Shown one piece after another: positions 1 through 64,000 of a stretch of 64,000 nucleotides of DNA. The position numbers and the translations under genes are program-made. The stretch comes from Haliotis rufescens (taxonomy: Eukaryota): contig NW_025963868.1 of assembly GCF_023055435.1 (NCBI RefSeq), positions 13,578,001 to 13,642,000 of the forward strand, in the 5' to 3' direction. The notes beneath the pieces were generated by a model, which did no database searches, was not told the origin of the DNA, and was given only the letters and a program-made list of their open reading frames with translations. Positions within the stretch are counted from its first letter, which is position 1, and the number at the start of each line of letters is the position of its first letter.

Positions 1-533
1 GACTGATTCACAGTAAAACCCTTACCATACGGTTCCGACTATTTCATGAGCATGTGTTTATGTATCACTATCAAAATAATAATGACACCAGATGTACACG
101 AAAAGATGAGCGCATACTGTCACGAACCATCCGTCACGAACACATGCAAAGGCAAGTCAATTGTTCATCTAAAACAACACACATAATTCATTCAGTTTCT
201 GAACTGTAAAAATCCTACTTCATCAAAAGTATTTTTGAAATATAATTATTATCTAAATAAATCTTCGTCGTAGTATGTGTTTTGGGTCTACCTTTCACTC
301 TGCTGTAACTGCTGCACAGGGAAGTTCAGGTCGGGGTTCGGCTTTGTTTTTATTCAAAACTGCATACAGCTCCTTGTCAACATCAGGCTCATCTGTCCCT
401 GCAGGTGTGTCCACGCAACGATGTTCTGACAGTTAACCTAATTCAGGTTAAGCATGTTCACCCTGGCTTGCCCTCCAGGCATCTCAGGAGGACCAACATC
501 TTTTAATGGGTGTTGTCGCCCTCCACAGATAGC

Positions 534-2367
534 TCACACAGTGTACATGATAATCAGGAGGAGTATCAGAAAGGAAATTCTGACAACAATGGTTGTAGCC
601 TCAGCACTGAGGTTGGTGTCTGTACTTGCAGTGGTTGCAGATGTTTCAACACCGGAGGCACCTGGAGGATGTTTAATCGAACACATGGTAAGTCACAATA
701 ATTATAGTTATAATGTGCATATTTGTAAAACACCAAATCAACCCTCAATCAAGTTAACAGTCGCATTGCTATCTCATCATACAGTGAGGAGGGGGGCGGT
801 CGAGTAGCCTAGTGGCTAAAGCGTTCGCTCGTCGAAGACCCGGGTTCAAACCCCGACATGGGTACAATGTGTGAGGCCCATTTCTGGTGTCCCCCGCCGT
901 GATATTCCTGGAATATTGTTAAAAGCGGCGTGAAAAGATACTCACTCACCCACTCACTCATCCTACAGGGTAGCCATTCACTGATGAGTTAAGAGAGGTA
1001 ACATTCTTCAACATCTCAGTCATACTATGACTGCAGTAGCTACAATACTTAATACAGGACAAGTAAGGAGAAGCATAATGGTATTATCACTCATCAAGTA
1101 CAGCGATATCTGGAATAACATAAGGTTATCAGTGTGTTAAATGTGGATATAGTTTTACTTACGTTTGAGAAGGTGTTCTGCTCCATCACAAGAAACATCC
1201 CAGGTCCGAGTGCCACAGGTAAACCTAAGCTTCACATCAGCAAAGATTAGCTCTGTTACACTGACGGAAGTGACAAACACATCATCAGTTATGTCAGTGA
1301 CAGTTGTATCCATCAGATTTCTTGCGGTGCGTCCGGTCAGAAGTTGAAGGTGGGTCACTTGAGAACAGTAATAGCCTGTAACCACTGTCCGCACAAGGAC
1401 GTCATCGCCACTTAGACCACTGGTGTTCTGGTCTGATGTTATGTTACATGAAGGAGCCTCTGAAAGTCAACCACACACCTTAAAACCTATTCTTCGTGTT
1501 ATAATCATAAAATAATGTGTGAAATATTAAACTTGATGCAGAAATGATAGGTATTCAGTGTTATTCCTTTTTTTCACATAAGGAAAAAGACATGTTACAC
1601 AGAATGTACTTCATAAGTATTCTTCAGTGAAAATAACTAATTGCTACTTACTTGCAACAGTCATGTGACAAGTGTCATGGTTAGCTTGATTTGCATCTAC
1701 ACTACATGTCCATTTCCCACCATGTGACTGCAGCACAGTGGGTATAGACAGGACACTGCATGTGGTGTTGATGACAGATGCGCTGAAGTCACCAAGTTGT
1801 ATACACTTTCCATCTGATAGGTCACACGAAGCAGCAGTATTTCCACGAGGTGTTGAGTAGGAATGGGCGTTACTGACATGCATAATATTACATGTCAGAT
1901 TTGCAGGGGCGCCTAATTCGACGACTTCTTCACAGAAGAGATCAGCTGTAAATGTGACAATACAATGGCGTCAGTGATTTCGTCAGGAATACCTTGCAGG
2001 TCAAGTTTAGAAGTATGTATAATGTGAAAAAATGTAAGGAAGCAAGGAGCACCGTTATCAACAGTGACAGAGGAGTTACTTTCATCTGGAGTACAGGTGA
2101 TTAGCTCTAAGATACTTGCCTTTAATGAACGGCATCCTCAAGCAGAATAGGAACAAGACAAGAACTATTGCTGCATGTGGACATGACCTTCTCACAAGTA
2201 GCAACTGAAAATATTGCACCAAGAAATGCTGCAATTATTATGCAGATATAAAACGAATTAACATCATAACAATCATTTGAAAAACCATTAAAGGTGTGTC
2301 GTGGAAGTGCAGTTTTCAATGTCTTAATAGTTTTTGGATTAAATAAGTAACAAATACAACTTACCAT
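534..2367 (-). pseudogene. Ig-like type-I membrane receptor, copy 1; truncated just after the TM segment (pseudogene or tailless form)
   Basis: Exons 2367-2365 (ATG), 2204-2120 (signal peptide LLLVRRSCPHAAIVLVLFLFCLRMPFIK, GC donor), 1945-1652 (Ig-like: ANLTC...SVLSIPTVLQSHGGKWTC), 1459-1163 (PSCNITS..GYYCS..FTCG..VSC), 661-534 (S/T stalk + hydrophobic segment, then TGA). All junction phases are compatible. Decayed tail sequence continues to 295. Confidence 0.8.
790..960 (+). mobile_element. SINE family A (tRNA-derived, ~170 bp, (ACTC)n tail)
   Basis: A-box TAGCCTAGTGG, B-box GGTTCAAACCC, ACTC tail. Other copies at ~11037-11205(+), 17310-17462(-), 19628-19783(-), 33234-33376(-), 35905-36056(-), 42730-42898(+), 59368-59448(+, 5'-truncated), 59615-59775(+). 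Confidence 0.88.
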
Positions 2368-5300
2368 TCCTGTACGATAGTTGAATCTTCAGAGACACGT
2401 CATGATGCTGACAACCCGAACTCCGCATGTGTTGAATACGCGGGTTTCATCAAAGCATACATCAACAGAAACCATACTGAATATATATATTTGGAGCCTT
2501 GTGAAAGTGTGTTCAAAATAAGTCAGTTTCCTGCACTATTATTACCATCTAACAATGTCAGTTTGACTCAATACAAAATAACCCAATGCGTTGCTTCGTG
2601 ATAAGTTTCCCGCTGGGTGCGAATGATAACACACTCCTCTGTTATATGCTACATGAGATGTCGGTTATGTTTTATTCATCTAAATGAGTCCACAGGAAAT
2701 GGAAAATACTTTTTTAGCCTGGCAAATCCAACTTCCGTCATTATTACACTATTTGAATATATAAAAGAATACCTTCAGAATGAACGTGAAAAAACGTGGA
2801 GTCAGCAAGTTTAAAATGTTAGCCCCTTTTTTCTCTGGATATTGTTCAAGAGGGAATGTTCAAGTGCCATCACACTGACGAGCTTGGTAACCCGCTGTCT
2901 ATATATTTTTTTACATATTCTTGTCTCTATACAATAAGATCTATCAAGACACCCATAAAACAACTTTACGTGTAGCAAGTACATTAACTTAATGTTGCAT
3001 ATTTTACAAGGCAAATGAGCATGAAATATGAAATTGCATATTCAGTATGTGTACAATATAAGAGAGACTACATTCCACATTCCATTGCACTTTTTTAAAT
3101 CAGTGTGAAGACCCTGTAGCCAGTTTCCTGTGTGAAACTAAAACGTTGCTCTGGTGTTATTAAAGTGTCCGTTAAAATAATAAACAACAACAAAAACGTT
3201 CGCTTAACCGTAATAATCATTTTTATGACATGATGAACGAAAACGAACCTAGAAACATAATCGAGACGAACCGGGATCCGAACCCACAATTATAGGTTTC
3301 TTGATTTCCCGCCGAACCAGATATTCCAGTGACTCGATAACGCATGTACTGATTTTGTTGAAACAAATAAAAACATGTTTATTTTGAATTGCGTCTGCTG
3401 TGTACAAATGCAGAGATTCTGCTGCTTACAATTAAAAAAATCGTTTAAGAAATAAATAGAGGGGGATGGGATGGGGCGGGGGTAGGTTTTCTTTGGTAGT
3501 TGACTCAACATACATAACTCTACTGAATTTCATTACACCTCAACCCGACTTCCTTGTGTATACAGTCATGATGAGGGCATGAAGCTGAACCTAACACCAG
3601 CCTTCCGTGTCCACGGGAGATTTGCAAAACAATTTCCTTGTTGGACACATTAAGCAAGTAGCGAATTTGTTTCACAAATGGTAATCAAAGCTAGCTGCCC
3701 TGAAAGTGAAATATGAACTTCAGCAAGCAAAAAGTGGTTAAAACAATAATAATATAATGTTTTTATGTACTGTTTTCCACACGGTATAATGTATCATAGC
3801 AAACGGCTCAGACTAGTGTTGAGACGGGTTCTTATTATACTGTAATATATCCATGTCAAAGTGTTTTTGTCAATGCAACACAAGTGATACTAACTTCACC
3901 TTTTACGATTAGACTCTAACTTGAGGGAAACAAACCCAGAGCATAACTCTTGTGTGTGTTCTCCCTTCACAAACATGAAACCAGTTCCAGAACAATGTAT
4001 AGGTACGAGTAAACTGCGCGTGAAATAGCAGCTATATCTCACTGTACTGTATCGCTCCTAATCTTATCAACACAAACTAAATAATATAACAGTACATTCA
4101 TGATCAATTCCCTTAATTTGACAGCTGATGGGACCAATTGTATATTTTCAAAGTGTGTCACGAAGCATTTGTACTGCTGAATCTAAATGCTGTTATTGTG
4201 GTGGTGACAACAGTGCTCACTCACTCACAACAATGAAGGACACTAATTGTGTGTAAAATATATTTCCATTGCTTTTCCTTAAAGTGGACAGGCAACAACT
4301 GAACAGGAGATCGTGTTCATGTCGGGTGTTCGAATATCTGATCCAATCTTTTTCATTTCCTGGCAGTTCTAAATTACAATTACCGACTCCATGAAAGGCA
4401 TCTGCACGGAGAGCTGAAGGTCGGGGGTTCGAAAGATAGTTAAAAGATGGTACTTGTTGTTACCCTGCCTGAAGCTCGGCATTAAGGGGCTGAAACAAGG
4501 ACTGGTCGCCTCGGAGTAGTATGTGTTCAACACAATGAATCAAAACGAGAAACAGTAAGACATATCTACGCAGAAATATATTTACGACGAGAGATATAAT
4601 GTGTATTGCATCATACATGCTTCTCCAATGGCATTGTAAATAAGTGACACCGTCAATAGTACAAGTGTTGTGTGGCACCGCTGCACTGCTACTATGTCGG
4701 GTAATGGGGAACGAAAGAATAAATACACACCCTCGAGCAGTTTCCCTGACAGTGATCCGTAGCTATAAATGTGACATTCAGGACTGTTTGAAATATATAG
4801 TTTCACCACGTGACCTGCGATTTCCTTGCAAACAATCTTTAATTATGGATTTTCATCATTCAGCGAGAATAATCATATAGTTTGTACATGTGCATGGAAA
4901 TATATGTCATCCTATGTTTTTGGCTTCAACGAACAAGTTGACGATTTACTTATTACTGGGAATTTCACTAGACAACTTCGACTGATGCTTTTGATCAAAG
5001 TTGGTTTGGATGGTATTTTTATTATATCAGCGTGTGCATGTTTACAGCGTGCGTTAAAATTAATCGTCGCAACATCTTCATTTCATCCATATAGCGACGC
5101 CTGCTAATTAGGTGGCAAAAAATACCACAGATAATCCCAAGAATACGAATATACTGCTTCTGACACAGACATTAATATGACATCACAATTTCCTATTTTC
5201 TGAATACAGCATCCAAGTCATGCTGTTAAACCATGCTGTCAAAATCATTTCAGAGACATTCTGTGTGTAAGTTCAAATTTAACATTGTAAAAACAGCATC

Positions 5301-6443
5301 ATTTCATTCACAGAGCGTTGTCAACTTAGATGACAACAGGAGTAGCAGAGGCAATCCTACGGCTATTGGCATTCTGCTACAAAAAGGAGCAACGTGATGT
5401 CCTGGCAGAAAAGAGATTCAGTTCAGTTTTAGATATTATCCTTCCAAGTATCAACTCCTCAATAACATCAACAAACCTGAAATCTTGAAACCTGAATTGA
5501 GATACGAAAGCTGATTTATTCCGTCAGAATGAAAATTCAGGGCGGGCGGGAGATTGGAAACTCAGAAAAAATACGGACAGCCTTAGTGGTACCCTATTAT
5601 CAATAACGCCGCACTCAGCAATATTCCAGCTATATGTCGGCGGTCTGTATATAATCGAGTCTGGACCAGACAATTCAGTGATTAATATCATAAGCATCGA
5701 TCCACGCAATTTGGATCGATGACATGCATCAACCAAGTCAGCGATCCTGACCACCCGATCCCGTTAGTCGCCTTTTCCGGCAAGCATGGGTTGCTGAAGA
5801 CCTATTCTACCGTGGAATCTTCACGGGTCTCAAGGCGGATTTGCTGATTTTTTGGTGCCATGAATATCATTAGGGTGCTCTTATGCATGGAAATGAATAC
5901 CGGAAATTGGTTTATCCTTCATCTTGATTGGCGCCGTGTTATTCCCTATTGTATATCAGTACTTCCTTTGTTGATACCACATATTCGATTTTGAGATGTC
6001 AGTAAATCGAATATGAGATATAACAAAATGAAGTTTTGATATTACAAAGTCGATGTTTGTTCATCGTTAACTAATTTTACACACACAAAAGCGAAACGTA
6101 TTATTGGTATTAAGAAATCGAATTTGTGACATCAATAATGTACGTCTTGCAGGCATTTATTTTACGGATGCATTTTATTGTGCGGATGTTTGAGCAAAGA
6201 CGAAAAGGTTTCAATACGTCGTGCCACGTTCTTTGAAGTGGTGAGGATTTTCTCTGAACATAATAAAAAGCGAATCAAGATAATATTTAAGATAATTGGA
6301 GACAAACTATCAAGTACAAAATACCTTTCTAAGTTCTATATAAACACACAGAGCAAACAAACTCATACTCTGTCAAAACTTGAACCCATAACGCGGCTCT
6401 AAAATCTACCCGGTTGGTCGCGGGGTAAGGGAGGTAACCATGT

Positions 6444-6475
6444 GGGCAAATTCCCTGTTTCCGGGGAAAATCCCC
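6444..6475. promoter_or_regulatory. Paired NF-kB/Rel-type sites (copy 1)
   Basis: GGGCAAATTCCC (6444-6455) and GGGGAAAATCCCC (6463-6475) in a GC/CpG-richer patch, just upstream of a candidate donor CAG|GTGAAT at 6514/6515. Confidence 0.55.
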
Positions 6476-7471
6476 GTCGTTTCCGCATCACGAGCTCACG
6501 CGCTACTCCGGCAGGTGAATCATATATCATAATTTCTACATTCTGGTCGTTCTAAGGCACCAATATTTGGACTGTCAAACTCGTTTCGTCCAAAACATCG
6601 TGTGTAGCTTTTTAACTGTGTTATATGCATGTTTGTATGACGATAAGACCCAAGGTCAAACCACGCTGTCTGTACAGGACTGCATCAAGTACGTTATTAT
6701 CGCCTCTCGTTGAAGTGCCTAATGAATACTACAGCCAGCTTGTGTTTTATTCATATACACTGTGTTCTTAGTGCAGACTAAACTACTCTCGAAATATACA
6801 GCCGCCCTACCTGAACATTGTCTTTCGCACATATTGAAAAGAGCCGCTGTAAAATCATAAGTGACGGGTAAGGGAGGCAATCAGCATTGTCTCCCTGCTT
6901 CCTATCGTTTCTTCTTGGTTACTGAATGACTTTGTTTTGTTGTTAACGTCGCACTCAGCAATATTCCAGCTATATGACGGCTGTCTGTAAATAATCGAGC
7001 CTAATCCAGACAATTCAGTGATTGATATCATGAGCATCGATCCACGCAGTTGGGATACGATGACATGCATTAAGCAAGTCGGCGGGCATCAAAGTAGGAA
7101 TATTTTGTGCAAAAAATAAATGTTTATTTTCTTGATATGACGTCTCTTTATTCATGTATTAGGTACATCATGAAATCTACATATTATGTTTTCAAATAAT
7201 TGTGTAAGTCACACAGATGAGGAGAATCACTATTATAAGTTAGTATCAGTCAATAGCATATATGAAACTGGGTACTGAAAATCAGATGGTTATAGATTAT
7301 GTATGAAATTAGGAGAAATTATTCTGTTGAATTAATAATTATGATTAATTCCAAACAATGAAAGGAAATGTTTGCACAATTTACGCATCGAATACCCTTA
7401 ATCAACGAAGCGCAAACCTACCCTCAAGTACAGCTAAGAAATAATATTTATTTTAAAAGTGTCTTTTACAG

Positions 7472-7522
7472 ATATTCCACAAGCGATTCGAAGGCAGAAG
7501 ATGGAGATTCGACATTGCACAG
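7472..7522 (+). pseudogene. Orphan duplicate of the candidate ATG exon (MEIRHCT) of the STAND-ankyrin gene
   Basis: TTTTACAG|ATATTCC...GAAG ATG GAG ATT CGA CAT TGC ACA G|GTAGCA, same layout as 18031-18081; no downstream NTPase exon in this copy. Confidence 0.4.
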
Positions 7523-7561
7523 GTAGCACACATGACGGCATTCAATACACACAGCATTCGT

Positions 7562-7666
7562 ATAGGGAGTATTACGTGACGTCATACTTACAGAGGGTAT
7601 TACGTGACGTCATACTTAGAGGTATTACTTGATGTCATATTATAGGGAGTATTACGTGATGTCATC
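7562..7666. repeat. Short tandem array of ~27-bp units containing TTACGTGACGTCA (CRE-like)
   Basis: Four units G(A)GTATTACGTGA(C/T)GTCATA; three units at 18120-18200 in copy 2. Confidence 0.75.
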
Positions 7667-8959
7667 AAATTCAGTATGACTGTAATTGATTTATTACCAA
7701 CGCTTTGTCATAAATTGGAGAGATAACTATTATTATTGATTTTATGATGAAATGCTGTATTTACATGAAAACATATGATCGATATTTCACTCCAGTGAAA
7801 TAACACGTCTATTCACTTGAGTGAAATAACTCTTAATGCCGCATCTACTTTCGGCCTGCCTCAATGAAACTAAGGTTTTCAGCGAAACACCGTAAAGGTC
7901 TGAAGGAAAATACGTAATAAATAGAACATTTGTATTTTCTTGTGAAAAAAGATGAGCTGATGCTTGCAAAGAATAGACGAATGGTTCTCTCAAAATATGT
8001 GAACATGTAAAATCTTAATTTTGCTTTGTTTGCATTCAATTTTCAATGCAGTTTTCCGAATACAGCGTTCGTTCTCACACAATCCATAAGATGCAGATGT
8101 CATTTTCATAACGAGGATTTAGGGTAGATACAAGTTAGACATTTTTCAACTTCGTTTCCGTCATTATTTCTCAGTAATCGTTGCTCAAGACCTAAGTGCT
8201 TTGTGTATACTGTCTTCATTTGTCTGATATATCATGCAGATACTGACACTGTACAAATATGTATTAATCCCAACACATTCCATAATGGTCTAAAACTGTT
8301 ATGTTTCAATCATTAGGATTAAATATACATACTAGAGTTAAATAATTAAGTTACGTGTGGATATGGTCTGAGTGATCTGAGGTGAAGCTATGTGCTGTGC
8401 ACATAGTAGTGTAAGGATCTGCTGATTGTGCTTTTGTGCCACTTTTGTTTGTTTTGGTACATCATTTAAGAATAACTTCCATATGATAAATACGTTATCA
8501 ACAAATAACTTGTGCTGCTTTATATTTTGTGAGGAGTCTATGTATCTCATCATCAGATATAAGTCACAGAAATGTAAACGAGTGGGAAACGGGCAGAGTT
8601 TCAGTACGTTACAAGTTAACCTCCGAATAATTACGTACGGAAATAATGAGTGAAACGCGACAAAAAACACAACAGGATGATATTATTTAATAATTTTATT
8701 AAAGCAGTGACTCAAAAGCAGATACAATGTCAATTTATCAGATGATACAGAACTATAGGAACATCAAGTCTTATATCTTATCTTATATTAAGAAAAGGAA
8801 AATACGAACTGTTTTGTTTTTGTCGCACCAATTTGAGGCTGGACAACCGGGTATAGGCATATATACAGCATTTATACAACAAACGGTCGGGACTTAAAAA
8901 TAAATTCGTTATACAGGTCAGTTCGTTATAGGCGTGTTCGTTATAAACGTACTTTACTG

Positions 8960-9605
8960 TACTTGACTCAAGGCCAACACATTATGTTCAACACAATGAA
9001 TCAAAACGAGGCACAGTTAGAAAAGTTCAAACAGAGGAACCATAGTTTCGCTTAAGAAGAGCTTTGATGTGTATGATAATACACATGCCTCTTTAATTGT
9101 TTTGTGAATAGTGGCATTGTCATACGAGTGTAATGTGGACACAACTGCATTGCAATTGTGTCGGGTAATTAGGAAAAGAAAAGACAAAAATGCACATCTG
9201 GATCAGTTTCCTTAACACTGATATAGCTAGAAGTTCACATTGAAAAATGTTTGAAATATGAAGTTTCACCATGTGACCGGCGACTTCCTTGTAAATAATG
9301 TTTAATTCTGGTTATAGTCATTCAGCGAGAATAGTCAACTAATGTATGAACATGACCATAAAAATATGTTTTCTGGTTTAAGGAACATTTTGAATCCTGA
9401 GTGAGTGAGTAAAAATTTAACATATCATCATTTCATCCATACAGAGATGTCTACTCAGATGGCAACAGAGAGTGGTAGAAGCAGCCTGACAGGTATGGAC
9501 ATACTGATACAAACAAAGGATAAACGTGACGTCCTGTGTGAAAAAAGAATTATTATCCTGCAACATATCAGCTCCCCAATTACATCAACAAACCTGAAAC
9601 ATTTC
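8960..9605 (+). repeat. Older diverged paralog of ~4520-5480 / ~14905-15860
   Basis: Shared blocks TGTTCAACACAATGAATCAAAACGAG, GTTTCACCA.GTGAC..GCGA.TTCCTTG, TCATTCAGCGAGAATA and ACATCAACAAACCTGAAA in the same order. Confidence 0.75.
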
Positions 9606-10351
9606 GTATACAACAGTAGGATATGCTTAACAGGTGATTGGACCTGCACCGTCATTGAATAACGTATGACGTAACAGTCTTCTACTACAATCAAATACGG
9701 TATTCGTGTCGCCATGCATTCTAAATCATTGTGAGACTGAAAATATACATAAACACATACTATCATCCATTATTTATTTGAATGAAATAAACATTTATAC
9801 ACACTTAAATGGATCCCTCCGCTAGATTTATATCAGCCTAGTGCATGTAAAAGGAACATCCTCGAAAAACTAGAAAGTTGTTCATAAACAAATCTTATTA
9901 CCGTGTGTTCTTAAATTAAAGAGCAGGACTGATTCACAGTAAAACCCTTACCATACTATTCTGCCAATATCATGAGCATGTGTTTATGGATCACTATCAA
10001 AATAATAATGACACCAGATGTTGACGAAAAGATGAGCGCATACTGTCACGAACCATCCGTCACGAACACATGCAAAGGCAAGCCAGTTGTTCATCTAAAA
10101 CAACACAGATAATTCATTCTGGTTCTGAAGTGTAAAAATCCAACTTCATCTAAAGTATTTTTGAAATATGATGATTATTTAAATAAATCTTCGTCGTAGT
10201 ATGGGTTTTTGGTCTACCTTTCACTCTGCTGTAACTGCTGCACAGGGAATTTCAGGTCGGGATTCGGCTTTGTGTTTATTCAAAACTTCATACATTCAGG
10301 CTCATCTGTTCCCGCAGGTGTGTCCACGCAACGATGTTCTGCCTGATAACC

Positions 10352-12625
10352 TCATTCAGGTTCAACATGTTCACCCTGGCTTGCCTTGCTATTGGGGATA
10401 AAGCAGATGAATGTCCCCAGGCGGTTACGTCGTCCTCTGATGTCTTTTAATGAAGCGTAACCATATTCGTCAGGAAGATCAGGCATCTCAGGAGGACCAA
10501 CATCTTTAACTGGGCGTTGTCGCCTCCGCAGATAGATGACAGTTGTCATGATAATCAGAAGGAGTATCAGAATGGGAATACTGACAACGATGGCTGTAGA
10601 CTCAGGGCTGAGGTTGGTGTCTGTACTTGCAGTGGTTGCAGATGTTTCCGCATCGGAGGCACCTGGGGGATGTTAAATCGAGCACATGGTAAGTCACAAT
10701 ATATATAGTTATAATTTGCATATTTGTAATACAACAATTCAACCCCTTAAAGCATGCACAAAGTGCTACCTTATTTCTGGCCAATAGAGATTCCCGCCTG
10801 CCCTTAATTTTCATTCCGACGCGGCGGAATACATAAGCTTTTGTGTCTCAATTTTCCCCGCCACTAGGGAAAAGTATGGCCTGTTGTGATAAATAAAACA
10901 CAACTACGATTGCATACTCATACTTGGTGAGGTTAACTTTTCTTCAACTGTGTAATAAAAAATCATTTTCGAAGCAAAGCGACACCATCTACGTCATATT
11001 TTTTAATTCTTATAACCGCCTGATATAGTTCCAAGAGTGGGGCGGTCGAGTAGCCTAGTGACTAAAGCGTTCGCTCGTCGAAGACCCGGGTTCGAACCCC
11101 GACGTGGGTACAATGTGTGAAGCCCATTTCTGGTGTCCCCCGCCGTGATATTGCTGGAACATTGTTAAAAGCGGCGTGAAACGATACTCACTCACCCACT
11201 CACTCATCCTACAGGGTACCCATTCACAGCTGAGTGAAGAGAGGTAACATTCTTCAACATCTCAGTCATACCATGACTGCAGTAGCTACAATACTTGATA
11301 CAGGGCAAGTAGGGATAAGCGTAATGGAATACTCATCAAGTATAGAGATATCTGGACTTTGTAATAACATAAGGTTATCAGTGTGTTGAATGTGGATATA
11401 GTTTTACTTACGTTTGGGAAGGTGTTCTGCTCCATCACAAGAAACATCCCAGGTCCGAGTGCCACAGGTAAACCTAAGCTTCACATCAGCAATGGTTAGT
11501 TCTGTTACACTGACGGAAGTGACAAACACGTCATCAGTTATGTTAGTGACAGTTGTATCCATCGGATTTGTTGCGGTGCGTCCGGTCAGAAGTTGAAGGT
11601 GGTTCACTTGAGAACAGTAATAGCCTGTAGCCACCACTGCCAGCACAAGGACGTCATCGCCACTTAGACCACTGGTGATCTGGTCTGATGTTATGTTACA
11701 TGATGGAACCTCTGAAAGTCAAACCACACACCTTAAAACCTATTCTTCGTGTTATAATCATAAATTAATGTGTGAAATATTAAACTTGATACAGAAATGA
11801 TAGGTATTCAGTGTTATTCCTTTTTTTTCACATAAGGAAAAAGACATGTTACACAGAATGTACTTCATAAGTATTCTTCAGTGAAAATAACTAATTGCTA
11901 CTTACTTGCAACAGTCATGTGACAAGTGTCATGGTTAGCTTGATTTGCATCTACACTACATGTCCATTTCCCACCATGTGACTGCAGCACACTGGGTATA
12001 GACAGGACACTGCATGTGGTGTTGATGACAGATGCGCTAAAGTCACCAAGTTGTATACACTTTCCATCTGATAGGTCACACGAAGCAGCAGTATGTCCAT
12101 GAGGTGTTGAGTAGGAATGGGCGTTATTGACATGCATAATATTACATGTCAGATTTGCAGGGGCGCCTAATTCGACGACTTCTTCGCAGAAGAGATCAGC
12201 TGTAAATGTGACAATACAATGGCGTCAGTGATTTCGTCAGGTATACCTTGCAGGTCAAGTTTAGAAGTATGTATAATGTGAAAAAATGTAAGGAAGCAAG
12301 GAGCACCGTTATCAACAGTGACAGAGGGGTTACTTTCATCTGGAGTACAGGTGATAAGCTCGACGATACTTGCCTTTAATGAACGGCATCCTCAAGCAGA
12401 ATAGGAACAAGACAGGAACTATTGCTGCATGTGGACACGACCTTCTCACTAGTAGCAACTGCAAATATTGCACCAAGAAATGCTGCAATTATTATGCAGA
12501 TATAAAACGAATTAACATCATAACAATTATGTGAAAAACCATTAAAGGTGTGTCGTGGAAGTGCAGTTTTCAATGTCTTAATAGTTTTAGGATTTTCCTA
12601 TACAGGAACAAATACAACTTACCAT
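10352..12625 (-). CDS. Ig-like type-I membrane receptor, copy 2 (~330 aa; signal peptide, Ig-like domain, second Cys domain, TM, tail with YGYASL)
   Basis: Exons 12625-12623, 12458-12374, 12199-11906, 11711-11412, 10662-10352; open frame throughout with phase-1 domain exons. TM AIVVSIPILILLLIIMTTVIYL is followed by RRRQR stop-transfer; tail PDEYGYASLKDI. The stop at 10352-10354 appears premature relative to the ancestral frame. Confidence 0.82.
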
Positions 12626-15600
12626 TCCTGTATGATAGTTGAATCTTCAGAGACACATCATGATGCTGACGACACGAACTCCGCATGTGTTGAATACGCG
12701 GGTTCCATCAAAGCATACATCAACAGAAACCATACTGAATATATTTGGAGCCTTGTGAAAGTGTGTTCAAAATAAGTCAGTTTCCTGCACTATTATTACC
12801 ATCTAACAATGTCAGTTTGACTCAACACAAAATGACCCAATGCGTTGCTTCATGATAAGTTTCCCGCTGGGTGAGAATGATAACACACTCCTCTGTTATA
12901 TGCTACATGAGATGTCGGTTATGTTTTATTCATCTAAATGGGTCAACAGGAAATGGAAAATACTTTTTTAGCCAGGCCAATCAACCTTCCGTCATTATTA
13001 CACCATTTGAATATATAAATGAATACCTTCAGAATGAACAGAAAAAAACGTGGAGTCAGCAAGTTTTAAATGTTAGCCCCTTTTTTCTCTGAAAAGTGTT
13101 CAAGAGGGAATGTTCAAGTGCCATCATACTGACGAGCTTGGTAACCGGTTGTCTATATATTTTCACATATTCTTGTCTCTATAAAATAAGATCTATCAAG
13201 ACACCCATAAAAATAGCTTTACGTGTAGCAAGTACATCAACTTAATGTTGCATATTTTACAAGGCAAATGAGCATGATATATGAAATTGCATATTCAGTG
13301 TGTGTACAATTAAAGAGTGACTACATTCCACATTCCATTGCACTTTTCAATCAGTGTCAAGATCAGTAGCCAGTTTCCTGTGTGAAACTAAAACGTTGCT
13401 CTGGTCTAATTAAAGAGTCCGTTAAAATAATAAACGACACCATAAACAACAAAAACGTTCGCTTAAACGTAATAATCATTTTTATGACATAATGAACGAC
13501 AGCAGGTAGAATTACATGTGATGAGACACAAGGCACGAGACAGACTTGCGAAGGTTATGAGAATATATATAAACCAATACATTATACAATGCAGTGAGCA
13601 GGCAATGACAGTAGTGTCGGGACAACTTGAATCCAGTGTGTTAGGAGTGAGTGAGTTGGGTTTTAACAGTATTCCAGTTATATCGCGGCGTGTCAGCTTA
13701 ATGTGGGAGGAAAACCCGAAGTGATGCAGGTCTTAGACGTTTACCACTTCGGTGAAACCGACGAGCACGGGTATGTTGCTGACAAACCTACATACATAAT
13801 CGGGGCGAAACGGGATTCGAGCCCACAATCATGGGTTTCTGGCGTGTCGGGATTCAATTTCAATGTCTAGGCCAAAACATGTCTTTAGTAGTTGACTCAA
13901 CATACATAACTCCTACTGAATATCATTACACCTCAACCCGACTTCCTTGTGTATACAGTAATGATGAGGGCATTTAGCTGAAACAACTGACACTAGCCTT
14001 CCGTGTCCACGGGAGATTTGCAAAACAATTTCCTTGTTGAACACATTAAGCAAGTAGCGAATTTGTTTCACAAATAGTAACCAAAGCTAGCTGCCCTGAA
14101 AGTGAAATATGAACTTCAACAAGCAATAAGTGGTTAAAACAATAATAATATAATGTTTTAGGTAACTGTTTTCCACAAGGTAAAATGTATCATAACAAAC
14201 GGCTCAGGCTCGTGTTGAGACGGCTTCTGTTTAAATTATTGTACTGTATTATATCCATGTCAAAGTGTATTGTCAATGCAACACAAGTGATACTAACTTC
14301 ACCTTCACCTCACATTAGGATTAGACACATTATGGGAAACAAACCCAGAGCATAACACTTGTGTGTGTTCTCCCTTCACAAACATGAAACCATTTCCAGG
14401 AAACTGCGCGTGAAATACCAGCTGTATCTCACTGTACTGTGTCGCTCCTAATCGTATCAACACAAACTCAATAATATGACAGTACATTCATGATCAATTC
14501 CCTTAATTTGACAGCTGAGGGGACCAATTGTATATTTTCAAAGTGTGTCACAAAGCAATTGTACTGCTGAATCTAAATGCTGTTATTGTGGTGGTGACAA
14601 CAGTGCTCACTCACAACAATGAAGGACACTGATTGTGTGTAAAATATATTTCCATTGCTTTTCCTTAAAGTGGGCAGGCAACAACTGAACAGGAGATCGT
14701 GTTCATGTGGGTGCTCGAATATCTGATCCAATCTTCTCCATTTCCTGACAGATCTAAATTACAATTACCGACTCCATGAAAGGCATCTGCACGGAGAGCT
14801 GAAGGTCGGGGGCTCGAAAGATAGTTAAAAGATGGTACTTGTTGTTACCCTGCCTGAAGCTCGGCATTAAGGGGCTGAAACAAGGACTGGTCGCCTCGGA
14901 GTAGTATGTGTTCAACACAATGAATCAAAACGAGAAACAGTAAGACATATCTATGCAGAAATATATTTACGACGAGAGATATAATGTGTATTGCATCATA
15001 CATGCTTCTTCAATGGCATTGTAAATAAGTGACACCGTCAATAGTACAAGTGTTATGTGGCACCGCTGCACTGCAACTGTGTCGGGTAATGGGGAACGAA
15101 AGAATAAATACACACAGTTTCCCTGACATTGATCTGTAGCTATAAATGTCACATTCAGGACTATTTGAAGTATATAGTTTCACCACGTGACTTGCGATTT
15201 CCTTGCAAATAATCTTTAATTATGGATTTTCATCATTCAGCGAGAATAATCATATAGTTTGTACATGTGCATGGACTTAATATATGTCATCCTATGTTTT
15301 CGGCTTCAACGAACAAGTTGACTATTTACTTATTACTGGGAATTTCACTAGACAACTTCGACTGATGCTTTTGATCAAAGTTGGTTTGGATGGTATTTTT
15401 ATTATATCAGCGTGTGCATGTTTAAAGTGTACGTTAAAATTAATCGTTGCAACATCTTCATTTCATCCATATAGCGACGCCTGCTTAGGTGGCAAAAAAC
15501 ACCACAGACAATCCCAAGTGTTCTATACGGCTTCTGACACAGACATTGATATGACATCACAATTTTCCATTTTCTGAATACAGCATCCAAGTCATTGCTG

Positions 15601-16820
15601 TTAAACCATGCTGTCAAAATCATTTCAGAGACATTCTGTGAGTGAGTTCAAATTTAACATTGTAAAAACAGCATCATTTTATACACATAGCGTTGTCTAC
15701 TTTCATGACAACAGGAGCAGCAGAGGCAATCCTACGGCTTTTGGCATTCTGCCTCAAATAGGACAACGTCATGATCTCCTGGCAGTAAAGAGATTCAGTT
15801 CAGTTTTAGATATTATCCTCCCAAGTATCAACTCCTCAATAACATCAACAAACCTGAAATCTTGAAACCTGAATTGAGATACAAAATCTTATTTATTCCG
15901 TCAGAATGAAAATTCAGGACGGGCGGGAGATTGGAAACTCAGAAAAAATACGGACAGCCTTGGTGGTACCCTATAATCAATAACGCCGCACTCAGCAATA
16001 TTCCAGCTATATGTCGGCGGTCTGTAAATAATCGAGTCTGGACCAGACAATTCAGTTATTAATATCATAAGCATCGATCCACGCAATTTGGATCGATGAC
16101 ATGCATCAACCAAGTCAGCGGGCCTGACCACCCGATCCCGTTAGTCGCCTTTTCCGGCAAGCATGGGTTGCTGAAGACCTATTCAACCGTGGAATCTTCA
16201 CGGGTCTCAAGGCGGATTTGCTGATTTTTTGGTGCCATGAATATCATTAGGGTGCTCTTATGCATGGAGTGAATACCGGAAATTGGTTTATCCTTCATCT
16301 TGATTGGCGCCGTGTTATTCCCTATTGTATATCAGTACTTCCTTTTTTGATACCACATATTCGATTTTGAGATGTCAGTAAATCGAATATGAGATATAAC
16401 AAAATGAAGTTTTGATATTAAAAAAGTCGATGTTTGTTCATCATTAACTAATTTTACACACACAAAAGCGAAACCCATTATTGGTATCAAGAAATCGAAT
16501 TTTTTACATCAATAATGTACGTCTGGCCGGCATTTATTTTACGGATGCATTTCATTGTGCGGGTGTTTGAGCAATAACGAAAAGGTTTCAATACGTCGTG
16601 CCACGTTCTTTGAAGTGGTGAGGATTTTCTCTGAACATAATAAAAAGCGAATCAAGATAATATTTCAGATAATTTGAGACAAACTATCTAGTACAAAATA
16701 CCTTTCTAAGTTCTATATACACACACAGAGCAAACAAACTCATACTCTGTCAAAACTTGAACCCATAACGCGGCTCTAAAATCTACCCGGTTGGTCGCGG
16801 GGTAAGGGAGGTAACCATGT

Positions 16821-16852
16821 GGGCAAATTCCCTGTTTCCGGGGGAAATCCCC
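16821..16852. promoter_or_regulatory. Paired NF-kB/Rel-type sites (copy 2); candidate promoter of the STAND-ankyrin gene
   Basis: GGGCAAATTCCC (16821-16832) and GGGGGAAATCCCC (16840-16852), followed by candidate donor CAG|GTGAAT at 16891/16892. Confidence 0.55.
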
Positions 16853-17309
16853 GTCGTTTCCACATCACGAGCTCACGCGCTGCTCCGGCAGGTGAATCAT
16901 ATATCATAATTTCTACATTCTGGTCGTTCTAAGGTACCAATATTTGGACTGTCAAACTCGTTTCGTCCAAAACATCGTATGTAGCTTTTTAACGGTGTTA
17001 TATGCAACGACTATCATGTTTGTATGACGATAAGACCCAAGGTCAAACCACGCTGTCTGTACAGGACTGCATCAAGTACGTTATTATCGCCTCTCGTTGA
17101 AGTGCCTAATGAATACTACAGCCAGCTTGTGTTTTATTCATATACACTGTGCTCTTAGAGCAGACTAAACTACTCTCGAAATATACAGCCGCGCTACCTG
17201 AACATTGTCTTTCGTACATATTGAAAAGAGCCGCTGTAAAATCATAAGTGACGGGTGAGGGACGCGATCAGCATTGTCTTCCTGCTTCCTATCGTTTCTT
17301 ATTGGTTAC

Positions 17310-17462
17310 TGAGTGAGTGAGTGAGTATCGTTTTACGCCGCTTTTAGCAATATTCCAGCAACATCAGAAATGGGCTTCACACATTGTACCCATGTCGGGA
17401 ATCGAAACCGGGTCTTCGGCGTGACGAGCGAACGCTTTAACCACTAGGCTACCCGACCGCCC
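17310..17462 (-). mobile_element. SINE family A, inserted after the segmental duplication
   Basis: Flanked by direct repeat TTATTGGTTACTGA; absent at the equivalent site (~6920) of copy 1. Confidence 0.9.
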
Positions 17463-18059
17463 AATTATTGGTTACTGAATGACTTTGTTTTGTTGTTAAC
17501 GTCGCACTCAGCAATATTCCAGCTATATGACGGCTGTCTGTAAATAATCGAGCCTAATCCAGACAATTCAGTGATTGATATCATGAGCATCGATCCACGC
17601 AGTTGGGATACGATGACATGCATCAACCAAGTCGGCGGGCATCAAAGTAGGAATATTTTGTGCAAAAAATAAATGTTTATTTTCTTGATATGACGTCTCT
17701 TTATTCGTGTATTAGGTACATCATGAAATCTACATATTATGATTTCAAATAATTGTGTAAGTCACACAGATGAGGACCATCACTTAGTCTATTATAAGAT
17801 CGTATCAGTCAATAGCATATAAGAAACTGGGTACTGAAAATCAGATGGTTATAGATTATGTATGAAATTAGGAGAAATTATTCTGTCGAATTAACAATTA
17901 TGATTAATTCCAAACAATGAAAGGAAATGTTTGCACAATTTACGCATCGAATATCCTTAATCAATGTAGCGCAAACCTACCCTCAAGTACACCTAAGATA
18001 TAATATTTATTATAAAAGTTTCTTTTACAGATATTCCACAAGCGATTCAAAGGCAGAAG

Positions 18060-20466
18060 ATGGAGATTCGACATTGCACAGGTAGCACACATGACGGCAA
18101 TCAATACACACAGCATTCGTATAGGGAGTATTACGTGACGTCATACTTACAGAGGGTATTACGTGACGTCATACTTACAGAGGTGTTACATGATGTATCA
18201 CTCTCCTACCCAGAGTTCCTTGCGCCCGGCAGCCAGCCATCATAGTATGAAATAACACGTCTTTTCACTTGAGTGAAATAACTCTTAATGCCGGAACTAC
18301 TTTCGGCCTGCCTCAATGAACCTAAGGTTTTCAGCGAAACACCGTAAAGCTCTGAAGGAACATACGTAATAAATAGAACATTTGTCTTTTCTTGTCAAAT
18401 ATTTATCTCACCTCGACATCGTATCCCAATTGCGTGGATCGATGCTCATGATGTCAATCACTGGATTGTCTGATCCAGACTCGATTATTTACAGACCGCC
18501 GTCATAAAGCTGGACTATTGCTCACTGCGGCGTTAAACAACAAACAAACAAACAAACAAACAAACAAACCTGGCAAAGCAACGCCACTTATGAACACATC
18601 AACTTTGTCAGATCACTCGATGAGATAAACTTCTTATCTGACAAGAAAATACAGAAAAAGTTTATGTATTTGTTTATTTACCTTGTCCACATGAATGTCA
18701 ACAGTGACGGACTTGAACGTCGCATGGGGCACGGTGTTGGCCCAGTCGGCTGAGGCGCCGCAATTGGCTGTGCAGGGTTGCGACCCTTGAGCATACCAGA
18801 AACCTATGATCATGGGTTCGAATCCCTGATTATGTTTCTAGGTTTGTCAGCAACATACCCGTGCTCGTGGGTTTCACCAAAGTGGTAAACGTCTGAGACC
18901 TGCATCACTTCGGGCTTTCCTCCCACATTAAGCTGACACGCCGTGATATAACTGGAATACTGTGAAAAGCGGCGTTGAACCAACTCACTCATTAAAACGT
19001 CACAACTATTGGGACATCATCACGCATCACGTTGACAATGCTGTCTTGTTTATAGAGGGGAACACCATTATAACCTTTAGGCATACAGGTTAAGGAAATG
19101 CGACGTAAAGGAGCGTGTCTGCCACTAAATGCAATACCTCGATGCTTCAGTGATCAGTTTTTATTGTGTCTCAGGCGCTTACAAATTGAGAATGAACTAA
19201 GTTTGTGATGATACAGTGATCAGTTTTCTATTATGTCTCAGGCCCTTACAAATTGAGAATGAACTAATTTTGTGATGCTTCAGTGATCAGTTTTTATTGT
19301 GTCTCAGGCGCTTACAAATTGAGAATGAACTAATTTTGTGAATCGTCAGTGAACAGTTTTCTAATATGTCTCAGGCCCTTACAAATTGAGAATGAACTAA
19401 TTTTGTGATGCGTCAGTGAACAGTTTTCTAATATGTCTCAGGCCCTTACAAATTGAGAATGAACTAATTTCCCTTGAGTCCTGTGTGACGCCAAAAATAT
19501 GTCTGCTTGAAACATATTTTTTTCAAAATTGTTACATACAACTGGCATTTCTATTCAGGATCTATTCTAAAAATTCAAATCTACATCTGATATACGCAAA
19601 TGGCTTCTGAGCATGTTCAGTAATAATGAGTGAGTGAGTATGGTTTTACGCCGCTTTTTTAGCAATATTCCAGCAATATCACGGCGGGGGACACCAGAAA
19701 TGGGCTTCACACATTGTACCCATGTCGGGAATCGAACCCGGGTCTTCGGCGTGACGAGCGAACGCTTTAACCACTAGGCTACCTGTTCAGTAATATGACA
19801 ATTCTTGAAAATTACCTGAAGCATGCCCCATATCGCCAGCCTGGGACCCCATTGTTTTGCGTGGGTCCCCCAAAATGTATTGCGAGTCTGCAGGACACGT
19901 AACGAGAAAGACTAGGTAAATACATATGTGATGACCGGTCATAAGGACGACATCAAACATCAAACTAACTGACAATTAAAGAACTACGCTGTGAAAGTGT
20001 GTTTCCGACACCATGTGTTTGCTTTGTTTGTTGTTTAACGCCGCAATCAGTAATATTCCAGCTATTTGAGGGCGGTCTGTAAATAAACGATTCTAAACCA
20101 GACAATCCAGTGATTTTCACCATGATCATCGATCCAAGCAATTGGTATATGATGACGTGCATCAACCAAGTCAGCGAGTCTGACCACCCGATCCCGTTAG
20201 TCCCCTCTTACAAGCATAGTCGCCTCTTACGGCAAGTACGGGTTGCGGAAGACCAATTCGAACCCGGATCTTCAAATGTTTTTGCAAGACTGACGAGTCC
20301 ATCCAAGCCCTACCGGCCACGAGCTTAGCTTAAGACAACGAATCACAAGTCGTCAACTAATATAATACCGCAACCAACCATTTGAAGAAAGTTGTCAGAT
20401 GCAGCAAACATGTCTAACATTTCTTCTTCTTTTTTCTTTCAGATCGACGTTTCGAAAATATTTGTG
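18060..20466 (+). CDS. Candidate short 5' coding exons of the STAND-ankyrin gene: 18060-18081 (MEIRHCT) and 24-bp microexon 20443-20466 (DRRFENIC)
   Basis: Strong polypyrimidine acceptors at 18030 and 20442; donors GTAGCA (weak) and GTATGT; both exons end in phase 1, matching the phase-1 acceptor TTTTTCAG|AT at 23213/23214. Confidence 0.45.
19141..19470. repeat. Minisatellite, 5 x ~66 bp
   Basis: CAGTGA(T/A)CAGTTTT...TGTCTCAGGC(G/C)CTTACAAATTGAGAATGAACTAA repeated head to tail. Confidence 0.92.
19628..19783 (-). mobile_element. SINE family A with target-site duplication
   Basis: TGTTCAGTAATA on both flanks. Confidence 0.88.
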
Positions 20467-20945
20467 GTATGTACCATCTTCCAAAACTGGCTTCCACAGA
20501 ATATTTCGCTCGGTTGAGTTCAAACATTGCTCAGGAGATACAGCTTCAGTGAAAGTGCATCACAATGCTTTGCACACCATAGCGATGTCATTCGTTACCA
20601 GTGAAAAAATTAAATTAAAGAAAATCATGATTTTGGGGGCTAATTAAATACAGCCTTTGACGGGTGCCCACCTAACAAGGAAATACCTGGAATACACCAT
20701 CAACGGCTGTAACACCTGTTGATATGTTACTGTACGTCGATGATAAAATGTTGTAAAAGGAACCTGATAAACACACTTTCTTACTTCAATCTAGAAGGAT
20801 TTTATGCTTTAATGCATCGAATGCCTTTAAAAAGTCGATAAAAAGACAATAAAAACCTTCCCTTCTTTTTACAAGAATATTTTGTAATTTTAAACTGAAG
20901 TGTAAAACTATGGTCAACGGTTGAGTAACAAGCTATTAAGCCAGC

Positions 20946-21230
20946 GGGGGCACGGGGGCCTAGTCGTCTAAAGCGCCGGGATTCGCTGTGCAGAGTTGCG
21001 TCCCTTGGACATGCAAGAAACCTATGATGGTGGGTTCGAATCCCGGTTCGCCCAAATTATGTTTCTAGGTTTGTCAGCACCATACCCGTGCTCGTGGGTT
21101 TCACCAAAGTGGTAAACGTCTGAGACTTGCATCACTTCGGGCTTTCCTCCCACATTAAGCTGACCACATCACGCCGTGATATAACTGGAATAATGTTAAA
21201 AACGGCGTTAAACCCAACTCACTCACTCAC
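20946..21230 (+). mobile_element. SINE family C (~280 bp, tRNA-like head with widely spaced A/B boxes, (ACTC)n tail)
   Basis: GGGCACGGGGGCCTAGTCGTCTAAAGCG...GGGTTCGAATCCCGG...CCCAACTCACTCACTC. Other copies ~13645-13850(-), 18726-18992(+), 38250-38518(-), 43060-43285(+), 63053-63323(+). Confidence 0.85.
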
Positions 21231-23213
21231 TATAAAGCCAGCCTCTGACTCATTAAGAATATTATTACTTTCACACCATTTATATAATCATTTGCTTAAA
21301 ACAGATGTAACAATTTACATATAGAGTTTGATAAGGAAGTACCTCTGTCATTATTATTGTCTGATTTATGTTTATTTATGCTTTTACCCCATGAAGTGGA
21401 CGAAATATCAGCAGTGAAATTTCTGTTGTACAATGTAGTGAATATAGCAGTTACCAACACAATAGAAGATATGATATACCATTAAATTCTAGAGTTTGTG
21501 GAACAGTTCTTTTTGTTCTGATCTGGATTGTCTGTCTACAATAGGGTGGCCATGTTGCGTATGCAGTAGACTGTCACTTGTGTGTTATGGAGACTGGAAC
21601 TGTTCAAACCGTTGCCAACATGATATCTGTTTTGAAATACCTTCACCAAATATATTTTCCTAAATGATTCTCCAGAGGAGAAAAGGATCAGATCTAGCTG
21701 GTACTAATTTTTGCAATTTGAACGCATGGTTATCTTTTGGTGACCTGGGAATAACGTATGTGTCTCAAGGATAGACAGAAAATCTAAGTTAAAATCCTGC
21801 ATGTAGGCAAGAAAGACTTTCATTGTAACATTTGACCTGTTATGATCCGGAGTAGAATAGGTCTCCAGCAACCCATGCTTGTAAAAGGCGACTATTCTTG
21901 TAGTAAGAGGCGACTTACGGAATCGGGTGGTCAGGCTCGCTGGCTTGGTTGATGAACTTCATCGATCCCAATTGCACATGTTTTCCATCTTGATCCCATG
22001 TAAACTCTTCCTACTTTCATCAGGTTGGCTGAACGTCCCGATTTTAATTCCAAATTGTCAGGTTTCTATCCCCATGTCAGACAACGTCAAAAGTACGACC
22101 TGCTCGCTCGCTCAGTCATGCGCCCTCCGTTTCCAATACAATGCAATATATATTATTTATGTGGCTAGACGTAATAATCTATATCAACTATGTTCACGGA
22201 GCCTCATGGTGGCACCATGATTGTTCCTGGCATAACTTCAGAATGGTTTCATACGAAATATCTGACATTATCCTGAAGGGATCATACGCAATCACCGAAA
22301 AACAACCCACAGAAACGGCCCTTCTGTATTCTGAAACGAAATTGCATCTTTCAATACATATTCATAAAGACATCTCGACATTAAGTTCGTGATTCATAAC
22401 GTTCATGTTTATGCATGGCGCACAATGTGGATGTTTCCTTGGAGCATGATACTTGCACACGTGTTATTCATGTGATCCGCAAACAGTGATTGTTTAGCTA
22501 ACAGGTGCTCAAGTCTTTGAATGACATTTAGAAGTGATGTACATAAGGTAGAGAATTTATGGATGTCAACTTCTTCATTATGTGGAGTATATACTTACTC
22601 CTTCATCAGGTGCATACATGCTATGAAGCAGAGAACAGACATGTGTACCTGTAAGAACAACAAAAATTAAACGATAACAAAACTGGAAACATTACAAGAG
22701 AAGCCAACCGTTAATTGGCCTTGATTGGTGATTAGCAATGGACAAGTGGAAGCCAACACTAAACAGTTTATTAACACTGATAGTTGACACTTGATAGCGA
22801 TGGACAACTGGAAGCCAGGCATTGGCAATGGGCAAACTTGACCTAATTAGCACTGATAGGTAATAGTGGCAATGGACAAATGGAAGCAAGCTTGATAATT
22901 CGCACAGTCAAAAATTCAAGTCGCAAGCACTGGGCAGATAGGGTCACGGTTCATGGCTGGCTGTTATCTCCTGGCTGCCCTTTACTTTTTTCCGGTAGTA
23001 TATAAACATCTGTGTCCAATCTAAAAATGTAACTTTATTATACATATGTGTCTGGACATGCTCAAGTGAAGGTAATTAGCCAACACTTGAACATGGAATC
23101 GAATTTATTTTGAAAACGTCTTCTTTACTCCAAATACAAAATGTATAAAGCAAACATTAAATATAATTTCTTTCAAGTCACGAATGATAGAGACGTGTCT
23201 GTTTCTTTTTCAG

Positions 23214-26200
23214 ATTCAACGAAGGCACTCCTCACTCATGAAGACACAGGGTATGTATCAACCTATTATGAGAGGTCAGCTATGAGGCTGTTGACAGAAC
23301 ATGGCCGGATATTCATCAAAGGGAGATCTGGTTCTGGCAAGTCAAGGCTTGGTATCAGACTTCTGGCAACACTATCTGAAAACAAAAGTAGAACACCTGT
23401 TTTACTAACCTCAGCTGAAGAATGGAAATTGATACCCAAAACAACTGCCCATGATCGACGCAGGTACATTGTGATGTTAGATGATGTATTTGGATCCAGT
23501 AATTTTGTCCCTTCAAGTGTAGATGGATGGAAAAGAACATTTGATATTATGTGGCCATCAATTGAATCAAAACATATTTTTCTTGTTATCACATCAAGAC
23601 CAGAGATAAGTATTCAGTGTGAGAATGAACTGAAGAAATATGACTTGATGCAGGACATGCCTTGTGTCACGTTGGATGAGGGAGAATATATACTTCAGGA
23701 GAGTGAAAAAAGAAAAATGCTGCAAACTATCTGTCCAACCAAAAGTGGCTTGATGCCAAAAGAAATACAAGATATTGCTTCAGCAAGAGCAACTCTTGGT
23801 TTTCCTCAGTGTTGCAAGTTTTTTGCAAGCAGTAAGCAAGCACAGTCTAAAGGAGTGAGCTTCCTTTTTCAGGCCGCATGACTATGTCTTGGAGGAGATA
23901 GACAGACTAAAAGAAAGCGACAGTTTAGGGTACCTTGTTCTACTTCTGGTACTCATGCAAAATGGATGCATGAAAAAAACACTACTAGAAAGGAGAACAA
24001 AAGAGTTAAGCAATATGCTTGAAACTTTAAAGGATGTGTGCGCAGACATGCCTGTATTGTTTCCAAGTCTTGTTAGAATCCGAGAAAAAGCTGATGCACT
24101 CTGTGGTGTATACTTAGTACTCAGTGCAGACGGATATAAGTTTCAGCATCAGTCAATATCAGAGTGTGTATTCATCACCTTGTCAAACATCGACACCAAC
24201 TTATGCATCGAAGCATGTCCTGTACCACTGCTTTTAGAGCTCATTCAAACGAGAGTAAATGATCAAAATGAGAATGAAATAGTGATATTATTGACTGAGG
24301 ATCACTATCCTGCGTTTGCTGATAGAATTACAAAACTATTGTTAACCTCAACTTCATCAAAAGAAATCTTGAACCATACCGCTTTTCAGGATGATGACTT
24401 CATTCGGTGTTTGGTATCCAAATGGACATCTGAAGGTAAAGTGCCAATTATTTGGCAGCATAACTTTGAATCAAAAACACAAATGTGGTTCACAAGTCAG
24501 CAACCAACGTCATTTAGCATCAATGTGGCATTGTTTGAATTTCAGAAAATTGTTCCGTTTCTGATTCTAAAGAATATCAAAACGCTTGTGGACACTTTGA
24601 TTGCATTGAATAAAGATGAAGGTTCAGATGTCCTCCAGGAGTGTTTACCTTGTGCAGTTTATGTTGGCAGAAACGACCTTGTGAAGACCCTACTTGATTA
24701 TGGAGCCACACCAGATGACAGTTTGTCCAGCAAGACATATAGACACCGATGTGGCAGATACCATTTTCAAAGTTGTTGTGGCAGTGCACGAGGAGGTTGA
24801 TGGAGCGGATCCCGATAAAAAGTTGACATGGGATTCCATATCCAATCTAAGAGATCTCTTCTGGCTAGCAGTAATGAATGGAAACGTACATATTGTACAA
24901 TTACTTGTCAAAAGGTTAAAGAGTGAAACAAACAGTTTGACAATCTTCAAGAATGCCTTGGTAGGTCTTGTCAAGGAACTTAGTAAAGGCCATAGATGTC
25001 CAGTATTTACGCCCTATAACATGACACACCTGAGTGAAATAATTAAAATTCTCCTGGGCACAGGATGCAAGGTAGATCTTGAGTATCTCATTTTGCAGGC
25101 AGCAACCCACACTGATGCTACTGCGTTACGTCTTTTTCTTGCACAAGGTGTACATGTGGATGATATATATGTTGCAAAAGAAGACGTTTACAGCACCGAA
25201 GATTATTATCCAACACCTTTACAGCAAGCAGCAGCTTATGGAGGGGAGGATTGTCTGGAAGAAATCCTCAGTTGTTCACATCTAATTAGCAGTAACCATT
25301 CATTATTGCACACTGCAGTTAAACATGGTAACACTGAGTGTGCGTCCTTGCTCATTCAGAAAGGCGTCCCAGTCAATACACTGGACAGAAATGGCAATGC
25401 ACCTCTTCATGTTGCTGTCAAACACAACCAGTTGAAAAGTATTGAGCTACTACTTTCAAAGCATGCATCTGTTGACATAGAAAACAGTGATGGGTGTATA
25501 CCATTATTATGTATGGAATATGCATCCCCTCCCGACATAAACATTGTTGCAACTCTTATAGATGCAGGAAGCAATATTAATGAGGTTGATAAACAACAAA
25601 GGACACTACTTTATAAAGCAGCAGAGTACGGTGACCTGGCTACTGTGAAGTACTTATGCAACAAAGGCGCCAACGTGAATATTGACACACAACAGTTCAA
25701 CATTTCCTGTATGGCAATCAAAGATGAACAAAGGCTGTGTAAGAGAGTTATTCTTGCTGCGTGCAGAAATGCTGATATTGACACCGTAAAGTTGCTCTGT
25801 GAACATGGTGCTGATGTTGACATAGTTGACGTCAATGGGGAAACAGTAATACACAAAGCTGCTGCATCCCGAATCGATGCTGTAGAGAAACTTCAATATC
25901 TTCTGGACATCAAACAGGTGCCTCTTAGTATACCAGACAATTCTGGAAGGACGGCCTTATTTCCAGCAGTGATGTCAGCTTTACAAACTGGGTATTTGGA
26001 AGTTCTGCACTTTCTTGCGTCTCGAAAGATGGACCTCAAGCAAAGGGATACTTATGGGGACAGTTTACTGTTATATGCATTAACCCTAAACCCATTGGAT
26101 TCAAAGCATACTGCATCAGAAGGCTTCATTAACCTGATGCTAAGCCATGGAATTGATCCAAACATAAAGAACCTACAAGGAAGAGCAGTGCTTCACTATG

Positions 26201-28010
26201 CTGCAGTCAGGATGACAAAGGACAAACTAACCTTGCTCCTAGACGGAGGTGCTGATCCGTGTGTTCAAGATGAAACTGGACAGACTGTGCTCCATTATGC
26301 TGTAAAGAAACGAAGTGTTGACAATGCGAGGTTGTTCTTAGAAAAGGGTGCCGATCCATGTGTTCAGGACCAAGACGGTAAAACAGCCCTTCACTTTGCA
26401 GTAGAATTGAAAGATTCTGACACTGTTAAGCTGCTCCTTAATAAAAGAGCTGACCCTTGTGTATCCGATAACTATGGCAGGGATGCCTTGTTTTACGCTG
26501 TAAAAGGCCAGAGTAGTCTCATCATGAAATTACTCCTGCAAAATGGAGCCAATCCTTGTGTACAGGATAGGTATGGCACTACAGTACTTCACATTGCTGC
26601 GAGGTGTCTTGATAAAGAAAACGTCATGCTACTGCTGGAACATAAAGCAGACCCACATACTCAAGATCAGCATTTCCAGACGACACTCCATTTTGCTGGC
26701 CGCAATACAAACAGTGAGGTTGTCAGATTACTTCTGGAGAGAGGTGTTGATTCCTTTGTGCAGGATGACAGTGGAATGACGGCTCTTCACTGTGCAGTAT
26801 TAAACTGCAACACTGAAAGTGTTGAGTTACTTCTGGAAAGATGTCCAGTAAGGGATATACAAGATCGAGAAGGAAAGACGCCACTTCACCATGCAGCGGA
26901 AACAGAATACACAAATATTGTTAAGCTTCTCTTAGAAAAAAACTTCGACCCCAGTGTACAAGACCGTTGTGGTGAAACATCCCTTCACTATGCAGCAAAG
27001 AGAGGGTATAATGAGAGTGTTGAGTTAATTGTGGAAAAAGGTGTTGATGTGTCTATCAAAGACCAAGAAGGCATGACAGCACTTCATCATGTGGCAGATA
27101 TCAGTAAGGAAAGTGTTCAACTACTGCTGGTACATGGTGCTGATTCCAGTGCAAAGGATCATATGGGGAGAACTCCTCTTCACCTGGCAACAGAAGGAGG
27201 ATGCAATGATAGTGTAAAGCTGCTTTTGGAGAATGGTGCAGATCCTTGTGGAAAGGATGATTTGGGCAAAACACCACTTCAATAAGCAGCAATTCACAAT
27301 GAAGATATCATTAATATGTTGTTTGAGAAGGGTGCAAACGCACATGTGCAGGACAAAGAAGGCAAAACGCCACTTCACTATGCATCAGATTGTAATTTGT
27401 GGAATTGTGCTCATCTGCTGTTAGAAAACGGAGCTGACCCCTGCCGACGGATCAACAAGGCAAAACAGCCCTGCACACTGCAGTTGAAGCTGAGTTTAGC
27501 TTTGATGTATTTGCGTACACCCACACGTCATACCGGTACGTAACGAAAAGAAAGAAGAAGAAGAGTATTGTTAAGCTCCTCATTGATAAAGGGTCCAATC
27601 CATGTATGAGGGACAAACAAGGAAGAACTGCACTTCATTATGCAGCTGAGAGAGGTTGCAGTGATAGCTTTCATCTTTTATTGGGAAATAATCCTATGCC
27701 ATTCATCAAGGACGAACAGGGAAGAACTCCTCTGCACTGTGCAGCAGCCAAAGGAAGCAGGGACAATGTTGAACTGCTCTTGGATAAAGGTGCAGACCTA
27801 TGTGCAAAAGATCAACAGGGAAGAACTCCTCTGCACTGTGCAGCAGAAGCCGAAAGTGATTGCAGTGAAATTGTTAAACTTCTCCTTGAGAAAGGAGCTG
27901 ATCCCCTGATGATGGATCAGCAAGGCATGACAGCCCTTGACTATGCAACTAGATGTGGGAACACTGCCAGCGTTAAGCTATTGCATGGAAGGGTTTCTGA
28001 GAAACAGTGA
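23214..28010 (+). pseudogene. STAND-class P-loop NTPase (nSTAND3-like) + helical region + ~25 ankyrin repeats; single ~4.8 kb exon with 3 frameshifts and 1 nonsense codon
   Basis: Walker A GRSGSGKS (23321-23344), Walker B YIVMLDDVFG, sensor-1 FLVITSR, GxP motif GFPQCC, winged-helix-like YKFQHQSI; then 33-aa repeats D..G.T.LH.AA....VKLLL..GADP. Breaks at ~23870, ~24720, TAA 27283-27285 and ~27445. The joined frame would be ~1600 aa. Confidence 0.9.
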
Positions 28011-29164
28011 TTGTGAACAGAAGATAGTACTGTATTGTTGTCGGGTTGTATTTATCCATAAAACTAGATATGAGGAACTGTGTGGATATGAAGAGGAAGC
28101 AAGAGAGTTATGTAGTTGATTAAGTGTCCAAAATGACAGGTAATGATTGGCAAGTTGTGCTATGCACTCATGTAGTTGATTTATTTCTTATAATGTCTCC
28201 AGTATATGGGATCAATTTTTAATAGGTCGTGTTGTGTAGTCACGTAGTGGGTTCATTGTCTGTAATGCCTTAAGTATATGTGATCAAGTATTGATAAGTT
28301 GTGTGATGTGCTCGTGTAGTCGATTTACTGTTATAATTGTAATTGTAATTAATAATTGGTTGTGTAATTTGTGATAAGTCGTCTACAATCCATAATTATG
28401 TCATGTATTTTATCACCATTTACCTGTGTGAGTTATCCCTCACACGTTGGAGATACCTATTGACGGCGCGGTAGCTTAATTTGTCCAAATCCATCAACAG
28501 AGAATACAGTCAACATGACATCTGCAGAAACATGCTGTTTGGTTGTGTATTTGATTCAAATGCAGCATGTAAGCATAGAACGTAATGTACTTAATACATG
28601 CAACCTGTTAAGGATGTACTACACATACTTTGCTTGTCTTTTTAAAGCCACCCCTCATACATACTTGAATCAACAGGGGTTTGTTTGTTTGTTTGTTTGT
28701 TTGTTTGTTTTCAAGAAAGAAGTTCTGAAATATAATTTTATCACATTTTCTTGATGGATGTGGTCAATTTGTTAATCTTCAGCAACCTTTGCTTGTCGTA
28801 AGAGGTAACTATGCTTGTCGTAAGAGGCGACCAACGGGATCGGGTGGTCAGGCTCTCTGACTTGGTTGATGCATGTCATCGTATCCCAATTGCGTGGATC
28901 GATGTTCATTATGTCAGTCACTGGATTGTCTGGTCCAGATTCCATAGCTTGGACAAAGATGTACAGCCTAGGGTCACCCTAGGGAGCGTCAGCATATGAC
29001 ACAAATGGCAAGTGTTGTGCGAAAGTAAGCGTGTGTGTGATTCCTATGCACCTCGACCACACTCTCTCGGTTTGGGGTATATAAATGTCAACATTGTTAT
29101 CAGGAGTGAAGAGATGAAACGCCATACTGGAGTTCACCTATATTGCCATTTATTGCCGAGAGCC

Positions 29165-29209
<45 letters not shown>
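29165..29209. repeat. (AAT)n microsatellite
   Basis: Directly visible. Confidence 0.97.
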
Positions 29210-29210
<1 letters not shown>

Positions 29211-29439
29211 TGTACTTATATTGCGACATCCTCAGTGCACTTGGTGCTTGGACTGTTGGTTTGACATGTAACTGAACTGAACTTAACTTTGTTACACTCA
29301 GACCGCTATCAGCGTCATTAGAGGTACAGCACTGATCAACATATACATCACTATATACAAATACAATATATATATATCAACAGATTTACCGAGCAGTGGC
29401 TTCAGTAAATCAAAATACGGGACAGAGTTCAGTTACAAG

Positions 29440-29925
29440 ACATATTGATAGGGTTAAATAGCAGCATTATAATTTTACAAAAACTGGATAATAAGTGTTT
29501 TTAATCTATTATTATTTATTATTTGGTAAAATGTAAAAAAATATCTTCTAATTAGCTGTTTTCTCTCATTTTGAAATAGCAGATAGATAAGTAGATAGTG
29601 GAACTCATCACCTAAATCAAATGATTTACAAATGGACATTTTCTTTCAGTTAAGGTATTTCATTTCAATCTTCAATGGGGAGATTGTCATTGGAGGTTCT
29701 AAATTAAAATAAGTCGCTCCAAATACTTACTTTTATATTTAAATAATTTTAGGCCAAGATCATCGAAGATTTGTTTTAAAAAGGTTATCCATTTATGTTT
29801 GTGTTTTTCAAATATACTGAACAACAAAAGTTCCTGTGACATTGAATAAGATCTATGCAAAGCTATGGTTTTTACCAAATCTGAAACAATTTCGGTTTGC
29901 AACAGATAAAAGACCCCTGTAAGTG
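29440..29925 (-). mobile_element. Degraded non-LTR retrotransposon (LINE) 3' remnant
   Basis: Minus-strand translation gives ICKSFDLGDEFHYLLIC, resembling the C-terminal C..C....DE.H.LL.C motif of LINE ORF2; heavily interrupted. Confidence 0.5.
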
Positions 29926-29929
29926 TTCA

Positions 29930-30830
29930 AATGGTTTAATTTGCCATACTGACTTCAGAAAATGCGTGATTTTTATCAAAAACAACAACATTTTCATACA
30001 AACATGTCAATTTACAAATCAATAGCGTGTGTGTCCACCTCTGGTTGCGATGCAAACAATACATCTTCGTCTCATGGAATGGACCAGGCGTCGCAAAAAG
30101 TCCTGTGGGATATCTGTCCATAAATGCTGGAGCATGTGTCGAAGTTCCTTGGGTGTCTGTGGAACACGTGGTTGACGTCGAGGGCGCCGATCCATCTCAT
30201 CCCACACGTGCTCGATTGGTGAGAGATCAGGGGAGCGAGCTGGCCAGGGGATGACATTCACGTTGTTTTGTTGTCTTGAAGAGAATCCTGAACAAGTCGA
30301 GCAATATGAGGCCGGGCGTTTTCATGTTGAAAGGTAATGCCTGGGCCATGACGACCCAATAAACGGTAGAACAACGGGGCCGATGATCTCGTCGCGTTAG
30401 CGCTGTCCATTGAGATTTCCCTCTACCAATATCAAACGGGTCCTCTGTCTTGCTGTAATCCCACCCCATACCATAACCCTGCCGCCCCCGAACCGATCTT
30501 CTTCCAATGATTGACGCTACGTTCACCTCGACGTCGGTACACTCGAATCCGTTCATCGCTGTGGCTGAGGTGAAACCGAGACTCGTCAGTGAATAGAACT
30601 TGTCCCCTTTGCATGGCCGTCCAGCGTAGACGCTGTTTGTACCACTGTAGACGTGCTTGACGGTGGTTTCCTGTCAAAATTGGACGTCTGGCGGGGCGAC
30701 AGCCGTCAAGCTTCCGAGACGGGCCAAGGCGGGGGTGATGAATGATCCACGCACGAAAGGTGGTCTTGATGTGATGAAAAGTGTGAGAGATGCGTAAACA
30801 CGCTCTTTCCCCCTTATATAGCCTAACTAG
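29930..30830 (-). mobile_element. Decayed Tc1/mariner transposon (transposase fragments)
   Basis: VLFTDESRFHL and WPARSPDLSPIEHVW...GGHTRY motifs in broken frames; boundaries approximate. Confidence 0.9.
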
Positions 30831-31844
30831 CTATTGGAAATTTCTACAGTGTCCCCATCAGTGTAGCGGTTCCACAACATTCCACATGTTTCTTTAACAC
30901 ACTATCACCATCCGCGGTATACCGGAAGTTTACACACAACACTAGCATCTAAATATAGTTACTTCCTGACGAGTACTTACATTAAATAGTACGACAATCC
31001 TGACGACTAATCATTGTCCAAACACAATGCAATGAGCGTCTACCGAATCTCCTCAGAAACAATGTAAGACATTTACAACCACCGTTAAACAATAAAATAC
31101 ACTGCCGTATAACAATATGTACTCACCACAGGGACTCATGCACATGTCATAATTAGTTGAGAATTGATTAAAATGATCGTTCGTTATAGGCAACATACCT
31201 CGTTCCAACTTCATATCAAGTGTACGTCCCCCTTAACAGGTCAGGAATATCTCTCGGGACATAAGCTTTACGTGAATGGCAAGAAAAGTGGGTATCAGTA
31301 CAGATGCACATGGTATTAATGGTTGCATGTTTGATATATTCAGTAGGAATGATACACATACTATTGAGGCACATACGTATTCAAAATAATCTTCAACACT
31401 ACCTATCACTGATGATAATGGGTTAGAATAGCTGCACACGTGTCGTATAAGAAGACATCTTCCCGAGGCAAGTGACTTAACTGACTATAAAAGTCCAGTT
31501 TCCATCCTTGCTGAACTAGGCTGGTATTATGGAGTTACATGTTGGCTAGACTAACCAGTCCAATCAAAATCGCGCACCGAAATCGAAAGCCGGTTCGTAA
31601 ACTGTCATGCAGTTTTCGGTCGATTGGAGGATTTGCAAAGCATGTGCACTGCTAGCTTGTCTAAATCTTTACATGTTTTCAATCAAGGTGCTCACGTGAT
31701 TTGATGCACTTCGCGATTTAAGACTCGTTTTATCACAATATAGATCTTGATTATCGATCAAATCGTCTTGACTGGGCGCCGCCGTTTTGTTTGAAGCAAA
31801 TGCAAGTGTAACGAGAGGTGGAATTTGATTGGTCCATAGGAGAG

Positions 31845-32205
31845 TGCTATGAGTACTATGACACACACACAGTGATGAGTACTATGACACACACAGTGAT
31901 GAGTACTATGACACACACGGTGATGGGTACTATGACACACATGGTCATGAGTACTATGACACACACACAGTGATGAGGACTATGACACACATGGTCATGA
32001 GTACTATGACACACACAGTGATGAGGACTATGACACACACATGGTGATGGGTACTATGACACACATGGTCATGAGTACTATGACACACACAGTGATGAGG
32101 ACTATGACACACTTGGTGATGGGTACTATGACACACATGGTCATGAGTACTCATGACGTGTGTGTCATAGTCCTCATCACCTTATGTCATAGTACTCATC
32201 ACAGT
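31845..32205. repeat. ~22-24 bp minisatellite with terminal inversion
   Basis: Units (G)TGATGAGTACTATGACACACA..; orientation flips at palindrome GTCATGAGTACTCATGAC (32140-32157). Confidence 0.9.
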
Positions 32206-34235
32206 ACCCAGTGTAACTAGTGTATCTTGTATAAAGTATCACCCCTACAAGACTCACCATGTCTCCAAGCCAACAGATAACAACAAATTTCATGTGCTTT
32301 GATTGGGTGATTATACCAGAGCTTTATCCACTTGTATGTACATCGATCAGTGACAACATGCTACAGTATGCTGAAGAAGTGCTGGCTCCCTGTCGAACAG
32401 GGCAATGGCTGGAAACACAAGTAATAGAGCCTCTACTTCACGTCTTACCAACGTTTCCTTTCCTGTACCTCACGCTGACCATCATTGTATGGCCTATAGC
32501 ATGTTTAGTTCCACTAACAGCATGCATAGACGATATTTGTTTGTTTGTTTGTTTGTTGTTGAAAACCTCACTCAGCAATATTCCAGCTATAAGACGGCGG
32601 TCTGTAAATAATCCGAGTCTGGGTTGCATGTGCATCGATCTACGCAATTTGGATATGATGACATGTATCAACCAAGTCAGCAAACCTGACCACCCGCTCC
32701 CGTAAGTCGCCTTTTACGACAAGCATAGTCGCCTTTTACGGCAAGTATGGGTTGCTGAAGACCTATTTTTCCCCGGAATCTTCACGGGTCGCAGAGACGA
32801 TAAAAAATTTGAAATGTTATATTATAATTTATAACTTAACATGTCAACTATGTCTGCTCAAAACAGCATTCAAAATAATTTTAAACCCAACAAGACATTC
32901 AGGCAGGTGACCCAGGCGGGCACCCAATTATTACTAAAACAAATTAAGGCGATCACTGGCTGGGAGGGGGGTTTGATGCCAAATAGTTGACAGAGACCAA
33001 ACAGGTGCACTTCTTGTGAATAACACATCAGTCTGCATAAAAACCTTTTGAGTCTACTGGTACCTCTCAGTGTCACTTGATACTATTTTCAGCATTTCAA
33101 CTTATGTATGTACTTTTATTAACCAAGCTGACTAGACCGAAAGACATTTTACAACAGACTACAGGCTGAAGTCAGAGTAATATACATACTCAGATCTATT
33201 TAATTTCTTGAATTATGGACAACAATACTAGTAGTGAGTGAGTGAGTTTGGTTTTACGCCGCTTTTAGCAATATTCCAGCAATATCACGGCAGGGGACAC
33301 CAGAAATGGGCTTCAAACATTGTACCCGTCGGCATGACGGGCGATCACTTTAACCACCAGGCTACCCAACCGCCCCGACAACAATACTAAACATGCTAAA
33401 GTAAACAAAAGAAGGATCAATCAGTCAATCCTCTCATTTATTAGTTCTTTATATTGTTGGTGAAACACAGCTTGTCACATTGGCCTCAGAATAGCAGGAA
33501 ACCAAAAGGTTGGGAAATAAGCATGTCAAGAGGAAACACCATGGACTCAACAAAGGTGATGCACTTCACCTTCATGAAGAGAGCACAAACAACAGGGTAA
33601 AAAAAGGTTTTTGTCCATTGTTCCAGCCCTCAAGGAGACGTGCATACAGTCTGGCAGCGAAGCACAAGAGACAGCCTTCCATACTTGACCAGTCTTTCAG
33701 CAGTTCATTCTCTGGGATGAGCATCTCAAACTGTTCCAACGTAGACATCCAGAATCCCTTCGAATACTCTTATATAATTTAGTGAGTAAGAATTTATTAA
33801 CGATTAAGTTTATCAACTTACAATAAATCCAGCCTCCTGTTAAGAACACCAGACAATGGATTAACAAAGTGTAATTAAATATTAACATGTTGTATGTTTT
33901 TGTGGTGCTTTGATTAGATTATTTTCCCCATGCAGGGTATCGGATCAACTCAAATTCCTGGACATCGCTGCTATCATCCAAAACATCCTAAAGTTTAAAT
34001 TGTTTTCTTAAATTATGAAATGATTTTGAAACATTTAAGCATGCAATTATGATCCTAACCGTTTCATTGGCACTAAAATGCAAGGAAGTTCGAACACAGT
34101 ACTTCCAGGAAGATGACAAAAAAACAGACACAGTCCAAATGTATTTCTGGAACAATGTGAGATGGCTCCAAGCCAGGGCTCTGCTGCTGTGTACGATGGA
34201 ATATGTCAACACTGATTCACAAACACATGTCCATG

Positions 34236-37200
34236 TTATGAGTTTTTGGCAACAAGAACTCCGCCAGACTTTGTCTCCTTGTCTTGTGTTTCTGGCGTGT
34301 CTTTAGTCTCCTCGCCCCGGATCTTCAGGCCGTGATGTTCTCTGTATTTGTTGATATCGGTGCCCTTTGTTTCCAACTGCTTCGTTAATGTGCCCACCAA
34401 ATTGTTCATCTGCAAAAAGAAACGTGTTTACTCGTCATCTTTTTTTGGACACAAACAACTTGTTTTACATGGAAAAAAACACATGGAAAAAAACTCTTGT
34501 CGTGAGTGAATAGATTTTGTCACGAGTGACAGTTGTTTACTGGTACTATTGTTATGATACGCCTATTTCATGTATCAAAATATATGTATACCATGTATAC
34601 AAAGGTAGCCACCATTCGTCAAATCTGACTAATCTGCAGCTCATTTCGGACTGGTGGTTTTTGCAAACTAGCTAGATTTTGGTACAAAACAACTGGTTCC
34701 CCTGGATTTTCTGAACTATAAGCCATGTCTATCCCTGTATAAATATATTCTGTTTTTTTTGTTTGTTTGTTGTTTAACACCACACTCAGCAATATTCCAG
34801 CTCTATCATGTCTATGACGACAGTCTTTAAATAATCAAGTCTGGATAAGGCAATCCAGTAATTGACATCATGAGCATCAATCAATGCAATTGAGATACGA
34901 TGACATGTACCAACCAAGTCAGCATGCCTGACCACCCGATCCCATTAGTCACCTCTTACGACAAGCATGGGTTGTTCAAGACCTATTCTAACCCAGATCT
35001 GCACTGGTTCCCAAATTCATGCAGGCCTCCGATGTTTACCACTTTAAAGAAACCCATGAGCATGTGTATGGTGCTAGAGCAAAACAGGATTCAAACCCAC
35101 GATCAAATGTTCGCTGCATACCCAGGCGACAAAACTCTGCACCACAAATTGCAGCACATCACTCACTATCTGAGTAGGTAACTCAGATATATACTGACAG
35201 TATTGCAAACATATTCTCACACAGCAATGAAGATAGAGAGTTTTTCACCCAAATATCTTTTGATATGACATATATCTACATGAGTTGATAAAAGTTTAAA
35301 ATTCCAAGGCTTGTCAAGCAACAAGCAGAGTAAAAAAGTAATCATGCTAATTTCCAACCCTGAAATGTCTATTCTTTACTAATATGAACATGTCCAATAA
35401 CTTTCAGAATCATAACGATATCTCTAAATTTTCCATAACATTCAAAACTACTATTTACCAGCATGTCCAGTGGGAACCAAACATCACTCATCCACACAGA
35501 TGAATTCTTCCAGTTATTTCTGAGAATAATATATTAATAAAACTTCAAAGGTTGAATATCGACAATACTGACCTGGTCCTTGTTATTGACGAGCGCGGGT
35601 AGGACATCCTTTACCGTTCTCTCAACCAGAACCCCGCCGACCATACGGAAACACTTCCTGTCGGAATCTACCTCTTTCAGTGTCTCGATCACCAGTCTGA
35701 AAACAACATGGGAAGGTAAGTCCTCAGTCCAGAGTGAGTGAGTACAGGGTCAGAAACTAACAGTTTTCGTCCACTAGTCCTTATAATGATAACATATAGC
35801 AAAACCCTTAAAAAGGGCAAATTCCTACTAGTCCTTATGATACTTTTACCATTGGGCAGTTTGGCAAGGACCATAGAACTAGTGCCAATTTCTAACGCTG
35901 GAGTATGGTTTTATGACACTTTTAGCAATATTCCAGCAATATCATGGCGGGGGACACCACAAATGGGCTTCACACATTGTACCCATGTCGGGAATCGAAC
36001 CTGGGTCTACGACGTGACAAGCGAACGCTTTAACCACTAGGCAACACAACCGACCCTGTCAGTCCAGAACATCAGACCATAAGTCAATAACATGATGCTA
36101 AACAAGGAATGAAGGCAGGCAGACAGTCAGTTATTTCAGACACCGTCTGAGAGCATACACAGTGAAGTCATACAGTACTCGAATATTCCGTGATGCACAA
36201 CAAATCAGGGGAACCGGAACTACAACGTGAACTGTTTTGGGTTTCAGGTTGAGATCTATGGAATTGTCCTCCATTTAGCGTACTGGGTACTGTTCTGTAT
36301 TCTGAGTTTGGTAGGTTGCATTACCGTAGACACAAACATACGTGGGGTTCAAACCTGTAGTACCTGTGCCAACAACAAACCCTTCTGCTGCAATTAGATG
36401 GCAAATACCACTTTGACAGGTCACATATGGTTAAAATGTTTATTCATATTTTGACAAAACTGTCAACATCGTCCACCACAACATCAGTTTTTTCTTAAGG
36501 GAATTTTATTTAACATATTGAGAATGTTTCTTATCAAGTTCAAATATGCCATTTGTCATCAGAATGATCATGAAATAATTACGATTTTGACAGTGGTTTC
36601 TGTCATTTTATCATCAAAGTTCATGGTCATTTTTAACTTTCTCACAAAAGTAAAAAAGGAAACAAATGCTTTTCAATGACAAAAAGAAAGTATGTTTACA
36701 GTTGGGCTGGGACAGGAAACTTGGGTCAGGTGGGTACTTAGTAGGACCCGGGTACCCACAGGACTACCCAGGGCCCATGCCAGTAACTAGGGCTGGGACG
36801 AGTCCAAATTTACTACCCGGGTACCCACCCCGCTATTACCCAACCCTACCCATGTACTCGCTGAAGGTCTCAAGAGTGGGTACAAAATGTCTGATTGGGA
36901 ATAGTTTGACCGTAGCCCTGGCAGAATGATTGAGATACACGAATAAAACGATATGGTCATGCATACACTGAAGTTGACTGAAGTTTTATCCATACATTTT
37001 GGCAGGGCTACGCTCAAACTATTCAAAATCGGACATTTTGTACCTGTCACTTAAGACCTACCGTGGGTACCCGGGTAGGGTCGGGCAATAGGGGGTGGGC
37101 ACCCGGATAGTAAACATGGGCTCGTGTCAGCCCTAGTTCACAGCTAGATGGTAGCATGCAGGTGCGTCTTGTGATGTTTTCAGACGGAGGCACGTGTGCA

Positions 37201-37383
37201 TGTAACTAGGGTATAATGTCACTAAAGAAAACTAAATCCATACTCATGTTCTTTCATATCCATCTCTATTTCGGATATCTTCGTTGCTAGTATCCTTTGT
37301 TGCTGTCGGAGTTCTTGAAAACCAGCAATAATTTGTTCTTGCGATTTTCCTTTCGCTGCTTTCTGTGCATAAGTCGACGCCAT
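34236..37383 (-). CDS. PFDN2: Prefoldin subunit 2 (145 aa, 3 coding exons)
   Basis: Exons 37383-37244, 35696-35573, 34409-34236 with GT-AG introns; MASTYAQKAAKGKSQEQIIAGFQELRQQQR...EHELVIETLKEVDSDRKCFRMVGGVLVERTVKDVLPAL...GGVLVAKNS*, matching the PFDN2 signature RKC.RMVGGVLVERTVK. Confidence 0.96.
35745..35900. mobile_element. 156-bp CAG...CTG MITE nested in a SINE tail
   Basis: Imperfect TIRs CAGGGTCAGAAACT / AATTTCTAACGCTG, 5-bp direct repeat GAGTA; inverted-orientation relative at 46530-46659. Confidence 0.7.
36700..37135. mobile_element. Nested fold-back/MITE cluster in PFDN2 intron 1
   Basis: Outer inverted ends TAGGGCTGGGACGAG (36788) / CTCGTGTCAGCCCTA (37135) with GGGTACCC repeats; inner ~55-bp imperfect inverted repeat at ~36870-36927 / ~36993-37053. 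Confidence 0.6.
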
Positions 37384-38519
37384 TTTCAAGCAGCCTCGTT
37401 ACCATATGACGACAATACTTTCCTAACGCCTTCAAGTGGAAGACTTCCGTTGCTAACGTTTTCTGTCGATGAAACGACACACAACACATGCGAACACTCT
37501 TCAATGGTCCCATCAAATACACAAGTCTGGGAATTTCATTATTAATGATTTTTAGGCAACTTGTGTGTAGTTGTACGTCTTTGCATTGTTAACTATATCT
37601 CAACAGTATGTGGTTTCGGATTAAGTTTCAATAGAGACCACATAATAGATTATATGGTCTCAGAGATCGACATAAAAATATATAAAACGTTTCTCTTTAA
37701 AATGATGTCTTCAAAACAAAGTTGGTGGGATATAATATAACTGCAATAAAATAATCAAACGAATGAAAAAGTTTATTTTTGAAAGTCAATTCAAATGGCA
37801 AAGTCCCACCCACTGTTGACTGTCTAAAAAGTTTTCGTTGCTAAAATCCTTCCCAGAATAAATATACTCTACGGAAATAAAAACTGAGTCATGTACACGC
37901 TAAACTGCTTTGCGGGTATACAGGTATTTCTGAGACATTTCACTCTCATCAGTCAGCCAAGGCAGCTGTCACCACAATGATAAGAACGAAAGATTAAGAC
38001 AACAGGCTGCAATGGCTGCATCGGTGAAAGGGGGGCTGGTGGACAATCCGTACCCACATAGATCCGTTCCTTGTATATTTTGGCGGTCCGTACACAAATG
38101 TTGGATAACCCGTTACCACCAGTACCAAATCGACCCTAAAAAAAGCGTATTCGTACACAATGAAAATATATATGGTTTTAAACATCGATCGCTTCTATTT
38201 GATTATTTTAGGTACGGGTTAGCCATTTTCGGTGGTACTAGCGGAAAGAATAGTGAGTGAGTTGGGTTTAACGTAGCTTTTAACAGTATTCCAGTTATAT
38301 CATGGCGTGTCAGCTTAATGTGGGAGGAAAGCCCGAAGTGATGCAGGTCTCAGACGTTTACCAGTTCGGTGAAACCCACGAGCACGGGTATGGTGATGAC
38401 AAACCTGGAACATAATTGGGGCGCACCGGGATTCGAACGCACAATCATAGGTTTCTGGCGTGTCCAAGGGACGCAACTCTGCACAGCGTATCGCAGCGCT
38501 TTAGACGACTGGGCCCCCC

Positions 38520-39410
38520 TCAGACATTTTAATGTTCATCGAAACACAATATCATCTGTTTGGAGATGTTGTCAACAGCAGGGTAACACTCATGACTGGC
38601 CACGGGCCGGTCGTCCACGTGTGACGTTACGTCAACAAGACAACCATATTCGGTTGGTGCGTCTACGGAAGCGATACCAAACTGCCACATTACAGCTCGG
38701 ACATGTCCTGGGTTGAGTGGCAAGGCCGTACGCAACCGGTTGAGGGAGCACATCATCCGAACCCGACGTCAAGCGATACGCCCAGGTTTGCTTGTCACCA
38801 CCAGGCACGCCTGTCTTGGCGTAGACAGCATCTGAGGTTAGGTAGATAAGACTGGGATAGTATACTGTTCACAGATGAGTCCAGGTTTAATCTTGACAGC
38901 TCTGATGGTCGTACAGGGGTCTACATGCGTCTGTTTTAGCGACGTTTGGGTCACTCAACGTCATCAGTTTGGGGGTAGAAGTGTAATGGTATGGGGTGGC
39001 ATCACAACTCATGGGAGAACACAACTCACCATTGTTAATGGCAATGTGAATGGCGTACGCTGCCGGGACGACATCGTTCGAGATAATGTTCGACCCTTTG
39101 CGCCAATGCAGGGACGTAACGTCACGTTACAGCAGGGTAATGCCCGCCCACATGCTGCACGTGTTGTAACAGACTTCTTGAGGCAGCGTAACATTGCTGT
39201 ACTGCCATGACCGGCTATTTCTCCAGACCTCTCCCCTACAGAACATGTCAGGCATGAGATGGTAGGACGCCTACGACAGGACAAGAATCAACTGGTAACG
39301 CTAGCTCGGGCCAATCTTTTGTTGACATTTGGAACAACATCATCCAGGTTGTTTTCAATCCTCTGGTGTCTGTATCAACGCAAATGGTTGTCACACCTGA
39401 TATAGACATT
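38520..39410 (+). mobile_element. Decayed Tc1/mariner transposase
   Basis: HTH-like RHFNVHRNTIS, GRPRVT, FTDESRFNL, GGRSVMVWGGIT, QQGNARPH and *PAISPDLSPTEHV with stops and frameshifts. Confidence 0.9.
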
Positions 39411-39767
39411 GTTAATTGAGTTGTTACACCCCCTCCACCTTTTGGGACGTGTCGCTCGGTCTTCTGTTACCAGGTATGGGTTTTGTTAATGAATTTGTTA
39501 TAATAAAACATTGATGAGACGAATGACCAAATATTATGTTGTTATTTTCAATTCCATACCATTTACACTACTCTATATAAAGCACAGTTTCTTTTTTTTC
39601 TCCTTGGTTCACATAACCTCGTAAATGCACACCCGGAAGAACTGGACGAATCGCAATCCCTGTACGTACTTCCAAATCTATGAAACATATTATTTATTCC
39701 ACCTTACAACAATAAATCGTTACAAGGGGTAGCAACCGGGGCCTATATAGTACCTTTTTAAAAAGAA

Positions 39768-39768
39768 C

Positions 39769-39860
<92 letters not shown>
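39768..39860. repeat. Compound (CAGA)n(CA)n microsatellite
   Basis: Directly visible. Confidence 0.97.
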
Positions 39861-40041
39861 GTACAAAATCCCAAACGTTTATCCAAAGGTATGTCAAAAT
39901 TACACATGCAATAATCTAAATATATACACAGCCAGTAATAGTTGTTGTAATAATAACTAGTTTATGTTGATCCGGTAGACGTTCATGTTAGCTGAAATGA
40001 AAATAATATGTTGTATCGAGAACACTCGCTCTACAGATATA

Positions 40042-40070
40042 CCGGAAGTTGTGGAACATCAATGGCGGCG
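40042..40070 (+). promoter_or_regulatory. Housekeeping-type promoter motifs (ETS CCGGAAGT; YY1-like ATGGCGGC)
   Basis: CCGGAAGT at 40042-40049 and AATGGCGGCG at 40061-40070, ~130-150 bp upstream of the PROSER3-like ATG. Confidence 0.45.
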
Positions 40071-40190
40071 GACTTGAAAACAAATCGCGATCAGTGAATA
40101 TGCATTTTCTGTAATTAGGTTATGTGGACACATCAACATGGCGTCTTATGATATTGAGAATCTCACAAGTTGTCTGATTCAATAAGGGCT

Positions 40191-43100
40191 ATGGGAATGG
40201 AAAGACTAACGCACAGATCAACGAAATTTGGGTGAGAATATTTCCTTCGTGCGATTGACAGGCCTGTGCTTGTTTCAACAGCTCTGAAGTGTCACAAAAC
40301 ATTAAAAGCATTCATATTTTTACCGGGCGCTGCGGCCTTACTGTCTCGCTACTGTATGCATATTCTTTGTAAATGACAAAAAATACGATTGCGAAAGTTA
40401 AACTATTTTCATTCAGCTGTTGGGGTCGTCGTCACAGGTCCTAGGCCTAAGAGAAAATACCCAGAAATGTGTATCCCCGGGTGACTTTCCGCTCACACAA
40501 ATATACCAGCTGTACACTATATATGCCTAAATCAGGGGTTTACATGATGCAGAAATGTGTGTCCCAGGTGCCTTTCCGCTCACACAAATATACCCCAGCT
40601 GTACACTATATATAATCCTAAATCAGGGGTTTACATGATGCAGAAATGTGTGTCCACTATGCACAAATGTTTGGAGTGGACGCAGAATAAATATAGTGCA
40701 TCCATCAGGATGCACAGTAATATCATTAGGACTGTATAAAAAATATTGATTATCGAAATTATCATCCATGGAAAGAAATGTTAATGATTATCAATACGAA
40801 ATTGTTGTCATCGATAAAAACTTTCATAAACTATTGTAATGAAATAAAGTTTAGATTTACTGAAACAGACCTGTTATTGTCAATTGTCGAGGACGGAAAG
40901 CACCTGTTTTAGTTATGTCGCAAATGTGCACAAAATAATCCATGCATAAATGTATCACTGCTCACCAGTTGTGTGAAATATGCTGATTTCTTTTGGGACT
41001 TTCAAGCACATTTGCTTATGGATACTTGTCTGATATTTATCAGTAATTGATCGATATTTAGTTTGCGGTTATTGATCTCTATGGTCTATATTGATAGCCA
41101 TCCCTAATATTCATAGTACCAAATTATTGACAAGAAATATAAAGGTCCTGTAATTATAGTAATTATCAAATCATACAGTACAGCACACTACCCCATTTTT
41201 GTAATTTACAGGACAGTCATATTTCATGTGAGGGCCCTTGAAATTAATTATTGGAAGCCTCCTGGGACTAGCGGCTAAAGTTACAGACAGTATTTATTTT
41301 CTGAAGCCTTGTCCAATTTATACCAGAACGAAACAGACTTAAATGTTAAAAAAAGAATTGCCAACAGTCGAAATAAAATTATTTTTTTTACACTGTTGTC
41401 ATTTTCTGATTGTGATTTTTTGTCGAACTTAAGGAACTGTTACTTTACTAGGCTTTAGTAACTAATTTGTTATTTGTTCTTGCAGTGATCCCTTTGGTCG
41501 GGACCCCCCTCCTAAAGCTTTTTACCATCCAAGTAAACAGAAAAAGTTGGGAAAGAAACAGAAAGAGGTTTGCAACTGAGTTACCATGGTTACAATTGTT
41601 ATTTCATTACTGTCACAGGGACTGCAGTGACACCATTGTTCAGCCCCAAGTCTACATTTCTCAAGACATGCTGTTATAGTTATAACTAATGTTATGGTTT
41701 TGTAGAGGTGACATGTATTTAACTGACAACAGGATCAATCCAGAGGAAGAGGCTTTAATTCTTATTCTAACACTATTGTATTGAATGCAATGTTAAAATT
41801 CAAAGTTAAAGTTAGAATTTTGAAAAATATCTATTAAAAAAATCCAAATTTTGAACAAATAAATGGTTCATCCCAATTTACCTGCCTGCCTGGGAAGTAG
41901 CCTACACTATATTTCCTCTTTATTTGAAGATTATTTAAAAAACTCAGAATAAACTTGAAATAAAATAATCAAAGTAACGAGAAAATAATTCAAATAAAGA
42001 GAAAATAATGGAAGTAACAAGAAAGTTTGAGTTTTTTAAATAAACTCAAAGTAACAAGTTAAAACTCGAAGTAGCGAGAAAATTATTGAAATAACAAATA
42101 CCAAAGTGGCATCTTTAGGCTTTCATTAATATGAACTACTATTAGCTGCACATACTAGACCAAAAAGAATTTTACTTAACTCAATCTTTGGAACAGCGGT
42201 TTAGGCCATAGACTGATGTTGACTGCTGAGAAATTGCCAATATATTCCCTCCTCCCCACCTTAAGGAACACAGTTCAAGCACATCAAATTTATGTTTCTG
42301 ACACTAACAGTGATCATTAAATTGTACAGATTACCCTGAGTCCAGCCCGTGATGGCAGCAAGGCTAGACGAGTCAGTCCGACAGAGGATATGTTCCTGAA
42401 AGGAACCAACATCTTCTCGGTGAAGACTCCTGCAGAGCGGAGTGACCACTCATCTCAGTTTGACGAATCCTGGCCCAGCAGTGACCGTCCCTCAAGTAGC
42501 AGGTAGTGATAAGGGGGCAGGGGAGTGGTATAGGGATCGGCGCCACGGTGCAACGGCGCCACTCTCTTTCTGGCCCTGAAAACTCCACTATGTGGTTCTT
42601 TGGCTAAACAATGGAGAATATTAGGAAGCATGTTGATGTTGAATTAGTAACGTCTCAAGTCGGAGAGAAACTTAGGAAAGTAAAAGATGGTCCAGCATAT
42701 GATAGAATGTGGTATTCCATATTGATTCAGGGGATCAGGTAGCCTAGAGGTTAAACTTAAAGCATTCGCTCGTCATGCCGAAGACCCAGGTTCGATTCCT
42801 GACATGGGTGCAATGTGTGAAGCCCATTTCTGGTGACCCCCACTGTGATATTGCTGGAATTTTGCTAAAAGCGGCACAAAACCATACTCACTCACTCATA
42901 TTGATTCAGCAGCATTACATATGAAATAAAAAAGGACCCACATGGAGGCTGTTTCAGGGCCTGGGCCTGGACGGGCGTGGCACTGTTCCCTGTACTACTA
43001 GGGGCTAGGCATAAATATCCAGGTCAAGGGTGGCACTGTCATCTAACATGCCACACATCGCTGTGCAGAGTTACTATCCTGGGCACGCCAGAAACCTATG

Positions 43101-46100
43101 ATTGAGGGTTTGAGTACCAGTTTGTCCTGATTATGTTTCTAGTTTGTCAGCACCGAACCCGTGCTTGTGGGTGTGACCAAAGTGATAAACGTCACTTCAG
43201 GCTTTTCTCCACATAAAGCTGACACACAGTGACATAACTGGAATACTGTTAAAAGCGGCATTATACCCAACTCTCACACACACTCACAAAAATATCCACA
43301 GTGCCCTGTGGGAGTTCCAAGTTAGAATAGCTCCCAAGCAATCTGTGCTGGTCAACTGAGTGACTTGGTTGACTTGTGTGTCATTGTACCCGGATATCTG
43401 GATCATTCCTTATTATGTCAGTCAGTGGATTGTCAGGTCCAGCCTGGTTTACATGTACTTACAGGCAACCGTCCTATAGCTGGAATGTTATAGCGTGGTG
43501 CAATAAGGTGAGGTGAGGTGAAATGGGGTTCAACATCGCTTCCAAGATTATTGCACTTATATTGCGACGGGCATGCACGTGTGTGTGGGTGTGGGTGTGG
43601 GTGTGGGTGTGTGTGTGTGTGGGTGGGAGCGTGGGGCTGCTTGTACTAGTCCGGACTGATGCCGATTTACAGTGCTAGCCCACTGAGATACCATGCCGCA
43701 GTTTAACATGAATACCCCACTCAGACACAGTATACTGACTCCGAGCCAACCAGTCCTTGTTTTAGACCCTTAATGCCGAGTGCCAGACAGGGTAACAACA
43801 AGTACCATCTTTTAACGTCTTTTGGTATGACGCGGTCAGGAATCCAACCCCGGACCTTCCGCTCTCCAGGCAGACGCTCTACCACAAGACCACGGAGGTG
43901 GTCCGTGTGGCAATAAACAACAAACAGACCGAACTCATCGGCAATATGGTCTGCTAAAGCATTGCCTTTTACAATGTCTGCTTAATGGTTAAAGTGACAG
44001 TCCACCGAGATGGGGGAAATTTGACAGATCTTCCTTAATGTTTCTTGTCTTGGGTTAATTTCGAACCCGGTGTTTATTTTTTCTCTTTAAACTACTAATT
44101 TTAGATCTAAGTTCTCCCAAATATTTCTCATTGCCTCAATTTGGGGCTGGCATTTCTGGTGTTGCTCATGATATCAACCATTGGTTTGTCTGTCCCTAAC
44201 TCATTTTTTCAGCTGTTGCGATGTTGCTGAAATATTGCGTGTTGCAGCGTTAGATAATGTTCACCCTCTTATTTGTAGAACTTTCCCTGACTGATGTATG
44301 ATATTTCTGTTAGTCCTGAGTCCGGGGGACATCGCACAATGCTGGACTCCCTCTCACAGCTAAAGTCAGCACTAGACAGGACGGACAGGCAGTCGGTTAA
44401 ATCCACTGATACCAGGACACAAACAAGGGAGACAACTGCAGAGAAAGGATATGTGCTACAGAGGTGAGACTCTTGTTTGGGTTCTGGGCAATTTTTCACT
44501 CAAAGCAGTAAGTTTGATACTGCTTTGAACAGCTTGTTAGTTGTTAAATGCTCTACTCAGAAATAGGCCAGCTATACGACGGCGGTCTGTAAGTAATCAA
44601 GTCAGGACCAGACAATCCAGTGATTGACATCATGAAAAGTCATCTGCACAGTTAGGATACAACAGCATGCTTCAACCAAGTAACCAAGTCAGGGACCTCC
44701 TCTGTGGGTAGAGCGTCTGTCCAGAGAACAAAGGTTGGGGGTAAGATCTCCGGCCGTGTCATACCAAGAAACGTTAAAAGATGGTACTTGTTGTTACCCT
44801 GCCTGGTGCTGGGCATTAAGGGGCTAAAAGAAGGGCTGGTCGGCTCAGAATTCATAAACTCTGTCTGAATGGGCATTAGTCTGAACTGGTACTAGCAGCC
44901 ACACATACACAGACACACTGGCTGTGAGGCTGAAAGCTTTAGAAATCTGAGTTTGTTCATGTATAATTTTCTATGTGTTTGTAACTTGTGACAGTTATCC
45001 CTTGTTTCATAATAATACTTATCAGCACAAGGAGCTCATATGTTTAAACTGTGATTTCTAAGTGTGCCCCTGAGGGATAGGGAACTCATCTTAACCATGC
45101 CATTGACCGTTAAAGACTTAAAGCAGTGAGAGTCTTCACCTGTGTTCACTTAGCTGCCCATACAACCTTGTCACATTGTTTGTAAATGTTAGTTTTTGGT
45201 CATGAGTGTCATATGGATAAGATTCTAAACAATATGGGTAACTCATTTTTAGATCTTATTAAAATCAGATCTAAGTTCCCGCTACCGCTACATAAAGTTC
45301 TAGGGACATCCCATTACGGGTCACATCAGAACGACCTGTCGCTAACTTTGACCAACCAATGAAATGACCAACAAGAAGTCGACATTAGCCAATCAGAAAG
45401 TACCTTTTGCTTGCTTTACAGCACTGGCATCAAATTGGCGATTTCTTTTCCACATTACACTTTGAAAAATATCCATTCAAAATTTGAAAACTAAACGAAC
45501 AAAAGAAAATTCTAGAATGTCTAATAGGTGACAGGGATTGTATGGCAGGACTACCCATCGGGCCATGGAAGATTAAATAGTTTAAATTTTTAAATAGTTT
45601 TCCTATTGATGGAAGAGATATTCGATGATTTTGACGGAATCAGCCTGTAACTTTCGTTTGGAATATCAGTGTTAACCATGTCGAGGTTTCATAATTAGAA
45701 AACACATTTAATTGTAACTTTTCTGATCTGGTCAGTGACGATTTCGGATGAAAGGTCTTTCTTTCATGACCTGTAATTGGTGGTGGAGAGAACGAAGATC
45801 TGCTTTTAATGAGATTTGTAGTTTTTGACTGATCACGCAAAATAGTGGTTGGACTTGAACTGTAAGTTCTTTTAGCCTCTAGTCCGTAGGCCAGAGTCTG
45901 GTACAACAGCCTGCCAGACTAGTGTCATCTCTTGTGGAAGATCAACTGGTCTAGTAATGTCTTTCTCACATGAATCTGTTGTCTAACAGTTAAAACTAAA
46001 GCATTCTGTTCAGCATTTGCTGCACCACACATTAAACACGTCATTGAAACGGAATACTAGTACTGTAAATCGTGAAATTAATGCGTCTCAAAAAAAGATG

Positions 46101-49100
46101 CGACCACTGTCCCCTAGCCAATAATGCGACTCAATATGAATGCGACACCCCTCTCCTCTCAAGCATCAGTGGATTTATTCCTTTAGAAAATGTCCTCTGT
46201 CAGGTTTACAGGAGAATCCTCACCTTAATCCAACCTTACAGTAATCCAATAACACACCAAATAGCACCGCATTTTAGCGCTGAGTAGAGTACTTCCGCTA
46301 AAGCAATACATGTGCACTGGCTCGTGCCGGCCTTTGACGTAGTCGCAAAGAACAAAGACACTGTGTTGCGTGGGTAGAGTCTGTCTGGACTTGCAGGTGG
46401 ACATAAGTTAGTAGAACTCTTGTCTTGACCCCAGCAGTGACAACTCAAAGGATGTAATTAGTGTTTGAATGACATTGTTTATATACTTGTTACCAGTGCT
46501 GCTCAATAAACAGTGATATGGAATACATACAGCGTTAGAAATTGGCACTAGTCCTGTAGTCCTTGCCAAACTGGCCAATAGTTATGGTATTTTTAAGGGT
46601 TTTGCTGTGTGTTATCATTATAAGGACTAGTGGACTAAATATGTTAGTTTCTACCCCTGATATAGTTGTTTGTTTTCAGCGTATGTCTAAGTTGGTATTT
46701 CTGCTATCCAAAATGTCTTATTGTTGATATAAATGCAATGTTTAATAATGCGAGCAAAGACCCCTCGCATTTTTCGCATTTAATTCACGTTCACGTTAAT
46801 TTCAAGATTTACAGTATTTGTAACTTAATGCAAACTTTTATCATGCCACTGTACAATTCAGAGGTACTGAAAACGTATTGCTATATGATATTTACAACCT
46901 TTCACATGATTTACCTTGTGTCTTCTGTGATACGAAGTATTAGAAACTAACTGTTAAAAATAGAAGTGGTATAGTCCACTATTCCTTAAGATGATAGCAT
47001 AGAGCAAAACCCTTAAAAAGGGCACATTTCTACTATTCAGTTTGGCAAGACCTGGGACTCTTGTACAAACGTTTCTTGTCAACTGCTGATGTGTTCTTGG
47101 ATATTTCAGTCTATATATTTAAAAAGTGTGTTAATGCAAATGAAGTGATGAGATGTAATTCCTAGTTGCATCCCTTCAGCGTATTCACATATTTATGAAC
47201 AGGTGACAACAAATGAACTTGGTCAATACAAATTTGAAATTTGAGATAAAACATCACTAGACCATGTAGACATGATAATTTACCAATTACCGGTAAATTG
47301 TATTTTCCTGTTCTGCTAGGCATTGATTTATATGCAGAGATTGAGATTACCTTGCTTATTGTCTTATAAACTAAGCCGGAAGCAGCAATCACAGCTGTAC
47401 ACATGTTTCTGGAATCTAGCTGTGATTCTTTTAAAAAGTACCCAATAACTTCAAAGAATTTTGGTATAATAATCAGAAGAAATGCATCTGAAACTATTAT
47501 TTTATCAGGAATTTTATATTCCAATGTCATGTTATTTTATTTTCAACTGTACTATATATTTTTTTAATAAATTAATAACTATAAGTGTAGCCCTTTGGTA
47601 CAGCTGATTGCTATTGCCGAATATTTGTACTAGAAGTTGACAAGAAACCTTTGCAGTCAGTACGGGAAGACAAAGCCATAAATAGACATGGGAAGTTTCA
47701 CTCTCCTACCCTTTCAAAATTATTTTTTTGGGAAATAGGATCAAAAGCACCTTGAAATAAAATGAACTAATTTTAGATCAAACTAATGGAGTGACTCCAT
47801 ATTAATGATCTTCGATTCTTTCAGCTACATTGATCGGTTTCGGTATGGAGTTCCAATGAGTCGTGCGGAGCGATCACAGAAAGAGGATTCCAACAGGCCA
47901 GATTTCTGGTGGCTAGCTCATAGCCCACCCACACCCAGCGACACCTCCACCCCCAAGGACGACCTCCACCCCAGGAGCAGGCAGTTCACAGACCAGGGGG
48001 AGAAAGGAGGGGTAAGCTCTGTCAGGACACATGTGAGGGGGCCATATTACTGCTGAAGTCTGCGGCCAAAAATATCAAAATTCTGCTTCTGCATTCTCTT
48101 GAGCTATTTTGCTTTTGTGAAATAGGTACATTTCTGCATTAATAGGACAATTCCGCAAAATATTCTGGGACCGCTTGTTGAGAGTAAAGTCAAGGGGAGG
48201 TAACTTGGGTTACGCCAGACAAAATTATTTCCCCTTATGCCATTGTTTATGATTTTGTCTTGTCATAGGAAACATTTGTGTAATTGGTATTAATCTACCT
48301 TAATATGGTGTAAAATTTATTGTTGACCATTAATGTAAATACAGGGTTTAAAATTTGTTTGGGGGAGTGCAGATGGCATGGGTAAAATCAAAATGGCACA
48401 GTTATAACAATGTCTACCCCTTCCCCCACAAAGGTAGGGGAGACATTGTTTTTGACCCGTTGGCATGGAGTCAGCATCAGTGTTCTTATCCTATTCAGAG
48501 AAGGTCTCAGACAACTCTAGGCTTTGTTTCCAGGCCATAAATCTCCCACTAATAAATATTTTTGCATTGAACTGTACATATGCTCAATTATTGCTTTTTC
48601 AGTTTTCCATTTTTCATTTTTTTAATTTGTCATGTTTCCATGGAAGCAAGTCTCAAACAAGTAGCGCTTGTTTCCCACCAAAACCCCTCTGTTAAAGAAT
48701 ATTTCTGCTTGAAACCATTATCTTTCTAGGCTGTAATTTTCTATTATTGTTTTTAGGATTTGCAAATACATTCCCAGTAACAACTTGAACTCATGTATCA
48801 CAAAAAGGGAGAGAGACACCTATGTTTGTCAGTAAAGCACATTCTAGTTAGTTCAATGTAGCTGATGGACACACCTAAATATTATGTATTTTATCTTGTG
48901 ATGAAGTATATAATACAAATCCAGTGATAAATGTTCTTTCACAAAAATAATCTGGACAAACTTGTAAAATGAACATTAGAAATGCTGTGACAATAAAATG
49001 AATTTGGGGATTCAGAAATTGAATCAGACGTTATTATTCTCAGATATTGGAATCTGAGAAGGGAGGCAACAACTTTCTTCATACATCTTTCTGTCATGAG

Positions 49101-52100
49101 CTTGTGCTGAAATTACATTCACAAAAAAATACATTTCCATCTCTGAAATAAGAAAACGCCCAGACTGAAAAATCATATCCTCTTTCTAAAATACCTGTAC
49201 ATGAGATTTTTCTCCAAATGTTGTAGATTGTTGGATCATTTGACTGGTACTAGTGTTTTAATTCTAGCTTTATTTGTAATGTGAGATTATAGCTCAAGTT
49301 AGTGCTTGTTTAAAATAATCCTGTTTTGGTAGTTTGAACTGGAATAGAATCTCTAAAGTGTACAAGTGTTGTTCTCTAGCCTACAAGGAGAGATCACACC
49401 GGGAGCGTGATGACGCTGCAGGGACTGTCGGAGCCAGCACTAGATGATGTCACGCGGAGGCTTCAGGAGCGAGCGGCCAGGCTGCTAGAAGAGAGGTCAG
49501 TGTGTCAGTTAAAAGCTGTCGCCATCTGAAGGACCGTCCGTGTGAAGTTTGTCAGTATCTCATTGCCATGTTTTTCTTGCTATCGCATGATACTGTTTAG
49601 TATTTGTTAAAGTATTGACTCGTCATCCAAAGAGCCTGGTCGGGATTCTGGTTTATAAGTCCCCAAGAACCTATGCTTGTTGTTTGAAACCATAAAATGG
49701 ATGTGTGGTCAGACTCAGTGACTTGTTGACTGTGTGTCATCATACCCCGATAATGAGTGTCGATTCTCATAATTTCAATTACTGGTTTGTCTGGTCCAAA
49801 CCCAATTATTTATAGCCAGCCATCATATAACTGGAAAAAGTTTCCTTTGTCCTGTGTTGCAATGACCAGTGTCCTATGTCCTGTAGGGCTGGCTATTTAT
49901 ATAGATTGTGGAGACTATATATTGATCAATTCTAGATAAATATCGGAAAAGTAAATTTAAGCAAATATGCAATAAAGTCCTAAAGGAAATCAATATATTT
50001 CACACCACTGGTGAGCAGTGACACATTTACTCAGGGATTACATTGTGGACATTGGAGATATAACAAAAATAGTTGCTTTCCGTCTTTGACAATTGACCTT
50101 GTTGACAATAACAAGTTTGTTTTGGTTAATCTAAACTTTTTTCATCACAATAATTTATGTAAGTTATTATCGATGACAACAATTTCATATTGATAAATCT
50201 TAATATTTCTTCCCATCAACAATATTTCTGAATATAGATCTTTTTAGCCAGTGCTAATGTCCTGTGCCCCGTGTCCCGTGTCCTGCAGTGTCCCGTGTCC
50301 CATGTCCCGTGACCTGCAGTGTCCTGTGTCCCGTGTCCTGTGTCCCGTGTCCTGTGTCCCGTGTCCAGTGTCCTGCAGTGTTCAGTGTCCTGCAGTGTTC
50401 AGTATCCTGCAGTGTTCAGTGTCCTGCAGTGTCTAGTGTCCTGCAGTGTCCCGTGTCCTGTGTCCTGTGTCCCGTGTCCAGTGTCCTGCAGTGTCCTGTG
50501 TCCTGTGTCCAGTGTCCTGCAGTGTCCTGTGTCCTGCAGTGTCCAGTGTCCTGCAGTGTCCTGTGTCCTGCAGTGTCCCGTGTCCTGCAGTGTCCAGTGT
50601 CCAGTGTCCTGTGTCCTGTGTCCCGTGTCCAGTGTCCTGCAGTGTCCCGTGTCCTGCAGTGTCCCGTGTCCTGCAGTGTCCAGTGTCCTGCAGTGTCCCG
50701 TGTCCTGCAGTGTCCCGTGTCCTGCAGTGTCCCGTGTCCTGTGTCCTGCAGTGTCCAGTGTCCTGCAGTGTCCCGTGTCCTGCAGTGTCCAGTGTCCTGC
50801 AGTGTCCAGTGTCCCGTGTCCTGTGTCCAGTGTCCTGCAGTGTCCAGTGTCCTGCAGTGTCCCGTGTCCTGCAGTGTCCAGTGTCCTGTGTCCAGTGTCC
50901 TGCAGTGTCCCGTGTCCTGCAGTGTCCCGTGTCCTGCAGTGTCCAGTGTCCTGCAGTGTCCAGTGTCCAGTGTCCTGCAGTGTCCAGTGTCCCGTGTCCT
51001 GTGTCCAGTGTCCTGCAGTGTCCAGTGTCCAGTGTCCTGCAGTGTCCAGTGTCCAGTGTCCTGCAGTGTCCAGTGTCCCGTGTCCTGTGTCCAGTGTCCT
51101 GCAGTGTCCAGTGTCCTGCAGTGTCCCGTGTCCTGCAGTGTCCCGTGTCCTGTGTCCAGTGTCCTTCAGTGTCCCGTGTCCTGCAGTGTCCCGTGTCCTG
51201 CAGTGTCCAGTGTCCTGCAGTGTCCCGTGTCCTGCAGTGTCCCGTGTCCTGCAGTGTCCAGTGTCCAGTGTCCTGCAGTGTCCAGTGTCCCATGTCCTGT
51301 GTCCTGCAGTGTCCTGCAGTGTCCAGTGTCCTGCGTCCCGTGTCCTGCGTCCCGTGTCATGTGTCCTGTGTCATGCGTCCTGTGTCCAATGTCCTGTGTC
51401 ATGTGTCCTGTGATTTGTTCTAGTGGGAGCAGCCTCCATTCCTCAGAGCCGGCAGTCAGCACTGATGGCCTCGGAACAACAAGTGGCACCATGGGCAGCA
51501 GCTTTGAGGAGATGCCGTACCGCCCGATGTTCACACGATTACATGGTGAGGGAGACAGTCTGACTAATGCTGATTTACATCTCTTGTGGCATATCAGAAT
51601 TTATTAATTGCACACAGCATTCAATTACTACGCTATTATTTGAATTGTTTGTATTTCATGTAAATATAACTACTGTGATGGCCAGGTCCAGCGCTAACAG
51701 AACCAAACAAGAAGAAGAAGAGTTTGACATTCTTCTAATGAATGTAAAAATACTCCTGAAAAGCAAACTTTTGAACAAAATAACACTTTTTCCCAACTTA
51801 CCTCAACTCATATCTTGCTCACTCACTCACTCCCTGCACTCATTTGGTATGACAAATTAAGTCATCAATTTGTTATACAAAATTTGTGCCTGAAGTTTAT
51901 GTCATAAGGAGACAGGTCAGGACATTAATATAGTATGTTCTTATCAGTGTTGAGTGCCTGTTGGTGTAGGTTGAGGCCCTGATGGTGTAGGTCAAGGCCC
52001 TGGTGGTGTAGGTCGAGGTCCTGGTGGTGTAGGTTGAGGTCCTGGTGGTATAGGTTGAGGCCCTGGTGGTGTAGGTTGAGGTCCTGGTGACGTAGGTCAA

Positions 52101-55100
52101 GGCCCTGGTGGTGTAGGTCGAGGTCCTGGTGGTGTAGGTCGAGGTCCTGGTGGTGTAGGTCGAGGTCCTGGTGGTATAGGTCGAGGCCCTGGTGGTGTAG
52201 GTTGAGGTCCTGGTAGTGTAGGTTGAGGCCTTGGTCGTGTAGGTTGAGGCCTTGGTGGTGTAGGTTGAGGTCCTGGTGGTGTAGGTTGAGGCCCTGTTGG
52301 TGTTGGTTGAGGTCCTGGTGGTGTAGGTTGAGGCCCTGTTGGTGCAGGTTGAGGTCCTGGTGGTGTAGGTTGAGGTCCTGGTGGTGTAGGTTGAGGTCCT
52401 GGTGGTGTAGGTTGAGGTTCTGGTGGTGTAGGTTAAGGTCCTGGTGGTGTAGGTCGAGGCCCTGGTGGTGTAGGTTGAGTTTCTGGTGGTGTAGGTTGAG
52501 GTCCCGGTGGTGTAGGTTGAGGTTCTGGTGGTGTAGGTTGAGGTTCTGGTGGTGTAGGTTGAGGTCCTGGTGGTGTAGGTTGAGGCCTTGGTGGTGTAGG
52601 TTGAGGTCCTGGTGGTGTAGGTTGAGGTCCTGGTGGTGTAGGTTGAGGCCTTGGTGGTGTAGGTTGATGTCCTGGTGGTGTAGGTTGAGATCCCGGTGGT
52701 GTAGGTTGAGGTTCTGGTGGTGGAGGTTGAGTTTCTGGTGGTGTAGGTTGAGGTTCTGGTGGTGTAGGTTGAGGCCTTGGTGGTGTAGGTTGAGGTCCTG
52801 GTGGTTTAGGTTGAGGTCCTGGTGGTGTAGGTTGAGGTCCTGGTGGTGTCGGTTGAGGTCTTGGTGGTGTGGGTTGAGGTCCTGGTGGGGTAGGTTGAGG
52901 TTCTGGTGGTGTAGGTTGAGGTTCTGGTGGTGTCAGTTGAGGTCCTGATGGTGTGGGTTTAGGTTATGGTGGTGTAGGTTGAGACCCTGGTGGTGTAGAT
53001 TGATGTCCTGGTGGTGTAGGTTGAGGTTCTAGGGGTGTAGGTTGAGGCCCTGGTGGTGTAGGTTGAGGTCCTGGTGGTGTAGGTTGAGGCCTTGATGGTG
53101 TAGGTTGAGGTCCTGGTGGTGTAGGTTGAGGTCCTGGTGGTGTAGGTTGAGGTCCTGGTGGTGTAGGTTGAGGTCCTGGTGGTGTAGGTGAGGTTCTGGT
53201 GGTGTAGGTTGAGGACCTGGTGGGGTAGGTTGAGGTCCTGGTGGTGTAAGTTGAGGTCCTGGTGGTGTAGGTTGAGGTTCTGGTGGTGTAGGTTGATGTC
53301 CTGGTGGTGTAGGTTGATGTCCTGGTGGTGTAGGTTGAGGTTCTGGTGGTGTAGGTTGAGGTCTCGAGGCCCTGATGGAGCAGTTTCTGCCTGTTAGAAT
53401 TGGTCCCCAGCATCTGTCACTGGTTGTATGAGGTGACCACATGTTAACGTCCTGACTCGATCACTTACAGGCTGTCTTCATATAGCTGGAATATTGCTGA
53501 GTGCGGTGTTCTCTTCACACAGCATATTTCACATCAATGTGTTTTATTCATTTTAAAATTATTCAATGATGTTGCCAGATCCAATAGGTCGACCGGATGT
53601 ACGTTCTGCCCCCATAAAGCTACAGCGACCTTCCAGACCAGAGGAGGATATTCTGTACCAGTGGAGACTGAGACGGAAAATGGAGACTGCTCAACAAGGT
53701 CATCCAGGATTAGGGGTCAAGGTCACAGGGTCAAACAAGGTCAGTAAATATTTCACACTTGCTAAAACTGGAGAAAATGCAAATGTTGAGAAGCATTAGG
53801 TTAATAAAATTAAGTAACACCAAGGTTATATTGTTTCAATATATTGAATTAAACAGAATTGTTTTCGAATGGGAATATTGATCAGGTAGATGAAGAAATA
53901 AAAGTTTGTCATGTGTCGGAAAACAAAATCACATAAAAATATGCTCAGTCAACAGTGTACTATAAAGTGTCCAATGTTCTGCTGAGGCAGTGGCCTCGCG
54001 GGATTGTCACAATGTTTTATTGATTGGCGCATGATATATACTCTCAGGGGGACAAGTGAGTGAGTGAGGTAATGCTTTACGTCACATCGGCAATATTTCA
54101 GCCATATCGCGACGAGTCAGGGGGACAAGGGTGCATTTGTGTAGTTGGGTTTGTTTTATATAATAATGGGAGTCATTTACTGTCTCAAAAACAGTTTACA
54201 TCACAGGACAGCTGCTTCTATATGTAAACATTGGGATTTTCGTTGCTTTATGTGACTCAATTTACTATCAGCGCCTTTCATTGGTTTAAAGTCACAAATG
54301 TCCAATCAGAATCAAGTTTACACACATCTGCAAATATGGCAGTCATAGTCCTGATAATGTCTAAAATGTTATTGCTTCAAATGACCGCGGTAACACATGT
54401 CGCATGGCTCACCTGAGAGTGACCGTGGCGACACACTGAGGAAACGGCAGCATTACGGCAGCATAACTCTAGAAGAAATACTACGACATGTCATCTTTGT
54501 ATAATGCATGTGAAATCTAATTCAATAACAAAGCGACATTCTAATTTTATAATGAGTACATTCAAGAGACTAACGGCAGTGATCACAAACAAACTATTGA
54601 GGCTAATAAAGATGTGACATTGGATGTTGTTGCTGCAATATGTTATATCTAAGAAAGATGCCTTGCTAAATTCTGTGTATCATTGATGTTACTTGTGGAC
54701 GGCGATTCTGCATCAATAACCTGCATACCATAGGAGTTTAATTTTTACTATGTTCTCTCAGAGTGTGGCCCCAAACGTTTTGAAAATGACCCCATGTATT
54801 TATGCTGAAGGGGTCCCTGTCCCCACTCATTCAGTTTCTTGGCAATCTCATTAATTCAGATCTTAGTTCTCGCTACCGCTAAACAAAGATCTGAGGACAT
54901 CCCATTACGGGTCACGTAATCTGATCTTTATCAGTGGCATTTTTTCAGGATATCGACAGTAAGCTTGACGCCTTCCGGCGACGTCTGACAGGTGCTGTTG
55001 ATCCAGATCCTATGACAGCCAGGGAGACCATCTCCAGAGAGACCTCCCCCAGACAGACCACCCCCAGTCATACTGCCTCATCCGTCCACTTCACTCCTGC

Positions 55101-58100
55101 GCCTTCAACAGACAAGGTGAGCTGCTTATCACCGGTGGTTTCCGTTTGTTTGATTAAGGACACGTGCATACACATCTCTACATACAGTAAACTACAGTTA
55201 CAATGAGCTCAAAGGGACCCCTAATTTTAGTTTGTTAGATCTGTTTAGTATACACATTTCGACCGTCAGACATCTTTTATCGAGTCATGTGACATCATGT
55301 TACTCGATAAATAACAAAAGTTTGCACTGTACATGTACACAATATATCCACTTCAATCATTGTGATTCTATTGTTAGTTGAGGGTGTAATTTGAGGATAA
55401 GGTGTCAGTGCTTAAGCGTAAATCAATTGCCTTCAATTGTTTATTGAGGCTTAAAAAAGCTGCGCCTGGCCGCGGATGTTTTGATGGCAGATTGGTGACA
55501 CGTGAGGAGTTCAGCTCAGGGATTACCAGTTCGTTATACGCTTAAACATTATCGTTGACATAGTGCCCACAAAACCACAAGGTGATTTCGCTATATCCGT
55601 TATTTCGTTATGAGTGTGTTCGTTATATCCATCTTTATATGATAAAATATATGGCAAATGACTCTGACAAAAAGAACAGTTCGTTACATCCGTCAGTTCG
55701 TTATAAGCGTGTTCGTTATGAACGTAGATTACTGTATGTGCAATAATGTTGAACGTGATGTTACACCCCGCCTCACCTACATTACCATATGGTCGTGTCA
55801 CACAGTGTACAGTGTACATGTTGTTGTTGTTTGAACGAGGAAATGCTTCTCCTCAACAGGTGGATGCACAAGTTCAGACCAGAAAATCCTTAGAAGCAGG
55901 CCCGCCTGAAAAGACATCCGTGCATACGCCTCCAAAACAAAAACCGTCTTCCAGCAAGCCTGAGATTGCAAGCCCAACACTACATCGACACAAACATTCC
56001 GGGATGAAAACAGACCCTCATCTTCATCTCATGTGTGACCTCCTGCCTTGCCCTCATGCACAGAAATATTCCAGAAACCACCCCGAACTTTACAAACAAT
56101 CCAGTGAGTTTTCAGAATCTGAGGAAGTGTCCTCGGATCAAGCCGGTGTTCAATATAAACAGTTCTTACAAGCTGAGAAGCCGCATAGTGAAGAAAAACG
56201 ACTAAGACGCAAACATGATTCAGACAGGACAAGAGATAAAGATGAAGAAGTGGATGAAGATGATGATGTAGGATCTGGTGAGGAGGAGCAGGTGAATATT
56301 CAGGTTTCGGATGGGTTAGATTTATCTGAAAGTGATGGGCCAAGTCCAAGAAGACAGTGTAAAGGGAGACAACTTCGGTCGTGTAATAATGAAAAGGGAG
56401 GTTACTATGCTGTTGAGGGAAGACAATTGGGGAAACATTTGCAGCACAGACAGAGTAAGAACAGAGAGATAGTGGGAAGAGATGAGCATGAGAGAGGTGT
56501 GGAGAGAAGCTCAAGAGAAGGACCATCTCAGAATGTTCAAGGTGTCACAGATTCCAGAGGGAAGGCCGAGACGAAGCGAGTCATGTCTGGTACAGCTGGT
56601 GTCCTTCCCCGACCAGCCCACTCAAGCAGCCCTGCTAGAAAACCACAGTCACTGTCCTCAGCTATTGGTCAGGTAAGGCTTGCTTAGAAAAAGCTATTGT
56701 TGTAGCATCTTTACCTTGTCAGCTGCTGTGGTTACAGAGCGACAATGTTCCACAGTCCATTGTTCATGATGTGAAACTGCAACACTGTCTGTGTAAATAG
56801 CTAATCATTTTGGAGATAAATCTATTGTGTTTTTAATTGGACCCAAACGCTTTTGCAGATTCATGTACATGATCAAGGCGATCGTTAGATTGATGTCTTT
56901 ATGTCAGAATAATCACAGACATTATTATTTAAAGACGGCTGGAATATTGATAAGTGCAGGTTAAACAATGAATAACCTAATCTGTAAAACTGTGTTTGGA
57001 CCAAGAATTTCAAGGACTTGTTTATGTGATGATATATTATATAATTTCTACTATCCGCCTACAGACTGTGTCAGAGCATTTGTTCGAGGGCTCGGCCAGC
57101 TGTGTGCTGTCCAGTGTAGACTCCTGGGCTTCAGCCACTGACCAGTCGCAGACACCGTCCATGTCTGCTGCCCAACGCAGGTCACAAGCTCCGCTACAGT
57201 CTGCTGACCCACAGAGGTCAGAAGTTCCGCCAACATATACCCCGCCTAGTTTGGAAGCTCTGTCCAAACCAACGACACAAGATGAAGGTCAGACAGAGGT
57301 CAAGGTTCCAGTTACAGCCAATCAAGAAGACACAAGTAAGATTCAAAATGTTCAACATCATTTGTGGAATTTTGCACAATCATTTTGATTACATTACAGT
57401 GTCTATTAAGCTGTTTTCACTCGTCACGCCAAAGTTTGTTTGTTTCTTTCTTTCTTTGACGCCACACTCGGCAGTATGCCAGCTATATGATGTCGGTCTG
57501 AAAATAATCTGGGCCAGACAATCCAGTGATTGACATCATTAGCATCAATCTATGCATTTGGGATCAGTCACATGCAACTAACGGGATCGGGTGGTCAGGC
57601 TCGCTGACTTGGTTGATGAATGTCATCCCATCCCAATTGCGTGGATCGAGGTTCATGATATCAATGACTGGATTGTCTGGTCCAGACTCGTTTATTTACA
57701 GATTGCCGTCATATTGCTGGAATATTGCTTATCTACTAATCTGTAACCATGGTAACTACATCAGCCATCATGTCTACATTGCTACAAACACCCGAGTGCC
57801 TCCGTGGTGTGGATCATATTTACAGACCGACTTCATGTAGCTGGAATATTTCAATAGTGCGGTGACAAACAACAAACCAACCAACCAATTCATACAAACT
57901 TTTTACCCTTACACCGCCTGATACAAACGTGAGCGAATCTTGTTTTTTGACTGATGTGGAGTCTATTTATGGTGTTGCATCTCTCCAATCGAGACACTCC
58001 TCCTGTATAAACGGAAGTAGCTCTGGTCAAAATTGAAACTAAGCGATACAATTAACAGCAGAGTTTCATAATCTCATAGCTGTATGGACTATAGGTTCAA

Positions 58101-61100
58101 TACTGTCAAATATTTTCATGGGGAATCCTTTCTATATCCTCCTTTTGGGAAAGAGTGTTCCTACTTTTGTGTTTTTATTGTTTTTAGATGAAGTGTACGA
58201 GTCTGATGGTGACTACCCTGATGACCATATACTGAAGATGCTTCGGCAGCAGAGAGCGGAGTACGAGATCAAACTCAGGTAGCCTCACTTCTAAAATGTG
58301 CATATGAACAAAGTTAAACACTCGGCCACTCGTCTGTAGCTAGTGGAACATTGTTTCTTCCTTCTTGTCAAAGATAAGCGAGAACATGTGGTTTATAAAG
58401 GCTTTATTCAATGGAGCGTGTAGAATGGGATGCTGAGTTCCCTACTTGGTCTCTCTGCCCTAAAACATACATACAGTCAAGTCTCGTTAATCCGACACTC
58501 GATAATCCGACAATCGGCTTTATCCGACACTAATTATGGGAACCGATTAAATCAGTGCTATTTAGACCCGTTAAACCGACAGTCTCGCACTCCAACTCCG
58601 ACACACCTTATATGCAACGAATTACCGAAATCACTCATTAATCAATCTTGTTAATCCGACACAGTGATCAGCGTACTCCGTGGTCATCTCCCCGCGAGTA
58701 CACAGCCCTGTGTTTTGATGCAAGACGAGTCGGCTGGAAGCTGCATATTACAACAGCTGCAGAGATAAACCTGCTTGACAATAAACAATTAATGCTTTAA
58801 ATAAAGAAAACAGGATTATTCACATGCTTAGATGACCTCAATCTTATTAAGATCAGATACAAGTTCTATCACCGAGGACATCCCATTACAGGTCACGTCA
58901 GAACAACCTTTCGCAAACTATGACTACCAATGAAATTACCAACAGGAAGTCGACGTTAGCCACTTAGAAAGGAGCTTTCTTAAGCTTTGGGTACCAGTTT
59001 CAAAGTTGAAACTTCCATTCCAGACTATGCTTTTTAAGGTATTTTGAATCGGTCATACAGTCCGTAACAGTTGTTTTGTGTTAAACTTTAGAGGTTGCAT
59101 GATTAGAAAACATATTCCGCCAACAATGTAACATAACAATATGAATATATATTTTATATTTTTTATTACGTATTTGAATCCTTATCTATCGTGTAGTTGT
59201 CCGATTTTCGATCACGAACGTTGATACTACTAAATTTCCTTTATCCGACATACTCATTAATCCGACATTATCATATGCAACCATCAATGTCGGATTAACG
59301 GGACTTGACTGTAATTGATTAATTTACAATGTCCTTCAAAGCACAAGACCTCACTTCAACATGATCGGCATTTCTGGTGTCCCCCGCCGTGATATTGCTG
59401 GAATATTGCTAAAAGCGGCGTAAAACCAAACTCACCCACTCACTCACTCAACATGATCGGTACGAAGACTTTACAGTACGAGTGATACACTTGGATCATC
59501 CTTATTGGAACAAATCCCTCCAGATAAAACATATTAGACATATGGAGTTAATCATCCACTATTTACAAAGCATAAAAATAATACCTCATCTCTGGAATGT
59601 TCACAGTCGGAAATGGGGCTGTTGGCTAGCCTAGTGGTTAAAGCATTCTGTCATCACACCGAAAACCCCGGGTTCGATTCTCTGCATGGGTACAATGTGT
59701 GAAGCCAATTTATGGTGTCCAACGCCGTGATATGGCTGGAATATTGCTAAAAGCTGTGTAAAACAATACTCACTCCAGTCGGTGATGCAGTCAATAGCAC
59801 TGAAGAAATAAATATTTCTTGTAGAACCACAGTTGTAATATACTACTCAAAAGAAGTTAAGGATCACCCGATTCTTTCATAATGGAAAAGTTAATCTGTC
59901 ATGACATGAGAGATTAACTATAGTAATACGAAAGAATCAGGTGATCCTTAACTTCTTTTGAGTAGTATAGAATATATGGAATATTAGCATAAGAAATACT
60001 ACAAGGAAGGACTACAGTCAAATTTGCTGGGACTACGCGCATGGCCACCCTTTAACCACTTTACCCCTGTGAAGATGCGGGTTAGAATTGGTCTTCAGCA
60101 TCCCATGCTTATCATAAGAGGCGACGAACGGGATCGGGTGATCAGTCTTGCTGACATATTAGGCCTTTAGAGTAAATCATGCACTATTTTCAAAACGTAA
60201 ATATAATACCTCGCCTCTAGGATCTATCCATTCAGTGATGCAGTAAATAGCACTGAACAAATATTTATTTGTTTGTTTGCTGTTGAATGCCACACTCAGC
60301 AATATTCCAGCTATATGACGGAACACAGTTCAGGAAGTTTTCACTACCTTTCAGAAATGAGTAGAGATAAGCAATACGTATAAGGTGAGGTGAGGTGAAA
60401 TTGGGTTTAACGTCGCGTCCAAGATTATTGCACTTATATAGCAACGTGTATGCACGAGTGTGCGTGTGTGGCTGCTTGTACTAGTCCTGACTGATGCTGA
60501 TTTATAGTGCTAGCTCACTGAGATACCATGCCGCAGTTTAACATGAATACCCCACTCAGACACAGTATACTGACTCCAAATCGACGAGTACATGTTTTAG
60601 CCCCTTAATGCCGAGCGCCAGACAGGGTAACAACAAGAACCATCTTTTAATGTCTTTTGGTATGACAAGGCGGGTGATCGAACCCGGACCTTCCGCTCTC
60701 CGGGCGGATGCTCTACCACTAGACCACGGAGGCGGTCCGCAATAAGTATAAGTCAGGATAAGCATATATGATATCTTTACCCTAAGAAAAAGACTATCAA
60801 CCAGAATATAAGTTGTACAGACTATCATAAATAATAGGATAAAAAGATACAGAATTCTGGATTTTGTTCACATAGATTTCAATGTAAGTAAAGCAAGTGA
60901 TAGATATATTTTATTTGTTTCCAGGTTTAGTTAAGTCCATATGTAAATGGCAATTGACTTTTCGTTTTGGTATTGTAAGATGACTTTCTGAACATACCAC
61001 AAGGTGGCAACAAATGGACATGGTGCTCCGAGACTGACTTGGTTATAGCTATGTAGTGAGGAAAGAGAATCGCTATGCTTCGTTTGTTGTTTAATGCCAT

Positions 61101-61939
61101 ATTGGCAGTATTCCTGCTGTCAGTAATCAAGCCTGGTCCAGACATTCAAGTAATCTATGCATTTGGGATACGGCGACAAGCATCAACCAAGTCCCAAAAT
61201 CCTGACCACCGATCCCGTTAGTCACCTTTAATGGCAAGCATGGGTTGCTGAAGACCATTCTAACCCAGATGTTCACCTGGGATGCTGTGAAACAAGTGTA
61301 CAACAAGTAGCTAATCATATTTAAGTATTAGACATTGTGGTGTGATGCAAATAAATTGTCAATTGTAGCTATTGAGATAGAGTGTGTGGCTTCGAATGAT
61401 CCTGTTTACCACTATGGAAACCGACCCGGGAAGATCCGGGGTAGAATAGGTCATCAGCAACCCATGCTTCCCGTAAAAGGTGACTATGCTTGTCATAAGG
61501 GACGACTAACAGGATCGGGTCGTAAGGGTCGCTGACTTGGTTGATGCATGTCATCGATCCCAGTTGCATGGATCGATGCTCATGATATCAATCACTGGAT
61601 TGTCTGGTCCAGACTCGATTATTTACAAACTGCCATCATATAGGTGGAATATTGCTGAGTGCGGCGTTAAACAACAAAGCAACCAACAACTATAGAAACC
61701 TATGATCTTGACCGACCTAGGAATTAAACCCAAGACCAGGGGAGGCTAGCCAACCATGCATCCACACAAAGTTAAACATCAGGTATCACCTTCTGAAGCA
61801 TAAATATATCTCACCACCTGACTCGGAATATCACAGAAATTGAGATCCAAATTCTTTATTAATGCAATATATTGTGTTTTCTTCTCATTTCAGTCAAATA
61901 GATGACCTCCTTCAGCAATCTTCATTTGCCCAGAGGTGA
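40191..61939 (+). CDS. PROSER3: Proline and serine-rich protein 3-like (~806 aa, 13 coding exons)
   Basis: Exons 40191-40231, 41486-41567, 42330-42502, 44314-44463, 47825-48011, 49380-49495, 51424-51545, 53579-53739, 54949-55116, 55860-56672, 57065-57335, 58188-58278, 61894-61939; all GT-AG and phase-compatible (2421 nt). Motifs FDESWPSS, YIDRFR...ER...DFWWL, LQERAARLL, PEEDILYQWRLRRKME and DD.ILKMLRQQRAE recall PROSER3/C19orf55. Confidence 0.85.
42730..42898 (+). mobile_element. SINE family A with target-site duplication
   Basis: CATATTGATTCAG on both flanks. Confidence 0.85.
45250..45420 (+). repeat. Unclassified dispersed repeat
   Basis: CAGATCT.AGTTC.CGCTACCGCTA...GGACATCCCATTACGGGTCAC recurs at ~54855-54918, ~58835-58985 and inverted at ~62560-62665. 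Confidence 0.7.
50258..51411. repeat. Intronic satellite built from GTGTCC(A/C/T) and GTGTCCTGCA monomers
   Basis: ~1.15 kb irregular array of ~7- and 10-bp units; source of several spurious Cys/Pro/Val ORFs. Confidence 0.95.
51950..53372. repeat. Intronic 21-bp minisatellite (GGTGGTGTAGGTTGAGGTCCT)n
   Basis: ~1.4 kb, roughly 65 units, with a strongly G/T-rich plus strand. Confidence 0.96.
58474..59311. mobile_element. Non-autonomous DNA transposon (pogo/Tigger-like MITE)
   Basis: TIRs CAGTCAAGTCTCGTTAATCCGACA / TGTCGGATTAACGGGACTTGACTG flanked by TA; internal ATCCGACA repeats; contains a nested dispersed repeat at ~58835-58985. Confidence 0.85.
59841..59967. mobile_element. 127-bp fold-back MITE (Tc1/mariner-like)
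   Basis: 38-bp TIRs TACTACTCAAAAGAAGTTAAGGATCACC(C/T)GATTCTTTC with one mismatch; TA on both flanks. Confidence 0.85.
60382..60740 (-). mobile_element. SINE family D (tRNA head, central domain resembling molluscan Meta-type SINEs, (CACCT)n tail)
   Basis: Minus strand GGACCGCCTCCGTGGTCTAGTGGTAGAGC...GGTTCGATC...ATACCAAAAGACATTAAAAGATGGT..TTGTTGTTACCCTG. Near full-length copy also at ~43505-43905; fragments ~4420-4520, 14805-14905, 44695-44850, 62700-62830. Family naming is from recall only. Confidence 0.75.
61425..61690 (+). mobile_element. SINE-like family B (~260 bp, (AAAC)n tail)
   Basis: Core CAACCCATGCTT...CACTGGATTGTCTGGTCCAGACTCGATTATTTACA...TGGAATATTGCTGAGTGCGGCGTTAAACAACAAA. Other copies ~5600-5828, 6930-7085, 15980-16205, 17485-17640, 18415-18570, 20015-20272, 21835-21975, 28775-28945, 32537-32790, 34755-35005, 57440-57890, 61080-61280, 63490-63730. 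Confidence 0.82.
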
Positions 61940-64000
61940 AAGAAGAGACGTGTTTTCCATAATCCGTCCAAGTATATATTCCTCATCCCAGATGACAGAG
62001 TAGGCATGGCCAGTCACAGCAGCATGACTGTACACCATCTTGTCAGTATTAGCCTCACACTTGTATGTAGACCTGTGAATAATATGATGTATCTTGCCAT
62101 TGGTATTCCTGTTTTGATATATATACCGGAGAGCAGTCAATCTCATTATGGGTCACGTCAGAATGACCTTTCATCCGACAAATCAACGCTTACCAGATCA
62201 TGAAAGTAACAATCAGAATGTGTTTTCTAATCATGCAACCTGAAAAATGTTAACATGGGGTATTCCGAACTACAGCTACGACCAGAAAGACTGAACGACT
62301 GATTCTGTCAAAATGATCATCTATCACTTGTGTGGGATAATTATTTGAACGGACGAGGCGTTGCACAGTACGTGGGAAGCACTGCCATACAATCGCAACC
62401 ATATAAAGTAGACATTCTGGAATGTTTGTTTCCCTCAGTTTTCAAAATTTTAATCAAGAACTGTGTCAACATATTTTTCAAGCGTAGTCTGAAATGGAAG
62501 TCGCAAGGTTGAAATGAGTGCTGTAAAGCTCGATGTCTTCTTCTTGTTGGTCGTTTCAGTGGTCGGTCAAAGTTGGCGACAGGTCGTTCTGATGTGACCA
62601 TAATGGGATGTCCTCAGATATTTGTTTAGCGGCAGTGAGATCTTAGATCTGATTTTATTGAGATTGGAAAGCAGCAGATTCCTGGCTGCTCAAAAAAGAC
62701 ATTGAAGGATGGTACTTGTTGTTACCCTAAAACAAGGACGGGTCCACTCAATGTCAGTATACAGTGTATACAGTTTGTGAACTGGGTATCCATGTTTATC
62801 CTTGGCAAGGTATCGCTAACACTCCGCATTGGTCCGCACAACTTCACAAAGACGCTATATACACTAACATCGCCAACTGTTGTCCAAATCTTTCATCCCA
62901 TCATACTGACAGTAGCGGGTGACCTCGCCTAGATGAACACGACAATCATAACTAAGGAATATTTGCACCTTCAGTAAGAACTGTAAGCAAAAGTCAGTGA
63001 GAATTTCAGTTTCATACTATAAATATATCTAATGTTACTCCACATAGTTTAAGGGACACGGGTGGCCCAATCGTCTAAGGCACTGCGATTCGCTGTGCAA
63101 AGTTGCGTCCCTTGGGCACGCCAGAAACCTATGATTGTGGGTTCGAATCCCGGTTCGCCCCGATTATGTTTCTATGTTTGTCAGCACCATACCCGTCCTC
63201 ATGTGTTTCAAGTGGTAAACGTCTGAGACCTGCATCACTTCGGGCTTTCCTCACACATTGAGCTTACAGCCGTGATATAACTGGAGTAATGTTAAAAGCG
63301 GGTTTAGACCCAACTCACTCACTCCAGATTGTCTAAACTTACATAAGAAGATAGGTGTGTATGTACCGGACACTGACGAGCAAATGAAACTGGACCAAAA
63401 TCTTTTGGTTTTAGATTTAGGATTCGAACAGGAAACAATGTAACCGAGTGTAGATATGCAACAGGCACTGGTGCAACTGAAATCCCCAGGTAGATCCTCA
63501 GCAACCCATGCTTGCCGTAAAAGGCGACTATGCTTGTCGCAAGAAGCGACTAACGGGATCGGGTGGTCAAGCTCGCTGACTTGGTTGAATCATGTCATCG
63601 ATCCCAAATGCGTGGATCGATGCTCATGATATCAATCACTGGATTGTTTCATCCAGACTCGATTATTTACAGACCGCCATCATATAACTGGAATATTGCT
63701 GAGCGCGGTGTAAAACAACAAATCAACCAACCTTGCTGTGGTTCAGTAAATTCCGGGTAAATGTAACCTAATCACTGAAATTAGAAACGCAGGTGTAGCA
63801 TGATCACAAAATGCCCGTGGGTAACAGCTCACAACATTCGTCAATGCTTAAGGAATCAACAGTAACATGGCACCATAATGGGCACAAGGGAAAGAACTTG
63901 TTGGTATGTTGTTGTAAGTCATGGGTGGAATTGGCTTAGAAGATCTGTGGGCTACTGTCTATGCCCCAAACACTAATCCATATGATGACAGATCACACAT

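What the first reader, a model, noticed from the sequence alone, without database searches (positions are those of the whole stretch)
10352..28010. Head-to-head pair: surface Ig-like Tyr-motif receptor and intracellular STAND NTPase-ankyrin sensor, with kB sites between them
Seen: a minus-strand membrane receptor (ATG 12625) and a plus-strand STAND-ankyrin gene (candidate ATG 18060, main exon 23214) diverge from an interval holding two adjacent kB-type palindromes (16821-16852). Established: STAND NTPase + repeat-sensor proteins are the NLR-type architecture, divergently transcribed immune receptor pairs are known in plants, and Ig receptors with YxxL tails are typical immune regulators. Inference: this may be a co-inducible extracellular/intracellular immune module of a gastropod; I know of no description of it. 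The receptor may instead use its own promoter (AP-1/ETS-like motifs near 12780-12830), so shared regulation is not shown.
Basis: partly seen in the sequence, partly recalled or inferred. Interest (0 to 1): 0.8.

Follow-up and report, generated by a model that had tools for sequence, protein, structure and literature searches.

The report
Neighbouring abalone Ig-receptor and decayed STAND-ankyrin genes
In the red abalone genome, a small two-Ig-domain membrane-protein gene and an NLR-like NTPase-ankyrin gene do lie head to head, but the NTPase gene is broken in this assembly, the receptor has no start codon for its signal peptide, and nothing shows that the kB-like motifs regulate either gene.

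Summary
Both genes exist. The window is Haliotis rufescens, contig C90.

**Receptor (minus strand).** It is RefSeq LOC124121864. It has two Ig-like domains, a stalk, a TM helix and a short tail with one YxxL. The proposed ATG at 12625 is unsupported. The RefSeq protein starts at an internal Met and has no signal peptide. A tandem copy 10 kb away is dead.

**STAND gene (plus strand).** It is nSTAND3 plus an ankyrin array. ATG 18060 is right, and a 24-nt exon at 20443-20466 was missed. The main exon carries three frameshifts and an in-frame TAA relative to intact paralogues. An independent DNA run confirms the first frameshift. Transcripts of other animals lack it. The gene is therefore a transcribed null allele or pseudogene.

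**kB motifs.** There is one canonical kB match, which is chance level. The motif pair was copied with the recent 8.5-kb tandem duplication. It is absent at paralogous loci.

The same head-to-head adjacency recurs at two other loci (P about 5e-4 to 2e-2). Regional co-amplification explains this as well as function does.

Co-regulation was not tested. The scan had already noted this STAND-ankyrin family elsewhere in this genome. Interest is low to moderate.

The parts
10352..10662 (-). Receptor A last exon. It encodes the S/T-rich stalk, TM helix (AIVVSIPILILLLIIMTTVIYL), RRRQR stop-transfer and a 55-aa tail with DEYGYASL, then the stop codon.
   Evidence: It is identical to the C-terminus of RefSeq XP_046340896.2. 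The TM helix is at 205-225 in the model.
11412..11711 (-). Receptor A second ectodomain exon, Ig-like and C2-type-like, phase 1-1.
   Evidence: The model is all-beta with pLDDT 85-94, and two-Ig-domain PDB chains match across both domains. There is no Pfam hit.
11906..12199 (-). Receptor A first ectodomain exon, Ig V-like, phase 1-1.
   Evidence: Ig_3 is sub-threshold at E 0.0014. The model has pLDDT 90.8 and matches VHH and Necl-2/CRTAM V domains at TM 0.75-0.82. At least 78 paralogous exons exist in the genome.
12374..12458 (-). Signal-peptide-type exon of receptor A (LLLVRRSCPHAAIVPVLFLFCLRMPFIK+G), with a GC donor. It has ATA where the H. cracherodii relative has ATG.
   Evidence: aligned to XP_071094819.1. 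The RefSeq H. rufescens protein does not include it.
22593..22619 (-). Candidate first coding exon of the receptor (ATG..MYAPDEG + GTAAGT), inside a dispersed repeat and inside STAND intron 2. It is inferred only from the H. cracherodii model.
   Evidence: The region is a repeat of more than 3000 copies, but this exact 27-mer is unique in the genome.
16821..16852 (.). Two adjacent kB-like palindromes, GGGCAAATTCCC and GGGGGAAATCCCC. Only the second contains the canonical 10-mer.
   Evidence: A 95%-identical copy lies at 6444-6475 in duplication unit B.
18031..18081 (+). STAND exon with ATG 18060 (MEIRHCT, phase 1). Its 5' limit is not known, and an acceptor-like site lies at 18030.
   Evidence: It matches the N-termini of XP_067678956.1 (H. 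asinina) and XP_046554913.1 (H. rubra).
20443..20466 (+). STAND 24-nt exon (DRRFENIC, phase 1-1) with AG/GT borders.
   Evidence: It matches 7 of 9 residues of DRRFPNMCD in the H. asinina orthologue.
23214..28010 (+). STAND main exon: nSTAND3 NTPase (Walker A GRSGSGKS), a helical middle region and about 25 ankyrin repeats. It is disrupted at 23863/4 (+1 C), 24721/2 (frame change, 4 paralogue residues missing), 27283-27285 (TAA) and about 27439-27447 (frame change).
   Evidence: The transcribed contig and the 23863 polymorphism are.
9927..18399 (.). Tandem duplication unit A. It is 88-96% identical to unit B at 1-7947 and contains receptor A, the kB pair and STAND exon 1.
474..2198 (-). Receptor B, the tandem twin. 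Ig1 is 96% and Ig2 89% identical to receptor A. Its TM exon has a stop inside the TM segment, and about 94 nt that encode the Tyr-motif tail are deleted.
7472..7522 (+). Orphan copy of STAND exon 1 (ATG 7501) in unit B.

Best explanation
The locus is an ordinary piece of a birth-and-death immune-type gene cluster on a red-abalone chromosome. Two families that appear largely confined to abalones in the searches run here have been amplified in the same regions:
- a two-Ig-domain type I membrane protein, with at least 80-140 exon matches in the genome;
- an nSTAND3 NTPase-ankyrin, NLR-like protein, with at least 60 copies.

Here one member of each lies in divergent orientation. The receptor unit, together with 5.8 kb upstream of it that includes STAND exon 1 and the kB-like pair, was recently duplicated in tandem.

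In the assembled haplotype all copies show decay:
- The STAND gene is a transcribed null allele or pseudogene, with three frameshifts and one nonsense codon.
- Receptor B is dead.
- Receptor A has lost the Met codon of its signal exon. It is annotated without a signal peptide.

The kB-like palindromes are unproven sequence motifs, not a demonstrated shared enhancer.

Shown: gene structures, folds, lesions, the duplication, transcription of the STAND exon, and recurrent adjacency. Inferred: immune function of either family, and that the adjacency reflects block or regional duplication rather than functional coupling.
For: Identity and annotation:
- The STAND gene is nSTAND3 plus Ank.

Decay of the STAND copy:
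- Intact paralogues have one open frame of 1400-3000 aa, while the window copy changes frame three times and reads through a TAA.
- The extra C at 23863 is present in independent DNA run X2. It is absent in RNA-type contigs X15 and X17.
- No H. rufescens or H. cracherodii protein of 475-2933 aa was found for this locus.

Transcription:
- A 4575-nt RNA contig is spliced at 23213/4.

Receptor:
- The Ig folds are.
- The start codon is lost.
- Receptor B is dead.
- Cytoplasmic tails vary across the family and share no Tyr motif.

Duplication and motifs:
- The tandem duplication includes the kB pair and STAND exon 1.
- The kB consensus is at chance level and is absent or unpaired at paralogous loci.

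Adjacency:
- Between the receptor and STAND genes at the paralogous loci there are only satellites and a retroelement.
- In the STAND tree the window copy groups (weakly, 85/52) with unlinked C157 copies, and the linked receptors are not one clade.
Against: - Head-to-head adjacency of the closest receptor paralogues with STAND genes recurs at 2-3 further places. That is more than uniform chance predicts: 0.15-0.2 expected, 3 seen.
- Transcripts of other individuals or species lack lesion 1, so an intact allele may exist. Lesions 2-4 could not be checked in reads.
- A pair of adjacent kB-like palindromes is uncommon, in about 1% of simulated windows.
- It lies 1.2 kb upstream of the STAND ATG exon.
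- The H. cracherodii model suggests that the 5' ends of the two genes interleave. That could allow shared regulation.
Confidence: 0.7

Rival explanations
1. The Ig receptor and the STAND-ankyrin protein form a co-regulated extracellular/intracellular immune module, driven by a shared Rel/NF-kB-responsive divergent control region.
For: - The genes are divergently oriented.
- A kB-like pair lies 1.2 kb upstream of the STAND ATG exon.
- The adjacency recurs at C591 and C90:10.95 Mb in the same orientation.
Against: - The STAND copy is broken here, and the receptor has no signal-peptide start.
- The kB motifs are not conserved at the paralogous pairs.
- The canonical motif count is at chance level.
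- The 5' exons are at least 5.5 kb apart, so this is not a classical bidirectional promoter.
- The trees of the two families are not congruent.
- No expression data exist.
Confidence: 0.08
2. The STAND gene is a functional, polymorphic sensor. The assembly captured a null haplotype, while an intact haplotype segregates and supplies the transcripts. This is presence/absence-type polymorphism, as is typical of NLR genes.
For: - RNA-type contigs of two runs lack the extra C at 23863.
- Three RNA-type runs share 23626 T>G, while DNA run X2 matches the assembly at both sites.
- The 4575-nt transcript contig covers most of the main exon.
- The orthologues in H. asinina (1676 aa) and H. rubra are annotated as coding.
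Against: - Lesions 2-4 were not examined in any read set.
- No H. rufescens or H. cracherodii protein model of 475-2933 aa was found for this gene.
- The window copy is only 70-74% identical to the two orthologues, which are 83% identical to each other.
Confidence: 0.3
3. The two genes are overlapping antisense transcription units. The receptor transcript starts in STAND intron 2 near 22.6-23.1 kb, so STAND exons 1-2 lie inside the receptor's first intron. Any coupling would come from transcriptional interference or a shared region near 22.6-23.2 kb, not from the kB sites.
For: The N-terminus MYAPDEG of the H. cracherodii relative XP_071094819.1 maps to a 27-mer with an ATG and a GTAAGT donor. 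That 27-mer is unique in the H. rufescens genome and lies at 22619-22593 on the minus strand.
Against: - The exon lies in a dispersed repeat of more than 3000 copies.
- It comes from a computed gene model of another species.
- The H. rufescens RefSeq protein starts at an internal Met, which argues that this exon is not joined in frame there.
- No read evidence was available.
Confidence: 0.15
4. The frame changes are assembly errors and the STAND gene is intact.
For: Lesions 1 and 3 lie in or beside short homopolymer runs.
Against: - Independent DNA run X2 carries the same extra C at 23863.
- Lesion 2 removes about four codons and is not in a homopolymer.
- The TAA is a substitution.
Confidence: 0.04

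Closest known systems
Lineage-specific expansions of STAND NTPase + repeat (NLR-like) genes in marine invertebrates; Pfam nSTAND3 (PF20720). The nSTAND naming comes from Kaur et al. 2021, eLife, PMC8195603.
   Same: It has a P-loop STAND NTPase followed by a helical region and a long repeat array. It belongs to a large family of tandem clusters with many decayed copies (paper read).
   Different: The repeats are ankyrin, not LRR. The N-terminus is only about 16 residues from two tiny exons, with no Death, TIR or CARD effector domain. This particular copy is disrupted.
Plant paired NLRs in head-to-head orientation (RGA4/RGA5, RRS1/RPS4; reviewed in PMC9528088 and PMC4246468)
   Same: Two immune-type genes are divergently oriented and genetically linked, and the arrangement is seen at more than one locus.
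   Different: Plant pairs are two NLRs, usually with a short shared promoter, and their functional interdependence is proven. Here one partner is an Ig-type membrane protein, the 5' exons are at least 5.5 kb apart, and no functional link is shown.
Clustered, rapidly evolving Ig-superfamily surface receptors with short signalling tails (vertebrate LRC/KIR, fish NITR). The hemITAM DEDG-YxxL of CLEC-2/Dectin-1 is cited from my own knowledge.
   Same: The architecture is signal peptide, V-like Ig, second Ig-like domain, stalk, TM and short tail. The family forms large tandem arrays with pseudogenes. The tail motif DEYGYASL resembles a hemITAM.
   Different: There is no detectable sequence homology beyond the Ig fold. 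The tails of the family are not conserved and most lack Tyr motifs. Signalling is untested.

Membership tests
nSTAND3 STAND NTPase (PF20720) | Match to the family profile above the curated threshold | tested here: met
   72.3 bits against a cut-off of 27.2, E 4.6e-20, covering profile positions 1-151 of 155.
nSTAND3 STAND NTPase (PF20720) | Intact Walker A and Walker B motifs in an open reading frame | tested here: inconclusive
   GRSGSGKS and IVMLDD are present. However, the frame breaks 3' of the NTPase at 23863 in the assembly and is continuous in RNA contigs.
NLR-type architecture (NTPase + C-terminal repeat sensor + N-terminal effector) | C-terminal repeat array in the same gene | tested here: met
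   The Ank families score E 1e-70 to 1e-136. The arrangement is collinear with intact 1705- and 1765-aa paralogues.
NLR-type architecture (NTPase + C-terminal repeat sensor + N-terminal effector) | N-terminal effector or adaptor domain | tested here: not met
   Only MEIRHCT and DRRFENIC precede the NTPase. The orthologues likewise start about 16 residues before it.
Immunoglobulin superfamily surface receptor | Ig fold with B-F strand cysteines | tested here: met
   Pfam Ig_3 is only sub-threshold, 19.5 bits against 30. The predicted structure has pLDDT 90.8 and matches V-type Ig domains. C18, W78 and C80 are invariant.
Immunoglobulin superfamily surface receptor | Signal peptide and a single TM helix (type I topology) | tested here: inconclusive
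   The TM helix is present. Family members have signal peptides. This gene's signal exon has no ATG, and the RefSeq protein starts inside Ig1.
ITIM/ITAM/hemITAM-bearing immune receptor | Conserved tyrosine motif in the cytoplasmic tail | tested here: not met
   There is a single YASL in receptor A. It is deleted in receptor B. The tails of 20 family members are unalignable and mostly lack such motifs.
Bidirectionally regulated (paired) immune genes | Recurrent head-to-head linkage of the two families | tested here: met
   Three loci show it, or two if sister STAND clades are counted once, against 0.15-0.2 expected.
Bidirectionally regulated (paired) immune genes | Shared promoter or correlated expression | not testable with these tools
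   The single read-laying run covered 17950-23949 only. No start-site or challenge data are available.
NF-kB/Rel-responsive enhancer | kB sites enriched over chance and conserved at related loci | tested here: not met
   There are 6 matches against 3.7 expected in the window. At the paralogous pairs there are none (C591) or three scattered single sites (C90). The pair is copied within a 95%-identical duplication, which says nothing about constraint.

The most novel reading that the evidence does not exclude
An Ig-type surface receptor gene and an nSTAND3-ankyrin gene form an old, selectively retained head-to-head pair in abalones. The pair is kept at three loci and has interleaved 5' exons. 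In haplotypes where both are intact, it acts as a two-part extracellular/cytosolic immune unit. The reference merely carries a decayed allele.
Probability: 0.07. Interest if true: 0.75.

Novelty: new member of a known kind. Interest (0 to 1): 0.3.

Why it matters
If the pairing were functional, it would be the first animal counterpart of plant-style genetically paired immune receptors, and one that links a surface receptor to a cytosolic STAND sensor. As it stands, the locus shows something more ordinary. Abalone immune-type gene families expand and decay in shared genomic neighbourhoods. Reference assemblies can carry null alleles of transcribed NLR-like genes. Short transcription-factor motifs and single tyrosine motifs are weak grounds for inferring regulation or signalling. 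The recurrent adjacency is the one lead worth a cheap follow-up, by synteny across Haliotis genomes.

Tried and rejected
**Rejected readings**
- I first read 27285-27606 as an intron. It is continuous ankyrin coding sequence with an in-frame TAA and a frame change.
They are rejected in favour of the exon used by the H. cracherodii model.

**Searches that led nowhere**
- I looked for the small STAND exons in paralogue upstream regions by DNA similarity and found nothing.
- I looked for STAND remnants beside the unlinked receptor loci C591:0.8 Mb and C90:14.07 Mb and found none.
- Pfam found nothing in the other ORFs of the window or in the 316-aa ORF upstream of the C591 STAND gene.
- Literature searches for nSTAND3 or abalone STAND-ankyrin work gave nothing specific.

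- RefSeq accession order was too loose to infer adjacency in H. asinina.

**Method note**
I searched my own spliced models exon by exon and did not join exons. The only full-length receptor sequence I used is the RefSeq protein as a tool returned it.
Full report
**What the window is**

RefSeq hits whose contig lengths equal those of this assembly identify the genome as Haliotis rufescens, the red abalone (32,727,429 bp for C90 and 49,480,045 bp for C605). The window is C90:13,578,001-13,642,000. It contains no N.

**The receptor**

Three exons lie on the minus strand, each with AG/GT borders and phase 1 at both ends:
- 12199-11906 encodes a 97-residue domain.
- 11711-11412 encodes a 99-residue domain.
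- 10662-10352 encodes a Ser/Thr-rich stalk, a 22-residue hydrophobic helix, RRRQR and a 55-residue tail containing DEYGYASL.

I searched them exon by exon and did not join them myself. A whole-library search with the first exon returned RefSeq XP_046340896.2. This is 'uncharacterized protein LOC124121864' of H. rufescens, 280 aa, and it joins exactly these exons.

Pfam gives only a sub-threshold Ig_3 hit for exon 1 and nothing for exon 2. An AlphaFold model of exon 1, built on 14 paralogous exons, has pLDDT 90.8. It matches V-type Ig domains (nanobodies, Necl-2/CRTAM) at TM 0.75-0.82. A model of the RefSeq protein shows two beta-sandwich domains and a TM helix. It is matched over both domains by CD58, CD4 D1D2, amphioxus IgVJ-C2 and B7-H6. 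'Surface Ig-like receptor' therefore holds.

Three things do not hold.

1. ATG 12625 is unsupported. The RefSeq protein starts at an internal Met at 12137 and has no signal peptide. The closely related H. cracherodii protein XP_071094819.1 begins MYAPDEG|LLLVRRSCPHAAMVPVLFLFCLRMPFIK|A.
   - Its second segment is window exon 12458-12374, which has a GC donor.
   - Both window copies read ATA (Ile) where H. cracherodii has the Met that would start a compact signal peptide.
2. The tyrosine motif is not a family feature. In an alignment of 20 family proteins, the tails are unalignable and most lack such motifs.
3. The gene has a tandem twin at about 474-2198. That copy has a stop inside the TM segment and has lost about 94 nt that encode the Tyr-motif tail.

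The first segment of the H. cracherodii N-terminus, MYAPDEG plus a GTAAGT donor, maps to window 22619-22593 on the minus strand. This lies inside a dispersed repeat of more than 3000 copies. The exact 27-mer is nevertheless unique in the genome, because the repeat consensus has no ATG there. If that exon is used, the receptor transcript starts inside STAND intron 2, 594 bp from the STAND main exon. The 5' parts of the two genes would then interleave. This rests on a computed model of a sister species. The H. rufescens RefSeq protein argues against in-frame use of that exon here.

**The STAND gene**

Pfam calls nSTAND3 (72 bits) followed by ankyrin families at E down to 1e-136.
- The exon ending at 18081 encodes MEIRHCT in phase 1.
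- I found a second exon of 24 nt at 20443-20466, encoding DRRFENIC, with a polypyrimidine tract, AG and GT.
- Together they reproduce the N-termini of the likely orthologues. These are MEILGGTDRRFPNMC|DST in H. asinina XP_067678956.1 and MEILQCTGRRFQNMC|DST in H. rubra XP_046554913.1.

The gene therefore has no N-terminal effector domain.

The 'main exon' from 23214 is not one open frame. Against two intact paralogues (1705 and 1765 aa in one frame each), the coding sequence shows four lesions:
- It changes frame at about 23863.
- It changes frame again at 24721/2, where four paralogue residues are missing.
- It reads through a TAA at 27283-27285.
- It changes frame again at about 27439-27447.

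There is no intron at 27285-27606.

**Read evidence (the only read-laying run, window 17950-23949)**

- A 4575-nt contig of RNA-type run X15 (organism B) matches from 23213 onward and carries 29 further letters that do not match the intron. It is therefore spliced at the predicted acceptor, and the main exon is transcribed.
- Shorter contigs of two organism-A runs also lie on the exon.
- At 23863, X15 and X17 each lack one letter, which fuses the first two frames. The independent DNA run X2 agrees with the assembly.
- All three RNA-type runs also share 23626 T>G, which X2 lacks.

The simplest reading is two haplotypes. One is a broken haplotype, seen in the assembly and in X2. The other lacks at least lesion 1 and dominates among the transcripts. 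Lesions 2-4 lie outside the stretch laid and remain unchecked in reads.

Word searches with the H. asinina orthologue (length range 922-2933 aa) and with the 863-aa ankyrin piece (475-1510 aa) found no H. rufescens or H. cracherodii protein for this locus. That is consistent with annotation as a pseudogene.

**The interval and the kB motifs**

GGGCAAATTCCC and GGGGGAAATCCCC are at 16821-16852. Only the second contains the canonical GGGRNWYYCC. That consensus has 6 matches at 4 places in the window against 3.7 expected. A pair of relaxed palindromes within 40 bp occurs in about 1% of simulated 64-kb sequences, but that pattern was chosen after seeing the site.

The pair is part of a recent tandem duplication. 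Unit A at 9927-18399 is 88-96% identical to unit B at 1-7947. The unit carries the receptor, the kB pair (copy at 6444-6475) and STAND exon 1 (orphan copy at 7472-7522). The stretch from 18.35 to 22.75 kb is packed with high-copy repeats.

At the paralogous receptor-STAND loci there is no kB consensus between the genes at C591. There are three scattered single sites at C90:10.96 Mb.

**Recurrent linkage**

The NTPase domain has at least 62 matches and the middle domain at least 68. The receptor exons have at least 78 and at least 139 matches.

The closest receptor paralogues (53-65% identity) lie at five loci. At three of these, a receptor gene sits head to head beside an nSTAND3-ankyrin gene:

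| Locus | Distance |
|---|---|
| Window | 11 kb |
| C90:10.947/10.974 Mb | 27 kb |
| C591 (two copies of one recent duplication) | 38 and 47 kb |

Only satellites or a retroelement lie between the genes. Receptor-family territory, taken as ±50 kb around each match, covers 0.43% of the genome. That predicts 0.15-0.2 linked STAND loci. P is about 5e-4 to 1e-3 for three loci, and about 1e-2 to 2e-2 if the sister STAND clades C591 and C90:10.9 Mb are counted once.

Several points weigh the other way:
- The window STAND copy groups (weakly, 85/52) with two C157 copies that have no receptor nearby.
- The linked receptors do not form a clade.
- Both families are concentrated in the same few regions, for example C90 from 10.8 to 15.5 Mb.

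Regional co-amplification or block duplication explains the pattern as well as selection for a pair does.

**Verdict**

The architectural interpretation is right. The 'co-inducible module with kB sites' is unsupported, and in this haplotype the genes are decayed. Earlier notes of this scan on other pieces of the same genome describe the same STAND-ankyrin family 'in all stages of life and decay', which fits. Nothing here called for a referred step.

Noticed in passing
window 18136-18143 and 18164-18171: Two perfect CRE palindromes (TGACGTCA) lie inside a roughly 28-bp direct repeat, 55-90 bp downstream of the donor of the STAND ATG exon. An X15 contig of depth about 36 covers about 18050-18150 and runs past the donor.
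   Followed up: no
window 23626 and 23863: All three RNA-type runs (two studies of organism A, one of organism B) show T>G at 23626, and two of them lack one C at 23863. The DNA run and the assembly do not. This may be a second haplotype, or preferential survival of transcripts from an intact allele. It is not resolved.
   Followed up: partly
window 22480-22900 (minus strand): A dispersed repeat with more than 3000 first-look candidates has a consensus ATTTATTCACCTGATGAAGGAGTAAGT that carries a strong donor site. The window copy alone has acquired an ATG, and it matches the first coding exon of an H. cracherodii receptor model. This is possible exonisation of a transposable element.
   Followed up: partly
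window 7472-7522: An orphan, fully conserved copy of the STAND ATG exon, with its acceptor-like and donor sites, lies in duplication unit B, between the two receptor genes.
   Followed up: partly
window 50258-51412 and 51949-53363: There are two long minisatellite arrays, with 17-bp and 21-bp units. The second is strongly G-rich on the plus strand (GC skew 0.5).
   Followed up: no
L025 (C90:10950643-10952856, minus strand) and P0001/P0002: The STAND paralogues at C90:10.9 Mb have a 700-900-residue N-terminal coiled-coil-like region. It is encoded by a tandem-repeat ORF (MDRTTDNLTGESDT units) upstream of the NTPase exon. A H. cracherodii family member (P0025) carries a caspase (PF00656) hit in the precomputed Pfam list.
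   Followed up: partly
L014-L016 and L019-L022 (C591:1.385-1.414 Mb and 1.463-1.497 Mb): Tens of kilobases of satellite arrays that are open in several reading frames fill the space between the receptor and STAND genes at the C591 loci.
   Followed up: no

Follow-up and report, generated by a model that had tools for sequence, protein, structure and literature searches.

A broken allele of a single-copy nSTAND3-ankyrin gene in Haliotis rufescens, whose intact product is probably an NLR-like sensor

The window, the whole stretch of 64,000 nucleotides analysed here, holds a broken allele of a single-copy gene in which an nSTAND3 NTPase is joined to a long array of ankyrin repeats. Four breaks interrupt the copy in the reference assembly. 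A null allele is segregating in the species, and the gene is intact in other individuals. On balance, the intact product is best read as an NLR-like intracellular sensor that likely has no effector domain of its own.

Gene structure and domain content

The features of the gene are as follows.

7472..7522, + strand: second copy of the ATG exon, within a tandem duplication of ~9 kb
18031..18081, + strand: exon with the likely start codon, ATG 18060 (MEIRHCT), and a phase-1 donor; best match to orthologue N-termini, with AG/GT ends at its putative splice sites
20443..20466, + strand: putative 24-nt micro-exon (DRRFENIC), phase 1 on both sides, recognised by likeness to orthologue N-termini
23214..28010, + strand: long exon with the NTPase, helical domain, winged helix, helical linker and ankyrin array (acceptor 23214, stop 28008-28010)
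23252..23728, + strand: nSTAND3 NTPase domain (PF20720), Pfam E 3.6e-20
23321-23344, + strand: Walker A, GRSGSGKS
23468-23494, + strand: Walker B, IVMLDDVFG
23588-23599, + strand: ITSR (TSR motif)
23729..24721, + strand: helical domain (with the GFP motif), winged helix and helical linker, which belong to the STAND module by comparison with the modelled paralogue L031
23798-23806, + strand: GFP motif
25201..27983, + strand: ankyrin array of ~27 repeats (translation, Pfam, model of orthologue P0001)

The initial annotation described GxSGSGKS, hhhhDDxFG, hhITSR and GFP motifs and about 25 ankyrin repeats, all in one intronless exon of ~4.8 kb. The motifs are all in place and the domains do lie in a single exon, but this is preceded by two small coding exons, and its reading frame is interrupted by three frameshifts and one stop. 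The array is indeed very long; counted by hand from the translation it has 27 repeats, with about three degenerate ones before them. Similar micro-exons precede paralogues L031, L032 and L044. The tandem duplication pairs the region from ~1 kb before the window to 7635 with 8852-18196, at a blockwise identity of 88-96%. In run X14 the alignment of one contig breaks off at 23213, leaving 29 letters unmatched, which hints weakly at splicing at the long-exon acceptor.

The NTPase was proposed to fit nSTAND3 better than NACHT or NB-ARC, and profile searches agree. nSTAND3 is the best Pfam match (72.7 bits against a cut-off of 27.2); the next P-loop family reaches E 0.003, below its cut-off. NB-ARC also falls below its cut-off (E 0.008, 15.9 bits against 23.5), and NACHT is absent among the Pfam matches at E<=0.1. 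No Pfam match covers 23880-24716. The window gene has all four motifs expected of the STAND superfamily: Walker A, Walker B, the sensor-1 TSR and GxP. Among 42 family rows, Walker A is present in 40, GFP in 34 and a TSR-like motif in 27.

Structural comparison used paralogue L031, which is 58% identical in the NTPase and gives a model with a pLDDT of 89.9. It models as a full STAND fold. Its top two Foldseek matches are Avs4 (E 1.2e-6) and EfAvs5 (E 2.5e-6). Residues 1-357 match STAND modules with Z 13-15, rmsd 4.0-4.5 and 268-286 aligned residues; among the best are the maltose system regulator complex 8bob (Z 15.0, rmsd 4.0, 283 aligned), resting NRC2 (Z 13.7, rmsd 4.2, 268 aligned) and the NLRP3 NACHT (Z 13.3, rmsd 4.5, 283 aligned). 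A complete NBD-HD1-WHD STAND module is therefore predicted, for the intact allele alone. A fold search with a 1,115-aa model covered the ankyrin part only, and a PDB sequence search gave nothing but ankyrin matches among the 60 rows listed. Oligomer prediction with three copies of L031 residues 1-330 scored 0.00 in both runs and gives no answer either way.

The locus is single-copy; the next long DNA match in genome G000 reaches 66-67% identity. Orthologues are present in two other abalone species, and the window gene forms a clade with P0001 and P0002 (support 100/100) that excludes every G000 paralogue among 70 rows. A single copy has been kept across the three species at 73-76% identity. 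This is a slower turnover than that of many immune receptors, which is a counterpoint to the sensor reading.

An expanded family in the abalone genome

There are at least 63 nSTAND3 places in the genome, compared with 5 NACHT and 0 NB-ARC matches. The family count is a lower bound, as one profile search scored 21 of 351 candidates, and the NACHT and NB-ARC counts may miss intron-split genes. Open frames of at least 900 aa occur in 46 of the 55 members examined, while 3 are broken like the window copy. Family places lie partly in tandem clusters, repeat counts range from 2 to 46, and several paralogues have near-identical internal repeats, a feature linked to NLR-like proteins (PMC13449251). 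Few, conserved paralogues would have spoken against a sensor family; those found are many and variable. The more than 60 abalone genes likely act in intracellular infection sensing. PADLOC Avs5 profiles match only 1 of 50 members. 'PP6 ankyrin subunit-like' is among the names that members carry.

The initial annotation proposed dN/dS at ankyrin surface residues across paralogues as a check. In 9 close pairs of 20 computed, omega is 1.23 (interval 0.71-2.04) at six ankyrin surface positions, so that positive selection is not significant; against its own dS the surface gives 0.83 (0.61-1.01). Omega is 0.71 at other non-motif positions and 0.45 in the first 350 codons. The repeats of the window gene itself are diverse, with a mean identity of 0.33 over 8 motif-matched repeats.

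These values, and the retention of a single copy across the genus, would also suit a non-immune NTPase-ankyrin scaffold like TANC or ANKRD50, in a family that grew for other reasons. Clusters named TANC2 and ANKRD50 do occur among ESM Atlas look-alikes, at 0.86-0.87, a similarity that serves as a lead only. A scaffold role is nevertheless unlikely, given the size of the family, which includes tandem clusters and broken members and differs in repeat number from gene to gene, the relatives with caspase and HEPN domains, and the existence of an animal with no intact copy in its assembly.

The N-terminus and effector domains

None of the 64 upstream + strand frames of at least 40 aa reached a Pfam cut-off, SIR2 included. 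A SIR2 match is absent from the orthologues too, and no effector domain is recognised in the orthologue models, whose N-terminus is modelled as one helix. The intact gene is thus likely effector-less, in the sense of having no recognisable effector domain, and further upstream coding exons are possible. The exon with ATG 18060 begins with a phase-1 acceptor and its frame stays open 5' of the ATG, and paralogue models extend N-terminally by up to ~700 aa via a micro-exon of this kind; both features would be expected if the protein were a complete receptor in itself, its effector domain sitting on upstream exons missed by the annotations. We consider this rather improbable, since both orthologue models begin at the same Met, a sister paralogue has in-frame stops directly before its ATG, and the upstream frames lack Pfam domains.

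Relatives do carry effector domains. Scanning 45 of the 150 long-N-terminus representatives listed gave 12 DZIP3-HEPN, 2 SAM, 1 caspase and 1 PARP domains. The abalone clade with the window gene has mostly short or unrecognised N-termini; one of its 13 rows has a recognised N-terminal domain (caspase). The caspase-nSTAND3-ankyrin fusion is a single RefSeq model, and its caspase exon may also finish at its own stop. Nothing ties this gene to the window gene.

Breaks and alleles

Four breaks were found in the window copy.

23863, + strand: Break 1, one extra base; in X1, X2 and X3, not in X6, X8, X13 or X14 (X12 uncovered)
24721..24722, + strand: Break 2, loss of 14 bases; shared by the window and X1 alone, the remaining 7 of the 8 runs having the bases
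27283..27285, + strand: Break 3, in-frame TAA in repeat 21; in X1, X2 and X3, a sense codon in X6, X8, X12, X13 and X14
27448..27449, + strand: Break 4, one base missing; in X1 and X3, not in X2, X6, X8, X13 or X14 (X12 uncovered)

The breaks are real and not assembly artefacts, because the contigs of X1, possibly the source run, match the window with 0 differences over 4,745 bases (23000-27744). After Break 1 the frame closes at TGA 23879-23881, with a predicted product of 237 aa. Correcting the three indels alone restores 4,857 nt, a whole number of codons; the intact product has 1,618 residues. Since the locus is single-copy and the window copy is broken, an intact copy is missing from the assembly of this animal.

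Eight of 24 listed runs were compared. X1 has all four breaks, while X6, X8 (DNA runs of the same species) and X13 have none; all four are also missing from X14. X2 and X3 have partial sets and are probably heterozygotes, allele states having been read from assembled contigs, which collapse heterozygous sites. No run among the listed holders is on record as RNA; X12, X13 and X14 are RNA by automated guess only. Two unique intron bins that DNA run X3 covers are scarcely covered, or not at all, by these three, which is no proof of transcription.

An ordered series of breaks (0 in X6 and X8, then 2, 3 and 4 in X2, X3 and X1) was rejected on the base pattern of X3: an intact-type base at 27318 lies between broken-type bases at 27284 and 27372. 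Such a mosaic is more in keeping with contigs that collapse heterozygous sites than with true haplotypes, and it gives no order of the breaks. Gene conversion was considered for the variant cluster at 27160-27520 and set aside; no donor occurs in 56 paralogue stretches or genome G000.

The variant comparisons list 40 of 47 and 40 of 145 rows. Changes peculiar to the window number 11 non-synonymous and 2 synonymous, as under neutrality (p 0.75), whereas the listed X14 differences are 11 non-synonymous and 14 synonymous (p 2.6e-4 against neutrality). A Fisher test between the two gives 0.036. The coding changes suggest that the broken allele is under relaxed constraint.

The broken allele might instead be kept by balancing selection, whether through a cost that animals escape by losing the sensor or through a regulatory role of the 237-aa NTPase fragment. 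Breaks 1 and 3 are in 3 of 5 DNA runs, from 2 of 4 studies, and an allele with four breaks and ~13 other changes is not new; X12 has 17 of 40 listed variants in common with another species. Three genes with family-type automatic names also appear in the black abalone post-epidemic balancing-selection list (PMC13229213 Dataset S1). There is only a small chance that this account is correct. The names in Dataset S1 come with no identifiers tying them to the family, and many long ankyrin proteins receive such names. The runs had been ordered by their similarity to the broken allele and therefore give no allele frequency; one of the three carrier runs is maybe the source animal, and the other two come from one study. 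The fragment would also lack the winged helix, the part of EfAvs5 by which the nucleotide pocket is closed (PMC11897194).

Assembly error in a gene that is really intact is scarcely credible as the origin of the breaks: single-base indels are typical long-read errors and Break 1 adjoins a run of T, but all four breaks are reproduced in the X1 contigs, two and three of them occur in the other samples X2 and X3, and neither the loss of 14 bases nor the two-base change that creates a stop is typical of such errors.

Proposed function and significance

Judging from STAND biology, the intact protein would rest in a closed, nucleotide-bound state. Binding of a ligand, probably a pathogen protein, to the concave ankyrin surface may release it; the released protein would then swap its nucleotide and oligomerise via its NBD and winged helix. 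With no more than one short helix at the N-terminus, the protein would signal through a partner; the likeliest candidates are a family member that bears an effector (for example the annotated caspase-nSTAND3-ankyrin gene) or an adaptor. Sensor NLRs elsewhere signal through a helper, as in NAIP-NLRC4 and the NRC network. The product of the broken allele would end after the helical domain, at 237 residues, and so be missing the winged helix and the sensor. The allele is most likely a drifting null, as in other birth-and-death receptor families.

Mollusc NLR surveys count NACHT domains and find few outside the pearl oyster, typically 5-20 (PMC9646362), with 4 NLRs in Aplysia (PMC9334734). With at least 63 nSTAND3 places beside 5 NACHT and 0 NB-ARC, the seeming scarcity of gastropod NLRs may reflect the wrong search profile. 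A wider proposal is possible but doubtful: nSTAND3-ankyrin proteins, kin of bacterial Avs5, would be the main NLR-equivalent repertoire of abalone (about tenfold the NACHT number), forming a sensor-helper network in which effector-less sensors activate the caspase-fused member and old null alleles shape disease resistance. The single-copy locus offers a natural null: abalone disease cohorts that already exist allow carriers of the gene to be compared with animals lacking it, with no need for engineering. At this locus the reference assembly presents as a pseudogene what is a working gene in the species, and this bears on annotation and on load estimates.

Comparison with known systems

Searches of the literature on nSTAND3/PF20720 and on mollusc ankyrin or NLR proteins, with most subscription journals outside their reach, found no paper on the abalone family; 'STAND3' is absent from the main text of PMC8195603. 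Databases already contain this architecture, which several mollusc clusters in the ESM Atlas carry.

The initial annotation described nSTAND3 as the core of some bacterial anti-phage AVAST-type sensors. This is Avs5, whose NTPase it is (PMC11897194) and which is a SIR2-nSTAND3-repeat sensor (PMC11897194; bioRxiv 10.1101/2025.07.08.663546). The window gene resembles Avs5 in its Pfam NTPase family, TSR/TTR motif, NBD-HD-WHD order and C-terminal helical-repeat sensor. It differs in having no SIR2 or other recognised effector, in its ankyrin sensor of ~900 aa, and in being an animal gene with introns; sequence identity to EfAvs5 is 9% in structural alignment.

Like animal and plant NLRs, it has a STAND module followed by a long repeat solenoid, a fold that matches NRC2 and NLRP3, and a large, clustered and partly broken family. 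Unlike canonical NLRs, its NTPase is neither NACHT nor NB-ARC by profile, ankyrins replace LRRs, and a helper is only postulated. Fungal NACHT-ankyrin NLRs (PMC13449251) share the ankyrin sensors, the near-identical repeats in several paralogues, and intact and broken copies among individuals, but belong to another NTPase clade, and the window gene's own repeats are diverse. There are also molluscan database proteins in which DZIP3-HEPN or SAM precedes nSTAND3 and ankyrins (scallops, mussel relatives, Gigantopelta); the core and the family are the same, and the abalone clade of the window gene is set apart by its mostly short or unrecognised N-termini.

Domain architecture and fold

The P-loop NTPase motifs named in the initial annotation are found at 23321-23806. 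The assignment to nSTAND3 stands: it is the sole P-loop family over its Pfam cut-off (E 3.6e-20), and the remainder of the long exon matches ankyrin families. The ankyrin array is present, with 27 repeats by hand count from the translation rather than about 25. All of this lies in one exon, but not in one frame. Three frameshifts and an in-frame stop, placed by aligning the region to the closest database proteins, divide it: an extra base at 23863 (break 1), 14 bases missing after 24721 (break 2), a TAA at 27283-27285 (break 3) and a base missing after 27448 (break 4).

Exons and open frames of the window gene
7472-7522: second copy of the ATG exon, inside a tandem duplication of ~9 kb
18031-18081: ATG exon, maps part of the orthologues' N-terminal ~15 residues
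20443-20466: micro-exon of 24 nt, maps part of the same residues
23114-23881: open frame, long-exon region
23859-24800: open frame, long-exon region
24685-27285: open frame, long-exon region
27438-28010: open frame, long-exon region

Ten of eleven close database relatives carry a Haliotis name, and the eleventh name is truncated at 'Haliotis crach'. The orthologues P0001 (H. rubra, 76% identical) and P0002 (H. asinina, 73%, 1,676 aa) start ~15 residues ahead of the long exon; in the P0001 model, the N-terminal exons form one helix (residues 2-23). The tandem duplication (window 1-7635 versus 8852-18196, 88-96% identity) contains the ATG exon and probably also the promoter.

The first 560 residues of L031, the nearest paralogue, were modelled with a mean pLDDT of 89.9. 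Foldseek ranks the bacterial defence proteins Avs4 and EfAvs5 at the top, followed by NLRP14, NLRP3, SAMD9 and NRC1. In a wide structural search, model residues 1-357 align to STAND modules (Z 13-15). A STAND fold is predicted for the window gene's protein.

A segregating null allele

Eight of the 24 sequencing runs listed were compared with the window. X1, the possible source run, has zero differences across 23000-27744, which shows the breaks to be genuine rather than errors of assembly. The X1 animal appears to be without a second, intact allele, since the alleles differ at 20-odd sites, and a collapsed contig from a heterozygote should depart from the window at some of them. None of the four breaks is present in X6 and X8 (source's species label, two other studies), X13 (same label, guessed RNA) or X14 (other species, guessed RNA), and both breaks within the cover of X12 are absent. 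X2 has breaks 1 and 3, and X3 has breaks 1, 3 and 4; their contigs are a fine mosaic of allele types, which suggests heterozygotes. The order of the break events is therefore unreadable.

With only the three indels corrected, the gene encodes 1,618 aa in 4,857 nt. Translation of the broken allele ends after 237 aa; break 1 lies directly after the GFP helical domain, and the product would therefore lack the winged helix. Variants of the intact contigs create no stops among the rows examined (40/47 and 40/145).

In a tree of 70 rows, from which P0009 and rows below 200 aa were omitted, the window gene groups with P0001 and P0002 at 100/100 support, in a clade without any paralogue from G000, the genome searched. 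The next long DNA match there is only 66-67% identical. What the window carries is a null allele, segregating in the species, of a conserved family member present in single copy.

X12 carries the source's species label, and 17 of its 40 shown variants across 23882-27361 are common to X14 alone; the explanation may be allele divergence, introgression, hybrid origin or a mislabelled run.

Selection

At sites where intact contigs are united against the window, 11 changes are non-synonymous and 2 synonymous, a proportion near the 78% non-synonymous expected under neutrality (p 0.75). Differences in X14, alone or common with X12, number 11 non-synonymous and 14 synonymous in the rows shown, a deficit of non-synonymous changes relative to neutrality (p 2.6e-4). 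The two sets differ by Fisher's test (0.036), on small counts from the variant rows shown. Judged from these sequences, selection appears relaxed on the broken allele. Eleven of 17 window-specific changes, stop included, are packed into 360 bases (27160-27520; p 3e-9); no donor for this cluster was found in the paralogue stretches or G000.

Omega was taken from nine close paralogue pairs of 20 computed. Across the opening 350 codons it is 0.45 (0.32-0.58). In the ankyrin repeats it is 0.71 at positions outside the motif and rises to 1.23 (0.71-2.04) at six surface positions, defined by DARPin numbering; scaled by their own dS, these six give 0.83. The window and P0002 agree at 23/48 surface and 123/165 other positions. 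Variation is faster at the ankyrin surface, proposed initially as the ligand-binding face; the signal of positive selection there falls short of significance.

A large family

The initial annotation envisaged a sensor family, and paralogues are indeed many, with at least 63 nSTAND3 places in G000: an NTPase search gave 58 matches at 57 places and the Pfam profile six more. NACHT matched five of 52 candidates scored and NB-ARC none of 79. For several paralogues the NTPase sequence matches, without a difference, a protein listed under H. rufescens; together with the names of the close relatives, this marks the window as abalone, likely red abalone. Of 56 stretches retrieved, 55 contain a local match and 46 have open frames of at least 900 aa; in L038, L068 and L070 the frame is broken and ankyrin fragments follow downstream. 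Repeats number 2 to 46 per paralogue by our own profile. Local clustering is common, and about ten genes have highly similar internal repeats.

Four close paralogues (L036-L039) cluster at G000:C90:10.86-10.95 Mb, 2.7 Mb from the window; one is frameshifted, and several segments give omega close to 1 or exceeding it, from few changes. L031 (G000:C157, minus strand) has a stop inside its ankyrin array, with nine further in-frame repeats beyond. Its black abalone orthologue, P0003, terminates at the same residue; a shortened sensor is therefore common to two species.

A profile search returned 5,136 representatives (E<=0.001). Twenty were looked up, and all 17 that were named are molluscs. The Atlas holds several mollusc clusters with the nSTAND3-ankyrin architecture. 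This mollusc family is catalogued yet unstudied; paper supplements may list the architecture. The chief value of the window gene lies in the size of an overlooked family and in a natural knock-out.

Effector domains

No Pfam domain exceeds the cut-off in 64 plus-strand frames upstream of the window gene, and in the sister paralogue stops lie immediately 5' of the ATG; the gene is therefore probably effector-less, as far as sequence indicates. Among 45 representatives with long N-termini, DZIP3-HEPN occurs in 12, SAM in two, and PARP and caspase in one each. The caspase bearer, P0018, is paralogue L044 and falls with the window in one 13-row clade.

G000:C534:118639-158000 (L094-L097, L044): caspase-nSTAND3-ankyrin fusion P0018, ~28 near-identical repeats, annotated

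The fusion is predicted, from one annotation model. P0018 contains His-Gly and QSCRG, presumably the catalytic caspase motifs. Its caspase exons lie 20-35 kb upstream and are joined via a phase-1 micro-exon. The final one has a splice donor one codon ahead of its own stop and can read into that stop, so the locus could yield either a caspase alone or the fused protein.

Other features

30019-30830, minus strand: decayed Tc1/mariner-type transposase piece, weak Pfam match
38342-39210, plus strand: decayed Tc1/mariner-type transposase piece, by eye
50258-51412 and 51949-53363: minisatellite arrays (17-base and 21-base units), which account for the long open frames there
55728-56687, plus strand: 319-codon open frame, charged, low complexity, no match in Pfam; may be an exon from an adjacent gene
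~25 kb before the window, minus strand: small Ras-like GTPase exon (L089), by eye

Comparison with known systems

According to PMC8195603, expansions in oyster involve STAND, HEPN and ankyrin domains; PMC9646362 and PMC9334734 give mollusc NACHT gene counts. Fungal NLRs are intact in some strains and broken in others, according to PMC13449251, which includes a survey covering nSTAND3. General background is found in PMC3710099 and 10.64898/2026.01.04.697583. Three genes in a post-epidemic balancing-selection list (PMC13229213, Dataset S1) share NCBI names with family relatives, names borne by five of the window gene's 11 closest; given as names without identifiers, they are a lead only.

The intact protein is, on balance, probably an NLR-like sensor. 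From an autoinhibited resting state, its ankyrins would bind ligand; nucleotide would then be exchanged, and the protein would oligomerise and relay the signal through a partner. The nearest studied nSTAND3 proteins are Avs5. According to PMC11897194 and 10.1101/2025.07.08.663546, Avs5 defence requires nucleotide binding and the C-terminal repeats, and activation yields filaments. The former also reports nSTAND3 from conflict systems of bacteria as well as from TRADD-N-associated proteins of metazoans; animal nSTAND3 is therefore already known in outline.
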